From assembly GCA_948433435.1 (NCBI GenBank), contig CAOJDX010000001.1:17564-81563 (forward strand): a stretch of DNA of 64,000 bases, written 5' to 3'. A program made the translations under genes and the position numbers. The DNA comes from an uncultured Clostridia bacterium. GTDB taxonomy: Bacteria > Bacillota_I > Bacilli_A > RF39 > UBA660. The first letter of the stretch is position 1; every line of letters begins with the position of its first letter. Positions 1-64,000 of this stretch are shown here, piece after piece. The notes beneath the pieces were generated by a model. That model saw only the letters and a program-made list of their open reading frames with translations, was not told where the DNA came from and did no database searches.

Positions 1-2
1 AT

Positions 3-1025
3 AGAATTAAGTCTTTAATTGTTATTGCAGTAATGATTTTACTAATAGTTAGTTTAGTAGATATATATTTAAAAGCTAAAAGAAAAAAAGAAGATCAAAT
101 TGCCTTTGAAAAGGGGAAAATTGCCGATAAAGAAACTTATCAAATTAAAAGAGAAAATAATAAATATGTAATTCAAAGTTCAAAATTGAAAGATAAAACT
201 TTACAGCATATATTTTATGATAATACAAGTGTTTATTTATATTATGATAACGAAGAAAAAGCTACTTTATTGAAATATAATGTAGAGGCTAATAAGGTAA
301 TTATGATTTATGAAGATTCTTTAGAAGCTCATGGTGGAATGGAGAAAATAGGTAAATATTATAAAATAGGTAATGCCATTTATAATTCGAAATTTAAAAA
401 GATAAAAGATTATCCAGTGTTAGAAGATGGTGAGTTGTTATATCCAAACTTAAAAAATACTTTAATTAAGACTGAGGAAGGGGTATTTATTAAAGATTTG
501 GCTAATAATGAAAGAAAAGAAGTAATTCAAAATACAGATAGTAAAATATATAGTCCTTACAATATCAAGAGTGATGGGGAATATATTTTATTGAATAAAG
601 AAGAAGAAAATAAGAATTATATTGTTGTTTTGAATAAGGAAAATGAGGTGATTAATACATTTGATAATAATAAGGAAGAGATTAAAAAGTCTTTTCTATT
701 ATTGGATGATGTTCCTTATTTGTTGGAAACAAATGAAAAAGATTCTAAATTATCTTATAAAATATATAATGCTAAAACTTTAGATTTGACCTATAAATCA
801 TCAACTAAATTGGATCATTATTTGTTCGATGATACTAAATTTCTTTCTAATGATCAGTCTGGAAATTTAAAATTAATTGATTATGTTACTAAAGAAGAAA
901 AAGTTCTTATTAAAAAAGAGAATAAAATGCCTATTGCGAAAGATTTTATTTTAGCAAGTGATGGATATTCTTTAGTTCTTACATTAAAGGATAGGGATAA
1001 TGAGTTTTATATATTTTATTTATAG
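3..1025 (+). CDS. hypothetical membrane-anchored protein (5' end outside window)
   Basis: The reading frame is open from nt 3, so the true start is upstream of the window. A hydrophobic N-terminal stretch (IKSLIVIAVMILLIVSLV) is followed by a Lys-rich juxtamembrane segment and an Asn/Lys/Tyr-rich body. No family recognised. Confidence 0.45.
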   Translation, partial: RIKSLIVIAVMILLIVSLVDIYLKAKRKKEDQIAFEKGKIADKETYQIKRENNKYVIQSSKLKDKTLQHIFYDNTSVYLYYDNEEKATLLKYNVEANKVIMIYEDSLEAHGGMEKIGKYYKIGNAIYNSKFKKIKDYPVLEDGELLYPNLKNTLIKTEEGVFIKDLANNERKEVIQNTDSKIYSPYNIKSDGEYILLNKEEENKNYIVVLNKENEVINTFDNNKEEIKKSFLLLDDVPYLLETNEKDSKLSYKIYNAKTLDLTYKSSTKLDHYLFDDTKFLSNDQSGNLKLIDYVTKEEKVLIKKENKMPIAKDFILASDGYSLVLTLKDRDNEFYIFYL

Positions 1026-1676
1026 GTGATTTATTTTCGGTACATATCTTTTATTGATTTTTAAAGTATTTCTTTTGATGAGTTTTGTTTAGAAATGAAC
1101 AAATAAAGAATATTTCTTGTTCAATTGATCTTTTTTCAAATGACAAGAGTTATTTGAGGATTTTTGGAATTATTAAGTCATGCCTTTTATGGTGAATGGA
1201 TATTTATTGATTTTTTACTAATTTAAGAATAATATATAAATGATATTTCTGTATCTATGGTTAATAAAGATTTATATTATTTTTTTATTGCTATTATTAG
1301 AGTGTTGTGATCAATTAAAAATAAAGTGTGAATAAGTTTTGTACATGTTTTTTTGAAGAAACTAGATTATGTTAGGAAAATTGAACGGGATTATTTGTTT
1401 TTTTCAGAGAATAACAATATGGGTAATATTGAAAACATAAAAAACAATCTAATAAAGTAAAGTAGAAATAAGTGATTGCTGATTTTACTGATCATTTTGA
1501 TGGTAAAATTTTTTTGTTTAGATAAAAAATGAATATTAAAGTGTTAAATTTTGTCAAGAAGAACTGAAGTTATTTACTTTCTTTTTTATCAATGTTAAAC
1601 TAAGAGTATAAGAATATAGGTGTGATAGTAAGAACCATATGTTCTTATTTCAGTAATATTAATAGGAGGTGTTAAA

Positions 1677-1970
1677 GTGGCTCAAGGTACTTTTATGATG
1701 GATCCAGGACAGATTCAACAAAGTGGAGCAAGATTCCAAAATTTTTCTAATGAATATGCTAACTTAATGAATAGTTTACGTTCTACAATAGAAGATTTGG
1801 GAAGTTGTTGGAAATCAGAAGATTATAATCAATTTGTAGCAATTTATCAGCAAAATGCAGAGACGATTGATCAAATGAGTAAGGCATTTGCTTCGTTTGG
1901 TGAAATTTTAACAGAAACAGGAACTGGCGCTACACAAGCTAGTGAAGATCTTAGATCATCATTTAATTAA
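1677..1970 (+). CDS. WXG100 (ESAT-6/EsxA)-like small helical protein
   Basis: 97 aa with a GTG start 7 nt after TAGGAGGTG. Predicted helix-turn-helix with a central Trp (CWKSED, W-x-S rather than W-x-G). It sits with a second WXG-like gene, an LXG-like gene and DUF4176. Confidence 0.6.
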   Translation: MAQGTFMMDPGQIQQSGARFQNFSNEYANLMNSLRSTIEDLGSCWKSEDYNQFVAIYQQNAETIDQMSKAFASFGEILTETGTGATQASEDLRSSFN

Positions 1971-1986
1971 GAGAGGAGATGTGAAT

Positions 1987-2307
1987 ATGAACGGTACAAC
2001 ATTTGATCATGGAAAAGCAGTTCAAGATGCTGAACAAATTTTAAGTATTGCTAGTCGAGTAGAATCATTGTTTAGTGAAACTGATGCTGAAATTCAGAAA
2101 GTGCAACAATACTGGCAAACTACAACAGCAGCACAATCAGCAGATAATGCAGTTTCATTATATAATAGTTATAAAGCTAATTTTGCTAATTTTTTAAGTA
2201 AAATTAAGGAAAAAGCAAACGAAATTTATCGTTCTAGTGAAACTTATACTGGTGTAGAATCTGCAGCAAATAAAGCAGTTGATGCTGGATATCAAATTAA
2301 TGGATAG
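1987..2307 (+). CDS. second WXG100-like small helical protein
   Basis: ATG at 1987 lies 8 nt after GAGAGGAG; the ORF-track start at 1942 overlaps the previous gene and has no RBS. 106 aa, helical, central Trp (QQYWQTT). Confidence 0.5.
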   Translation: MNGTTFDHGKAVQDAEQILSIASRVESLFSETDAEIQKVQQYWQTTTAAQSADNAVSLYNSYKANFANFLSKIKEKANEIYRSSETYTGVESAANKAVDAGYQING

Positions 2308-2397
2308 GAATATATTGCATATATGCAATATATTGTAAGTGAAAGAGTCTAAACTCTTTTATTTACAATGTTTTACATATTGAATGGAGGAATAAAA

Positions 2398-2955
2398 ATG
2401 GCAGAGATTAGAAGTATTGAAGATTGTTTTGACTATCATGGTGAAATAACTAAAGTTTTAGCTAGAATAACTGATTTTACATCTAAATTAAACAATGAAA
2501 GAAAGAATTTGAATAATAATGATCAATATTATGGAGCAAAGACTTTTTCTTGTGGGAATTATGTTCCTATTAAAACAAAAATGAAAGCAATAGATGCAGA
2601 TATATTACTAGTAATTAATGATTTAAAAGATGCTTACAAAAGTATTAAAACAAGTTTCTACAATAAGGCAGTAAATGATCTTAATCAATTGATAAATTAT
2701 TGTGATCAAAAAATTAATAAATATGAGCAAATGAAAGCTGAAATAACTAGAAATCAGAAAAAGTCTCCTGTTACTGATGGAAAAGTTCTTCCTAATTTTA
2801 ATAAAGAATCGACAATTTCTTTTGAATCTGTTATTTCTAGTGCTGATAAAGTTGCTTATGAGCTAGGAATAAAAAATAAGGTAATTGCTCAAAAAAAATT
2901 AAAACAGATTGAAATTGAATATAACGGGACAACAGGGGAGGAAATATTCGCATGA
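2398..2955 (+). CDS. hypothetical alpha-helical/coiled-coil protein (possible LXG-associated targeting factor)
   Basis: ATG at 2398 is preceded by GGAGGA. 185 aa, Lys/Asn-rich and helical. Its stop overlaps the next start (ATGA), implying translational coupling to the LXG-like gene. Confidence 0.45.
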   Translation: MAEIRSIEDCFDYHGEITKVLARITDFTSKLNNERKNLNNNDQYYGAKTFSCGNYVPIKTKMKAIDADILLVINDLKDAYKSIKTSFYNKAVNDLNQLINYCDQKINKYEQMKAEITRNQKKSPVTDGKVLPNFNKESTISFESVISSADKVAYELGIKNKVIAQKKLKQIEIEYNGTTGEEIFA

Positions 2956-4544
2956 GTACAATGGAAATGAATATAAACTATGATAATTTAGAGGAATGTT
3001 TAATTATTTTAGAAAAATCAAATCGTAATTTTTCAGATTTGGCAGAGGAAATCTTAGTGATTCAGAAAGAATTTAAGAGTACTTACTCTGATGTGGATGG
3101 TATAGCAGATGCTATTAGAGGTACTGAACGTGCATATTATGATATATGTGAACAAGTACTGCATGATGAGGGAAATGCTATGGCTATGATTAACGATATT
3201 ATCAGAAGGTTTGATTCTTTAGAAAAAGATGCAAATGGTAAGGCTAATGTTGATCGTGATAAGTATTTAAAAATGTTAAAAGAATTTAGTTATAGTTATG
3301 GAATTCCAAATTCAAGTCAGTCAATGTTAGGTGGAGTTTTAGGTGGAGCGATAAGTTCTATGATTTCTCAAGCTGCTAATCAAGTTTCTAGTGATTCTCC
3401 TGATAATCTTACGGCGGGTATCACTTCTGTTATGAATGAAGCTCTTAGAGAAGATGAAATTGATCCTGGTAATTCTTCTACAACTTCGGCTGAAGTATCT
3501 ACTAGTTCAGCAAGTATCTCTACTAGCTCGTCAGGATTTTCTTCTCCTGTTGCTAGTGCTAGTATTCCTACCTATCAAACCAATGCTACCGTTGCTAGTA
3601 CTGGTGTACTAGCTAGTCCAGTAGTAGCTAATGCTAGTAAAACTGCTAGAACTTATATTGATTCTACTAAAGAATCGGTTAAAAGAAAGAAAAAGAAAGT
3701 TGAAAAAAATTTAGTTAAAGAATCTATTGAAGATCTACGTGATGATGATCGAAATCTTACATATGAAGAGGTGGGCCCTAAACCACCTATGCCTAAACCT
3801 AAATTACCTATTGTTGAAGAACAAATACCAACACCAGAACCAGGTCCACAAGTTCCTTCTGCAGATATTCCACCTACTGATATTCCAACCGATAATAATA
3901 ATCCTGCTGATAATATAACTACTGAAAATCCATCTGTTAATAATGATACTCAACCAAGTTATACTAATCAATCTAATAGTGGTACAAATCTTGGTGGAGT
4001 AAAGCAAACAGTAGCTGTAAAGAAACCTGTTTTTGCTCAGAATTCAACTGCTGTAAGTGATAGTAGCAGTGGTATTGTTGGTGATAGTGTAACTCCAATT
4101 ACTGATAGCATTAATAATGGGAATACAACTGATTTGTTTGACACAACAACGGATGATTTTTCAAGATTTGAAGATTCGATTTCTTCAGTGGGTAATAATT
4201 CTTCAACTGGTGGTTCAGGTGTAATTCCTATTGTCGCTGGTCTTGGGGCTGCAGCAGCAGTTGGTGTGGGAGCTAAAATTTATAAAGATAGAAAAGAAAA
4301 TAATGATTTAGATTTAAATGAAGATCGTTTATCTAATGAAAATAAATTTTGGACTACAGAGGATAGTATGGTTATTCATAGCGAAAAGGATGAATATGAT
4401 GGAAATATTGATTATTCTGTTGGCGAAGATACTCCTTCCTATACAGCTGTTGACAATTCTATAGATGATAGTCAAAAGGATACCTGGGAGATATCTGATG
4501 TGGATAGTAGTAATCAGATGATAGATTTGTTAGGAAATGAGTAG
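2952..4544 (+). CDS. LXG-like N-terminal domain protein with Ser/Thr/Pro/Asn-rich disordered region and C-terminal TM anchor
   Basis: 530 aa with no N-terminal signal peptide. The N-terminal ~110 aa are helical (DVDGIADAIRGTERAYYDICEQVLH resembles the LXG core). Long low-complexity S/T/N region, a Pro-rich block (KPPMPKPKLP...PEPGPQVP), one TM segment (VIPIVAGLGAAAAVGVGAKIY, nt ~4219-4281), then an acidic tail. Confidence 0.5.
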   Translation: MSTMEMNINYDNLEECLIILEKSNRNFSDLAEEILVIQKEFKSTYSDVDGIADAIRGTERAYYDICEQVLHDEGNAMAMINDIIRRFDSLEKDANGKANVDRDKYLKMLKEFSYSYGIPNSSQSMLGGVLGGAISSMISQAANQVSSDSPDNLTAGITSVMNEALREDEIDPGNSSTTSAEVSTSSASISTSSSGFSSPVASASIPTYQTNATVASTGVLASPVVANASKTARTYIDSTKESVKRKKKKVEKNLVKESIEDLRDDDRNLTYEEVGPKPPMPKPKLPIVEEQIPTPEPGPQVPSADIPPTDIPTDNNNPADNITTENPSVNNDTQPSYTNQSNSGTNLGGVKQTVAVKKPVFAQNSTAVSDSSSGIVGDSVTPITDSINNGNTTDLFDTTTDDFSRFEDSISSVGNNSSTGGSGVIPIVAGLGAAAAVGVGAKIYKDRKENNDLDLNEDRLSNENKFWTTEDSMVIHSEKDEYDGNIDYSVGEDTPSYTAVDNSIDDSQKDTWEISDVDSSNQMIDLLGNE

Positions 4545-4553
4545 GAGGAGTTT

Positions 4554-4886
4554 ATGGAAGAAATAAATTATTTACCAATTGGTACAGTTGTTTTGCTAAA
4601 GGGTGGTTCAAAGAAAGTAATGATTAATGGTTTTTGTGTAATTCCTAATGATAATCAACATAAGTTGTATGATTATTCTGGTTGTTTATATCCTGAAGGA
4701 ATTATTAATTCTAATGAGGTATGTTTATTTAATAGGGAACAAATAGATAGAATTTTTTTTAGGGGATATGAAAATGAAGAGGAAGTTATTTTTAAGGAAG
4801 AGCTTATTAAATCTATTGGTGATTTTCAATTAGATCAAGATCATAATATTATCGATGATCATTTATCTATTAGTGAGCTTCAATAA
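4554..4886 (+). CDS. DUF4176 family protein (T7SS-associated)
   Basis: 110 aa with RBS AGGAGGAG upstream. Hallmark motifs LPIGTVVLLKGG..KVMI, YDYSGCLYPEG, FNREQID.IFFRGYENEEE. Confidence 0.7.
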   Translation: MEEINYLPIGTVVLLKGGSKKVMINGFCVIPNDNQHKLYDYSGCLYPEGIINSNEVCLFNREQIDRIFFRGYENEEEVIFKEELIKSIGDFQLDQDHNIIDDHLSISELQ

Positions 4887-4989
4887 GTTATAAATACATA
4901 TTGAAGTTTTTTATGAAATCTCTTTATTTATATTTTATATAAATTTTCTTTTTTTGATTAATTGGATTTATTTTTATTATTCTATTTAT

Positions 4990-5014
4990 AACTTGGAGAA
5001 ATCCAAGTTTTTTG
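4990..5014 (+). terminator. rho-independent terminator after the DUF4176 gene
   Basis: Perfect 8-bp stem AACTTGGA/TCCAAGTT with a GAAA loop, followed by a T-run. Confidence 0.7.
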
Positions 5015-5021
5015 GTATAAT
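5013..5021 (+). promoter_or_regulatory. extended -10 promoter element for lepA
   Basis: TGgTATAAT lies ~20 nt upstream of the lepA start, immediately after the terminator. Confidence 0.4.
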
Positions 5022-5041
5022 TTTTATAGTGTGGTGATTAG

Positions 5042-6853
5042 ATGAAACAGAATAATATTAGAAATTTTTCCATTATTGCACACATTGATCATGGAAAAAG
5101 TACTTTGGCAGATAGAATTTTGGAAGAATGTGGCTCTGTTACTAAAAGAGAAGCTAAGGATCAAATACTTGATTCTATGGATATTGAAAGGGAACGAGGT
5201 ATTACTATTAAGCTTAATACAGCGACAATGCAGTATACTTATGCAGGTGAAGAATATTTGCTTAATTTGATTGATACTCCAGGACATGTTGATTTTTCGT
5301 ATGAAGTTAGTAGAAGTTTGGCCTCTAGTGATGGAGCTATTTTAGTAGTAGATGCTACTCAAGGAATTGAGGCTCAGACATTGGCTAATTTATATCTGGC
5401 AATGGAAAATGAGCTTACGATTATTCCTGTTATCAATAAAATAGATTTACCTAATGCTAATATTGAAAAGGTAAAAAAAGAGTTGATTGATTTAGTTGGT
5501 TTTAAAGATGAAGAAATAGTTTTAACTAGTGCTAAAACAGGTGTTGGAATTCGGGCTTTAGTTGAGGCTATTATTAAATATATCCCAGCACCTACTGGTG
5601 ATGTTATGAAACCTTTACAAGCTTTGATCTTTGATAGTATCTTTGATAGTTATAGAGGAGTTATTATTTCTAGTCGTATTGTTAATGGTTGCCTAAAAGT
5701 AGGAGATACGATTAAAATGCATCAATCTGATAAGGAATATATTGTAACAGAACTTTTTATCACAACTCCTAAAGAAAAAACAGTAAAACAGTTATCTGTT
5801 GGAGAGGTTGGTCATATTGTTGGTTCAATTAAAGATATAGCAACTGTTAAAGTTGGTGATACAATTACTAGTTTAGAAAATTATACAGATTTATCATTAC
5901 CAGGTTATAAACCAATGAAGTCAATGGTTTTTTGTGGACTATATCCAATTGAAAGTGTTAAATTTGAAGCTTTGAGAGAAAGTTTAAATAAACTTAAATT
6001 AAATGATGCTTCTCTTGAATTTGTTCCAGAAACTTCGACTGCCTTGGGTTTTGGTTTTCGTTGTGGTTTTTTAGGACTTTTACATATGGATATTATAAAG
6101 GAAAGAATTACAAGAGAATTTGGAATAGATATTATTACGACTGCTCCTAGTGTTATTTATGAGGTGATTTTAACTAGTGGTGATATTTTAGAAATTTCTG
6201 CCCCAAATTTAATGCCTGATAAAAGTAAAATTAAAGAAGTTAGGGAACCATATATTAAAACTAATATTTTTGCTCCTAGCAATTATATTGGTTCTATTAT
6301 GGAATTGTGTCAGGAAAGGCGTGGAACTTATATAGGAATTGATTATATTGATTCTACTCGTGTTAATATTCATTATGAACTACCTTTATCGGAAGTTGTT
6401 TATGATTTTTTTGATCGACTAAAATCGGCAACAAAAGGTTATGCTTCTTTTGATTATGAAATAATTGGCTATAAGTGTAGTAATCTTGTTAAAATGGATA
6501 TTTTATTAAATAGTGAAGTCATTGATGCTTTAAGTATTATTGTTCATAAAGATTTTGCCTATTATAGAGGAAAAAGTGTGGTGGAACATTTAAAGGAAAG
6601 CATTCCTAGACAGCTTTTTGAAATTCCTATTCAGGCAGCTATTGGAACTCATATCATTGCTAGAAGTACAGTCAAAGCTTTAAGGAAAGATGTGCTTGCT
6701 AAGTGTTATGGAGGGGATGTATCTCGAAAGAAAAAACTTTTAGAGAAGCAAAAAGCAGGTAAAAAGAAGATGAAGAGAATAGGTAGTGTAGAATTACCAC
6801 AGGAAGCTTTTATGAGTGTTTTAAGTGTTGATGGAGATAATCATGTTAAGTAA
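5042..6853 (+). CDS. lepA: elongation factor 4 (LepA)
   Basis: 603 aa. GTPase motifs [31 protein letters not shown], and a conserved LepA C-terminal region. Confidence 0.95.
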
Positions 6854-7106
6854 GGAAAGACAGGATTTGGTAGATGCAAAAATTTTAAAAACAGTGCAGG
6901 TCTTTTTAGATTATCATTGTAGAATTAGTGATCAAAGATTAGGGGAAGTTTTACAAATTCCAAAGTCAACTGTAGGCAGATATTTAACAAGCGAGAGGAC
7001 AAAACAATTGATTGGAATAGATAATTATGCTTATATTAAAAAGGAACGAAATGTGAATAAGTTATTAGGAAGAAGAAAAGGGGGAAGCAAAAAGAGTAAT
7101 GGTTAA
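6843..7106 (+). CDS. small HTH DNA-binding protein, SpoIIID-like
   Basis: 87 aa from the ATG at 6843 (RBS GGAGA; ORF-track start is 6825). The [17 protein letters not shown] resembles SpoIIID VSKSTVHKDLTERL. Basic C-terminal tail. Confidence 0.35.
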
Positions 7107-8184
7107 AGCAGTTTATATTCATATTCCTTTCTGTAAAACGATATGTACCTATTGTAGTTTTTGTAAATTATATTATGACAAAGATTTGGCAGACAAATAT
7201 TTATTAGCATTAAAAAGGGAAATAGAGACACTTTATCAAAAAGAAAGAATTTCTACTATTTATATTGGTGGAGGAACTCCTAGTGATCTTACTATTGAAC
7301 AATTGCAATATTTGTTAGACATTACTCAAATATTGCAAAAGGATCAGGAGTATGAATTTACTTTTGAATGTAATTGTGATATTGATGAGTCAAAACTAAG
7401 ATTACTTAAGAGCTATGGGGTTAATCGTCTTAGTTTTGGTATAGAAACAGTTCATTCTGATTATTTAAAGATTTTGGGGAGAAAAGGCAGTCACAAAGAT
7501 ATTATTGCTAAAATTCAATTATGTCGTAGTTTGGGTTTTGATTGTATTAATGGAGATTTAATGTATGCCTTTCATTTGGAAAGTATTGATATCTTAAAAA
7601 AAGATTTAGAGTTTCTTGTAAAACTAAATTTAGAACATATATCAACTTATTCCTTAATGATTGAGGAACATACCAAACTTTATTTGGATGGTTTTGAAAA
7701 TTGTGATGAGGAACTTGATGCTAAAATGTATTATTATATTCATGATATTTTGCAAAAACATGGATACTATCATTATGAAGTGAGTAATTTTAGCAAAAAG
7801 AATTGTTTTTCTAAGCACAATATGACTTATTGGAAAAATTTGGAGTATTATGGATTTGGGCTAGGAGCTTCTGGCTATATTGGAAAAATTCGCTATACTA
7901 ATACCAAGAGTTTTCAAAATTATATTGCTGGAAAGTATCGATATCAGGAAGAAGTAATAGATAAAAAGGATAAAATGTGTTATGAACTTATTTTAGGTCT
8001 TAGAACAAAAGAGGGAATTAATCAAAGAGAATTTTTTCAAAAATATCAAATTATAGTAGAAAAGGCATTTGATATAGATGATCTTATTAGAGATAAGTAT
8101 TTGGTAAAGGATAATGAAAGAATTTATATTCCTTGTGATAAATGGTATGTGATGAATTCAATATTAGAAAGGTTTGTGGAGTAG
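7099..8184 (+). CDS. hemW: radical SAM heme chaperone HemW / HemN-like
   Basis: 361 aa. N-terminal radical-SAM cluster motif CKTICTYCSFC, GGGTPS, HemN_C-like tail. lepA-hemN/W adjacency is conserved in Bacillota. Confidence 0.85.
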   Translation: MVKAVYIHIPFCKTICTYCSFCKLYYDKDLADKYLLALKREIETLYQKERISTIYIGGGTPSDLTIEQLQYLLDITQILQKDQEYEFTFECNCDIDESKLRLLKSYGVNRLSFGIETVHSDYLKILGRKGSHKDIIAKIQLCRSLGFDCINGDLMYAFHLESIDILKKDLEFLVKLNLEHISTYSLMIEEHTKLYLDGFENCDEELDAKMYYYIHDILQKHGYYHYEVSNFSKKNCFSKHNMTYWKNLEYYGFGLGASGYIGKIRYTNTKSFQNYIAGKYRYQEEVIDKKDKMCYELILGLRTKEGINQREFFQKYQIIVEKAFDIDDLIRDKYLVKDNERIYIPCDKWYVMNSILERFVE

Positions 8185-8185
8185 A

Positions 8186-8770
8186 ATGGAAAAAGTAAAG
8201 ATGTTCCAAGAGGAAATTAATTATATTCAAAATAGTAATATTAGAAGGAGTTTAGAAATAATGATTGAAAAACTTCCTGATTATTTTTTTGAAGTAGAAG
8301 CCAGTTCAACTGGAAAATATCATCCTAGCTATGCACTTGGTATGGGAGGACTTTTACGGCATACTAAGGCTGCTGTTAGAATTGCTTATGAGTTATTAAG
8401 CGATCCAGCCATTGGAGATAAGTATACACCAAATGAAAGAGATTTAATGATTATGGGACTTGTTTTGCATGATGGGTTAAAACATGGGTTGGTTCGTGAA
8501 AAGTATGTGAGATTTGATCATCCGTTATTAATGGCGAAGTATGTTGAGGATAATAAAAAAGAATTAAACTTAAATGAAGATGAGATTAAATTGTTGAAAG
8601 AAGTAATTTCAAGTCATATGGGTCCTTGGACTAAGGATTATAAGGGATGTGAGGTTTTACCTAAACCTAAAAGTAAATACCAAAATTTTGTTCATATGTG
8701 TGATTATTTGGCTAGTAGAAAATCTATTCTTTTTCAATTTGATCAGGATAATAATGTTGTGATTTGTTAA
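8186..8770 (+). CDS. HD-domain phosphohydrolase
   Basis: ATG at 8186 after GTGGAG; the ORF-track TTG start at 8174 overlaps hemW. H...HD motif (LRHTKAA...LVLHDGLKHG). Confidence 0.6.
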   Translation: MEKVKMFQEEINYIQNSNIRRSLEIMIEKLPDYFFEVEASSTGKYHPSYALGMGGLLRHTKAAVRIAYELLSDPAIGDKYTPNERDLMIMGLVLHDGLKHGLVREKYVRFDHPLLMAKYVEDNKKELNLNEDEIKLLKEVISSHMGPWTKDYKGCEVLPKPKSKYQNFVHMCDYLASRKSILFQFDQDNNVVIC

Positions 8771-8800
8771 TTTTTTTTAATATAATGGTGAGGTGATTGG

Positions 8801-9460
8801 ATGAAGGGAAAGTTTATTGTAATTGAAGGAACTGATTGTTCTGGGAAGGAAACACAATCTAAATTAATTGAGAAAAGGCTTAAGGAGGAAGGAATACAAT
8901 GTATTCGTTTTAGTTTTCCTATGTATGATACTCCAACTGGAAAAATCGTAGGAGATTGTTATTTGGGAAGGGGTGGTCAGAGTCTTTTTACAGAGGGAGC
9001 GAGTGAGGTTGATCCTCATATTGCAGCTTTATATTTTGCGGCTGATAGAAAGTATAATATGTTGAAGGCTTTAAAATATTATGATGATGGATATTATGTC
9101 ATTTTGGATCGTTATACAAGTTCTAATCAAGCTCATCAAGGTAGTAAAATTATTGATCAAGATGAAAGATTTAATATGTATCAGTGGATTGATAAATTGG
9201 AATATTGGCTTTTAGGTTTACCTAAGCCTGACAAAACGATATATTTACATGTTCCTTCTTTGATTGTTGGGGAACTTTTGAAGAAAAGGAAGGTTAGAGA
9301 TAAACATGAGAGAAACTTGGAGTATTTAAAAAGAAGTGAAGAGTCATATATTGAACTTTCAGAGTTATATGGTTGGGATCGAATTGAATGTGTAGAAGAA
9401 AATATACTCAAATCGATTGAAAGTATTAATGATGAGATTATGGAAATAATAAAAAAATAG
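8801..9460 (+). CDS. tmk: thymidylate kinase-like nucleotide kinase
   Basis: 219 aa. P-loop FIVIEGTDCSGKETQ, DRY motif (LDRYTSSN) and a LID-like basic segment. Confidence 0.75.
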   Translation: MKGKFIVIEGTDCSGKETQSKLIEKRLKEEGIQCIRFSFPMYDTPTGKIVGDCYLGRGGQSLFTEGASEVDPHIAALYFAADRKYNMLKALKYYDDGYYVILDRYTSSNQAHQGSKIIDQDERFNMYQWIDKLEYWLLGLPKPDKTIYLHVPSLIVGELLKKRKVRDKHERNLEYLKRSEESYIELSELYGWDRIECVEENILKSIESINDEIMEIIKK

Positions 9461-9483
9461 GGCATTATTTTGATGCCTTATTT

Positions 9484-11205
9484 TTACTTTGGAAACATTG
9501 GAACATTTATTTCGTTATTTATTTCTTGTTTTTTGCTATTATCTAGTGATGTATTTCCGTTGATGAGAGGAATTATAGGAGTTTGTTGAAGTGGGGGTTG
9601 ATTATTGCTATCTGTTTTTTGGCTCTGAACTATATTTGTATTCTTTTTTGCTTTTATGTTTTTGATATTAGGGTTTGGAAAAAAAGATTTACTATGGGAA
9701 TGATCTGCTTTTTTCTTTGGTTTAAAATTTTGAGATTTTGTAGGAATGTTGCTGTTAACTTTTTGCTTAGTAATATCAGGAGTTGGTATTAGATCCTTAC
9801 TTAGTGAAACAGCTTGAGTTGTTGTTATGGGTACTTTTTTTTCAGGGTTAGTATTTTGAATGATTGAGGTTGTATTCTTTTCTACGTTTGTTTGAGAGAT
9901 CTTTTCTATTTGATTGGTTATTTGCTTTTCTTTGTGTTCTTCAGCTCTTAATTCTTGTTCCTTTTTTTCTGTAATTGCTTTATTCATAGTTTGTAAACAG
10001 CTATCATCAATGTCATTATCAATTTCAATAATTCTATATATTTCTTCAAAGGTTGTAAAACCGTCTAAAATTTTTCCTAGTCCATCTTGTAGTAAAGTAA
10101 TTACATTTCCTGTTCCATATACTAAATTTCTTAATTCGGTTTTGTCAGAAACTGCATTGTTAATGGCAGATTTTATATTGTCGTCAATTTCAAGAACTTC
10201 CTGAACAGCAATACGTCCATGATAGCCTTTATTACAACTAGGGCATCCATTTTTATTGGCATCCATAATTTCTTCAATATCTTTTCTTAAGGCTAATTTG
10301 AATACTTTTTTCTCATAGGAAGTTGTTTTTCTTTTGATACAACATTTTGGGCATAGGGCTTTGGCTAGTCTTTGAGAAATAATTCCTGTAATGGCACTTG
10401 AAAGTAAATATTTTTCTACATTCATATCTAATAGTCTTTCAATGGTAGATAAGGAGTTATTTGTATGAATGGTAGATAAAACTAAATGGCCTGTAATTGA
10501 GGCACGAACAGCAATTTGAGCGGTTTCACTATCACGTATTTCTCCAATTAGAATAACATTGGGATCTTGCCTTAAGATAGATCTTAAAACAGTAGAAAAA
10601 TCAAGCCCTATTTCAGAATTTACTTGAACTTGATTAAGTCCTTCAATATTCATTTCTATTGGATCTTCAACAGTTATAATATTTGTTCTTTCTTTATTTA
10701 GTACTTGTAGAATAGAGTAAACAGTAGTACTTTTTCCAGATCCGGTTGCTCCTGTGACTAAGATTATTCCATTAGGAGCTTCAATCATTCTTAATAATTT
10801 TTTGTAATTTTCTTGATTGAATCCTAGTTTGTTTAATCCTGATAAACTTCGAGAATAATCTAAAATACGGATGACTATTTTTTCACCTTCATTTGTTGGA
10901 AGACAAGAAACACGCATATCTAAGTCTTTTCCCCCGAAGTTTCCTTTAATTGCTCCATCTTGAGGTAATCTACTTTCTGTAATATTCATATTTGACATTA
11001 ATTTTAATCTTGTGGTTAAATTTCTTTCATACATTTTAGGAATATAAGCATAATCAGTTAGATCACCATCAACACGGATTCTAACCATTATTCCATTATC
11101 TCGTGGATCAAGATGAATATCAGAAGCTCCACGTCTTGAAGCATCAATTATTATAGCATCTGCAATCTGAGTAATTGGAGTTTTTGCAAAATCAAATGTT
11201 ACCAT
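9484..11205 (-). CDS. GspE/PilB/ComGA-family secretion ATPase with long C-terminal low-complexity extension
   Basis: 573 aa. Walker A GATGSGKST, Asp box, Walker B ILIGEIRD, His box GHLVLSTIHTN, tetracysteine CPKC...CPSC. The core ends near aa 395; the last ~175 aa are K/N/Q/T/P-rich. Confidence 0.85.
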   Translation of the reverse strand: MVTFDFAKTPITQIADAIIIDASRRGASDIHLDPRDNGIMVRIRVDGDLTDYAYIPKMYERNLTTRLKLMSNMNITESRLPQDGAIKGNFGGKDLDMRVSCLPTNEGEKIVIRILDYSRSLSGLNKLGFNQENYKKLLRMIEAPNGIILVTGATGSGKSTTVYSILQVLNKERTNIITVEDPIEMNIEGLNQVQVNSEIGLDFSTVLRSILRQDPNVILIGEIRDSETAQIAVRASITGHLVLSTIHTNNSLSTIERLLDMNVEKYLLSSAITGIISQRLAKALCPKCCIKRKTTSYEKKVFKLALRKDIEEIMDANKNGCPSCNKGYHGRIAVQEVLEIDDNIKSAINNAVSDKTELRNLVYGTGNVITLLQDGLGKILDGFTTFEEIYRIIEIDNDIDDSCLQTMNKAITEKKEQELRAEEHKEKQITNQIEKISQTNVEKNTTSIIQNTNPEKKVPITTTQAVSLSKDLIPTPDITKQKVNSNIPTKSQNFKPKKKADHSHSKSFFPNPNIKNIKAKKNTNIVQSQKTDSNNQPPLQQTPIIPLINGNTSLDNSKKQEINNEINVPMFPK

Positions 11206-11305
11206 ATCAACATCACCCTTTTTATTCTTTACTTTTGTATGGTACTCTACTATAATAATAGTATATAATAGTTCTACAATTTTGACAAGAAAGAAAGGAG
11301 CTTTT

Positions 11306-11971
11306 ATGAAGAAAGTTTTAAATAATAGTGGTTTTGCAATGGTTGAAACACTGATTGCAGCTGTTTCTGTTATTTCTATTTTTGCTCTTTTATATAATTT
11401 AATTTATCCATTGCTAGGAGGATATAAAGCCTCTCAAAATTATGATGATTTGGATAGCAAGTATGTAGCATTTTATGTAAAAGAAATGATTGAAATGGAT
11501 CAAGTGGATATTAGTAAACAACTATTAAATAGAGAATATAATGTTTATCAGACTTATGCTTATATTAATGATCAAGAAGGGGAAAAGAGAGTTAATATTC
11601 ATGATATTGATATTGATCCATCTGGTCAGAGCGAACATTATTATATTAAAAATGAATTATGTGAATTGCTTATTTCAGAAGGTAATATGAAAAATAATCG
11701 TTTTTTTTGTAATAAATATGTAGCAGGAGCGAATGTTACCAAAATTTATTTATTAAAGTATGAAACAACTAATTTTAAGAATATTGTCAAGGATGCTGGT
11801 GGTTTTAGTCGTTCATTTAAAAAGTATGTTGAATATATGCCTACCCATTCAGCTGCAGTAGCAGATAAGAAGAATAATTATTATCGTATTATTGTTGAAA
11901 TTGAGCATGATTCCTATAATACAGCAGGTAATCGATATTATTCTTATGCATCGATAGAGGTGAAAAAATAA
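11306..11971 (+). CDS. prepilin-type N-terminal cleavage/methylation domain protein (pseudopilin)
   Basis: ATG at 11306 after AAAGGAG. Class III signal MKKVLNNSG|FAMVETLIAAV with Glu at +5. 221 aa. Confidence 0.7.
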   Translation: MKKVLNNSGFAMVETLIAAVSVISIFALLYNLIYPLLGGYKASQNYDDLDSKYVAFYVKEMIEMDQVDISKQLLNREYNVYQTYAYINDQEGEKRVNIHDIDIDPSGQSEHYYIKNELCELLISEGNMKNNRFFCNKYVAGANVTKIYLLKYETTNFKNIVKDAGGFSRSFKKYVEYMPTHSAAVADKKNNYYRIIVEIEHDSYNTAGNRYYSYASIEVKK

Positions 11972-12648
11972 TGAAAAAGTTGAATAATAAAGGGATGACT
12001 TTGATTGAATTGTTAATTTCTTTTGCTATTACATCAGCTATTGTTGTCTCAATGTTTAATGTTATTTTAAATTATCAAACAGAGCAATCTACAGAGGCTT
12101 TAAAAAGTGATATTATTGCTTATAAAAATACTATTACTAAATTAATACAAGCTGATATTATTAAGGGGGAGTTAAAAAGTGTAGATATTAAACCAATTAA
12201 GCAAGTTAATAATTATACAGAGTATGGCTTTATACTTACATTTAATCGTAATTTAGGTAGTTCTTCTTTAAGTGATCCTGATTCATTGGGGTCGGGAGGA
12301 GTTTTGGTTAAAGAATTAACCGTTAGAACTAGTAATACCGAGGAAAATTATATTACTTATGATGACATCAATAATAAGGGTGTTTTACAATCTGTAAAAT
12401 ATGCTTTACCTAGTGTTGGAAAAGGAATTATTCCAGCTAAGGATAATCAAAGTACAACTGAGACCAATTTAACTAAATTTACAGCTGTTAGTACCAATGT
12501 TAATGATTATACAAAAGTAGATCCTGTAACTTTTCTTAATTTAGGAATTAATTATTTTGATCTAGATATTACCATTAGTAATAATGAACTTGGAGGGGAT
12601 TATCATATTAAAATTATTGCTCCTCTAAATTACTCTTATTGTAAATAG
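11971..12648 (+). CDS. prepilin-type N-terminal cleavage/methylation domain protein (pseudopilin)
   Basis: MKKLNNKG|MTLIELLISFAIT, a canonical class III signal with Glu at +5. Its start overlaps the previous stop (TAATG). Confidence 0.75.
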   Translation: MKKLNNKGMTLIELLISFAITSAIVVSMFNVILNYQTEQSTEALKSDIIAYKNTITKLIQADIIKGELKSVDIKPIKQVNNYTEYGFILTFNRNLGSSSLSDPDSLGSGGVLVKELTVRTSNTEENYITYDDINNKGVLQSVKYALPSVGKGIIPAKDNQSTTETNLTKFTAVSTNVNDYTKVDPVTFLNLGINYFDLDITISNNELGGDYHIKIIAPLNYSYCK

Positions 12649-13548
12649 AAATATTAATAGCATGATTGAAATGGCTAAACTAGAAATTCTTCCTAGTAAG
12701 AAGTATAAATAGTTTAGTTTTTCTTTGGCAATGATTTCTTTTACTTGAAAGTGGACACTTATTCCGCCAAATGATAAGAAAGAAGTTATTAATATTATTT
12801 TAAAAAACATAGTAATATTTAAATTTTTTAGAGAGATAATTCCCTTAGTTAGGTCAAAAAGACCATAAATTAGAGTTTTTATTAATTCATTATTTAGAGA
12901 ATGAACAAGTATATCACTAATAGTGTAGAAGAAAATGGTATTACCTAATATTAAAAAGAGAACTTTAAAACTAGATAGAAAAGAGGTTGCTAAAGTATTG
13001 GAAAAAGAATCTCTTTCTATTTTAGGTGATTTTTTTTCGATGTAGGCTTTTTTAGGTCTAATCATAAAAGCTACTATAAAATTGGAAAGATAGTGGCATA
13101 ATAAAATAAAAAAAGCAATTTTTTTGGAGAATAGTATGGAAATAGTTCCCATGATAAATAAAGGATTTGAAAAATGGGTGAATGTTAGAAGATAATTAGC
13201 TAAATCTTTGGTTATTAAGTTTTTTTCTAAAAAGGATGTTGTGTATTTAGCTCCACTAGGAAAACCAGATATCATACTCATGAGAACAATAAAAGAACTT
13301 GTTCCAGAAATATGGAATAGTTTTAAAAATAATTTATTAAAAATTGGTTCTAAGACGTTTAGGAGACCATAATTGATTAATAAATCTGATAGGGTATAGA
13401 AGAGAAACATTGCTGGAAATAGTTTATTGATAAACATGGTTGAGGCTTCTAAAACATCTTCTATTACCAAGTTAGAATTTATTAAGGTAAAAGCTAAAAC
13501 ACTAAATAAAAAGATAAGTATTAATAAAGATTTTAATTTTTTCAACAT
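12625..13548 (-). CDS. ylbJ: sporulation integral membrane protein YlbJ-like
   Basis: 307 aa, polytopic. GFPSGAKYTTSFLEK..IT..LANYLLTFTHFSNPLFIMG matches the YlbJ signature region. Neighbour of ylbL, as in Bacillus. Confidence 0.55.
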   Translation of the reverse strand: MLKKLKSLLILIFLFSVLAFTLINSNLVIEDVLEASTMFINKLFPAMFLFYTLSDLLINYGLLNVLEPIFNKLFLKLFHISGTSSFIVLMSMISGFPSGAKYTTSFLEKNLITKDLANYLLTFTHFSNPLFIMGTISILFSKKIAFFILLCHYLSNFIVAFMIRPKKAYIEKKSPKIERDSFSNTLATSFLSSFKVLFLILGNTIFFYTISDILVHSLNNELIKTLIYGLFDLTKGIISLKNLNITMFFKIILITSFLSFGGISVHFQVKEIIAKEKLNYLYFLLGRISSLAISIMLLIFLFTIRVI

Positions 13549-13596
13549 ATTTTTCCTCTTTTTTGCTATAATTAAACATAAAGGACTGATCGTATT

Positions 13597-14610
13597 ATGT
13601 TTAATAAAATATATAACAAGATTAAAAAATATATTCGAGAAAACTTTGTAGAAATTTGTGTTTATTTGGTTTTCTTATTCTCTGTATTATGCCCTGTTAA
13701 TTATTATATTATTACTGGAGGAGGAATCTTTGATGCTAGTAAGAGAGTTTCTTTAGATACTAATTATTCGTCAAAGGGAAGTTTTAATATGGCTTATGTA
13801 TCAGAAATAAAAGGAACTATTTTCACTTATTTACTTAGTTATATTATTCCTAGTTTTGAAAGAGATAGTATGGATGATTATAAAACGAACGATCAAGAGT
13901 CAGCAGCTGATATTGAGTTCCGAAATAGTTTGTGGCTTAATCAAACGAACAATAATGCTATTTATGTGGCATATCATAAGGCGGGAAAGAAACTAGAAGA
14001 GAAAAGTTATAGTAATTATGTTTTTTATATTGATGAGCAGGCGGATACTAATTTAAAAGTTGGGGATCAAATTTTAAAGGTTGATGATCATGATATTCGG
14101 AATTTAGAGGAATTGAAATCATATGTTCATACCAAAAAAGTTGGTGAAGAAATTCAATTTACAGTTATGGAAAAGAAAAAAGAATTTACTAAATATGCTA
14201 AGGTTTATGAAGAAGATGCTGAACTATATATAGGTATTTCTTTATTGGAAGATGTTATTTATAATCCATATCCTAAAGTTACTTTTAAGTTTAAAGAGAG
14301 TGAGTCGGGACCTAGTGGTGGTCTTATTATGAGTTTGCAAATTTATAATATGCTAATTAAAAAAGATATTACAAAAGGCAAAAAGATAGTTGGAACAGGA
14401 ACAATTTCTAAGGATGGAAGTGTGGGAGAAATTGATGGGGTAAAACACAAACTTAGAGGAGCGGTTAAAAATAAAGCTGATGTATTTTTAGTTCCAGCTG
14501 GTAGAAATTATCAGGAAGCTATTAAAGAAAAGAAAAAAAATAATTATCAAATTCAAATTATTGAAGTTGGGAGTTTTGATGAGGCTATTCAGAAGTTAGA
14601 AAATTTATAG
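13597..14610 (+). CDS. ylbL: PDZ domain / Lon-like S16 protease YlbL
   Basis: 337 aa. N-terminal TM, PDZ (GDQILKVDDHDI), Lon proteolytic domain (SGPSGGLIMSL...GTGTIS.DGSVGEIDGV..KL.GA). Confidence 0.75.
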   Translation: MFNKIYNKIKKYIRENFVEICVYLVFLFSVLCPVNYYIITGGGIFDASKRVSLDTNYSSKGSFNMAYVSEIKGTIFTYLLSYIIPSFERDSMDDYKTNDQESAADIEFRNSLWLNQTNNNAIYVAYHKAGKKLEEKSYSNYVFYIDEQADTNLKVGDQILKVDDHDIRNLEELKSYVHTKKVGEEIQFTVMEKKKEFTKYAKVYEEDAELYIGISLLEDVIYNPYPKVTFKFKESESGPSGGLIMSLQIYNMLIKKDITKGKKIVGTGTISKDGSVGEIDGVKHKLRGAVKNKADVFLVPAGRNYQEAIKEKKKNNYQIQIIEVGSFDEAIQKLENL

Positions 14611-14770
14611 TTATTTTGGTCATGAAAAGTTTGAAAAAATAAAAATTAAAAAAGGATAAGATTAGAGAAAAGTTAGATTTTTGCCATATTTTAAAGGATT
14701 TTTGGTAAAAAACTCTTTTCTTTTTTTCTTATTTATGATATAATGTTGTTCAATGTTGAGGGGGATAGCT

Positions 14771-16354
14771 ATGAGTAAAATATCGCCAGGTTGGTTATTT
14801 TTTTATAGTTTAGCAACAAAATATTATGAGTATTATGGAGATTTGGATGTTCCTAGTACCTTTAAAACTAGAAATGGTTATGAAAAAGTTAGAGAAAATG
14901 AAGAAGGTATATTTGATTTAGGACAGTGGATTGCTAGACAAAGGTTTGGAAATATTGAAAATGATCATTATAATCTAACAAATAAAAAAAGAGAATTATT
15001 AAATAAAATAGAAATGATCTGGGATGCTAATGAATACAGATGGGATAAACTATATCAGTTGGCTAAAAAATATTATGAACATTATGGGCATTTGGATGTT
15101 TCTGGTACCTTTAAAACTAAAAATGGTTATGAAGAGGATGCGAAAGGATTTCCTTTAGGACAATGGATGAAGTATCAGAGATCAAATTTTAAAGGGAATG
15201 ATTTTTCTTGTTTGAGTGATGAGAAGATAGAAAAATTAAATAAAATAGAAATGATTTGGGATGTTAATGAGTGTAAATGGATTAGGATGTATGAATTAGC
15301 CAAAAAGTATTATGAACATTATGGACATTTAAATGTTTCTAGAACTTTCCGAACAAAAAATGGTTATGATGAAGACGATAATGGCCTTCCTTTAGGACAG
15401 TGGGTACATACACAGAGAAGAAGATATAGAGGAGAACTAAAGGTGGATTTAACTGATAAACAATTATCTTTGTTAGAGAAATTAAATATTATTTGGTTTA
15501 TTAGAAATAAAGATCAGTGCCAAAAGGAACTTATAACTTCTAGTAATAATTTTCGGAAAAAACGAGAAATTTATAACCGCTTTAGAAGTTTTCTTAATGG
15601 AATTTCAAATCATAATACACTTTCTAAGGAAGAAATAAATGAAATGTTTATAAATCAATTAAACAACAAAATTCAGAAGGAAAAGCGGAGAAGTAATGAT
15701 TTAAAGGTAAATTGTTTGGATGAAGCTGTATATGAAACTTTAAAAGATTATGGGTATGAAAATCTTACTGAACGTTTAAAAATATTAATATATTGTATGA
15801 TATTGCATATTGATAAAATGGATCAGGATCAAGATGCTTATCTTGCTTTTACAGAAAAAAATGGTGCGAGAGAATATATTCAATCAAAGGGGAAAGATGC
15901 CCTAATAGATGAAATGAAACAATTATTGCTGTTAGATCATAAAAATGTAGAGAGTATTGAAGACATTTATCAAGAATATGCTAGTAGTTTTTATCATAGA
16001 AAATGTGATAACCAAAAGGTAAATTGCTTAGAAAATGCTTTATATGAAACGATAAAAGATTATGGGTATGATAAATTTTCTGATCGATTAGAATTGCTAA
16101 TATATTGTTTGGTTGAGCATATTGATAGAGCGGATCAATATGAGGAGGCTTGGTTAGCTTTTACGAAAAAAAATGGTGCAAGGGAATATATTCAATCAAA
16201 GGGGAAAGATGCCCTAATAGATGAAATGAAACAATTATTGCTGTTAGATCATAAAAATATAGAGAGTATTGAAGACATTTATCAAGAATATGCTAGTAGT
16301 TTTTATCATAAGAAATATGATAATACTCAATTCCAAAAGAAAAAGAAGAGTTAA
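14771..16354 (+). CDS. helicase-associated (HA) domain repeat protein with duplicated C-terminal module
   Basis: ATG at 14771 after GAGGGGGA. Three ~79-aa HA-like repeats (YY.(E/H)YG.L.V...F.T.NGY......LGQW...QR) are followed by two ~104-aa copies of an unassigned helical module. Confidence 0.6.
   Translation: MSKISPGWLFFYSLATKYYEYYGDLDVPSTFKTRNGYEKVRENEEGIFDLGQWIARQRFGNIENDHYNLTNKKRELLNKIEMIWDANEYRWDKLYQLAKKYYEHYGHLDVSGTFKTKNGYEEDAKGFPLGQWMKYQRSNFKGNDFSCLSDEKIEKLNKIEMIWDVNECKWIRMYELAKKYYEHYGHLNVSRTFRTKNGYDEDDNGLPLGQWVHTQRRRYRGELKVDLTDKQLSLLEKLNIIWFIRNKDQCQKELITSSNNFRKKREIYNRFRSFLNGISNHNTLSKEEINEMFINQLNNKIQKEKRRSNDLKVNCLDEAVYETLKDYGYENLTERLKILIYCMILHIDKMDQDQDAYLAFTEKNGAREYIQSKGKDALIDEMKQLLLLDHKNVESIEDIYQEYASSFYHRKCDNQKVNCLENALYETIKDYGYDKFSDRLELLIYCLVEHIDRADQYEEAWLAFTKKNGAREYIQSKGKDALIDEMKQLLLLDHKNIESIEDIYQEYASSFYHKKYDNTQFQKKKKS
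15704..16324 (+). repeat. in-frame tandem duplication (2 x 312 nt) inside the HA-domain gene
   Basis: Copy A (15704-16015) and copy B (16016-~16324) both open with AAGGTAAATTG. The cores 15861-~15998 and 16173-~16310 differ at only a few positions by eye. Confidence 0.85.
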
Positions 16355-16385
16355 ATTGTAAAGTACAAGGACTCTTCTTTTTCTT

Positions 16386-17312
16386 TTATATAGCAATTAG
16401 AGTTATTTCTGTTGGGTAAATTGGGGAACCAGTGTATCTTAGATAAAATTTATAATCTTTTGATAATTCATCAATCATCTTAGGAATTTTCCAAAGATCT
16501 TCATTTTGATGATAAACCGATATTAAAAGCTTTGGATGATCATTAATAATGTGTCTTTTGGCTCCTTCTATAGCTTTTTGCTCAAGGCCTTCAATATCTG
16601 CTTTAATTAGGGTGATAGAACCTGTAATATCTTCATCTAAAGTGGTTACTGGTATTTCTCCATTTTCTTCCATATTTAGGGTATTAGCAGAGGTACTTAC
16701 TGAATTATTTTGGACTTTCATATTTCCTTTTTTGTTGCTAATTCCTTTTAATTTGTATTCTATATTAGGATATTCTTGTAAGTTTTCTTTTAAAATCTCG
16801 AAAGTTTCTGGAGTAATTTCATAACAATATATTTTTTGATAACAATCTTCCCCATAATTTTTTATGTAGGATAAAACGGTATCACCAATATAAGCTCCTA
16901 GGTCTACAATTATTTCTTTTTTATCGCATTTGACCAAGTCTAAATCAAAGTAATCATCAAATAGGTATTCTTTGGTTTTACTTGTTTCTACAAAGTCGTA
17001 TTGGTACCAATTGTTTAGAATAGCATAAAGTAATTCTTTAGATCGGTAATCTTCTAAACGCTGATATAGCCAGATAAAATCATCAATATGATGATATAAT
17101 TCGGCGGCTTTTAATTCTATTTGCTGATAATTATGTCTTTCTATATCTAAGATTCCCCAGTAGCCAAATTGATTAAAAAAATTTGTACAACTTTTTTTAG
17201 TTTCCTCTGGTATCTGGTCGAATTTTGCTCTAATTCTATGATATAATTCTTTTTCGCTGAAAGATTTAACTTCTTTCACTAACTTTTCAAACTTATTATC
17301 TATAATGTTCAT
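16386..17312 (-). CDS. FkbM-family SAM-dependent methyltransferase
   Basis: 308 aa. SAM-binding motif IVDLGAYIGDTVLSY, and the typical FkbM C-terminal layout (LIKADIEG.E..A..GA). Confidence 0.65.
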   Translation of the reverse strand: MNIIDNKFEKLVKEVKSFSEKELYHRIRAKFDQIPEETKKSCTNFFNQFGYWGILDIERHNYQQIELKAAELYHHIDDFIWLYQRLEDYRSKELLYAILNNWYQYDFVETSKTKEYLFDDYFDLDLVKCDKKEIIVDLGAYIGDTVLSYIKNYGEDCYQKIYCYEITPETFEILKENLQEYPNIEYKLKGISNKKGNMKVQNNSVSTSANTLNMEENGEIPVTTLDEDITGSITLIKADIEGLEQKAIEGAKRHIINDHPKLLISVYHQNEDLWKIPKMIDELSKDYKFYLRYTGSPIYPTEITLIAI

Positions 17313-17437
17313 CTTTCACACTCCTATTTTAAATATATTATGTTTATTTGAAAAAAATGTAGTGCTAATGATATTTTTTGTGTGCTTTGTCTTTCTTTGA
17401 TATGATATAATAGATTTATTTAGAAGTAGGTGAAGTT

Positions 17438-19990
17438 ATGAAAAGATGCGAAGTTAATAGAAATGATTTAAGTCCTATGATGCAACAATATATGGATATT
17501 AAAGATCAGTATGAAGATGCTATTTTATTTTTTCGGTTAGGTGACTTTTATGAAATGTTTTTTGATGATGCTATTCTTACTAGTCGAGAACTAGAACTTA
17601 CTTTAACTGGCAAAAATGCTGGATTAAGCGAAAAAGTTCCTATGTGTGGCATTCCTCATCATGCTTATGCAGGATATATTGATACTTTGATTGAAAGAGG
17701 CTATAAGGTAGCAATTTGTGAGCAAGTTGAAGATCCTAAGGCAACTAAAGGTGTAGTTAAGCGAGAAGTTATTCAAATTGTTACTCGTGGAACTAGACTT
17801 GATAATCGAGTAGATAGTAAAAGCAATAACTTTTTAGCTAATATTTATGATTTTGATAACTGTTATTGTATTAGTTATATAGATGTTTCTACAGGAGAAT
17901 TTTATTGTAAAATTATCGAAAAGGATAATCGAGAAATTATAAGAGAAGTTGTAAAAAATGGCTTTAATGAAGTTATTGTTAGTGATAATGTTGATAGAGG
18001 TTTAATTAATACGTTAAGATGTAACTATCACATTATTGTTACGATTACCAAGGATGTTTATGATAGAGATATTTATGCTTATATTTATCAAGATATCGAG
18101 GATGATCGGCTTGTTATTACAATTAAACATTTGCTTAGTTATATTGTTGATACTAAAAAAAAGGACTTAGTTCATTTGCAAAAAGTAGAAGTGATTCATA
18201 ACTGCAATACTCTTCTTTTTGATGTTAATACGAAAAGAAACTTAGAGTTAACAGAGACAATTCGTAATAAGGATCGTTTGTATAGTCTTTTGTGGCTTTT
18301 GGATAAGAATAAAACAGCTATGGGAAGTAGATATTTAAAATATAATATTGAAAATCCTCTTACAAATCGCAAAGAGATAGAAAGACGATATGATTTAGTC
18401 GAGAAACTTTCTACCCAATTTATTTTAAGGGATGATTTAATGAAGGAATTAGATCACGTATATGACCTTGAACGGTTAGTAGGGAGAGTTAGTTATGGAA
18501 ATTTAAATGCCAAAGATTTGCTACAGCTAAAAACATCTATTGCTTCTCTTCCAAAAATTAAGAATATCTTGGAGGAAATTGGGTATGATAAAGAAATAGA
18601 AACCTTTCCTGAATTGTATGATCTACTAGATAGAGCAATTAATGAAGATAGTCCGTTAACCCTTCATGAGGGCGGTTTGATTAAAGATGGATATCATTCT
18701 GAATTAGATGAACTTCGTAAAATTAGAAGTGGTTCTAAAGATTTTCTTCTAGAATTAGAACAAGTAGAAAAGACCAAAACGGGAATTAAGAATTTAAAAG
18801 TTGGTTACAATAAGATTTTTGGTTATTATATTGAAGTTAGTAAGGGGAATATTCCTTTAATTAAAGATGAATATGGTTGGGATAGGAAACAGACCTTGGC
18901 TAATTGCGAAAGGTTTACTACTCCTCTTTTAAAAGAAAAAGAAAATATTATTTTAGGCGCAGAAGAGAAAATTATCCACTTAGAATATAAATTGTTTATG
19001 GATATTCGAGAAGTTACTAAACGATATATTCGGTCTTTGCAAGAGAGCGCTAAAATTATTAGTGAAGTAGATATGTTGCAGGCTTTTTCTGTTGTTAGTG
19101 ATGAAAATAAATATGTTAGACCTAAATTAGTTGAAAGTAAGTCTATTAAAATGAAAGAATGTCGTCATCCTGTTGTAGAAAAGGTTATGAAAGATAAATA
19201 TATTGCTAATGATATTTTGATGGATCAAGATACTAATGTTCTTTTGATTACAGGTCCTAATATGGCTGGTAAATCTACTTATATGAGACAATGTGCTATC
19301 AGTGTTATCATGGCACAAATCGGCTCTTTTGTTCCTTGTAAAAGTTGTGAAATGCCAATTTTTGATAAGATATTTACTCGTATCGGGGCGAGTGATGATT
19401 TGGTAAGTGGAGAATCTACTTTCATGGTGGAAATGAAAGAAGCAGGGTATGCCATCGATCAGGCAACAGAAGATAGTTTAGTTTTGTTTGATGAGCTAGG
19501 AAGAGGCACAGCTACTTATGATGGAATGGCCTTAGCTCAAGCAATTCTTGAATATATTCATCAGCATATTAAAGCTAAGACTATGTTTTCTACTCACTAT
19601 CATGAATTAACAGATTTGGCTCGTGAATTACCTCTTTTGAAAAATGTTCATGTTTCTGCAGTTGAGGAAGATGGAAAAATCACTTTTCTACATAAGGTAA
19701 AAAGTGGAGCGGTAGATAAAAGTTATGGAATTCATGTGGCTAGTTTGGCTGGTCTTCCTAAATCCTTGATTCAAAGAAGTGAACAAATTTTAAAAAACTA
19801 TGAAAGTAAGGATACTCATAAACAGGAATTTAAACAAACTTCTCTTTTTGAATTAGGAGTAGAAGAGAAAACGGAAGAAATTAATTTTATTGAAGAAAAG
19901 ATAAAGGGAATAAATCCACTAGAAATGACTCCAATGGATGCAATTAATTTTTTATATGAAATTAAAAAAGAATTAAAGGAAAAAAGGTGA
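17438..19990 (+). CDS. mutS: DNA mismatch repair protein MutS
   Basis: 850 aa. N-terminal TPMMQQY..IK......LFFR.GDFYE, Walker A GPNMAGKST, DELGRGT, and a C-terminal HTH region. Confidence 0.95.
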   Translation: MKRCEVNRNDLSPMMQQYMDIKDQYEDAILFFRLGDFYEMFFDDAILTSRELELTLTGKNAGLSEKVPMCGIPHHAYAGYIDTLIERGYKVAICEQVEDPKATKGVVKREVIQIVTRGTRLDNRVDSKSNNFLANIYDFDNCYCISYIDVSTGEFYCKIIEKDNREIIREVVKNGFNEVIVSDNVDRGLINTLRCNYHIIVTITKDVYDRDIYAYIYQDIEDDRLVITIKHLLSYIVDTKKKDLVHLQKVEVIHNCNTLLFDVNTKRNLELTETIRNKDRLYSLLWLLDKNKTAMGSRYLKYNIENPLTNRKEIERRYDLVEKLSTQFILRDDLMKELDHVYDLERLVGRVSYGNLNAKDLLQLKTSIASLPKIKNILEEIGYDKEIETFPELYDLLDRAINEDSPLTLHEGGLIKDGYHSELDELRKIRSGSKDFLLELEQVEKTKTGIKNLKVGYNKIFGYYIEVSKGNIPLIKDEYGWDRKQTLANCERFTTPLLKEKENIILGAEEKIIHLEYKLFMDIREVTKRYIRSLQESAKIISEVDMLQAFSVVSDENKYVRPKLVESKSIKMKECRHPVVEKVMKDKYIANDILMDQDTNVLLITGPNMAGKSTYMRQCAISVIMAQIGSFVPCKSCEMPIFDKIFTRIGASDDLVSGESTFMVEMKEAGYAIDQATEDSLVLFDELGRGTATYDGMALAQAILEYIHQHIKAKTMFSTHYHELTDLARELPLLKNVHVSAVEEDGKITFLHKVKSGAVDKSYGIHVASLAGLPKSLIQRSEQILKNYESKDTHKQEFKQTSLFELGVEEKTEEINFIEEKIKGINPLEMTPMDAINFLYEIKKELKEKR

Positions 19991-19999
19991 ATTTAAAGA

Positions 20000-20599
20000 A
20001 TGAAACAAAAAGGAGCTAAAATTTATAGTGCATTAATTAATTTTCTACGAATTTGTATTATTGTATTATTAGTTGTTAAAGTAGTAATGAATGACTTTCA
20101 ATTTATCCACTACTTATTAACAACTTTTCTTTTTACTTTTTATGACAAAATTTTACAAAAATATTTACATTTTCGTTTTGGTTCGTTTGTAAGTAGTCTC
20201 CTTTTAATTTTTATTTTTTTATCTCAAGTTTTAGGAAGAACGTTCGAGTTTTATACTACAGTTTTCTTTTGGGATATTCTTTTACATACAATAGCAGGAG
20301 TTTTATTTTATTTTATGGGAAAAGAACTTATTTTACATTTTAATCAACAACCCTTAAAAGAAGTTGTATTAATTTTAGCTTGTGTTTCGTTTGCTTTAGC
20401 AATAGGTGTTATTTGGGAAATAGCTGAGTTTACTTATGATTGGCTTTTTATTAAAAATACTCAAGAAGCGCGAGGATTGATTGGAATGGAAGCTATTATT
20501 GATACTATGAGTGATTTGATTGTCTTGACAGTAGGAGCTTTTTCTTCAATTATCTTTGATTATTTTCAATATCATAAAAAAAGGAAGATGATGAGTTAA
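20000..20599 (+). CDS. polytopic membrane protein (possibly DUF2238/YjdF-like)
   Basis: 199 aa with ~5 TM segments. WDILLHTIAG and WEIAEF motifs are reminiscent of the YjdF family. Weak call. Confidence 0.3.
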   Translation: MKQKGAKIYSALINFLRICIIVLLVVKVVMNDFQFIHYLLTTFLFTFYDKILQKYLHFRFGSFVSSLLLIFIFLSQVLGRTFEFYTTVFFWDILLHTIAGVLFYFMGKELILHFNQQPLKEVVLILACVSFALAIGVIWEIAEFTYDWLFIKNTQEARGLIGMEAIIDTMSDLIVLTVGAFSSIIFDYFQYHKKRKMMS

Positions 20600-20661
20600 A
20601 TTATTTATTTTTTATACTGACTTTTCTTTAGGGATATGATAGAATTAAGTAGGTGATATAA

Positions 20662-21069
20662 ATGAAAAATAGAAGCGAATTAAGAGAAATTATTATGAAA
20701 TGTCTCTATCAAATATTTGTTCTTAAAAATACTAATTTAGAGTATGACACTTCAGAAATCATCCATGAACAATTGGAAGTAGAAAATGAATTTGTTTCTA
20801 CGATGATTAGTGGTATATTAGAGCATTTAGAAGATATTAAAATTATGGCTAATCAATATTTGGTAGATTGGAAGATAGAGCGTTTGAATTTAGTTGATCA
20901 AAGTATTATTTGTATTGGAATTTATGAATTAAAATATACAGATACTCCATCAATTGTTGCAATCAATGAAGCAATAGAACTTTCTAAGAGATATTCTGAT
21001 GAGGCTGTAACCAAGATGATTAATGGTGTTTTAGATAATATTTATCATAGTGAGGAAAATAATGGATGA
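20662..21069 (+). CDS. nusB: transcription antitermination factor NusB
   Basis: 135 aa. NusB-like helical protein (R...R..ALQ-type N-terminus, INE..ELSK.Y). nusB-xseA synteny. Confidence 0.8.
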   Translation: MKNRSELREIIMKCLYQIFVLKNTNLEYDTSEIIHEQLEVENEFVSTMISGILEHLEDIKIMANQYLVDWKIERLNLVDQSIICIGIYELKYTDTPSIVAINEAIELSKRYSDEAVTKMINGVLDNIYHSEENNG

Positions 21070-22315
21070 TAAGTATATTAGTATTAGTCAATTAACTAGA
21101 TATATTAAGTATAAGATTGAGCAAGATGTTCATTTACAAGAGGTTTTTTTAAGGGGTGAAATATCTAATTTTAAAGCTCATAGCAGAGGTCATTTTTACT
21201 TTACCTTAAAGGACGAAGAAGCTAGAATTAATGCAGTTATGTTTGCAAGTAGTGCTACTAAGGTTAAGTTTATGCCTCAAGATGGAATGAAAGTTCTAAT
21301 CTCGGGTAAAGTTAGTGTGTATCCAGCTAATGGAGGCTACCAAGTATATGTTAATGAAATGTTAGAAGATGGAATTGGTAATCTGTATATTGCTTTTGAG
21401 CAATTAAAGAAAAAATTAGCCGCAGAGGGAATGTTTGATGAGTGTCATAAAAAGACAATTCCCCGAATTCCTATGCATATTGGAGTGGTTACTGCACCAA
21501 CTGGTGCTGCTATTCGTGATATTACATCGACGATTAAAAGAAGATGGCCTATGGCAGAAGTTATTTTGTTTCCAGCACTTGTTCAAGGAGAATTTGCTAA
21601 AGATAGTGTTGTTCAACAAATAAAAAAAGCTGATAATTTTCAGTTGGATGTTTTGATTGTTGGTCGTGGAGGAGGTTCTATCGAAGATTTATGGTGTTTT
21701 AACGAAGAGGAAGTAGCTAGAGCAATTTATCAAGCCAAGACACCAATTATTAGTGCTGTTGGGCATGAGGTAGATTTTACTATTGCCGATTTTGTTAGCG
21801 ATATGCGGGCACCAACTCCAACTGGAGCAGCAGAAATGGCTGTTCCTAGTAAAAGTGATGTGGAAAATTATGTAAAACAATTAGATATTCGACTTCATAA
21901 AGTAATACAAAATAAAATGACTTTTTGTAGGGAAAGATTAGAACAGATTATGTCACGTCCTATTTTTAAAGATCCTATTAGTATTTATTATATTAAGGAA
22001 CAGTTATTTTCTAATTTATTAGATAAACTCCGTTATTGTGTTGTTAGTTTGTATACATTAAAAAGTAATCAATATCAAAAGGTATTACAGAGTATTATTT
22101 TTAAAAATCCGGAGAGCCTAATAGAAAGAGAAAAAAATAAATATTTAATGTTACTTAGTAAATTGGAAACATTAAGTCCTATTCTTACGATGAAAAGAGG
22201 TTATTCTATTATAAGAAAAAATGGTGAAATTATTCATAGTGTTCAAAAAATACAAAAAGAAGATTTACTAGAACTTGAGATAAGTGATGGAAAGGTTAAC
22301 GTGGAGGTAGTATAA
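21062..22315 (+). CDS. xseA: exodeoxyribonuclease VII large subunit
   Basis: ATG at 21062 after GAGGA. OB-fold N-terminus (ISISQLT.YIK...E......V.L.GEISNFK.HSRGH.YFTLKD) and catalytic core GVVT...GAAI.D...T...R. Confidence 0.9.
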   Translation: MDDKYISISQLTRYIKYKIEQDVHLQEVFLRGEISNFKAHSRGHFYFTLKDEEARINAVMFASSATKVKFMPQDGMKVLISGKVSVYPANGGYQVYVNEMLEDGIGNLYIAFEQLKKKLAAEGMFDECHKKTIPRIPMHIGVVTAPTGAAIRDITSTIKRRWPMAEVILFPALVQGEFAKDSVVQQIKKADNFQLDVLIVGRGGGSIEDLWCFNEEEVARAIYQAKTPIISAVGHEVDFTIADFVSDMRAPTPTGAAEMAVPSKSDVENYVKQLDIRLHKVIQNKMTFCRERLEQIMSRPIFKDPISIYYIKEQLFSNLLDKLRYCVVSLYTLKSNQYQKVLQSIIFKNPESLIEREKNKYLMLLSKLETLSPILTMKRGYSIIRKNGEIIHSVQKIQKEDLLELEISDGKVNVEVV

Positions 22316-22316
22316 T

Positions 22317-22544
22317 ATGGCTAAAAATGAAAAAAGTTTTGAAGAAAGTTTAAATGAATTGGAAAAAATTGTAAAAGAGTTGGAAAGTGGAGAAGTTAAT
22401 CTTGATAATGCCATTCAACAATATTCTGATGCAATGAAACTTTCTAAAATTTGTAGTGAAAAATTAAAAAATGCAGAAGAAGCAATTAATAAAATTGTAA
22501 AAGATGATGGAAGTATAGAAGAATTTAAAAATATAGAAGAATAG
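22317..22544 (+). CDS. xseB: exodeoxyribonuclease VII small subunit
   Basis: 75 aa. FEE.L.ELE.IV..LE.GE..LD motif, immediately after xseA. Confidence 0.9.
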   Translation: MAKNEKSFEESLNELEKIVKELESGEVNLDNAIQQYSDAMKLSKICSEKLKNAEEAINKIVKDDGSIEEFKNIEE

Positions 22545-22554
22545 AGGTGATATT

Positions 22555-23778
22555 ATGAAATTTTGTACAATGAGCGAAGAAGAGTTTAGAGAATTTTATA
22601 ATACATCTAGTCAAAGAACTTTTTTGCAAACACCAGAGATTGGAAAATTACGCCAAAAAGCAGGTTGGCTTGTTCATTATGTAGGTGTAAAGAAAGAAGA
22701 AAAAATAGTGGCTGCAACTATGATGGTTTCAATTACCCGGCATTTTGGAAAAAAGGAATTTTATGCTCCAAGAGGTTTTTTACTTGATTATCAAGATAAA
22801 GAATTATTAACTTTTTTTACGAATGAAGTAAAAAAATATGTTAAAAATAATAAAGGATATCAATTTAGAATAGATCCATATTTGATTCATGTTGAACGAG
22901 ATACTAATGGAGAAATAATTGAAGATGGAATTGATAATTCAATGGTAAGACAGTTTTTGCAGGAACTTGGATATACTCGTGTAAAAAAAGAGGATATGGA
23001 GCAAGTTGGTTGGATGTATGTTTTAGATATTGAGGGAAAAACGGAAGATCAAATTTTAAAAAATTTGAAGCCCAACACTCGTAATACTATTCGCAAAACT
23101 TTAAAAAATGGAATTTCTATTCAAGAATTGGAAAAAAAAGATTTAAAAGAATTTCATCGGATTATGGTGGAAACAGGTAAAAGAAAAGGATTTGCCATTA
23201 GAAATTTAAAGTATTTTGAGGATATGTATGATTTGTATACTCCAAGAGAGGAAATTAAATATTTAATTACAAAATTAGATTTAAAGAAACATATTAAATT
23301 ATTAAAAGATGAACGAAATAAGTGTATCATAGAAAAAGAAAGTTTGAATGATGCCAAATATAATGATGGTAAAAGAAAAGCCTTTAATGAGCAAATTGAA
23401 GGTATTAATAAACGAATTCAAAGTGCAGAAGATATTCGAAAAAAAGATGGTGATGTGATTACCTTATCTGGTTCCATGTTTATGCTTACTGATCCAGAAG
23501 TGATTTATTTATCAAGTGGAAATTATGAAGAATATATGAATTATAATTCACAATATTTAATTCAATGGGAAATGATTAAATATGGAATTAAACATGGTTT
23601 TAAACGATATAATTTTTATGGAATTACTGGTAATTTTGATAAAAATGATAAAGATTATGGAATTTATGAATTTAAAACTGGTTTTAATGGTTATGTTGAG
23701 GAATTAATTGGTGAATATGTTATGCCGACTTCTTTTGTCTATTATCTTTTGAAATTTATTCATAAAATTAGAAAATAA
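22555..23778 (+). CDS. FemAB-family peptidoglycan interpeptide-bridge aminoacyltransferase
   Basis: 407 aa. FemABX layout: N-terminal FLQT.E....R...GW, a central coiled-coil insert, and C-terminal Y.FYGI.G. Confidence 0.75.
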   Translation: MKFCTMSEEEFREFYNTSSQRTFLQTPEIGKLRQKAGWLVHYVGVKKEEKIVAATMMVSITRHFGKKEFYAPRGFLLDYQDKELLTFFTNEVKKYVKNNKGYQFRIDPYLIHVERDTNGEIIEDGIDNSMVRQFLQELGYTRVKKEDMEQVGWMYVLDIEGKTEDQILKNLKPNTRNTIRKTLKNGISIQELEKKDLKEFHRIMVETGKRKGFAIRNLKYFEDMYDLYTPREEIKYLITKLDLKKHIKLLKDERNKCIIEKESLNDAKYNDGKRKAFNEQIEGINKRIQSAEDIRKKDGDVITLSGSMFMLTDPEVIYLSSGNYEEYMNYNSQYLIQWEMIKYGIKHGFKRYNFYGITGNFDKNDKDYGIYEFKTGFNGYVEELIGEYVMPTSFVYYLLKFIHKIRK

Positions 23779-23875
23779 AGGTATCTTTAAATTTAAAATA
23801 GAAAAATTTACTAACTTAATTTTAAGAATATGTGTTCATAATAATAATGTAGTTTGGTTTTTAGGAGATGATGTT

Positions 23876-24859
23876 ATGAAAGTTAAAAACAAACTACTTG
23901 TATTATGGACTTTTCTTCTTTTCATAGTACCTATTAATATTTTTGCATACTCTGATTATATTATACCAGGTGGTGAAAATGTTGGAATAGAAGTTAATTC
24001 AAAAGGAGTTTTAGTGGTTGGTTTTTATAAAGTAGACGATAAGTTTATTGCAAGGGACAGTGGCTTTTTAGTCGGAGACTCTATTATAAAGGTTAATGGT
24101 AAAGAAATAGGTTCGATCGATGATATGGTTAGTGTAATAAAAGAAAGTGGTAATCAGAATATTAAGTTTACAATTAATAGAGATGATATGGAAAAAGAAA
24201 TTATCTTAATGGAAAATGTGGATAAAAATGGTGTTTATAAGACAGGAATGTATGTTAAAGATAAGATTATAGGAATAGGAACACTAACTTATATTGATCC
24301 TAATACAAAGATATTTGGTGCTTTGGGACATGAGATTAATGAAAAAACAACAGCTGAGAGATTTGAGATTAAGGATGGAAAAATTTTTAAGTCTAATGTT
24401 ACTGGCATAGAAAGAAGTGAAAGTGGTAGTGCAGGTGAAAAAAAAGCAGAGTATGATACTAATACTGTGTATGGAAAAGTAGATGAAAATACAAAATCAG
24501 GAATATTTGGAGATTATACTGATACTCTTCCTAATACAAATGCTTTAAAGGTAGCGAGTAGAGATGAGGTTAGAACTGGTGAAGCAACTATTAGAACGGT
24601 TATTGATCAAAATAAAGTAGAAGAGTTTAAAATTAATATTATTAAGATTGATAAGACGAATGAAACAAAAAATATTTTATTTGAGGTAACAGATTCATCC
24701 TTACTAGAGAAAACTGGTGGTGTTGTACAAGGAATGAGTGGTTCCCCAATTATTCAGAATGAAATGATTGTAGGAGCAGTTACTCATGTTATTGTTAATG
24801 ACACTACTAAGGGATATGGAATATTTATTACAACTATGCTAAAAGAAGGAGAGGATTAG
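23876..24859 (+). CDS. spoIVB: SpoIVB peptidase (S55)
   Basis: 327 aa. Signal anchor, PDZ (GD.IIKVNGKEI), GTLTYIDP....FGALGH, catalytic GMSGSPIIQN....GAVTHV. Confidence 0.9.
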   Translation: MKVKNKLLVLWTFLLFIVPINIFAYSDYIIPGGENVGIEVNSKGVLVVGFYKVDDKFIARDSGFLVGDSIIKVNGKEIGSIDDMVSVIKESGNQNIKFTINRDDMEKEIILMENVDKNGVYKTGMYVKDKIIGIGTLTYIDPNTKIFGALGHEINEKTTAERFEIKDGKIFKSNVTGIERSESGSAGEKKAEYDTNTVYGKVDENTKSGIFGDYTDTLPNTNALKVASRDEVRTGEATIRTVIDQNKVEEFKINIIKIDKTNETKNILFEVTDSSLLEKTGGVVQGMSGSPIIQNEMIVGAVTHVIVNDTTKGYGIFITTMLKEGED

Positions 24860-24943
24860 AAATAATCTTCTTTTTGTATACTTTTTATTTTTTTGAGCAT
24901 AATAAAAATGGAAATATTTTGAAGATGGATTCAGTATGAAAGG

Positions 24944-25669
24944 ATGAAGATCAGTATGGATATAATTGAGGCTTTGGAAATAATTCCCAAATGTATCTTA
25001 TCTATTATTATATTATTTATTGTTACAAAAATAATAGGAAAAAAGCAAGTTTCTCAATTAAGTTTATTTGATTATGTTGTTGGGATTTCGATTGGAAATT
25101 TTATTGCCGAAATGGTCATTAATAAAGAAGTACAATATATAGATGGAGTAGTGGCAATGTTAGTATTTGGAATTTTTTCTTATATTGTATCTTGGATTAC
25201 CATGAAAAGTATTGTTTTTAGAAGATTTATTATTGGTGTTCCTACTATGATTGTAGAAGATGGAAAGATTATCGAAGCAGGTCTGAAAAAGACTAATATT
25301 GATATTAATGACTTTTTGGAGCAATGTAGGTTGCAAGGATATTTTGATATTAATGATATTAGTTATGCCATTATGGAGGCTAGTGGAGATATTAGTATTC
25401 TTCCTAAAAGTAATGCTACTCCTATTGTCCAAAAAGATATGAAAATAAAAGGTAGTAATGCTACTATTACTGCTAATTTAATTATTGATGGCAAATTTAT
25501 GAACAAGAATATCAAGGGTTGTAATTTGACTCTTAAACAAATAAGAGATGAACTTAGAAAGCAAGGCTTTACATCGGAAGATGAAATTTTATTAGGGATT
25601 TATTCCAATAATAAAATGATCTTTTATAAAAAAGATGTACCTACTAAAAACTACTCTTTGTTAGAATAG
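24944..25669 (+). CDS. DUF421 (YetF-like) membrane protein
   Basis: 241 aa. GKKQVSQLSLFDYVVGISIGN motif, two or three N-terminal TM segments, soluble C-terminal domain. Confidence 0.65.
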   Translation: MKISMDIIEALEIIPKCILSIIILFIVTKIIGKKQVSQLSLFDYVVGISIGNFIAEMVINKEVQYIDGVVAMLVFGIFSYIVSWITMKSIVFRRFIIGVPTMIVEDGKIIEAGLKKTNIDINDFLEQCRLQGYFDINDISYAIMEASGDISILPKSNATPIVQKDMKIKGSNATITANLIIDGKFMNKNIKGCNLTLKQIRDELRKQGFTSEDEILLGIYSNNKMIFYKKDVPTKNYSLLE

Positions 25670-25747
25670 GATTAATTTTTATAATTTATATATTTTGTTT
25701 AATTATTATGTAGTTTAAAATTTTTCTTTCCTTTAATATAAATAAAA

Positions 25748-25777
25748 AGACTCAATGTTGAATTGAGTGCTTTTTTA
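25748..25777. terminator. bidirectional rho-independent terminator
   Basis: Stem ACTCAAT/ATTGAGT with a GTTGA loop, flanked by an A-run on one side and a T-run on the other. It serves the DUF421 gene (+) and the 30-aa ORF (-). Confidence 0.6.
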
Positions 25778-25867
25778 TATAAAGTAAATTACTAGCATTC
25801 CAAAAAAACCTATTAACATTACTATTAGTAATAATAAAGAGATACCTTTTACTAATTTTTTATTCAT
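25775..25867 (-). CDS. 30-aa hydrophobic small peptide (not in ORF track)
   Basis: Hand-translated as MNKKLVKGISLLLLIVMLIGFFGMLVIYFI. GAGGTG lies 6 nt upstream of the ATG. The stop abuts the bidirectional terminator. Confidence 0.4.
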   Translation of the reverse strand: MNKKLVKGISLLLLIVMLIGFFGMLVIYFI

Positions 25868-25963
25868 TTTTACACCTCAAATATAATTATAAAATAAATG
25901 TATAAAAAAGTAAAATATATTATTAATAATTTAGAATATGCTTTCATAGTATTTAGTGGTGAT

Positions 25964-26593
25964 ATGATGGACAAGTCTAAATATAAAAAAGAGTATAAAA
26001 GAAATACAAAAAGAAGATTATTTAAAATTTTGATGATTATGACTGTTATTAGTTTTGTTTTCGGGGTGTTTTATGTTGCTGTTATTTCTAATGCTGATAA
26101 AAGTCTAATCAAGAATAGTTTTGAACAATTTTTTGAAGGTATTCATAATAATCATTATAATCAAGTAGATGCCTTAATTAAATGTCTTTTATCTAATGTT
26201 TTACTAACGTTTTTAGTATGGATTTTAGGTATTTCTATCATTGGAATACCTGTTAGTATTCTTTATCTAATTTTTAAGAGTTTTGTTTTCGGGTTTTCTT
26301 TTAGTAGCATCATTTATACTTATGGTGTAAAGGGAATTATGCCCAGTATAATTTATTCTTTTCCATTACTGATTAATTTAATTATTATATTTCTACTTAC
26401 ATTTTATGCTGTTAATTTTTCTCAAAAGTTATATTTACTATTATTTAAAAGAAAAGATATTAATTTAAACAGAATGGTTAAAGTTTATTCTAAGTTTTTA
26501 GTTATTTTATTGATTATTATGTCAATTAGTTGTTTTATTTCAAGTTATGTTGTTCCAATTTTAATAAATTCTTTTACAAATAAGCTTATTTAA
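25964..26593 (+). CDS. spoIIM: stage II sporulation protein M
   Basis: [29 protein letters not shown] closely matches B. subtilis SpoIIM [29 protein letters not shown]. The start is uncertain: the ORF opens at 25898, and ATGs at 25964/25967 follow GGTGA. Confidence 0.6.
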   Translation: [209 protein letters not shown]

Positions 26594-26624
26594 GGTATAA
26601 TTTATTAGTAATTGAGGTGGTAGT

Positions 26625-27740
26625 ATGAGACAAAAGACAGTGGTTATTGGGATGAGTGGGGGAGTTGATTCTTCTGTTGCTGCTATTTTATTAAAAGAGC
26701 AAGGTTATCATGTGATTGGACTTTTCATGCGAAATTGGGATAGTTCTATCAATAATGATTATTTAGGGAATCCTAATATTAATACTAGTGATATTTGTCC
26801 TCAGGAAAAAGATTATAATGATGCTGTAAAAGTATGTGAAAAAATCGGTATTAAACTTTATAGAATTGATTTTGTAAAAGAATATTGGGATTATGTTTTT
26901 CGATATTTTTTAGAGGAATTAAAAAAAGGGAGAACTCCTAATCCAGATATTATGTGTAATAAATATATTAAATTTGATTATTTTGTTCGAGAAGCAAGAA
27001 AGTTAGGTGCTGATTATATTGCTACTGGTCACTATGCCAAAATAGAAAATGGTTACTTAAAGAGAAGCAAAGACACCAATAAAGATCAAACTTACTTTTT
27101 GTCACAAGTTTCAAGAGAACAATTACAGAATGTTATATTTCCTCTCGGAAATATAGAAAAAAAAGAAGTTAGGAAGATTGCTTTGAAACATAATTTGATT
27201 ACAGCCAATAAAAAAGATTCTACAGGAATTTGTTTTATTGGAGAAAGAAATTTCAAACATTTTTTAGAAAATTATTTACCTAATATACCAGGAGATATTG
27301 TTAATATCGAAAATCAAAAAAAAATAGGAAAACATATTGGATTGATGTATTATACAATTGGTCAAAGAAAAGGACTTGACGTAGGCGGAACAAAGGATAA
27401 GTTATTTGTTGTTGGTAAAGATTTAAATAAGAATATTTTGTATGTATGTGAAGGAGAAGAAAATTCATATTTATATTCAACTAGTTGTATTCTTGAAGAG
27501 ATTAACTTTAACTGTAGCTTAAGACCAACTAATTGTACTGCTAAATTTAGATATCGCCAGCAAGATCATGAAGTGTTTATTGAATATTTAGAGGATGGAA
27601 ATTTGCTAGTTCGATATAGTTATATTAAGAGTGTTACTCCTGGGCAAGCATGTGTCTTATATTTAGATGATCTTTGTTTAGGAGGCGGTATTGTTAAAGA
27701 GGTTAGAAGAGATGATGAGAAGTTATGGTATTTATTATAG
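26625..27740 (+). CDS. mnmA: tRNA 2-thiouridine(34) synthase MnmA
   Basis: 371 aa. PP-loop VIGMSGGVDSSVAA, NPD..CN..IKF, KDQTYFL, DS.GICFIGE. Confidence 0.95.
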   Translation: MRQKTVVIGMSGGVDSSVAAILLKEQGYHVIGLFMRNWDSSINNDYLGNPNINTSDICPQEKDYNDAVKVCEKIGIKLYRIDFVKEYWDYVFRYFLEELKKGRTPNPDIMCNKYIKFDYFVREARKLGADYIATGHYAKIENGYLKRSKDTNKDQTYFLSQVSREQLQNVIFPLGNIEKKEVRKIALKHNLITANKKDSTGICFIGERNFKHFLENYLPNIPGDIVNIENQKKIGKHIGLMYYTIGQRKGLDVGGTKDKLFVVGKDLNKNILYVCEGEENSYLYSTSCILEEINFNCSLRPTNCTAKFRYRQQDHEVFIEYLEDGNLLVRYSYIKSVTPGQACVLYLDDLCLGGGIVKEVRRDDEKLWYLL

Positions 27741-27816
27741 CTTCTTTTTTTATGTCAATTTACACTTGACTATTTACATAAAACTGATAAAATTAATTAT
27801 AGGAGGGTAGTAAAAG

Positions 27817-28590
27817 ATGGAAGAATTAAATAAATTATTAACTGAGTTAGGAATTTCAAAAGTGAGATTAGCGAAATACTTGGGAGTTTCTAGGCAGATG
27901 TTATATAATTATTTAGCATTAAAGACTCTTGATGAATGGCCAAAAGAGAAAAAAGTGAAACTTTTTACATTATTGGGTATGAAAGATAATGAAGAACTTA
28001 TTCATAAAGAGGTAAGTGGTGCTTATATATTAGAAGTAGAGGATAGACTTAACGAGGGAGTGAAAGTTTCTGCTTCTAGTAGAGGGGAGGTTCTTACTGA
28101 TTTAAAAGGTTTTAATCGTAAGGAACAAGAATTATTATCTGATATTATTGGCCTTTTAAAAGAAAAACTTTCGAGTGATAAAACAAAGGATACTTATTAT
28201 AGTTATAAATATTTGTATCATTATATTCAATCAATGGGAACTACTGATGAGTTGAAATATATTTTAGTTTATATGTCTAAATCATTGGGATTTACTGATC
28301 CTATGGAATTTGTATTTAATAAGGATAAACAATTTATTTTTGAAAGTATTTTATTTAGTGCAATGACCTTATATAATAATGGTGGTGCCTCACGTGCTAA
28401 ATTAAGTGAATCACATAAAAGATTTGTCCAAGATATTGATCATAAAAAGGAAGAAAAATTGAGTAGAACTCAAGAGTTAAATTCTGCAAAAATACAAGCT
28501 TTGAAGGAACTTGGTTATACCGAAATTAATGAAAGTAATGCTAAAGAGGTATTAGAAAAAATTGCTGAAATTCAATCAAGAAAGGTTTAG
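27817..28590 (+). CDS. XRE-type HTH domain protein with unassigned C-terminal region
   Basis: 257 aa. N-terminal HTH LGISKVRLAKYLGVSRQMLYNYL. RBS AGGAGGG upstream. Confidence 0.55.
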   Translation: MEELNKLLTELGISKVRLAKYLGVSRQMLYNYLALKTLDEWPKEKKVKLFTLLGMKDNEELIHKEVSGAYILEVEDRLNEGVKVSASSRGEVLTDLKGFNRKEQELLSDIIGLLKEKLSSDKTKDTYYSYKYLYHYIQSMGTTDELKYILVYMSKSLGFTDPMEFVFNKDKQFIFESILFSAMTLYNNGGASRAKLSESHKRFVQDIDHKKEEKLSRTQELNSAKIQALKELGYTEINESNAKEVLEKIAEIQSRKV

Positions 28591-28612
28591 TAAATTCTTA
28601 ATGAATGGTATT

Positions 28613-28658
28613 AGATAAGTAGAGTAAATGAGAGTTCTACTTATCTTTACTTTTTTTT
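28613..28658 (+). terminator. rho-independent terminator after the HTH gene
   Basis: 10-bp stem AGATAAGTAG/CTACTTATCT followed by TTACTTTTTTTT. Confidence 0.7.
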
Positions 28659-28670
28659 GGATTATTTATT

Positions 28671-29357
28671 TTAAGAAGTTAACATAATATATATTATAGG
28701 AAGTTCTTTTTTTATGTTTATTAACTCAATTGAACAGTTTTCTTTAGTAAATTTATCTTGATATATTATATTCTCATCTTTCAAATAGTCTAATAAGCTA
28801 TTTTCTATATAATCATACTGTATAACTGGTTTACTTAAATTCTTTGAATACCAATATCTCTTTTTAGATTTTAAACTAATCAATTCTTTCGTTGCATACT
28901 TAGATATATAGTTTGTAACTTTTTCTTTTGATTTAATTTTAGATATTGTAGTATATCCTAGCTTATAGTTATCTAAATTATATATCTGAGTGTTGTTAAT
29001 TTTAATTAATTTATTAGTATGTGGATTAATTGCCTTAGACATTTTCCATTTAGGAACATTACCAACTAAACCATGAAAATGTAGACGACCACTTTTATGG
29101 AATTCAGGAACTAAAATATAAGACATATTTTTATTTTGATGTTTCTGATTATTTATCCACTTGGATAATAAATTAATTACTTTTTCATGAGAATACTCCC
29201 CTATTTCTTTGTCTGAAAAGGTGAGGGTAATGAAGTAATCAAATTTATCTTTGTTGTTACAAGCTAAATCTATGATGTTAGTTTTTACCTTCTTTAGGTA
29301 CTCCCTACTCTTCTCTTCTAAGTCTTCTTTCGAAACATTTTTTAATTTAATATTATA
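28671..29357 (-). pseudogene. HUH rolling-circle replication initiator (Rep) remnant lacking a start codon
   Basis: The frame is open for 228 codons from the TAG at 29358-29360. Hand translation of 29127-29357 gives ...KFDYFITLTFSDKE (motif 1), then RLHFHGLV (HUH motif 2) and YISKYATKE (catalytic Tyr motif 3). There is no ATG/GTG/TTG or RBS before motif 1, and the first ATG (29126) lies after it. Confidence 0.55.
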
Positions 29358-29452
29358 CTATGTTACAAAAAAAGTTGGAAATCAAGTAAAATGTTTTGAA
29401 AAATGAATAATTAATTGAATAAATTGCATAATAAAAATGGGAGGACTAAAAT

Positions 29453-29671
29453 ATGAAAAAGAATGAAGAAAAGAATTCTAATAATTCAATCAAATGTAGT
29501 GTAGAGAGTTGTAAACACAATAATTGTGAAGAAGGTACATGTGAACTTAAGGAAATAGAAATTGGTTGTACTTGTGATAATTGCACTTGTTCAAATGAGG
29601 ATGAAACTATATGCAAGTCATTTGAAGAAGATGACCGAGTACTAGAAGAAAATACTGAAGATGAAGAATAG
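29453..29671 (+). CDS. DUF1540-like cysteine-rich small protein
   Basis: 72 aa. IKCSVESCKHNNCEEGTCELKEIEIG...C pattern, acidic tail. RBS GGGAGGA. Confidence 0.55.
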   Translation: MKKNEEKNSNNSIKCSVESCKHNNCEEGTCELKEIEIGCTCDNCTCSNEDETICKSFEEDDRVLEENTEDEE

Positions 29672-29713
29672 TTTATTATAAGGGAGACTTCTCTCTTTTT
29701 TTATTGAATTACT

Positions 29714-30883
29714 TTATTCTAATGAATTAATGATTGAATTTCCAATTTCTGGTTTATCTACATCAAAATTATCAGCTATCGTAGCTCCAATATCTGCTAA
29801 TGTATTGAGAATAGGTAACCTTTTAGGATTTAGAAAATTTCTACTATATATAATAATTGGCACATTTTCTCTAGTGTGGTTATTTCCCTTAAATGTTGGA
29901 TCATTACCATGATCAGCAGTTATTATTAGTAAATCATCCATTTCTAGCTTATTTAGAATAATAGGAATATTTACATCAAATTCTTCAATAGCCTTTGCAT
30001 ATCCTTCTACATCTCTAATATGTCCATAAAGACTATCAAAATCACTTAGATTGGCTAAACAAAGTCCAGTAAAATTTTTATCCATAATATCAGTTAATTT
30101 ATTTATTGTTTCTGCGTTACTAGAAGATTTTATCGTTTTATTAATGCCCTCTTTATCAAAAATATCATTAATTTTTCCGATTCCTATTACGTTATAATTA
30201 CTTTCATTTAGTAAGTCTAAAACACTTTTTTTGGGGGGTTTTATGGCATAATCTTTTCTTTCAGCATTACTTAATTTGAAATTTCCAGGTTTCCCTGTAA
30301 ATGGTCGTGCTATTACTCTTCCTACGCACCATTCTTCTTTTAAAGTTAACTCACGAATTTTTTTACAATATTCATATAAGGTAGAAACTGAAATTACATC
30401 TTCATGAGCAGCTACCTGTAAATCGGAGTCAGCAGAGGTATAAACTATTAGTGACCCATAGTTTAAGGCTTTTTCTCCTAACTCATTGATAATATCATTA
30501 CTATTGTTACAACATTTGTTTCCTATTATTCTTCTAGATGTAATATTTTCAATGTTATCCAAAATTTCTATCGGAAAGCCATTGTTAAATGTTTTAAATG
30601 GGATATTAGAGATAATCCCCATCATTTCGTAATGACCATTCAAACTGTCTTTTCCAGCATTATTAGGTTGAGCTATTGTATAATATGCTTCTACTTTATT
30701 ATCTTCATTCATATTTAGGGTATTCAATAGACCTATTTTTTTTAGGTTTGGAATAAATGGATCGGCTTTTTCAATGATATGTCCTAATGTATTGCAACCT
30801 TTATCTTCGTATTTTTCTGCATCATTTGATTCTCCTATACCTAATGAGTCTAATACTAATAAAAAAATTCTTTTATATTTCAT
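29714..30883 (-). CDS. deoB: phosphopentomutase
   Basis: 389 aa. KRIFLLVLDSLGIGE, TADHGNDPT. Adjacent to xerD, as in the B. subtilis ripX-drm arrangement. Confidence 0.92.
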   Translation of the reverse strand: MKYKRIFLLVLDSLGIGESNDAEKYEDKGCNTLGHIIEKADPFIPNLKKIGLLNTLNMNEDNKVEAYYTIAQPNNAGKDSLNGHYEMMGIISNIPFKTFNNGFPIEILDNIENITSRRIIGNKCCNNSNDIINELGEKALNYGSLIVYTSADSDLQVAAHEDVISVSTLYEYCKKIRELTLKEEWCVGRVIARPFTGKPGNFKLSNAERKDYAIKPPKKSVLDLLNESNYNVIGIGKINDIFDKEGINKTIKSSSNAETINKLTDIMDKNFTGLCLANLSDFDSLYGHIRDVEGYAKAIEEFDVNIPIILNKLEMDDLLIITADHGNDPTFKGNNHTRENVPIIIYSRNFLNPKRLPILNTLADIGATIADNFDVDKPEIGNSIINSLE

Positions 30884-30894
30884 GATATTCTCCT

Positions 30895-31794
30895 TTATTT
30901 ACTTTCTCGGGGATGATATTTTATATAATCGCTAGTTATTTTTTCATCATTTTTATGAGTATATATTCTTGTTGTAGAAATATTAGAATGTCCTAACATC
31001 TCTTGAATACTTCTTAAATCGGCACCACTGTTTAATAGATGTGTTGCAAAGCTGTGTCTTAAGGTATGAGGAGAAACTTCTTCATTTAATTCTTTTTCAT
31101 GAAGAATAGTTTTCAGTATTTTAAAAAAACCTTGTCTTGTTATTCCTCGTCCATGATTATTTAAAAACAAAGATTCATCATTAATTGATTTAAGTAAAAA
31201 ATGCCTTTGTTCCATATATAAATTTAAGTAGTACATAGCATATTCTCCCAAAGGAATTATTCGTTCTTTACTTCCCTTCCCTACTATTCTTATAAGACAG
31301 TTAGTAAAGTCTATATTATTGATAGTCATATTTACAAGTTCACTTACTCGCAAACCTGTTGCATAAATTAGTTCTAACATTGCCTTATTTCGATAATCGT
31401 AGGGAGTATTCAACTTAATATCTAAAAGTTTATTAATCTCTACTATTGACAGAGTTTGAGGTAATGCCTTTTTTAATTTTGGTCTCTTAATAGAAGCAGA
31501 TACATCTTTTTTTACTATTTTTTCTCTCAATAGATATTTATGAAAATTTTTGATTGTTGTCAATTTGTGAGCGATAGTTGTAGTTTTATCATTCATGTTA
31601 CTTTGATGTTTTAGAAAGAGTTCAATGTCTCTTTCTTTTATTTCTTTTACATTTGGATTAGTGGAATAAATTTTTCTAAGATAATTTCTATATATTTTTA
31701 AATCATTGGCATATGATATTTTTGTTTTATTAGAAAGACCTTTTTCAAAAATACAATAGTTCAAAAAGTCTTTTTCTGCATCTATAAAATTCAT
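30895..31794 (-). CDS. xerD: tyrosine recombinase XerD
   Basis: 299 aa. N-terminal SAM-like domain; catalytic ATGLRVSEL, HTLRHSFATHLL..GADLR.IQE.LGH....TT.IYTH. The xerD-deoB synteny favours XerD over XerC. Confidence 0.8.
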   Translation of the reverse strand: MNFIDAEKDFLNYCIFEKGLSNKTKISYANDLKIYRNYLRKIYSTNPNVKEIKERDIELFLKHQSNMNDKTTTIAHKLTTIKNFHKYLLREKIVKKDVSASIKRPKLKKALPQTLSIVEINKLLDIKLNTPYDYRNKAMLELIYATGLRVSELVNMTINNIDFTNCLIRIVGKGSKERIIPLGEYAMYYLNLYMEQRHFLLKSINDESLFLNNHGRGITRQGFFKILKTILHEKELNEEVSPHTLRHSFATHLLNSGADLRSIQEMLGHSNISTTRIYTHKNDEKITSDYIKYHPRESK

Positions 31795-31965
31795 TATATC
31801 ACCTATTTCATTATATAGTATTTTGAAAGATTTTACAACTTTCTTCTTTTTTTATAGTATGATATACTATTTAGATAATGATGTAATATGAATTAAATTT
31901 TATTGTTGTATTAAGTAATTAACTGAATTATTTGAAAGAAAAAATATGGAATTTGGAGGTAGATT

Positions 31966-33195
31966 ATGGATAAGCCACTTGCACAAAAGTTAGCTCCTAG
32001 TAGTTTAAAAGAAATTATTGGTCAAACTCACTTAATTGGAAGAGATAAAATTTTAACTAATTTAGTTAAAAATAAAAAAATTTTTTCTATGATTTTATAT
32101 GGAAAACCAGGAATTGGAAAAACGAGTATTAGTCAAGCTATTGTTAATGATTTAGGTATAAAATATCGTTTTTTGAATGCGACAGTGAATACTAAGAAGG
32201 ATATTGATATAGTAATTGAAGAGGCTAAAATGTATGATGGAATGGTTTTAATTATTGATGAAATACATCGTCTTCATAAGGATAAACAGGATATTTTACT
32301 TCCTGTTGTAGAAAATGGGTTAATCACTTTAATTGGAATGACTACAGCTAATCCTTATCACTCTATTAATCCAGCAATTAGAAGTAGATGTCAATTATTT
32401 GAATTGAAAGAATTAGAGTATTCTGATATTGTTAAAGCATTAAAAAAAGCTATTAAGTCAGAGTATTTAGAAGGAATACAAATTGAGAAGGAAAGTATTG
32501 AATTAATTGCTAAACTTTCAGGTACTGATCTTAGATTTGCTTATAATTTATTAGAAATTGCCTATTATTCTACTTCTGACCAAGTTATTAATTGTGATGT
32601 TATTAGAAGTATAAATTCTAAACCCGTTTTTTTTAGTGATAAAAATGGTGATGGGCATTATGAAGTTCTAAGTGGTTTACAAAAATCTATTAGAGGGAGC
32701 GATGTTGATGCTTCTCTGCACTATCTAGCACGTTTAGTTGCTAGTGAAGACTTAGAGTCTATATATAGAAGGCTTAGTGTAATTGCTTATGAGGATATAG
32801 GACTTGCTAACCCTGCTATTGGTCCTAGATTAGATGCTGCTATTAATGCTAGTGAGAGAGTTGGCTTACCAGAAGCAAGAATTCCTCTTGGAGCTATTGT
32901 TTGTGAAATGGCACTATCACCAAAGAGTAATACTGCTCATATTGCTTTTGATAAGGCTTTAAATGATATTGAAAATGGGAATTGTGGTAGTGTTCCAGAG
33001 CATATTAGACCAGATAGTAAAGAGTATAAATATCCTCATGACTTTAAAAGTGCTTACGTTGTTCAACAATATTTACCTAATAAACTTAAAGATAGAAAAT
33101 ATTATCAACCTAAAGATATAGGTTATGAAAATAATTTTAAGCAAGTGTATGAAAATTTGAATAAATTAAGAGATGATAATAACTATTTTGAATAA
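31966..33195 (+). CDS. rarA: replication-associated recombination protein A (RarA/MgsA)
   Basis: 409 aa. AAA+ Walker A GKPGIGKTS, Walker B IDEIHR, MgsA C-terminal domain (HY...SA..KS.RGSD.DA.L.YLAR....GED). Confidence 0.9.
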   Translation: MDKPLAQKLAPSSLKEIIGQTHLIGRDKILTNLVKNKKIFSMILYGKPGIGKTSISQAIVNDLGIKYRFLNATVNTKKDIDIVIEEAKMYDGMVLIIDEIHRLHKDKQDILLPVVENGLITLIGMTTANPYHSINPAIRSRCQLFELKELEYSDIVKALKKAIKSEYLEGIQIEKESIELIAKLSGTDLRFAYNLLEIAYYSTSDQVINCDVIRSINSKPVFFSDKNGDGHYEVLSGLQKSIRGSDVDASLHYLARLVASEDLESIYRRLSVIAYEDIGLANPAIGPRLDAAINASERVGLPEARIPLGAIVCEMALSPKSNTAHIAFDKALNDIENGNCGSVPEHIRPDSKEYKYPHDFKSAYVVQQYLPNKLKDRKYYQPKDIGYENNFKQVYENLNKLRDDNNYFE

Positions 33196-33345
33196 AAACT
33201 TGTTTAGATTTCTTTATCTAGCCTTTCTTGTTACATTATATTTATATTTTCTAGTTAATATAATAGGTATTCTACTTGTTAGGAGAATGGCTTCAAAAAG
33301 AGCAATTTTTTATGTGAATGTTGTCTTTTTTCTAATTTAGTTTAA

Positions 33346-33390
33346 TTATAAAAAACCTCTTTCTATTTTCTAAGAAATGAGGTTTTTTTA
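33346..33390. terminator. bidirectional terminator between rarA and the surface-protein gene
   Basis: AAAAACCTC(TTTCT)...(AGAAA)TGAGGTTTTT stem, flanked by an A-run and a T-run. Confidence 0.6.
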
Positions 33391-33392
33391 AC

Positions 33393-35039
33393 TTATTTAT
33401 TAATTATTGAGTATTGTAAATTTTTGAATACTGAATCTAAAATGCTTTGTGTAATAGTGTTTTTTTTGTTTTTAATAATTTCTTTTCTATTTACTGTGAT
33501 GGTAACAGTTCCTTGATTAGCATATATATCTCTTAGTATTACGATTTCTGTAGTGTCTTGCTGATAAATTTTAGAAAAGACAAATGGATTTTCTTTAATT
33601 GTCCAACCTTCAGGCGTCAATATTGGTTTAGATGTTCTAATTGTAACAACAATATCGTTATTTTCATTAATTTCGTAAGTAATACCATCTTTTACTACAG
33701 TAGGAATTTCTTTATCGATGTTGATAACTTGATAAGGTACTTTTTTAGTATTTCCTGCTAAGTCTTTAATTATAACATAACTTGTGATATTCTTGGTAAA
33801 CACTTTATAAATTGACTTTTTATCTTCTGATAGTGTCCAACCGTTTACTGGTTGTAACTCCTCTGTTGCTATTATTGTAACAGTAACATCTTGATTGGTC
33901 ATTTGTCCATTATTACTAGTAGTAACAATAACATCCCCAAAATCTCTATCAATGTTTTTCACTTGATAAGTTATTTCTTTAGTATTTCCTGCTAGATCTT
34001 CTATTATAATACTATCTATTATATTATTTTCAAATGTTTTTGTAATTGTTGTTCTGTCTTTGGATAATGTCCAACCAGGAACCTCTTTTATTATTTCATT
34101 TGCTTTAATAGTTACAGTTACATTTTTGTTCGTTGGTTTATCGTTATTGCTGGTTTTTATCTCGAATTCTGGAGCTGTTTTATCAATAATAAAGGTTATT
34201 TCTTCTTGATTGTAGGCATTATCTATCGCAATAATATTGTAACTTCCCTCTTGGTCTATGTTTAGCATTTCTTGAGGAGAAATTTCGTTCCCATTTATTA
34301 TAAGCATTTTTAAGTTTTCTTCTGTAATAATTAATGTAACATTCTCTTTTGTATAGCTTCCATTAAGAATGCCACTAATAATTGGTTTTTGATCATCATC
34401 AAGAATTTTATTTACATTGTTTAAAATGGTTTCTAATTCTGTCTTAATTATTAAGTCAGTAATGCTTTCTACTTGTTGAATAATTTGATTATCATCTCTA
34501 TAATTTTTAGCAGAAATAATGTCTTTTTTGTCTTTGGCACTTAAAACCAGTTGTTGTAAATTTGAAACTAGATTTTTAATTTTAGTATAATCAATAGGAC
34601 CAGTTTCTGGAGGAATTTCAGGTGTATCAGGTTGGTTTGAATTATTGTTGTCATTATTTTCTCCATTATTTGACGAAGAGTCCTGATTTCCGGAGTCTGG
34701 AATAGAGGGAGAATTATTATCAGTTGTACCGTTGTTATTACCGGGTTTTTGAGTGGTAGAATTATTTTCTCTGTTTGATGAATCATTATAGAAATTATTG
34801 CTATTAGCCAGATTATCTATTTCATTAATATCTAACATTACATCATCGGTTTCCATATCTTCATAGTTGTATGAATCTTTTTGATTATTTGATATATTAT
34901 CATTGTTTTGATTTGATGTGTTGGAAATGTTATTAACTGTTTTTTCTTCAATTTCTAGTTCATTTGGATTAGCAAACACAAAGGTTCCTAAACATAAAAA
35001 TAATACAATTGCTATTATACTAATTTTTTTCTTATTCAT
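33393..35039 (-). CDS. secreted protein with Asn/Ser/Asp-rich linker and three Ig-like repeats
   Basis: 548 aa. Signal peptide MNKKKISIIAIVLFLCLGTFVFA, a low-complexity N/S/D/P region, then three ~75-aa repeats (TN.(N/D)VTVTI.A.E......GWTLS.D...I.K.F..N......I.DLAGNTK...Y.V.NID). Confidence 0.6.
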   Translation of the reverse strand: MNKKKISIIAIVLFLCLGTFVFANPNELEIEEKTVNNISNTSNQNNDNISNNQKDSYNYEDMETDDVMLDINEIDNLANSNNFYNDSSNRENNSTTQKPGNNNGTTDNNSPSIPDSGNQDSSSNNGENNDNNNSNQPDTPEIPPETGPIDYTKIKNLVSNLQQLVLSAKDKKDIISAKNYRDDNQIIQQVESITDLIIKTELETILNNVNKILDDDQKPIISGILNGSYTKENVTLIITEENLKMLIINGNEISPQEMLNIDQEGSYNIIAIDNAYNQEEITFIIDKTAPEFEIKTSNNDKPTNKNVTVTIKANEIIKEVPGWTLSKDRTTITKTFENNIIDSIIIEDLAGNTKEITYQVKNIDRDFGDVIVTTSNNGQMTNQDVTVTIIATEELQPVNGWTLSEDKKSIYKVFTKNITSYVIIKDLAGNTKKVPYQVINIDKEIPTVVKDGITYEINENNDIVVTIRTSKPILTPEGWTIKENPFVFSKIYQQDTTEIVILRDIYANQGTVTITVNRKEIIKNKKNTITQSILDSVFKNLQYSIINK

Positions 35040-35490
35040 TTAAACTCAACATCCTATCTTACTATTCTATTCTTATAACATTATATCATTATTTAGAAAA
35101 ATTACAACCATAATTTGTCGCATTTTAGTGAATTTTTGAATTTTTTTAGTGATAAGTAGTTTATTAATGTGTTTCAATACTGAAAATTTAATGTTAATAA
35201 AAATACAAGTTTGTTTGATGCTGTAATATAAAAGATGACTCACAAAAAGTATAATTCGCTTTTGTTTGTAATAATTTTAATAAGACCTACATCGTAGTAA
35301 ACTAAGTAAATTGCGAATGTGTTTTAGAAATTAAAAATGAAAAGAGTATATGAATTCCAAGATACGATTATGCGCAGTAATCAAGGAATCATATACTCAT
35401 CAATTAATCTTATTAATATTGCATCCAAAAATGAAGAGTTTAAAGAAATGTATAATCTTTTGATTATTTGGGATCAAGTATGATTTATAT

Positions 35491-36018
35491 TTAGAAAAAT
35501 TTCAATTTATTAATTGGCCATATTCTTAAAGTAATCCTTCCTGTGATATCCTTTTTGTTTATTAATCCTATTTTTCTACTATCTAATGAGTTAGAACGAT
35601 TGTCTCCCAAAACTAAATACATATTTTCAGGGATTACTTCATATCCTAACTCTTGTAGATGAAAATCTGTATAGGTTAAATTTTTATTTAAGTATTTTTC
35701 TTGATATATTTTATTGTTGATATATAGTTGATTATTAACTATTTTTATTTTGTCTCCAGGTATACCAATGACTCTTTTGATTAGGTATTTTGTATCTGCA
35801 TAATTCAACGAAACAATATCTCCTCTTTCAATAGTAACAAAATGATATCTTAATTTGTTTAATATTAAGACTTCACCGTTTTTTAATGTTGGACTCATAG
35901 ATTCGCCTACTACTTGGGTAATTGAAACTACATAAATAATGATCACCATTATGCTAAAGATTATAAAAATGTATTTTATGGTGTCTAATAAATATTCTCT
36001 TATACTTAACCAATCCAT
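35491..36018 (-). CDS. lepB: signal peptidase I (LepB/SipS type, S26A)
   Basis: 175 aa. N-terminal TM, VVGESMSPTL (catalytic Ser), KRVIGIPGD (catalytic Lys), GDNRSNSLDSR. Confidence 0.9.
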   Translation of the reverse strand: MDWLSIREYLLDTIKYIFIIFSIMVIIIYVVSITQVVGESMSPTLKNGEVLILNKLRYHFVTIERGDIVSLNYADTKYLIKRVIGIPGDKIKIVNNQLYINNKIYQEKYLNKNLTYTDFHLQELGYEVIPENMYLVLGDNRSNSLDSRKIGLINKKDITGRITLRIWPINKLKFF

Positions 36019-36168
36019 ATTGTTTCCTACCTATCTGCATTATTATATTCTACTAAAGTATATAATATATATTACTTATTTGCAAGTAATAAATTTATTT
36101 TAACCCACAATGAAAACAGGTAAGGAATATATTTTTTCATTACTTTTTCAAGATAATTAATTGAATTG

Positions 36169-37818
36169 TTAAACTCCGTTATTTATTATAAATTGTATAT
36201 CACTATTATTTTGTTCCAAATTATCATTAGCAGGTATTGGTTCATTTAGGTTATTGTTATAGTTTTCTATACTATTATCACTTAAATTATTTGAATTACT
36301 AGTGGTACTATTCTCTGTTTCCTTCTCTTTTTTTATTTTAAATGATATGTGAGTATTTTTATTTTCTTCTGTTTTAGTAAAAGATTCTTTTATTATATTT
36401 TCATTAAATTCTTCCATTATTGTGTTCATTAAAAGAATTAATTCATCGTCTGTAAGATTATCATTATTAGAATATACCAAATTAAAGTTAATGAAATCGT
36501 CTGTTTCGTTTTGGATTTCTATTGGAATAATCTTTATTTTATTGTGTATAGTTGATGTTGATATTTCAATTAATAAACAGTTAGTCTCATCTTTTATCAA
36601 AAAATAAGCTTTTTGTGGACTTAGGGTGTTAGTTTGGGTAATGCTTGCTAAAATATCTTCTCTAATAGTTATTTTTTCTTTTAGATTTTGGGTTATATTG
36701 CTGAAAATGTCTAAACTTGCCATAAAAACGCTGAGCATGTGTTCATAATTATCATGATAGATGAAAAATTCGTTATCTGTTACTGAGGTATAAATACAAT
36801 CCATAATGTTGGGTTCTATTTTAATAAACTCCTCAGAAGGATATGTTATTCCATCAATTATCTCCTGATTTAATATGATGGTTCCAATATCATTTTTAGA
36901 TTTAATATAGTTTTTAATTAAAGATATTTCGTTGCTTGTAAAAGAATAATATTTATTTAGATAATAAGTAAATATATCCTCTATTTGAATAGTATCCATT
37001 GTTGTAAAAACCATTACTCCACTATTGTTGTTTTCATTATTTTCATAATAAGTACGAGCATAACCAAGAAAGTTTTCATCTTCCTGGTAGGTATATTGAT
37101 TGGTATCTTCTTGATAGTTAAGTTTAATTCCTAGTAGATTAAAGGAAGAGTCTGTAATTTCGGCAGTTTTAATATAACTACTTATTTCTTTGTTATATTT
37201 TTTGTACTTATCTTTTGCTATTAATGAATTTATGATCATAGTTTGAAGATCAGAGTTGCTTATTTTGGAATTAGTATTTTTCACTTCATTTGAAGTATTT
37301 GTTATATGATACTCTTCATGATAATTATATTCTTTATAGCGAAATGGAATTTCATCATTGATAGACTCATTTATTTGAACTGAAATATCTAAATATTGCT
37401 TACTGATTGCATCTTCACTAGTTTCTGATTTAATTAGATTACCTTCAGTTAGATTACAAGTGATTCTAACATTGAAAGGATTAGTATCTGAAAATGTAAT
37501 TTCATTTTTAGCAGTACTACATTCGTCTGGTAAGATAAGATTGTATACATCTTTTTCTACTACTCCTAAATCAGCTGTGTTCTTTGATAGGGAAAATTCT
37601 AAAATGGCTTCGTTGGCATCAATTGAAATTAAATTCATTGGAGCATTATTTTCCGTTTCTAATGAAATTATATTTGAATTATATTTTAGAATTTCATTTT
37701 CTCTAATCATAAATTTTGTATATGATGTTGGATATGCAGAAAAATTAATTATTCCTAAAACAATTAATGTAAAACTCATAATTTGGATAGTTTTTGAATG
37801 CTCTTTTACTCTTTTCAT
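36169..37818 (-). CDS. hypothetical secreted protein with SipW-cognate-like N-terminus
   Basis: 549 aa with RBS AGGAGG. N-terminal TM/signal MSFTLIVLGIINFSAYP followed by TSYTKF, the motif class shared with the 223-aa and 206-aa proteins. No recognisable domain; Asn-rich C-terminus. Confidence 0.5.
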   Translation of the reverse strand: MKRVKEHSKTIQIMSFTLIVLGIINFSAYPTSYTKFMIRENEILKYNSNIISLETENNAPMNLISIDANEAILEFSLSKNTADLGVVEKDVYNLILPDECSTAKNEITFSDTNPFNVRITCNLTEGNLIKSETSEDAISKQYLDISVQINESINDEIPFRYKEYNYHEEYHITNTSNEVKNTNSKISNSDLQTMIINSLIAKDKYKKYNKEISSYIKTAEITDSSFNLLGIKLNYQEDTNQYTYQEDENFLGYARTYYENNENNNSGVMVFTTMDTIQIEDIFTYYLNKYYSFTSNEISLIKNYIKSKNDIGTIILNQEIIDGITYPSEEFIKIEPNIMDCIYTSVTDNEFFIYHDNYEHMLSVFMASLDIFSNITQNLKEKITIREDILASITQTNTLSPQKAYFLIKDETNCLLIEISTSTIHNKIKIIPIEIQNETDDFINFNLVYSNNDNLTDDELILLMNTIMEEFNENIIKESFTKTEENKNTHISFKIKKEKETENSTTSNSNNLSDNSIENYNNNLNEPIPANDNLEQNNSDIQFIINNGV

Positions 37819-37839
37819 TATTGATACCTCCTATTTTCC

Positions 37840-45241: not shown

Positions 45242-47921
45242 TTAAAATCTTCTCTATACTTTCATATACTTCTTTTAGATTAGAACTGGTTTTTCCGCCA
45301 CCTTGAGCGAAAGTCGGACTTCCTCCCCCATTTCCTTCAGATATTTGTGAAGATATTTTGACTACATATCCCGCATTAATAGTACAATTACTCCGACAAA
45401 TAAAGTTTACAGATTGATCTTCTTTAATATTAACAAAGAAAACAAAACCTTTTTTCATTTCGTTAACTAAATTATCGGCAATTGTTTTTAATAAATTACT
45501 ATCTTTATTTCTTACTTCCATAATCAAAGCTTTTATATCAGAATAGTCCTTAATTTTTTTTCTATACTCATCTAAATTATTTAATACTTTTTCTTCTCTT
45601 AACTTTAAATAATTTTTTTCTAAATCTTTGACTTCCTTTTGTATATAGGCTAATTCGTTTTGATTAAATATAATATCTTTATAACTGGTTGGTTTAGAAT
45701 TATCAATATCTACATCAAAATGTAGTTGAATTCCTCTTTTAGAAGCATCATCCAAAATTCCCTTAGCTTTCATTAATAATTTAATCATTTCATCATTATA
45801 GGGTTTAATTATATTAAATAGAGTTTGATCTATTTTTGTATTAGTAACTGCTTCTATACGATATACATCGCTTCCCTTTGACTCATAGGAGAAAATAGCG
45901 AACTTAAAAATATCTTTGGTATTGCTAGCATGAGTACCTCCACATAATTCAATCGATTTACCCATTTTAACTACTCGAACAATGTCTGAGTATTTTTCAT
46001 CGAACAAGGCCATTGCTCCTAATTTTTTTGCCTTATCAATTGGCATTACTTCAGTGGAAACAATTAATTTATTATTAATTAATTCATTTACCTTTTCTTC
46101 CACTTTTAAAATATCTTCATCGGTTAATTTACCAGAATAAGTAAAATCTAATCTTAAACGTTCATTATCAACATATGAACCAGCTTGTCGAATTTCCTTA
46201 TTAATAACTGTTCTTAGGGCATAATGAAGCAAGTGGACACTACTATGATTTTCCTCAATTTGTTTTCGTCTTTCTTTGTCAGTTACTACTTCACAAGGAT
46301 CACCTAAGTTAATTTTGCCATCTAGAAGTTTTATTTTATGAATATTTTGACCATTTGGAGCTTTAAAAACATCTACTACTCTAGCTTTAAAGTTTTTCCC
46401 AATAATCATTCCTGTATCATTAATTTGTCCTCCCTGAGTAGCATATAGACAAGTTCTTTCTAAAGCAATATAACCATCATGATCTAGACTTTTTAATAAA
46501 CTATCTTTAGCAAATATAGCTAATACTTTTGTTTTGATTCTATATAGGCTATATACAAACTCTGATTTATCTGTAAAGTCTATAAGAATTTGCTTTTCAC
46601 TGGCCATAGAAGCTTTAGAGCGAGAAGCCTTTTTGGCTAACTCTTTTTGAGAATTCATATATTTTTCAAACTCTTCTTTATTTGTTCTATATCCTAATTC
46701 ATGTAGATATTCTTCTGTTAATTCAAATGGAAAACCATAGGTGTCATAAAGTTTAAAGGCATCTTTACCACTTAATATTCCATCTTTAGAATTTTGAACC
46801 ATTTGTTTTAAAATTCTTTCTCCCTCATTAAGAGTTGCTAAAAATAATCTTTCTTCTTCTAAGATTTTGGTTTCAATTAGTGCCTGATTTTTTCTTAAGT
46901 ATGGATAAGATTCTTCCATAATGCCAATTACTGTACTCACTAACTTGTAAATAAAACTTTCTGTTATTCCCAATCTTTTACCAGAGCGAACACTTCTTCT
47001 TAATAGTCTTCTTAAAACATATCCTCTACCAGAATTAGAGAAAGTAGCTCCATCAGCTAGGGCAAAGGTCACTGCTCTAATATGATCTGCAATAATTTTA
47101 AAATCAGTTTGACCTTGATAATGAATTCCTGAAATATCTTCAATGTGCTTAATAATTGGGATGAATAAATCTGTTTCGAAGTTACTATCAGCATCTTGAA
47201 AAATCAAACACCATCTTTCAAGACCTGCTCCGGTATCAATATTTTTGTGAGGTAATTCTTTATATTCCTCTCGTGGAGTATCTTCGACAGAATTGAATTG
47301 TGAAAAAACATTGTTCCAAATTTCGATAAAACGCTCTTGCTCTTCATCTTGTTTGAATTTTTCCAAAGCATCATGATTAGGATCATATTTTTCTCCACGA
47401 TCATAGAAAATTTCACTATCTGGACCGCATGGGCCTGAACCAATTTCCCAAAAATTTCCTTCTAATGGCACTATATGATCTTGAGACATTCCTACTTCTA
47501 ACCATTTTTTGTAAGCCTCTTCATCATTTGTGTAAGTGGTAACATATAATTTTTCTTTAGGAATCGCAAAATATTCTTTACTAGTTAATAGATCCCAGGC
47601 AAATTCAATTGCTTCTCTTTTAAAATAATCTCCAATAGAAAAATTTCCCATCATTTCAAAAAAAGTTTGATGTCTCTTGGTTACTCCGACGTTTTCAATA
47701 TCATTTGTTCTGATACATTTTTGAATATTTGTAAGTCTTTTGTTACTAGGTATTTCTGTTCCATCAAAATACTTTTTCAAAGGAGTTACTCCAGCATTTA
47801 TCCATAAAAGAGAATCATCATTAACTGGAACTAATGATGCGCTTTTCACGATTTCGTGTCCTTTCTTAGAAAAATAGTCTAACCACATGTTTCTTATTTC
47901 TATATGAGTCATTTTTTTCAT
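45231..47921 (-). CDS. alaS: alanine--tRNA ligase
   Basis: 896 aa. IR..WLDYF..KGH, class II core, editing-domain HSS.HLLH, CGGTH, C-terminal DHHA1 GGGSPTFAQGGG. Confidence 0.95.
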   Translation of the reverse strand: MKKMTHIEIRNMWLDYFSKKGHEIVKSASLVPVNDDSLLWINAGVTPLKKYFDGTEIPSNKRLTNIQKCIRTNDIENVGVTKRHQTFFEMMGNFSIGDYFKREAIEFAWDLLTSKEYFAIPKEKLYVTTYTNDEEAYKKWLEVGMSQDHIVPLEGNFWEIGSGPCGPDSEIFYDRGEKYDPNHDALEKFKQDEEQERFIEIWNNVFSQFNSVEDTPREEYKELPHKNIDTGAGLERWCLIFQDADSNFETDLFIPIIKHIEDISGIHYQGQTDFKIIADHIRAVTFALADGATFSNSGRGYVLRRLLRRSVRSGKRLGITESFIYKLVSTVIGIMEESYPYLRKNQALIETKILEEERLFLATLNEGERILKQMVQNSKDGILSGKDAFKLYDTYGFPFELTEEYLHELGYRTNKEEFEKYMNSQKELAKKASRSKASMASEKQILIDFTDKSEFVYSLYRIKTKVLAIFAKDSLLKSLDHDGYIALERTCLYATQGGQINDTGMIIGKNFKARVVDVFKAPNGQNIHKIKLLDGKINLGDPCEVVTDKERRKQIEENHSSVHLLHYALRTVINKEIRQAGSYVDNERLRLDFTYSGKLTDEDILKVEEKVNELINNKLIVSTEVMPIDKAKKLGAMALFDEKYSDIVRVVKMGKSIELCGGTHASNTKDIFKFAIFSYESKGSDVYRIEAVTNTKIDQTLFNIIKPYNDEMIKLLMKAKGILDDASKRGIQLHFDVDIDNSKPTSYKDIIFNQNELAYIQKEVKDLEKNYLKLREEKVLNNLDEYRKKIKDYSDIKALIMEVRNKDSNLLKTIADNLVNEMKKGFVFFVNIKEDQSVNFICRSNCTINAGYVVKISSQISEGNGGGSPTFAQGGGKTSSNLKEVYESIEKILNEE

Positions 47922-48481
47922 TACTTTCCACCTTCTTTATTAATTGCCTTAATAATTTCATCTAATCTTTGGTAATAATCATCTAAATTACCACTGTTAT
48001 AAATATAATAATCTGCAAAGGCAATAACACCACCTTTTGTTAAATTTTCAATCTCACTGATATCTCTTTCTTTAGCCTCCTTTGGAGTAAAAGGTCTAAT
48101 TTTTCTCTTTTGCATTCTTTCGTATCGTTTTTCTTTATCTGCAAGAATTCCAATTATACATAAATTGTGAGGATATTCTTGCTGAAGAATTAAAAGTTCT
48201 TCCCAGGAGTAAAGACTATCTAAAACTACATTTTTGTCTTTTAATTTTTCCTTGATCGCTGGTAAAAGTAATTTAGCGATTACTCCCATACCATGTTCTT
48301 GGCGTAGCCTTTCACGGATAATCTTTTCGTTTTGAGGATTTACTTCCATATTTTCCTCTCGTAGTTTATTTATAACCACACTACCAAAGTGAATTCTTTC
48401 ATAACCTTTTTCCTTAAAATAGTTACTGGCAACACTTTTTCCACTGCCTGCCATTCCAACTATAGCAATTACTTGATTCAT
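47921..48481 (-). CDS. P-loop nucleotide kinase-like protein (UPF0200/dephospho-CoA-kinase-like)
   Basis: ATG at 48481 after GAAGGAGG. Walker A IVGMAGSGKS. 186 aa. Its stop overlaps the alaS start (TAATG). Confidence 0.5.
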   Translation of the reverse strand: MNQVIAIVGMAGSGKSVASNYFKEKGYERIHFGSVVINKLREENMEVNPQNEKIIRERLRQEHGMGVIAKLLLPAIKEKLKDKNVVLDSLYSWEELLILQQEYPHNLCIIGILADKEKRYERMQKRKIRPFTPKEAKERDISEIENLTKGGVIAFADYYIYNSGNLDDYYQRLDEIIKAINKEGGK

Positions 48482-48499
48482 AAATCCTCCTTCACACAA

Positions 48500-48650
48500 A
48501 TAAAAGACCTTTTTAGGAGGACATCATGTGCCCGGTACCATCCTAAAATTGGTCTTAATTATTGATAACGGTTTTCCCGATAAAACTCCAAAGTAGCTTT
48601 CCTAAAATGTGTTAGCTTTCACCTAGTCTAACTCTCTATAGTTTATTTTA
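48500..48650 (-). promoter_or_regulatory. T-box riboswitch leader (probable Ala specifier GCU)
   Basis: Minus strand shows Stem I elements AGAGAG (rc of 48632-48637) and GGTGAAA, and a specifier-loop candidate GAAA-GCU-A (GCT is the rc of 48595-48597). The T-box sequence is AATTTTAGGATGGTACCGGGCAC (rc of 48528-48550). Terminator arms at 48541-48556 and 48502-48518 are followed by TTTTATTT. Confidence 0.8.
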
Positions 48651-48673
48651 GTACTTTTCTTTATCTTCGTTTT

Positions 48674-49816
48674 TTAACTATTTTTTATGGTTTCTAATAA
48701 ATTGTCAATTAAATGTAATTTTTCATTTGTAAAGCCAAAAATAATCTTTATCGTTGCCACTAATGGAGTAGCAACAATCATTCCTATGATACCAAAGAAA
48801 TGTCCAAAAATCAATAGGCCGATCATAATTACTACAGGGTGTAATTTCATGGTATGTCCCATAATTAATGGTTGATAAAAATTATTTTCTAAAGTCTGTA
48901 CAATAATAATGGAAATAATGGTAAATATTCCTGTAGCAGGAGAAATGGTAAACCCTACAATGATCGCTGGCACTGCCCCAATCCATGGCCCAAAATATGG
49001 AATAACGTCCGTAATCGCACAAAATAGTGCGAATATTAATGGTGCTTTTAAACCTGCTAAAGATAAGCCAATTGCCTGACTAATGAAAACTAATAGCATT
49101 ACTAATAGAACTCCTTGGACGTAACTTCTTAAAGAACTATTAATTCTTCTAATTAGATCTTTGGTATTTTCGTGATATTTTTCGGGAATGATTCCATAAA
49201 CTTTTTGTGTAATTAAATGATAATCATAAGATAAGTAAAAACTAATCATTAATCCTAAAATAAAGGTTGTTAATAAGGAAATAAAACTTTTGGTCCCACC
49301 AATTAACGTTTCAGGTAAAGTTGTTGAGAAACTAGTACTAATGTCTCCTACTGTCTTAAAGATATTTTTCTTAATGTTATGAATACTAGCACTATCACTG
49401 TTTCCTAAAATATTGTTAATCAGTTCTTTTAATTCCTCTAAAATATTAGGCATAGCTGCTATTAAGTCTTTTATTTGACTAACAAAGTTCGGAATAACTA
49501 AGGCTAAAATTAATATGATTAACCCTATTAGAATAGTATAAACAATTATACAAGCAACTACTTTAGGAACTTTCTTTTCAATTAGTTTATCGATTATTGG
49601 TGAGAGTAACCAAGCAAAAAGTAAGCCAATAAATAAAGGTGAAATTACTTTGAGAAAATCACACATAAAAGCAAAAACGTGAAGCTTGTTTAAAATATAG
49701 ATACTTAAAGAAATAATGGCAATTGCTACTAATAAGTTTAAATAATGAGCTAAGTTTTTATATTCTTTAATACATTTATTTAAGTTGGATATATTGATTT
49801 TTTCTTTTTCCTTCAT
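48674..49816 (-). CDS. AI-2E family transporter (PerM/UPF0118)
   Basis: 380 aa, ~8 TM segments. Signature ...ITDVIPYFGPWIGAVPAIIVGF.... Confidence 0.8.
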   Translation of the reverse strand: MKEKEKINISNLNKCIKEYKNLAHYLNLLVAIAIISLSIYILNKLHVFAFMCDFLKVISPLFIGLLFAWLLSPIIDKLIEKKVPKVVACIIVYTILIGLIILILALVIPNFVSQIKDLIAAMPNILEELKELINNILGNSDSASIHNIKKNIFKTVGDISTSFSTTLPETLIGGTKSFISLLTTFILGLMISFYLSYDYHLITQKVYGIIPEKYHENTKDLIRRINSSLRSYVQGVLLVMLLVFISQAIGLSLAGLKAPLIFALFCAITDVIPYFGPWIGAVPAIIVGFTISPATGIFTIISIIIVQTLENNFYQPLIMGHTMKLHPVVIMIGLLIFGHFFGIIGMIVATPLVATIKIIFGFTNEKLHLIDNLLETIKNS

Positions 49817-49962
49817 AAAGACCTCCTATTGGTATATTATAGCAAAATATTATGCTAAATAAAAGGATAAGATAGTTAAATTTTAAAATATAGGATATAA
49901 TTATTTTAATCGTTATTTTTAAAAATATTTATAAAGTTCGACATCTAAATAAAAAAGAAAGG

Positions 49963-50565
49963 ATGTATCTGATTATGAAAACAATTAAAGATAAAGTTAT
50001 GAGTGAATTGATCATCAAAAATTCTAGATTTATTTGTCTTATTTATCATGTTGATAGTATAGAAGTTATTTCCTATTATTTGAAAGAAATACAAAGCCTC
50101 TATCCTAAAGCTTCCCATTATTGTTATGCCTATCTTTTGAATGATTTAAAAAAAACAAGCGATGATGGAGAACCATCTAAAACAGCGGGAATGCCCATTT
50201 TAAATGTCTTGGAAAAGGAAGGTTTGACTAATGTTTTATGTATTGTGGTCCGATACTTTGGGGGTATTAAGTTAGGAGCTGGTGGATTAGTTAGAGCTTA
50301 CTCTAAAAGTACTAGTGAATGTCTCAAAAAAGCTCAAATTATTAATTTGGTTCCTGGTTATATCCTTCGAGTTGTTTGTAGTTATGAACAAATTAGAGAA
50401 CTGGAGTATTTGTTAATTGGAAAACGTATTATAGATAAACAATATTTGGAAAAAGCTGAATATCAGATACAAGCGACAGAAAATTTTCTTTCTATTTTAA
50501 AAGAGAAAGGATATTCTTATCAAATTCTTCAAGTATGTTATATCGAAGATATAGATAAAATATAG
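49963..50565 (+). CDS. yigZ: YigZ/IMPACT family protein
   Basis: 200 aa. NSRFI...........ASHYCYAY......SDDGEPSKTAGMPIL.VL.........VVRYFGGIKLGAGGLVRAY. An alternative start is at 49975. Confidence 0.8.
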   Translation: MYLIMKTIKDKVMSELIIKNSRFICLIYHVDSIEVISYYLKEIQSLYPKASHYCYAYLLNDLKKTSDDGEPSKTAGMPILNVLEKEGLTNVLCIVVRYFGGIKLGAGGLVRAYSKSTSECLKKAQIINLVPGYILRVVCSYEQIRELEYLLIGKRIIDKQYLEKAEYQIQATENFLSILKEKGYSYQILQVCYIEDIDKI

Positions 50566-50590
50566 ATAAAGGCGAGAAACTACTCTCGCC

Positions 50591-50893
50591 TTATTTTAAT
50601 AATTGTTCTATTTCATTACTGTTTTTAAATCCAGATTCCTTCTTTTCTAGATTACCATTTTTGAAAACTAATAATGTAGGTACACTCATAATGGTATATT
50701 CTTTCGCTAAATTTGGATGTTGATCAACATCTACTTTAATGATTTTTACTTCTTCATGAGTTTTTTCATAACTCTCTAGTACTGGTGCTAACATTTTACA
50801 AGGACCACACCATGTTGCAAAGAAATCTACTAAAACAATAGAGTCCTTAATTTCTTCTTGAAAATTACTTTCTTTTTCTAATAGTTTAATCAT
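50591..50893 (-). CDS. trxA: thioredoxin
   Basis: 100 aa. [16 protein letters not shown] active site, SVPTL. Confidence 0.95.
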
Positions 50894-50902
50894 TTTAGTC
50901 TC

Positions 50903-51628
50903 CTATCTGTATTTATTCAAAACTTTATCGATATTCTTCATATCTGATAATTTGTTTTGCTCTCTTAAATTTTCTATCGTATCAACCGATATAATATTGT
51001 ATTTTAGCATAATATCTAACATTTCTAAATTATATTGATTAGAATTTGCTACTTTATTTGAATCTTTACTGATTTTAGTTGTTAAAGTATAAATATCTGT
51101 AGTAGTATTATTCAAATTTTTAGATAAGTTAGTTAATATTGGTGTATTTTTTAAAATAATATTGGTTGATTTTGCCTCGTGAAAATACACATTGTCAGCT
51201 AATGGAACTGAGATAATTGTTAAAATAACGAAGCAAAAAAGATACCCACTAATTAAACCTACTATTCCTCCTAAGATGGATGATGCTGTGTTAAAGATTA
51301 AAAGACTACTTACTAATTTATCAACGACTTTGGTTAGACTTACTACTAATCTGAAAATACCATTAACAATCAAATAGACAATCGCAAAAGCGATAATTTG
51401 ATAAACTAAGATATTTAAAGCAGATAAACTTATTCCTAAGAGTCCTAAACTAAGGAATGGCATAAATTTATAAAAAATTCCTGCTACACTTCCCATTAAA
51501 CTAAAGGAAAGAATCAAGGTAAGAATCGTTCCTACTACATCAACCGTCTCTTTAATAACTCCCCTTCTTAACCCTGAAATTACGCATAGCAATATAAACA
51601 GGATTACAACAATATCTATTATATTCAT
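50903..51628 (-). CDS. cvpA: CvpA family membrane protein
   Basis: 241 aa. MNIIDIVVILFILLCVISGLRRG N-terminus, four TM segments and a soluble C-terminal extension. Divergent from rnhC, as in Bacillus. Confidence 0.7.
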   Translation of the reverse strand: MNIIDIVVILFILLCVISGLRRGVIKETVDVVGTILTLILSFSLMGSVAGIFYKFMPFLSLGLLGISLSALNILVYQIIAFAIVYLIVNGIFRLVVSLTKVVDKLVSSLLIFNTASSILGGIVGLISGYLFCFVILTIISVPLADNVYFHEAKSTNIILKNTPILTNLSKNLNNTTTDIYTLTTKISKDSNKVANSNQYNLEMLDIMLKYNIISVDTIENLREQNKLSDMKNIDKVLNKYR

Positions 51629-51700
51629 TTTCTCACTCTCCTAGAATAATTATAGCATAAAATTTGGAAATAAGGTATAATATTTTTAGGAGTTGATGGA

Positions 51701-52600
51701 ATGAATGTTGTTTTTAAAGTAAATGATGAAATAAAAAATAAGATGATTCAGTATTATGCCGATAAGAAAAAGGATAAAGAGATCCCTTATGTTGTTTTTC
51801 AGGCAGTTGATCAGGATACTGTTATTACATTGTATACTTCTAATAAGGTCATGTTTCAAGGAGTTAGTGCTGATGTAGATGCTACTATGTGGAAAGAAAT
51901 GATGGGGATTACTGATCAACCTAAAGAGGATTTTTCTAAATATCGGCAATGTAGTTCTGTTGGTAGCGATGAAGTGGGAACTGGAGATTATTTTGGACCA
52001 ATTGTTGTTACTGCTGTTTTCGTTCCCCTTGAAGATATTTCTTATTTAGAAGAAATTGGTGTCGGTGATTCTAAAAAAATAAGTGATGATAAAATTTTAA
52101 AAATTGCTCCTTTAATTGCTAAAAGAGTTAAATATCGAAGTATTATTCTAAGTAATCAAGAATACAACGAAAAGTATTCTCAAAATGTCAATATGAATAA
52201 AATAAAGGCTATTATGCATAATAAAGTTTTATATCAACTTATGACTGAAGAAAAACCTAGGGTCGATTATATTATTGTTGATGAGTTTGCTAGAGAAGCT
52301 AGATATTATGATTATATTAAGGAAGATTCTAATATACAAAAAGGAATTACTTTTATGACTAAAGCAGAAGATAAAAACTTAGCTGTAGCTTGTGCTTCTA
52401 TTATTAGTCGATATATCTTTTTAAAAAAGTTTGATGAATTATGTGATCAGGTGGGACTTCCACTTCCTAAGGGAGCTGGTCGAGAGGTAGATCTTATTGG
52501 AGAAGAATTGGTAGACAAATATGGTTCTGATCAATTAAAAGAAGTAGCAAAAATAAATTTTAAGAATACTGAAAGAATTCTTCATACAATGATCTATTAA
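51701..52600 (+). CDS. rnhC: ribonuclease HIII
   Basis: 299 aa. N-terminal DUF3378-like domain and catalytic GSDEVGTGDYFGP, VDEF. Confidence 0.9.
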   Translation: MNVVFKVNDEIKNKMIQYYADKKKDKEIPYVVFQAVDQDTVITLYTSNKVMFQGVSADVDATMWKEMMGITDQPKEDFSKYRQCSSVGSDEVGTGDYFGPIVVTAVFVPLEDISYLEEIGVGDSKKISDDKILKIAPLIAKRVKYRSIILSNQEYNEKYSQNVNMNKIKAIMHNKVLYQLMTEEKPRVDYIIVDEFAREARYYDYIKEDSNIQKGITFMTKAEDKNLAVACASIISRYIFLKKFDELCDQVGLPLPKGAGREVDLIGEELVDKYGSDQLKEVAKINFKNTERILHTMIY

Positions 52601-52656
52601 AGGGAATAAAGTTCTCTTTTTTCTTTGTCTAAAGTTATGTGTATCAGTGATTAAGA

Positions 52657-52689
52657 GTAAAAAAGGAACTCTATATAAAAATAGAGTTC
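52657..52689 (-). terminator. rho-independent terminator after dnaJ
   Basis: 9-bp stem GAACTCTAT/ATAGAGTTC with a 6-nt loop, followed on the minus strand by CTTTTTTAC. Confidence 0.7.
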
Positions 52690-52695
52690 TTGATA

Positions 52696-53826
52696 TTATT
52701 GATTGCTTTGAGTAAACTTGTCAAATTTTTCTATTTCAGGGTCAACTAAGTCAGTTTTATTTAATTGTTCTATTAATTTCTTTTGATCCCGTGAAAGTTT
52801 TTTAGGTGTAATTACCTTAAAGGTAACATACATATTCCCCTTAGAATGTTTTGCTTTATTGTCTACACCCTTCCCTTTAATTCTTTGAATGTCCCCACTA
52901 TCAGTAGCTGCTGGTATTGCTAACTTTATAGGTCCATATAAAGTAGGTATTTCTTTTTTACAGCCTAGTATTGCTTCTGTAATAGTAATTGGCACCTCTA
53001 AATAAATGTCATTGTCTTCTCTTTTAAAATATTCATGTTCTTTGACTATAAATTCTAAATATAAATCACCAGGTAATCCTCCATTCACTCCAGGATTTCC
53101 TTTTTTGGCTACACGTAAACGATCTCCTGTTGCAATTCCTGCAGGAACATTAATAGTAAGAGTTTTATGTTTCTTTACCTGCCCTTCTCCATGACAATCT
53201 TTACATTTGGTTTCATAAGTCTTTCCTGTTCCTCGACAATCTGGACATGTTGTTTTAGAAACAAAAGATCCTAAAATAGTATGTTGTTCAGTTGTAATTG
53301 TTCCACTTCCATGACATTTACTACAAGTCTTGGAGTTTAGTCCCCCTTTTCCGTTACAGGTCGAACATTCCTCAATAACATCTAATTCCAAGTCTTTTTC
53401 ACAACCATAAATTGCTTCTTCAAAAGTTAAATTCATTCTTCTTAATACATCACTGCCGTCTTGTCTTCTAGGACCTGAAGATCTAGAACTAGAAAATCCA
53501 CCTCCGAAAAAGGAATCAAAAATATCTCCTAGATCAATATCACTAGCATCAAAACCGAAACCAGATCCACCAAAACCTCCAAATCCTCCTGCTGAAGAAT
53601 TTACTCCAGCATGCCCAAACTGATCATATTGCTTTCTTTTCTTTTCATCACTCAAAACTTCATAGGCTTCTTGAGCTTCTTTAAATTTGTCAGCTGCAGT
53701 TGGATCATCTTTATTTAAATCTGGATGATATTTTTTAGCAAGTTTTCTAAAGGCACTTTTAATTTCGCTTTCAGTTGCACTTTTAGAAACACCTAATACC
53801 TCATAATAATCTCTTTTGTCTGACAT
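52696..53826 (-). CDS. dnaJ: molecular chaperone DnaJ
   Basis: 376 aa. J-domain YYEVLGV...HPD, G/F-rich linker, four CxxCxGxG zinc-finger repeats. Confidence 0.97.
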
Positions 53827-53838
53827 TTTATCACCTCA

Positions 53839-55659
53839 CTACTTTTCGTTATAAACTTTTTTGAAATTGTCTAAAGTTTCTCTAAACAAGTTAATTGCAC
53901 TTTCGAAAACTTTTCTATCTGTTAAATCAATGTCGATTATTTTTAAAACTTCTAATGGATAATCTTTTCCGCCTGATTTTAAGAATTCAAGATATTTTTC
54001 TTTAAAACCAGGTGTATTATTGATGATATTTTCAGCTACATAACAAGAAATTGATAAGCTTGTGGCATATTGATAAACATAGAACGGAGTATAAAAATGG
54101 GGAATTCTTAACCATTCATATTTTATCTCATCATCTACTATAACATTTGGTCCAAAGTATTCTTTATTTAATTCATAATACATTTCGCATAAATAATCTG
54201 ATGTTAAAACACCACCTTGATCTACATAGTCATGAGCATTTTTTTCAAATTCAGCAAACATTGTTTGACGATAAATCGTCGCTTTGAATAAATCTAATTT
54301 TTCATTTAAAATATTTAATTTCTCTGTTTTGTTCGTCGAATGTTCGTACATATAATGACTTAATAATAATTCATTGGTAGTGGATGCGATTTCTGCTAGA
54401 AAGATAGGATATGTAGCTGTTATATATGGATTATAAGTATTTGTATAATGGGAATGCATAGAATGCCCTAATTCATGAGCTAAAGTACTGACATCATTAT
54501 AAGTGTTGGTATAATTTAGTAGAACATAAGGAAGTGTGTCATAACTACCAGTTGAATAGGCTCCTCCTCTTTTACCAAGGTTAGGATACTTATCGATCCA
54601 ACCCGCAGTAAAGGCACTTTTTAAAGTGGTTAAATATTCGTCTCCTAGTATGCTTAAAGCATTTATTGCTAATTTTTCTGCTTCTTCAAAAGTATATTCC
54701 TTTTCATTATCTTGAATTACCTTCACATAGCCATCATATAGATGAAATTCATTTAGACCTAAAATTTCTTTTTTTACCTTATAGTATTCATATAAAATAT
54801 CAAGATTGTCTTTTACAGTTTGAATTAAATTATTATATAATTGAACAGGTATTTTTTTAGGTTGTAAATACATGTTAATAGATGAATCATATTTTCTTAG
54901 ACGTGCTGAGATTGAATCATAATTTACCGTTTGTGTATAAGTTGAAGTTAAGGTATTTTTGAAATTTCCGAATGTTGATTGCAACTTTTGAAAAGCACTT
55001 TTTCTAACTTCTCTATTTTTTGATTGCATAAAATTAGAATAATTAGCTTCAGTTAGTTCAATTTCCTGACCCTTTTCATTCTGAATAGTTCCAAATTTCA
55101 TATCAGCATTCATTAAATAAGAAGATGTTTCGCTATTTTCTGATAATACTGGAATATAGGCAGATAAGGCCTTTTCAACTTCTGCTCCTAAAATATGTTC
55201 TTTTTTGATTAGTATTTGATCAAAGAAATGCTTATATGACTGTAGTTCTTTTTTTTGCTCGTCAAGATATTGAACTATTATTTCTTTTTTTGTATTCAAA
55301 ATTTTGGGAATTACAGAAGATGTACTTTCATTATATTTTGCATACATATTGGTAATTTTACCATTTAATTCTTGATAGATAGAATCACCTTTATCTTCAT
55401 CACTTTTACAATTAGCATAAACTCCTAGTTTTTCTAATATTCTTGAAGTTTTTTCATCTTGAACAAAGAAGTTTTTAAAGTTAATGGAATTTTCTAGAAA
55501 GTTTTTCTCTAATTTTATTAATTTGCTTAATTCTTGATCAAAATTTTTTAAATCTTGTTCAAAGGCTTCAATGTTGGGATAAATCTCCTCTATTTTCCAT
55601 TTATCACTGCTTTTAATATCCTCTCTTTTTTTTAATTTATCCATTATTTCTCCTATCAT
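53839..55659 (-). CDS. pepF: oligoendopeptidase F (M3B)
   Basis: 606 aa. Zinc motif HELGHSMH and M3B architecture. An alternative start is at 55644 (MDKLKK). Confidence 0.88.
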   Translation of the reverse strand: MIGEIMDKLKKREDIKSSDKWKIEEIYPNIEAFEQDLKNFDQELSKLIKLEKNFLENSINFKNFFVQDEKTSRILEKLGVYANCKSDEDKGDSIYQELNGKITNMYAKYNESTSSVIPKILNTKKEIIVQYLDEQKKELQSYKHFFDQILIKKEHILGAEVEKALSAYIPVLSENSETSSYLMNADMKFGTIQNEKGQEIELTEANYSNFMQSKNREVRKSAFQKLQSTFGNFKNTLTSTYTQTVNYDSISARLRKYDSSINMYLQPKKIPVQLYNNLIQTVKDNLDILYEYYKVKKEILGLNEFHLYDGYVKVIQDNEKEYTFEEAEKLAINALSILGDEYLTTLKSAFTAGWIDKYPNLGKRGGAYSTGSYDTLPYVLLNYTNTYNDVSTLAHELGHSMHSHYTNTYNPYITATYPIFLAEIASTTNELLLSHYMYEHSTNKTEKLNILNEKLDLFKATIYRQTMFAEFEKNAHDYVDQGGVLTSDYLCEMYYELNKEYFGPNVIVDDEIKYEWLRIPHFYTPFYVYQYATSLSISCYVAENIINNTPGFKEKYLEFLKSGGKDYPLEVLKIIDIDLTDRKVFESAINLFRETLDNFKKVYNEK

Positions 55660-55707
55660 AATATTAAGAAGTAGTCGTAAATAAGGCTACTTCTAATACT
55701 TTTTCTT

Positions 55708-57531
<1,824 letters not shown>

Positions 57532-57549
57532 TTATCTCTCCTTTATTGT

Positions 57550-64000: not shown

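What the first reader, a model, noticed from the sequence alone, without database searches (positions are those of the whole stretch)
1677..4886. Type VIIb-style substrate module (WXG-like x2, helical protein, LXG-like protein, DUF4176) with no machinery visible
Seen: five co-directional, tightly spaced genes bounded by a 650-bp spacer and a perfect terminator. Both small proteins are ~100-aa helical hairpins with a central Trp, but W-K-S and W-Q-T rather than W-x-G. Established knowledge: in Bacillota, LXG effectors are encoded with small helical partner proteins (Lap1/Lap2-type) and DUF4176 genes near EssC-type T7SSb loci. Inference: this is a T7SSb cargo cassette. Whether EssC/EssB/EsaA lie just upstream of the window cannot be seen.
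Basis: partly seen in the sequence, partly recalled or inferred. Interest (0 to 1): 0.65.

Follow-up and report, generated by a model that had tools for sequence, protein, structure and literature searches.

The report
Type VII-style operon, membrane-anchored cargo
Five co-transcribed genes carry two hallmarks of Gram-positive type VII secretion (a WXG100 pair and a DUF4176 chaperone), but the large protein is not an LXG toxin: it belongs to an undescribed family with a near-invariant C-terminal membrane helix, kept next to lepA across a lineage of uncultured gut Bacilli, and no secretion motor was found nearby.

Summary
Five + strand genes lie at 1677-4886: g1 1677-1970, g2 1987-2307, g3 2398-2955, g4 2952-4544 and g5 4554-4886. 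A 650-bp spacer lies upstream and a hairpin with a T-run lies at 4990-5009.

- **g1** is a WXG100 protein above the curated cut-offs.
- **g2** is WXG100-like but below threshold, with a YxxxE motif conserved in all six orthologues.
- **g5** is a small DUF4176 (Ltc-type chaperone family).
- **g3** models as three long helices.
- **g4** is not an LXG protein. LXG, Lap1 and Lap2 profiles match none of 103 g4 relatives or 28 small partner proteins.

g4 consists of a roughly 95-aa helical hairpin, a Gly-zipper segment, a roughly 270-aa disordered S/T/P/N-rich stretch, a near-invariant Gly/Ala-zipper transmembrane helix and a conserved acidic tail.

This C-terminal module defines a family of at least 279 protein clusters. 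Each member seen in context is followed by a DUF4176 gene, and no locus has an immunity-like gene. The cassette sits directly upstream of lepA in every orthologous locus whose downstream flank was recovered. g3 and the g4 hairpin diverge to about 25% identity, while g1, g2, g5 and the g4 C-terminus stay conserved.

No EssC, EssB or YukD appears in the window or in about 40 related loci. Whole genomes could not be searched.

Verdict: a type VIIb-style cargo operon with a new kind of cargo. The machinery is unverified.

The parts
1026..1676 (+). Upstream non-coding spacer, presumed to hold the promoter. Bases 1081-1494 are a strain-variable 414-bp segment flanked by the 8-bp repeat TTTTGATG.
   Evidence: no Rfam family matches
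1677..1970 (+). g1: a 97-aa WXG100 protein (EsxA-like). The motif reads W45-K-S instead of W-x-G.
   Evidence: Pfam PF06013 40.7 bits against a cut-off of 27.3. TIGR03930 46.6 bits against 44.85. Orthologues are 53-93% identical.
1987..2307 (+). g2: a 106-aa WXG100-like partner with W43-Q-T and a conserved Y87-xxx-E91 near the C-terminus.
   Evidence: WXG100 at 20.9 bits, below the cut-off. WXG100 was the only family recurring among the 28 small proteins scanned (9-10 of 28). YxxxE is present in 6 of 6 orthologues.
2309..2366 (+). Conserved intercistronic double stem-loop: a perfect 13+13 palindrome at 2309-2334 and a second hairpin at 2335-2366. It is a likely partial terminator or mRNA-stabilising element that would set the ratio of the WXG pair to the downstream genes.
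   Evidence: Folding energy -25.9 kcal/mol, z-score -6.4. The same element occurs in five other loci. RNAalifold finds an 18-bp helix in which 9 pairs carry compensatory changes. A metatranscriptome contig at 1463-2486 reads through it.
2398..2955 (+). g3: a 185-aa all-helical protein with no known family. It evolves fast and is translationally coupled to g4 (ATGA overlap). It is the inferred specific partner of the g4 N-terminal hairpin.
   Evidence: AlphaFold2 gives helices 7-40, 58-121 and 148-177, mean pLDDT 66. There are no Pfam or NCBIfam hits. It is 20-32% identical in orthologues whose LepA is 80-89% identical. It duplicates together with g4 and g5.
2952..4544 (+). g4: a 530-aa protein with no signal peptide. 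It has five parts: an N-terminal helical hairpin, a Gly-zipper segment, a disordered S/T/P/N-rich stalk, a Gly/Ala-zipper transmembrane helix and an acidic tail.
2979..3233 (+). g4 residues 10-94: a two-helix hairpin with V48-D49-G50 at the turn. It evolves fast.
   Evidence: pLDDT 78-89. The turn reads (V/I)-(D/E)-G in several orthologues. It is 24-32% identical across orthologues. It has a weak profile similarity to g2 (hhalign E 1.5e-3).
3324..3368 (+). g4 residues 125-139, MLGGVLGGAISSMIS: a strict GxxxGxxxS zipper or amphipathic segment with invariant G128. It is one candidate DUF4176-binding site.
   Evidence: modelled as a helix over 130-146
4221..4274 (+). g4 residues 424-441, VIPIVAGLGAAAAVGVGA: the only strongly hydrophobic segment. 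It forms two interleaved GxxxAxxxG zippers and is the most conserved part of the family.
   Evidence: Kyte-Doolittle peak of 1.94 at residue 432. The invariant columns are listed. 136 family members show the same motif.
4275..4541 (+). g4 residues 442-530: a basic juxtamembrane stretch (KIYKDRK) followed by a conserved acidic tail containing NENKFWTTEDSxVIHSEKDEY, YxxxD, DTWE and DLLGNE.
4554..4886 (+). g5: a 110-aa protein of the small DUF4176 class (Ltc-type T7SSb toxin chaperone family).
   Evidence: PF13780 at 96 bits. It matches PDB 9dcs at E 4.7e-11. The family's function is taken from PMC12478183. A DUF4176 gene follows nearly every g4-type gene seen in context.
4990..5015 (+). Intrinsic terminator: an 8-bp perfect stem, a 4-nt loop and a T-run. 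It overlaps a promoter-like site for lepA.

Best explanation
The five genes form one operon: a vertically inherited, type VIIb-style export module whose cargo is a new kind of protein rather than an LXG toxin.

**Proposed roles**
- g1 (WXG100) and g2 (WXG100-like, carrying YxxxE) form the small secreted hairpin pair.
- g3, a three-helix protein, binds the fast-evolving N-terminal hairpin of g4 to make a rod-shaped targeting complex. This would work like Lap/LXG or PE/PPE pairs.
- g5, a small DUF4176 chaperone, shields a hydrophobic Gly-zipper segment of g4 in the cytoplasm. Candidates are the transmembrane helix with its tail, or residues 125-139.

**Proposed mechanism**
An EssC-type motor encoded elsewhere in the genome exports the hairpin and the long disordered S/T/P/N-rich stretch. 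The near-invariant Gly/Ala-zipper helix then stays in the producer's membrane. g4 would end with its N-terminus outside and its acidic tail inside, as a surface-anchored stalk.

**Shown**: family memberships of g1 and g5, gene order, conservation pattern, duplication of the g3-g4-g5 unit, and g4 domain anatomy.

**Inferred**: all the binding partners, export through a type VII system, and the final topology.
For: - **Type VII families:** g1 passes the WXG100 cut-offs. g5 is DUF4176, which matches the solved small DUF4176 structure 9dcs. DUF4176 proteins are experimentally shown T7SSb toxin chaperones that bind an amphipathic helix in a disordered region (PMC12478183).
- **g2:** WXG100-like, with YxxxE in 6 of 6 orthologues.
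- **g4 start:** no signal peptide, and a confident two-helix hairpin at the N-terminus.
- **Rates:** where LepA is 80-89% identical, g3 is 20-32% and the g4 hairpin 24-32% identical. By contrast g1, g2, the g5 core and the last 120 residues of g4 are 53-93% identical. This pairs g3 with the g4 N-terminus and g5 with the g4 C-terminus.
- **Duplication:** g3-g4-g5 duplicates as a unit behind a single g1-g2 pair.
- **Family size:** the C-terminal module defines at least 279 clusters. Each member seen in context is followed by a DUF4176 gene.
- **N-terminus outside:** three members carry a CW_7 peptidoglycan-binding repeat and P/T-rich linkers on the N-terminal side of the helix. Across the family there are 3.3 K/R in the 8 residues after the helix against 1.4 in the 15 residues before it. 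Only 3 of 136 members have an N-terminal hydrophobic run.
- **Not a classical toxin:** no immunity-like gene occurs in about 40 loci, and the position next to lepA is fixed.
- **Expression:** mouse-gut metatranscriptome contigs cover the operon.
Against: - No EssC, EssB, YukD or EsaA was found in the window, in the 7 kb upstream, or in the flanks of about 40 related loci. The machinery is assumed, not seen.
- No type VII system is known to leave a substrate anchored by a stop-transfer helix.
- The tail is strongly acidic overall (net about -20), so the positive-inside argument is weak.
- LXG and Lap profiles do not match, and fold searches on g3 and g4 gave nothing significant.
- g3 was modelled from essentially a single sequence.
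- No complex prediction could be run.
Confidence: 0.45

Rival explanations
1. g4 is a secreted membrane-depolarising or pore-forming type VIIb effector of the TspA, TelE or EsxX kind. The conserved Gly/Ala-zipper helix would be the toxic part. It would be delivered to the membranes of competitor cells. g5 would keep it harmless and soluble in the producer, and immunity would be encoded elsewhere.
For: - The known glycine-zipper T7SSb toxins have the same layout: an N-terminal helical targeting domain, a middle region and a zipper near the C-terminus (EsxX zipper at residues 448-479; key TelE glycines at 466-474; PMC10434224, PMC12744356).
- TspA secretion was tested with two small helical partners and a DUF4176 protein (PMC11322744).
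- Small DUF4176 genes are most often found near immunity genes for the membrane toxins TspA and TelD.
- Near-invariant small residues in the helix suggest oligomerisation.
- The family has many members and several locus types, as polymorphic effector families do.
- Because all paralogues share one C-terminal module, a single immunity gene elsewhere could be enough.
Against: - No polytopic (DUF443-type) or DUF5085-type immunity gene occurs in any of about 40 loci.
- The membrane helix is GxxxAxxxG rather than the strict (G/A/S)xxxGxxxG motif.
- A conserved acidic tail of 49-101 aa follows the helix. It would have to cross the target membrane or stay outside.
- The conservation is the reverse of a polymorphic toxin: the 'toxin' end is constant and the targeting end varies.
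- The cassette is single-copy and syntenic next to lepA across a deep clade.
Confidence: 0.25
2. The module works without a type VII machine because the lineage has no EssC. g4 would be a tail-anchored membrane protein whose hairpin and disordered region face the cytoplasm. With g1, g2, g3 and g5 it would form a membrane-tethered complex with a housekeeping or sporulation-linked role.
For: - EssC is never adjacent in about 630 kb of related sequence.
- The cassette sits in core chromosome context, between gpr-spoIIP and lepA-hemW. A second locus type lies next to spoVE-cotZ.
- Vertical inheritance and strong conservation of g1, g2 and g5 fit a physiological role.
Against: - WXG100 and DUF4176 are so far known only with type VII systems (PMC12478183; established knowledge of WXG100 and FtsK/SpoIIIE co-occurrence).
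- CW_7 peptidoglycan-binding repeats in three members make no sense in the cytoplasm.
- Orphan effector modules far from the ess locus are normal in T7SSb organisms.
Confidence: 0.15
3. One reading: an LXG polymorphic toxin with Lap1/Lap2-type targeting factors and a DUF4176 chaperone.
For: - The gene order, two small helical proteins then a large protein with a DUF4176 gene, resembles lap1-lap2-ltc-LXG loci.
- A hydrophobic-x-G sequence sits at the turn of the g4 hairpin.
Against: - PF04740 (LXG), DUF3130/TIGR04197 and DUF3958 match none of the proteins or their relatives, even at E up to 1 for some of the sets.
- The hairpin is about 95 aa, whereas an LXG domain is about 200 aa.
- There is no recognisable toxin domain and no immunity gene.
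- The DUF4176 gene lies after the large gene, not before it.
Confidence: 0.05

Closest known systems
S. aureus tspA locus (lapT1-lapT2-DUF4176-tspA-tsaI) and the glycine-zipper LXG toxins TelE (S. gallolyticus) and EsxX (S. aureus ST398)
   Same: - Two small helical proteins, a large protein of roughly 500 aa and a DUF4176 protein.
- The large protein has an N-terminal helical targeting region, a poorly ordered middle and a small-residue zipper helix near the C-terminus.
- There is no Sec signal peptide.
   Different: - No LXG, Lap1 or Lap2 profile matches.
- No immunity gene of the DUF443, DUF5085 or polytopic kind is present.
- The DUF4176 gene lies downstream of the cargo gene.
- A conserved acidic tail of 49-101 aa follows the helix.
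- The C-terminus is constant and the N-terminus variable.
- The cassette is syntenic next to lepA, not in an ess locus or a toxin island.
S. intermedius TelA/TelB with the LtcA/LtcB DUF4176 chaperones (PMC12478183)
   Same: A DUF4176 protein is encoded beside a cargo that has a long disordered region containing an amphipathic or hydrophobic helix. The chaperone-cargo pairing appears to be one to one, because they duplicate together.
   Different: - LtcA and LtcB are large DUF4176 proteins (200-250 aa) encoded between the lap genes and the toxin gene. g5 is of the small class (110 aa).
- The Ltc binding sites are divergent in sequence, whereas here both the chaperone and the C-terminal module are conserved.
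- Binding was not tested here.
EsxA/EsxB WXG100 heterodimers
   Same: - Two adjacent genes of about 100 aa.
- g1 passes the WXG100 cut-offs.
- g2 carries a YxxxE motif after helix 2, as EsxB-type partners carry YxxxD/E.
   Different: - The G of W-x-G is replaced: W-K-S in g1 and W-Q-T in g2.
- g2 is below the family cut-off.
- The pair is not next to essC or eccC.
Mycobacterial PE/PPE pairs with the EspG chaperone (functional analogy only)
   Same: - A short helical-hairpin N-domain is fused to a long low-complexity region.
- A separately encoded helical partner and a dedicated cytosolic chaperone accompany it.
- The family is large, variable and probably surface-exposed.
   Different: - There is no sequence or significant fold relationship (PPE at E 0.05 for g1 only).
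- The phylum and the type VII subtype differ.
- The C-terminal membrane helix has no PE/PPE counterpart.
TslA (S. aureus), a type VII substrate with reversed domain order (from my own knowledge, not checked here)
   Same: It is a precedent for a constant C-terminal part and a variable N-terminal part in a T7SSb substrate.
   Different: The C-terminus of TslA is a helical LXG-like targeting domain. Here the C-terminus is a membrane helix plus an acidic tail.

Membership tests
WXG100 (PF06013 / TIGR03930) | Profile match above the curated cut-off over the roughly 90-aa two-helix hairpin | tested here: met
   g1 scores 40.7 bits against 27.3 (Pfam) and 46.6 against 44.85 (TIGR03930), covering residues 6-90. 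g2 scores only 20.9 and 20.0 bits, below the cut-offs, so g2 is 'WXG100-like' and not a demonstrated member.
WXG100 (PF06013 / TIGR03930) | W-x-G motif at the hairpin turn | tested here: not met
   g1 reads W45-K-S and g2 reads W43-Q-T. The serine or threonine is conserved in most orthologues.
DUF4176 / Ltc chaperones (PF13780) | Profile match above the cut-off, with the size of the small class (70-130 aa) | tested here: met
   g5 scores 96 bits against 25, covering residues 6-78. It matches PDB 9dcs at E 4.7e-11. At 110 aa it falls in the small class defined in PMC12478183.
DUF4176 / Ltc chaperones (PF13780) | Binds and stabilises a disordered amphipathic helix of its cognate cargo | not testable with these tools
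   No multimer prediction was available. The only support is the co-conservation and co-duplication of g5 with the g4 C-terminus.
LXG toxin (PF04740) | N-terminal LXG-domain profile match of about 200 aa | tested here: not met
   No hit at E up to 1 for g4, for 13 homologues or for 14 long-paralogue N-domains. No hit at E up to 0.001 for 76 distant homologues.
LXG toxin (PF04740) | Variable C-terminal toxin domain with a cognate immunity gene downstream | tested here: not met
   The C-terminus is the most conserved part. No toxin family was found in 76 members. No immunity-like gene occurs in about 40 loci.
Lap1 / Lap2 targeting factors (DUF3130/TIGR04197, DUF3958) | Profile match for the small proteins encoded upstream of the cargo | tested here: not met
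   WXG100 is the only family that recurs among the 28 small proteins from these cassettes.
Type VIIb secretion system locus | EssC (FtsK/SpoIIIE ATPase) together with EssB, EsaA, EssA and YukD in the same genome | not testable with these tools
   These are absent from the 64-kb window, from the 7 kb upstream and from the flanks of about 40 related loci. Whole genomes could not be scanned.
Glycine-zipper membrane toxins (TelE / EsxX / TspA type) | (G/A/S)xxxGxxxG or GxxxGxxx(G/S/T) in a hydrophobic helix near the C-terminus | tested here: inconclusive
   The membrane helix has two interleaved GxxxAxxxG patterns, not the strict motif. A strict GxxxGxxxS occurs at residues 127-136, far from the C-terminus. 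Toxicity was not tested.

The most novel reading that the evidence does not exclude
Two novel readings remain open.

(a) Gut Bacilli use a type VII system to display cell-surface proteins. These would be held in the membrane by a dedicated, near-invariant C-terminal Gly/Ala-zipper helix and acidic tail, handled by a small DUF4176 chaperone. This would be a Bacillota counterpart of PE/PPE-EspG and a second route to the surface besides Sec plus sortase.

(b) If the genomes truly lack EssC, WXG100 and DUF4176 proteins function without any known type VII machine.
Probability: 0.3. Interest if true: 0.8.

Novelty: new variant of a known kind. Interest (0 to 1): 0.55.

Why it matters
Work on type VIIb secretion centres on LXG toxins in a few cultured pathogens. 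This cassette shows the same accessory families, WXG100 and DUF4176, attached to a different cargo architecture.

That architecture is a variable helical head, a disordered stalk and a constant membrane helix with an acidic tail. It defines a family of at least 279 clusters in uncultured gut and rumen Bacilli.

If the cargo is a surface anchor, the known range of type VII functions would extend beyond toxins. If it is a toxin, it is a widespread zipper toxin for which no immunity gene has been found. If the lineage has no EssC, the assumed dependence of WXG100 and DUF4176 on type VII systems would be broken.

The co-conserved g5 and g4 C-terminus also give a clean, testable model of what small DUF4176 proteins bind. 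The 2025 paper on the family left this open.

Tried and rejected
- **LXG, Lap1 and Lap2 membership:** Pfam and NCBIfam scans of g4, its homologues and the small proteins found none.
- **Fold searches against the PDB:** the g4 and g3 models gave only generic helical matches with E above 0.5, which are not informative.
- **PDB profile search with the long-paralogue N-domain:** nothing.
- **Small-profile hhalign comparisons:** only weak hints, g2 to the g4 hairpin at E 1.5e-3, g1 to a small-protein family at 1.9e-3 and g2 to another at 1.2e-3. I treat these as suggestive only.
- **Search for EssC:** I checked the window ORFs, the upstream flank, 10 genome loci, 11 metagenome loci and a six-frame sweep for long multi-Walker-A ORFs. 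None was found.
- **HerA_C/DUF853 ATPase beside one cassette (L037):** it has no counterpart in any other locus, so I treat it as coincidence.
- **g1 match to the 533-aa HA-domain protein at 14753-16354:** spurious (9.6 bits).
- **Naming the organism:** cluster look-ups returned no names. The LepA and DnaK 90% clusters contain only this organism. Relatives are labelled 'uncultured Bacilli bacterium'.
- **Exact look-up of the first ORF:** not on record.
- **Metagenome scan with the broad alignment A3:** A narrower alignment, A6, was used instead.
- **Rfam on the region:** only a sub-threshold sRNA hit at 2313-2369, 30 bits against a cut-off of 55.
- **Mobile-element or phage origin:** rejected because of the fixed synteny.

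Full report
**Observation**

The region 1677-4886 holds five + strand genes. Ribosome-binding sites and the N-termini of orthologues set the starts at GTG 1677 (g1, 97 aa), ATG 1987 (g2, 106 aa), ATG 2398 (g3, 185 aa), ATG 2952 (g4, 530 aa) and ATG 4554 (g5, 110 aa). The g4 start overlaps the g3 stop as ATGA. g5 starts 9 nt after the g4 stop.

The 650-bp spacer at 1026-1676 is real. However, 414 bp of it (1081-1494) is absent from other strains of the same organism and is flanked by the 8-bp repeat TTTTGATG. The terminator is an 8-bp perfect stem at 4990-5009 followed by a T-run.

**Family assignments**

- g1 passes the curated cut-offs for WXG100: Pfam 40.7 bits against 27.3, and TIGR03930 46.6 against 44.85.
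- g2 reaches only about 20 bits. WXG100 is nevertheless the only family that recurs among 28 small proteins taken from this kind of cassette, in 9-10 of the 28. All six aligned g2 orthologues keep a YxxxE motif (TY(T/S)xVE) after the second helix.
- g5 is a clear DUF4176 at 96 bits. It matches the crystal structure 9dcs of a small DUF4176 protein. A 2025 study showed that DUF4176 proteins are toxin-specific chaperones of type VIIb substrates, and that they fold a disordered amphipathic helix of the cargo (PMC12478183).
- g3 has no family. It models as three long helices with mean pLDDT 66, from essentially one sequence.

**The 530-aa protein is not an LXG protein**

Neither Pfam nor NCBIfam gives an LXG hit. 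This holds for g4 itself, 13 close homologues, 76 distant homologues and 14 N-terminal domains of long paralogues. Lap1 and Lap2 profiles match none of the small proteins.

AlphaFold2 models residues 10-44 and 51-94 as a confident hairpin (pLDDT 78-89). V-D-G sits at the turn, and the rest of the protein is of low confidence.

The sequence then shows four further parts:
- a strict GxxxGxxxS segment at residues 125-139, with invariant G128
- about 270 residues rich in S, T, P and N
- one strongly hydrophobic helix at 424-441, VIPIVAGLGAAAAVGVGA, built of two interleaved GxxxAxxxG patterns
- a basic KIYKDRK stretch followed by an 80-residue acidic tail with conserved motifs

There is no signal peptide.

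**Conservation pattern**

In orthologous loci whose LepA is 80-89% identical to the window's:
- g1 is 53-93% identical
- g2 is 58-93%
- the DUF4176 core of g5 is 66-79%
- the last 120 residues of g4 are 54-77%
- g3 is only 20-32%
- the g4 hairpin is only 24-32%

This is the reverse of a polymorphic LXG toxin. It pairs g3 with the g4 head and g5 with the g4 C-terminus. In more distant relatives the g3-g4-g5 triad is duplicated in tandem behind a single g1-g2 pair. One locus has an extra g3-g4 pair. This supports the triad as the functional unit.

**Genomic context**

The 7 kb upstream of the window reads mutL-miaA-rpsT-gpr-spoIIP-sspI followed by a 343-aa gene. Downstream come lepA, a small ORF, hemW, an HD protein and tmk. 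In every orthologous locus whose downstream flank was recovered, the cassette sits directly upstream of lepA. The upstream neighbour varies: pheST, murC, an AlbA_2 regulator, or spoIIP.

All genome hits are metagenome-assembled genomes, most of them labelled 'uncultured Bacilli bacterium', from mouse, rabbit and human gut, with 26-34% G+C. The window's LepA and DnaK have no relative at 90% identity in the collection. Runs that hold the sequence are mostly mouse-gut metagenomes. Metatranscriptome contigs cover the operon at low depth, including one that spans g1, g2 and the start of g3.

**A large family**

An exhaustive profile search with the g4 alignment found 279 clusters at E up to 0.001, and 158 at E up to 1e-10. 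The listed hits range from about 100 to 1176 aa.

They share the C-terminal module: an S/T-rich run, then xVIP(I/V)xAGL(G/S)AAAAxG(I/V)GAKxY(M/K)D(R/N)K(K/E)NN, then an acidic tail with an invariant tryptophan. Their N-terminal parts differ.

A second type of locus, beside spoVE-cotZ, encodes long paralogues of up to 1473 aa. Each has two or three roughly 95-aa proteins upstream, and a DUF4176 gene follows nearly all of them. The same layout occurs in human-gut and rumen metagenome contigs.

Three members carry a CW_7 peptidoglycan-binding repeat and P/T-rich linkers on the N-terminal side of the helix. Across 136 members the eight residues after the helix hold 3.3 K/R on average, against 1.4 in the fifteen residues before it. 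Only three members have an N-terminal hydrophobic run. These points favour an N-terminus outside the cell.

**Machinery**

No ORF in the window exceeds 952 aa. Pfam sweeps of 20 of the larger window ORFs outside the cassette returned only housekeeping or unrelated families, apart from two proteins of 548 and 549 aa with no family. These include MutS, AlaRS, a DNA topoisomerase A subunit, DnaK, DnaJ, HrcA, PepF, SpoIVB and FemAB.

None of about 40 related loci contains an FtsK/SpoIIIE-type ATPase, EssB or YukD. Together with the window these loci add up to about 630 kb including redundancy. One locus has a HerA_C ATPase beside the cassette, but it is a single case.

**Regulatory detail**

The 90-nt gap between g2 and g3 folds into two adjacent hairpins (-25.9 kcal/mol, z -6.4). 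The first is a perfect 26-nt palindrome. The element is conserved in sequence and structure in other loci. An 18-bp consensus helix has nine pairs that carry compensatory changes. A likely role is partial termination or transcript stabilisation, which would raise the WXG pair above the downstream genes. That role is inferred, not shown.

**Interpretation**

The best reading (0.45) is a type VIIb-style cargo operon. g1 and g2 form the WXG pair. g3 binds the g4 hairpin to form the targeting rod. g5 shields a zipper segment. g4 is exported and stays anchored in the producer's membrane by the invariant helix.

The main rival (0.25) is a secreted membrane-depolarising effector like TspA, TelE or EsxX, which have the same overall layout. 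Against this rival stand the lack of any immunity gene, the long conserved tail and the fixed synteny. A machine-independent role (0.15) cannot be excluded until whole genomes are searched. The strict LXG/Lap reading (0.05) fails its membership tests.

**Novelty and score**

The accessory families are known. The cargo architecture, its family and its conserved position are, as far as I could find in the literature searches, not described. I rate it a new variant of a known kind, with interest 0.55.

Noticed in passing
window 2309-2366; also L014:2688-2785, L017:1248-1345, L007:6301-6399, L012:2690-2782, L024:10621-10727: A conserved double stem-loop lies between g2 and g3. The 3' arm of the first hairpin can alternatively extend the second, so two mutually exclusive folds are possible. 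Compensatory changes are seen in L030 and L015.
   Followed up: partly
window 1081-1494: A 414-bp segment of the upstream spacer is present in some strains (L001-L003, L006) and absent in others (L004, L005). It is flanked by the 8-bp repeat TTTTGATG, has no terminal inverted repeats and has no other full-length copy in the window.
   Followed up: partly
L024-L029 (10723-15915 in L024); L017:3891-5605: The g3-g4-g5 triad is duplicated in tandem behind one WXG pair. The second g4-type protein ends in a different Gly/Ala-rich helix (AGIGAAAAIPLAGMSINSLYKKNKEKK).
   Followed up: partly
L011, L018-L023, L034, L035, L040: A second locus type lies beside spoVE(FtsW)-cotZ. It encodes long paralogues (430-1473 aa) that share a roughly 300-aa N-domain rich in glycine-containing amphipathic segments, with no Pfam or PDB match.
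   Followed up: partly
L037:1670-3223: A HerA_C/DUF853 ATPase (HerA-FtsK superfamily) lies directly upstream of one cassette. It has no counterpart in any other locus held, so it is probably coincidence.
   Followed up: yes
L033:3814-4968: A DUF4176 domain is fused to DUF3048 N- and C-terminal domains in a 384-aa protein downstream of a g4-type gene.
   Followed up: no
L018:4463-4924: An IS200-type transposase-like ORF, identified by reading its sequence and not run against a profile library, is inserted among the small genes of a cassette.
   Followed up: no
window 4994-5021: A promoter-like site with a TG-extended -10 (TGGAGA, 16 nt, TATAAT) overlaps the cassette terminator hairpin just upstream of lepA.
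   Followed up: no
window 6825-7106: A small ORF (87-93 aa) between lepA and hemW, which looks like a DNA-binding protein, is conserved in most related loci.
   Followed up: no
window 9484-12648 and 33393-41971: A T2SSE-type ATPase lies beside genes whose orthologues show an N-methyl (pilin-like) motif. A minus-strand cluster holds a 952-aa cadherin-like protein, and proteins of 549 aa (within it) and 548 aa (nearby) have no family.
   Followed up: no
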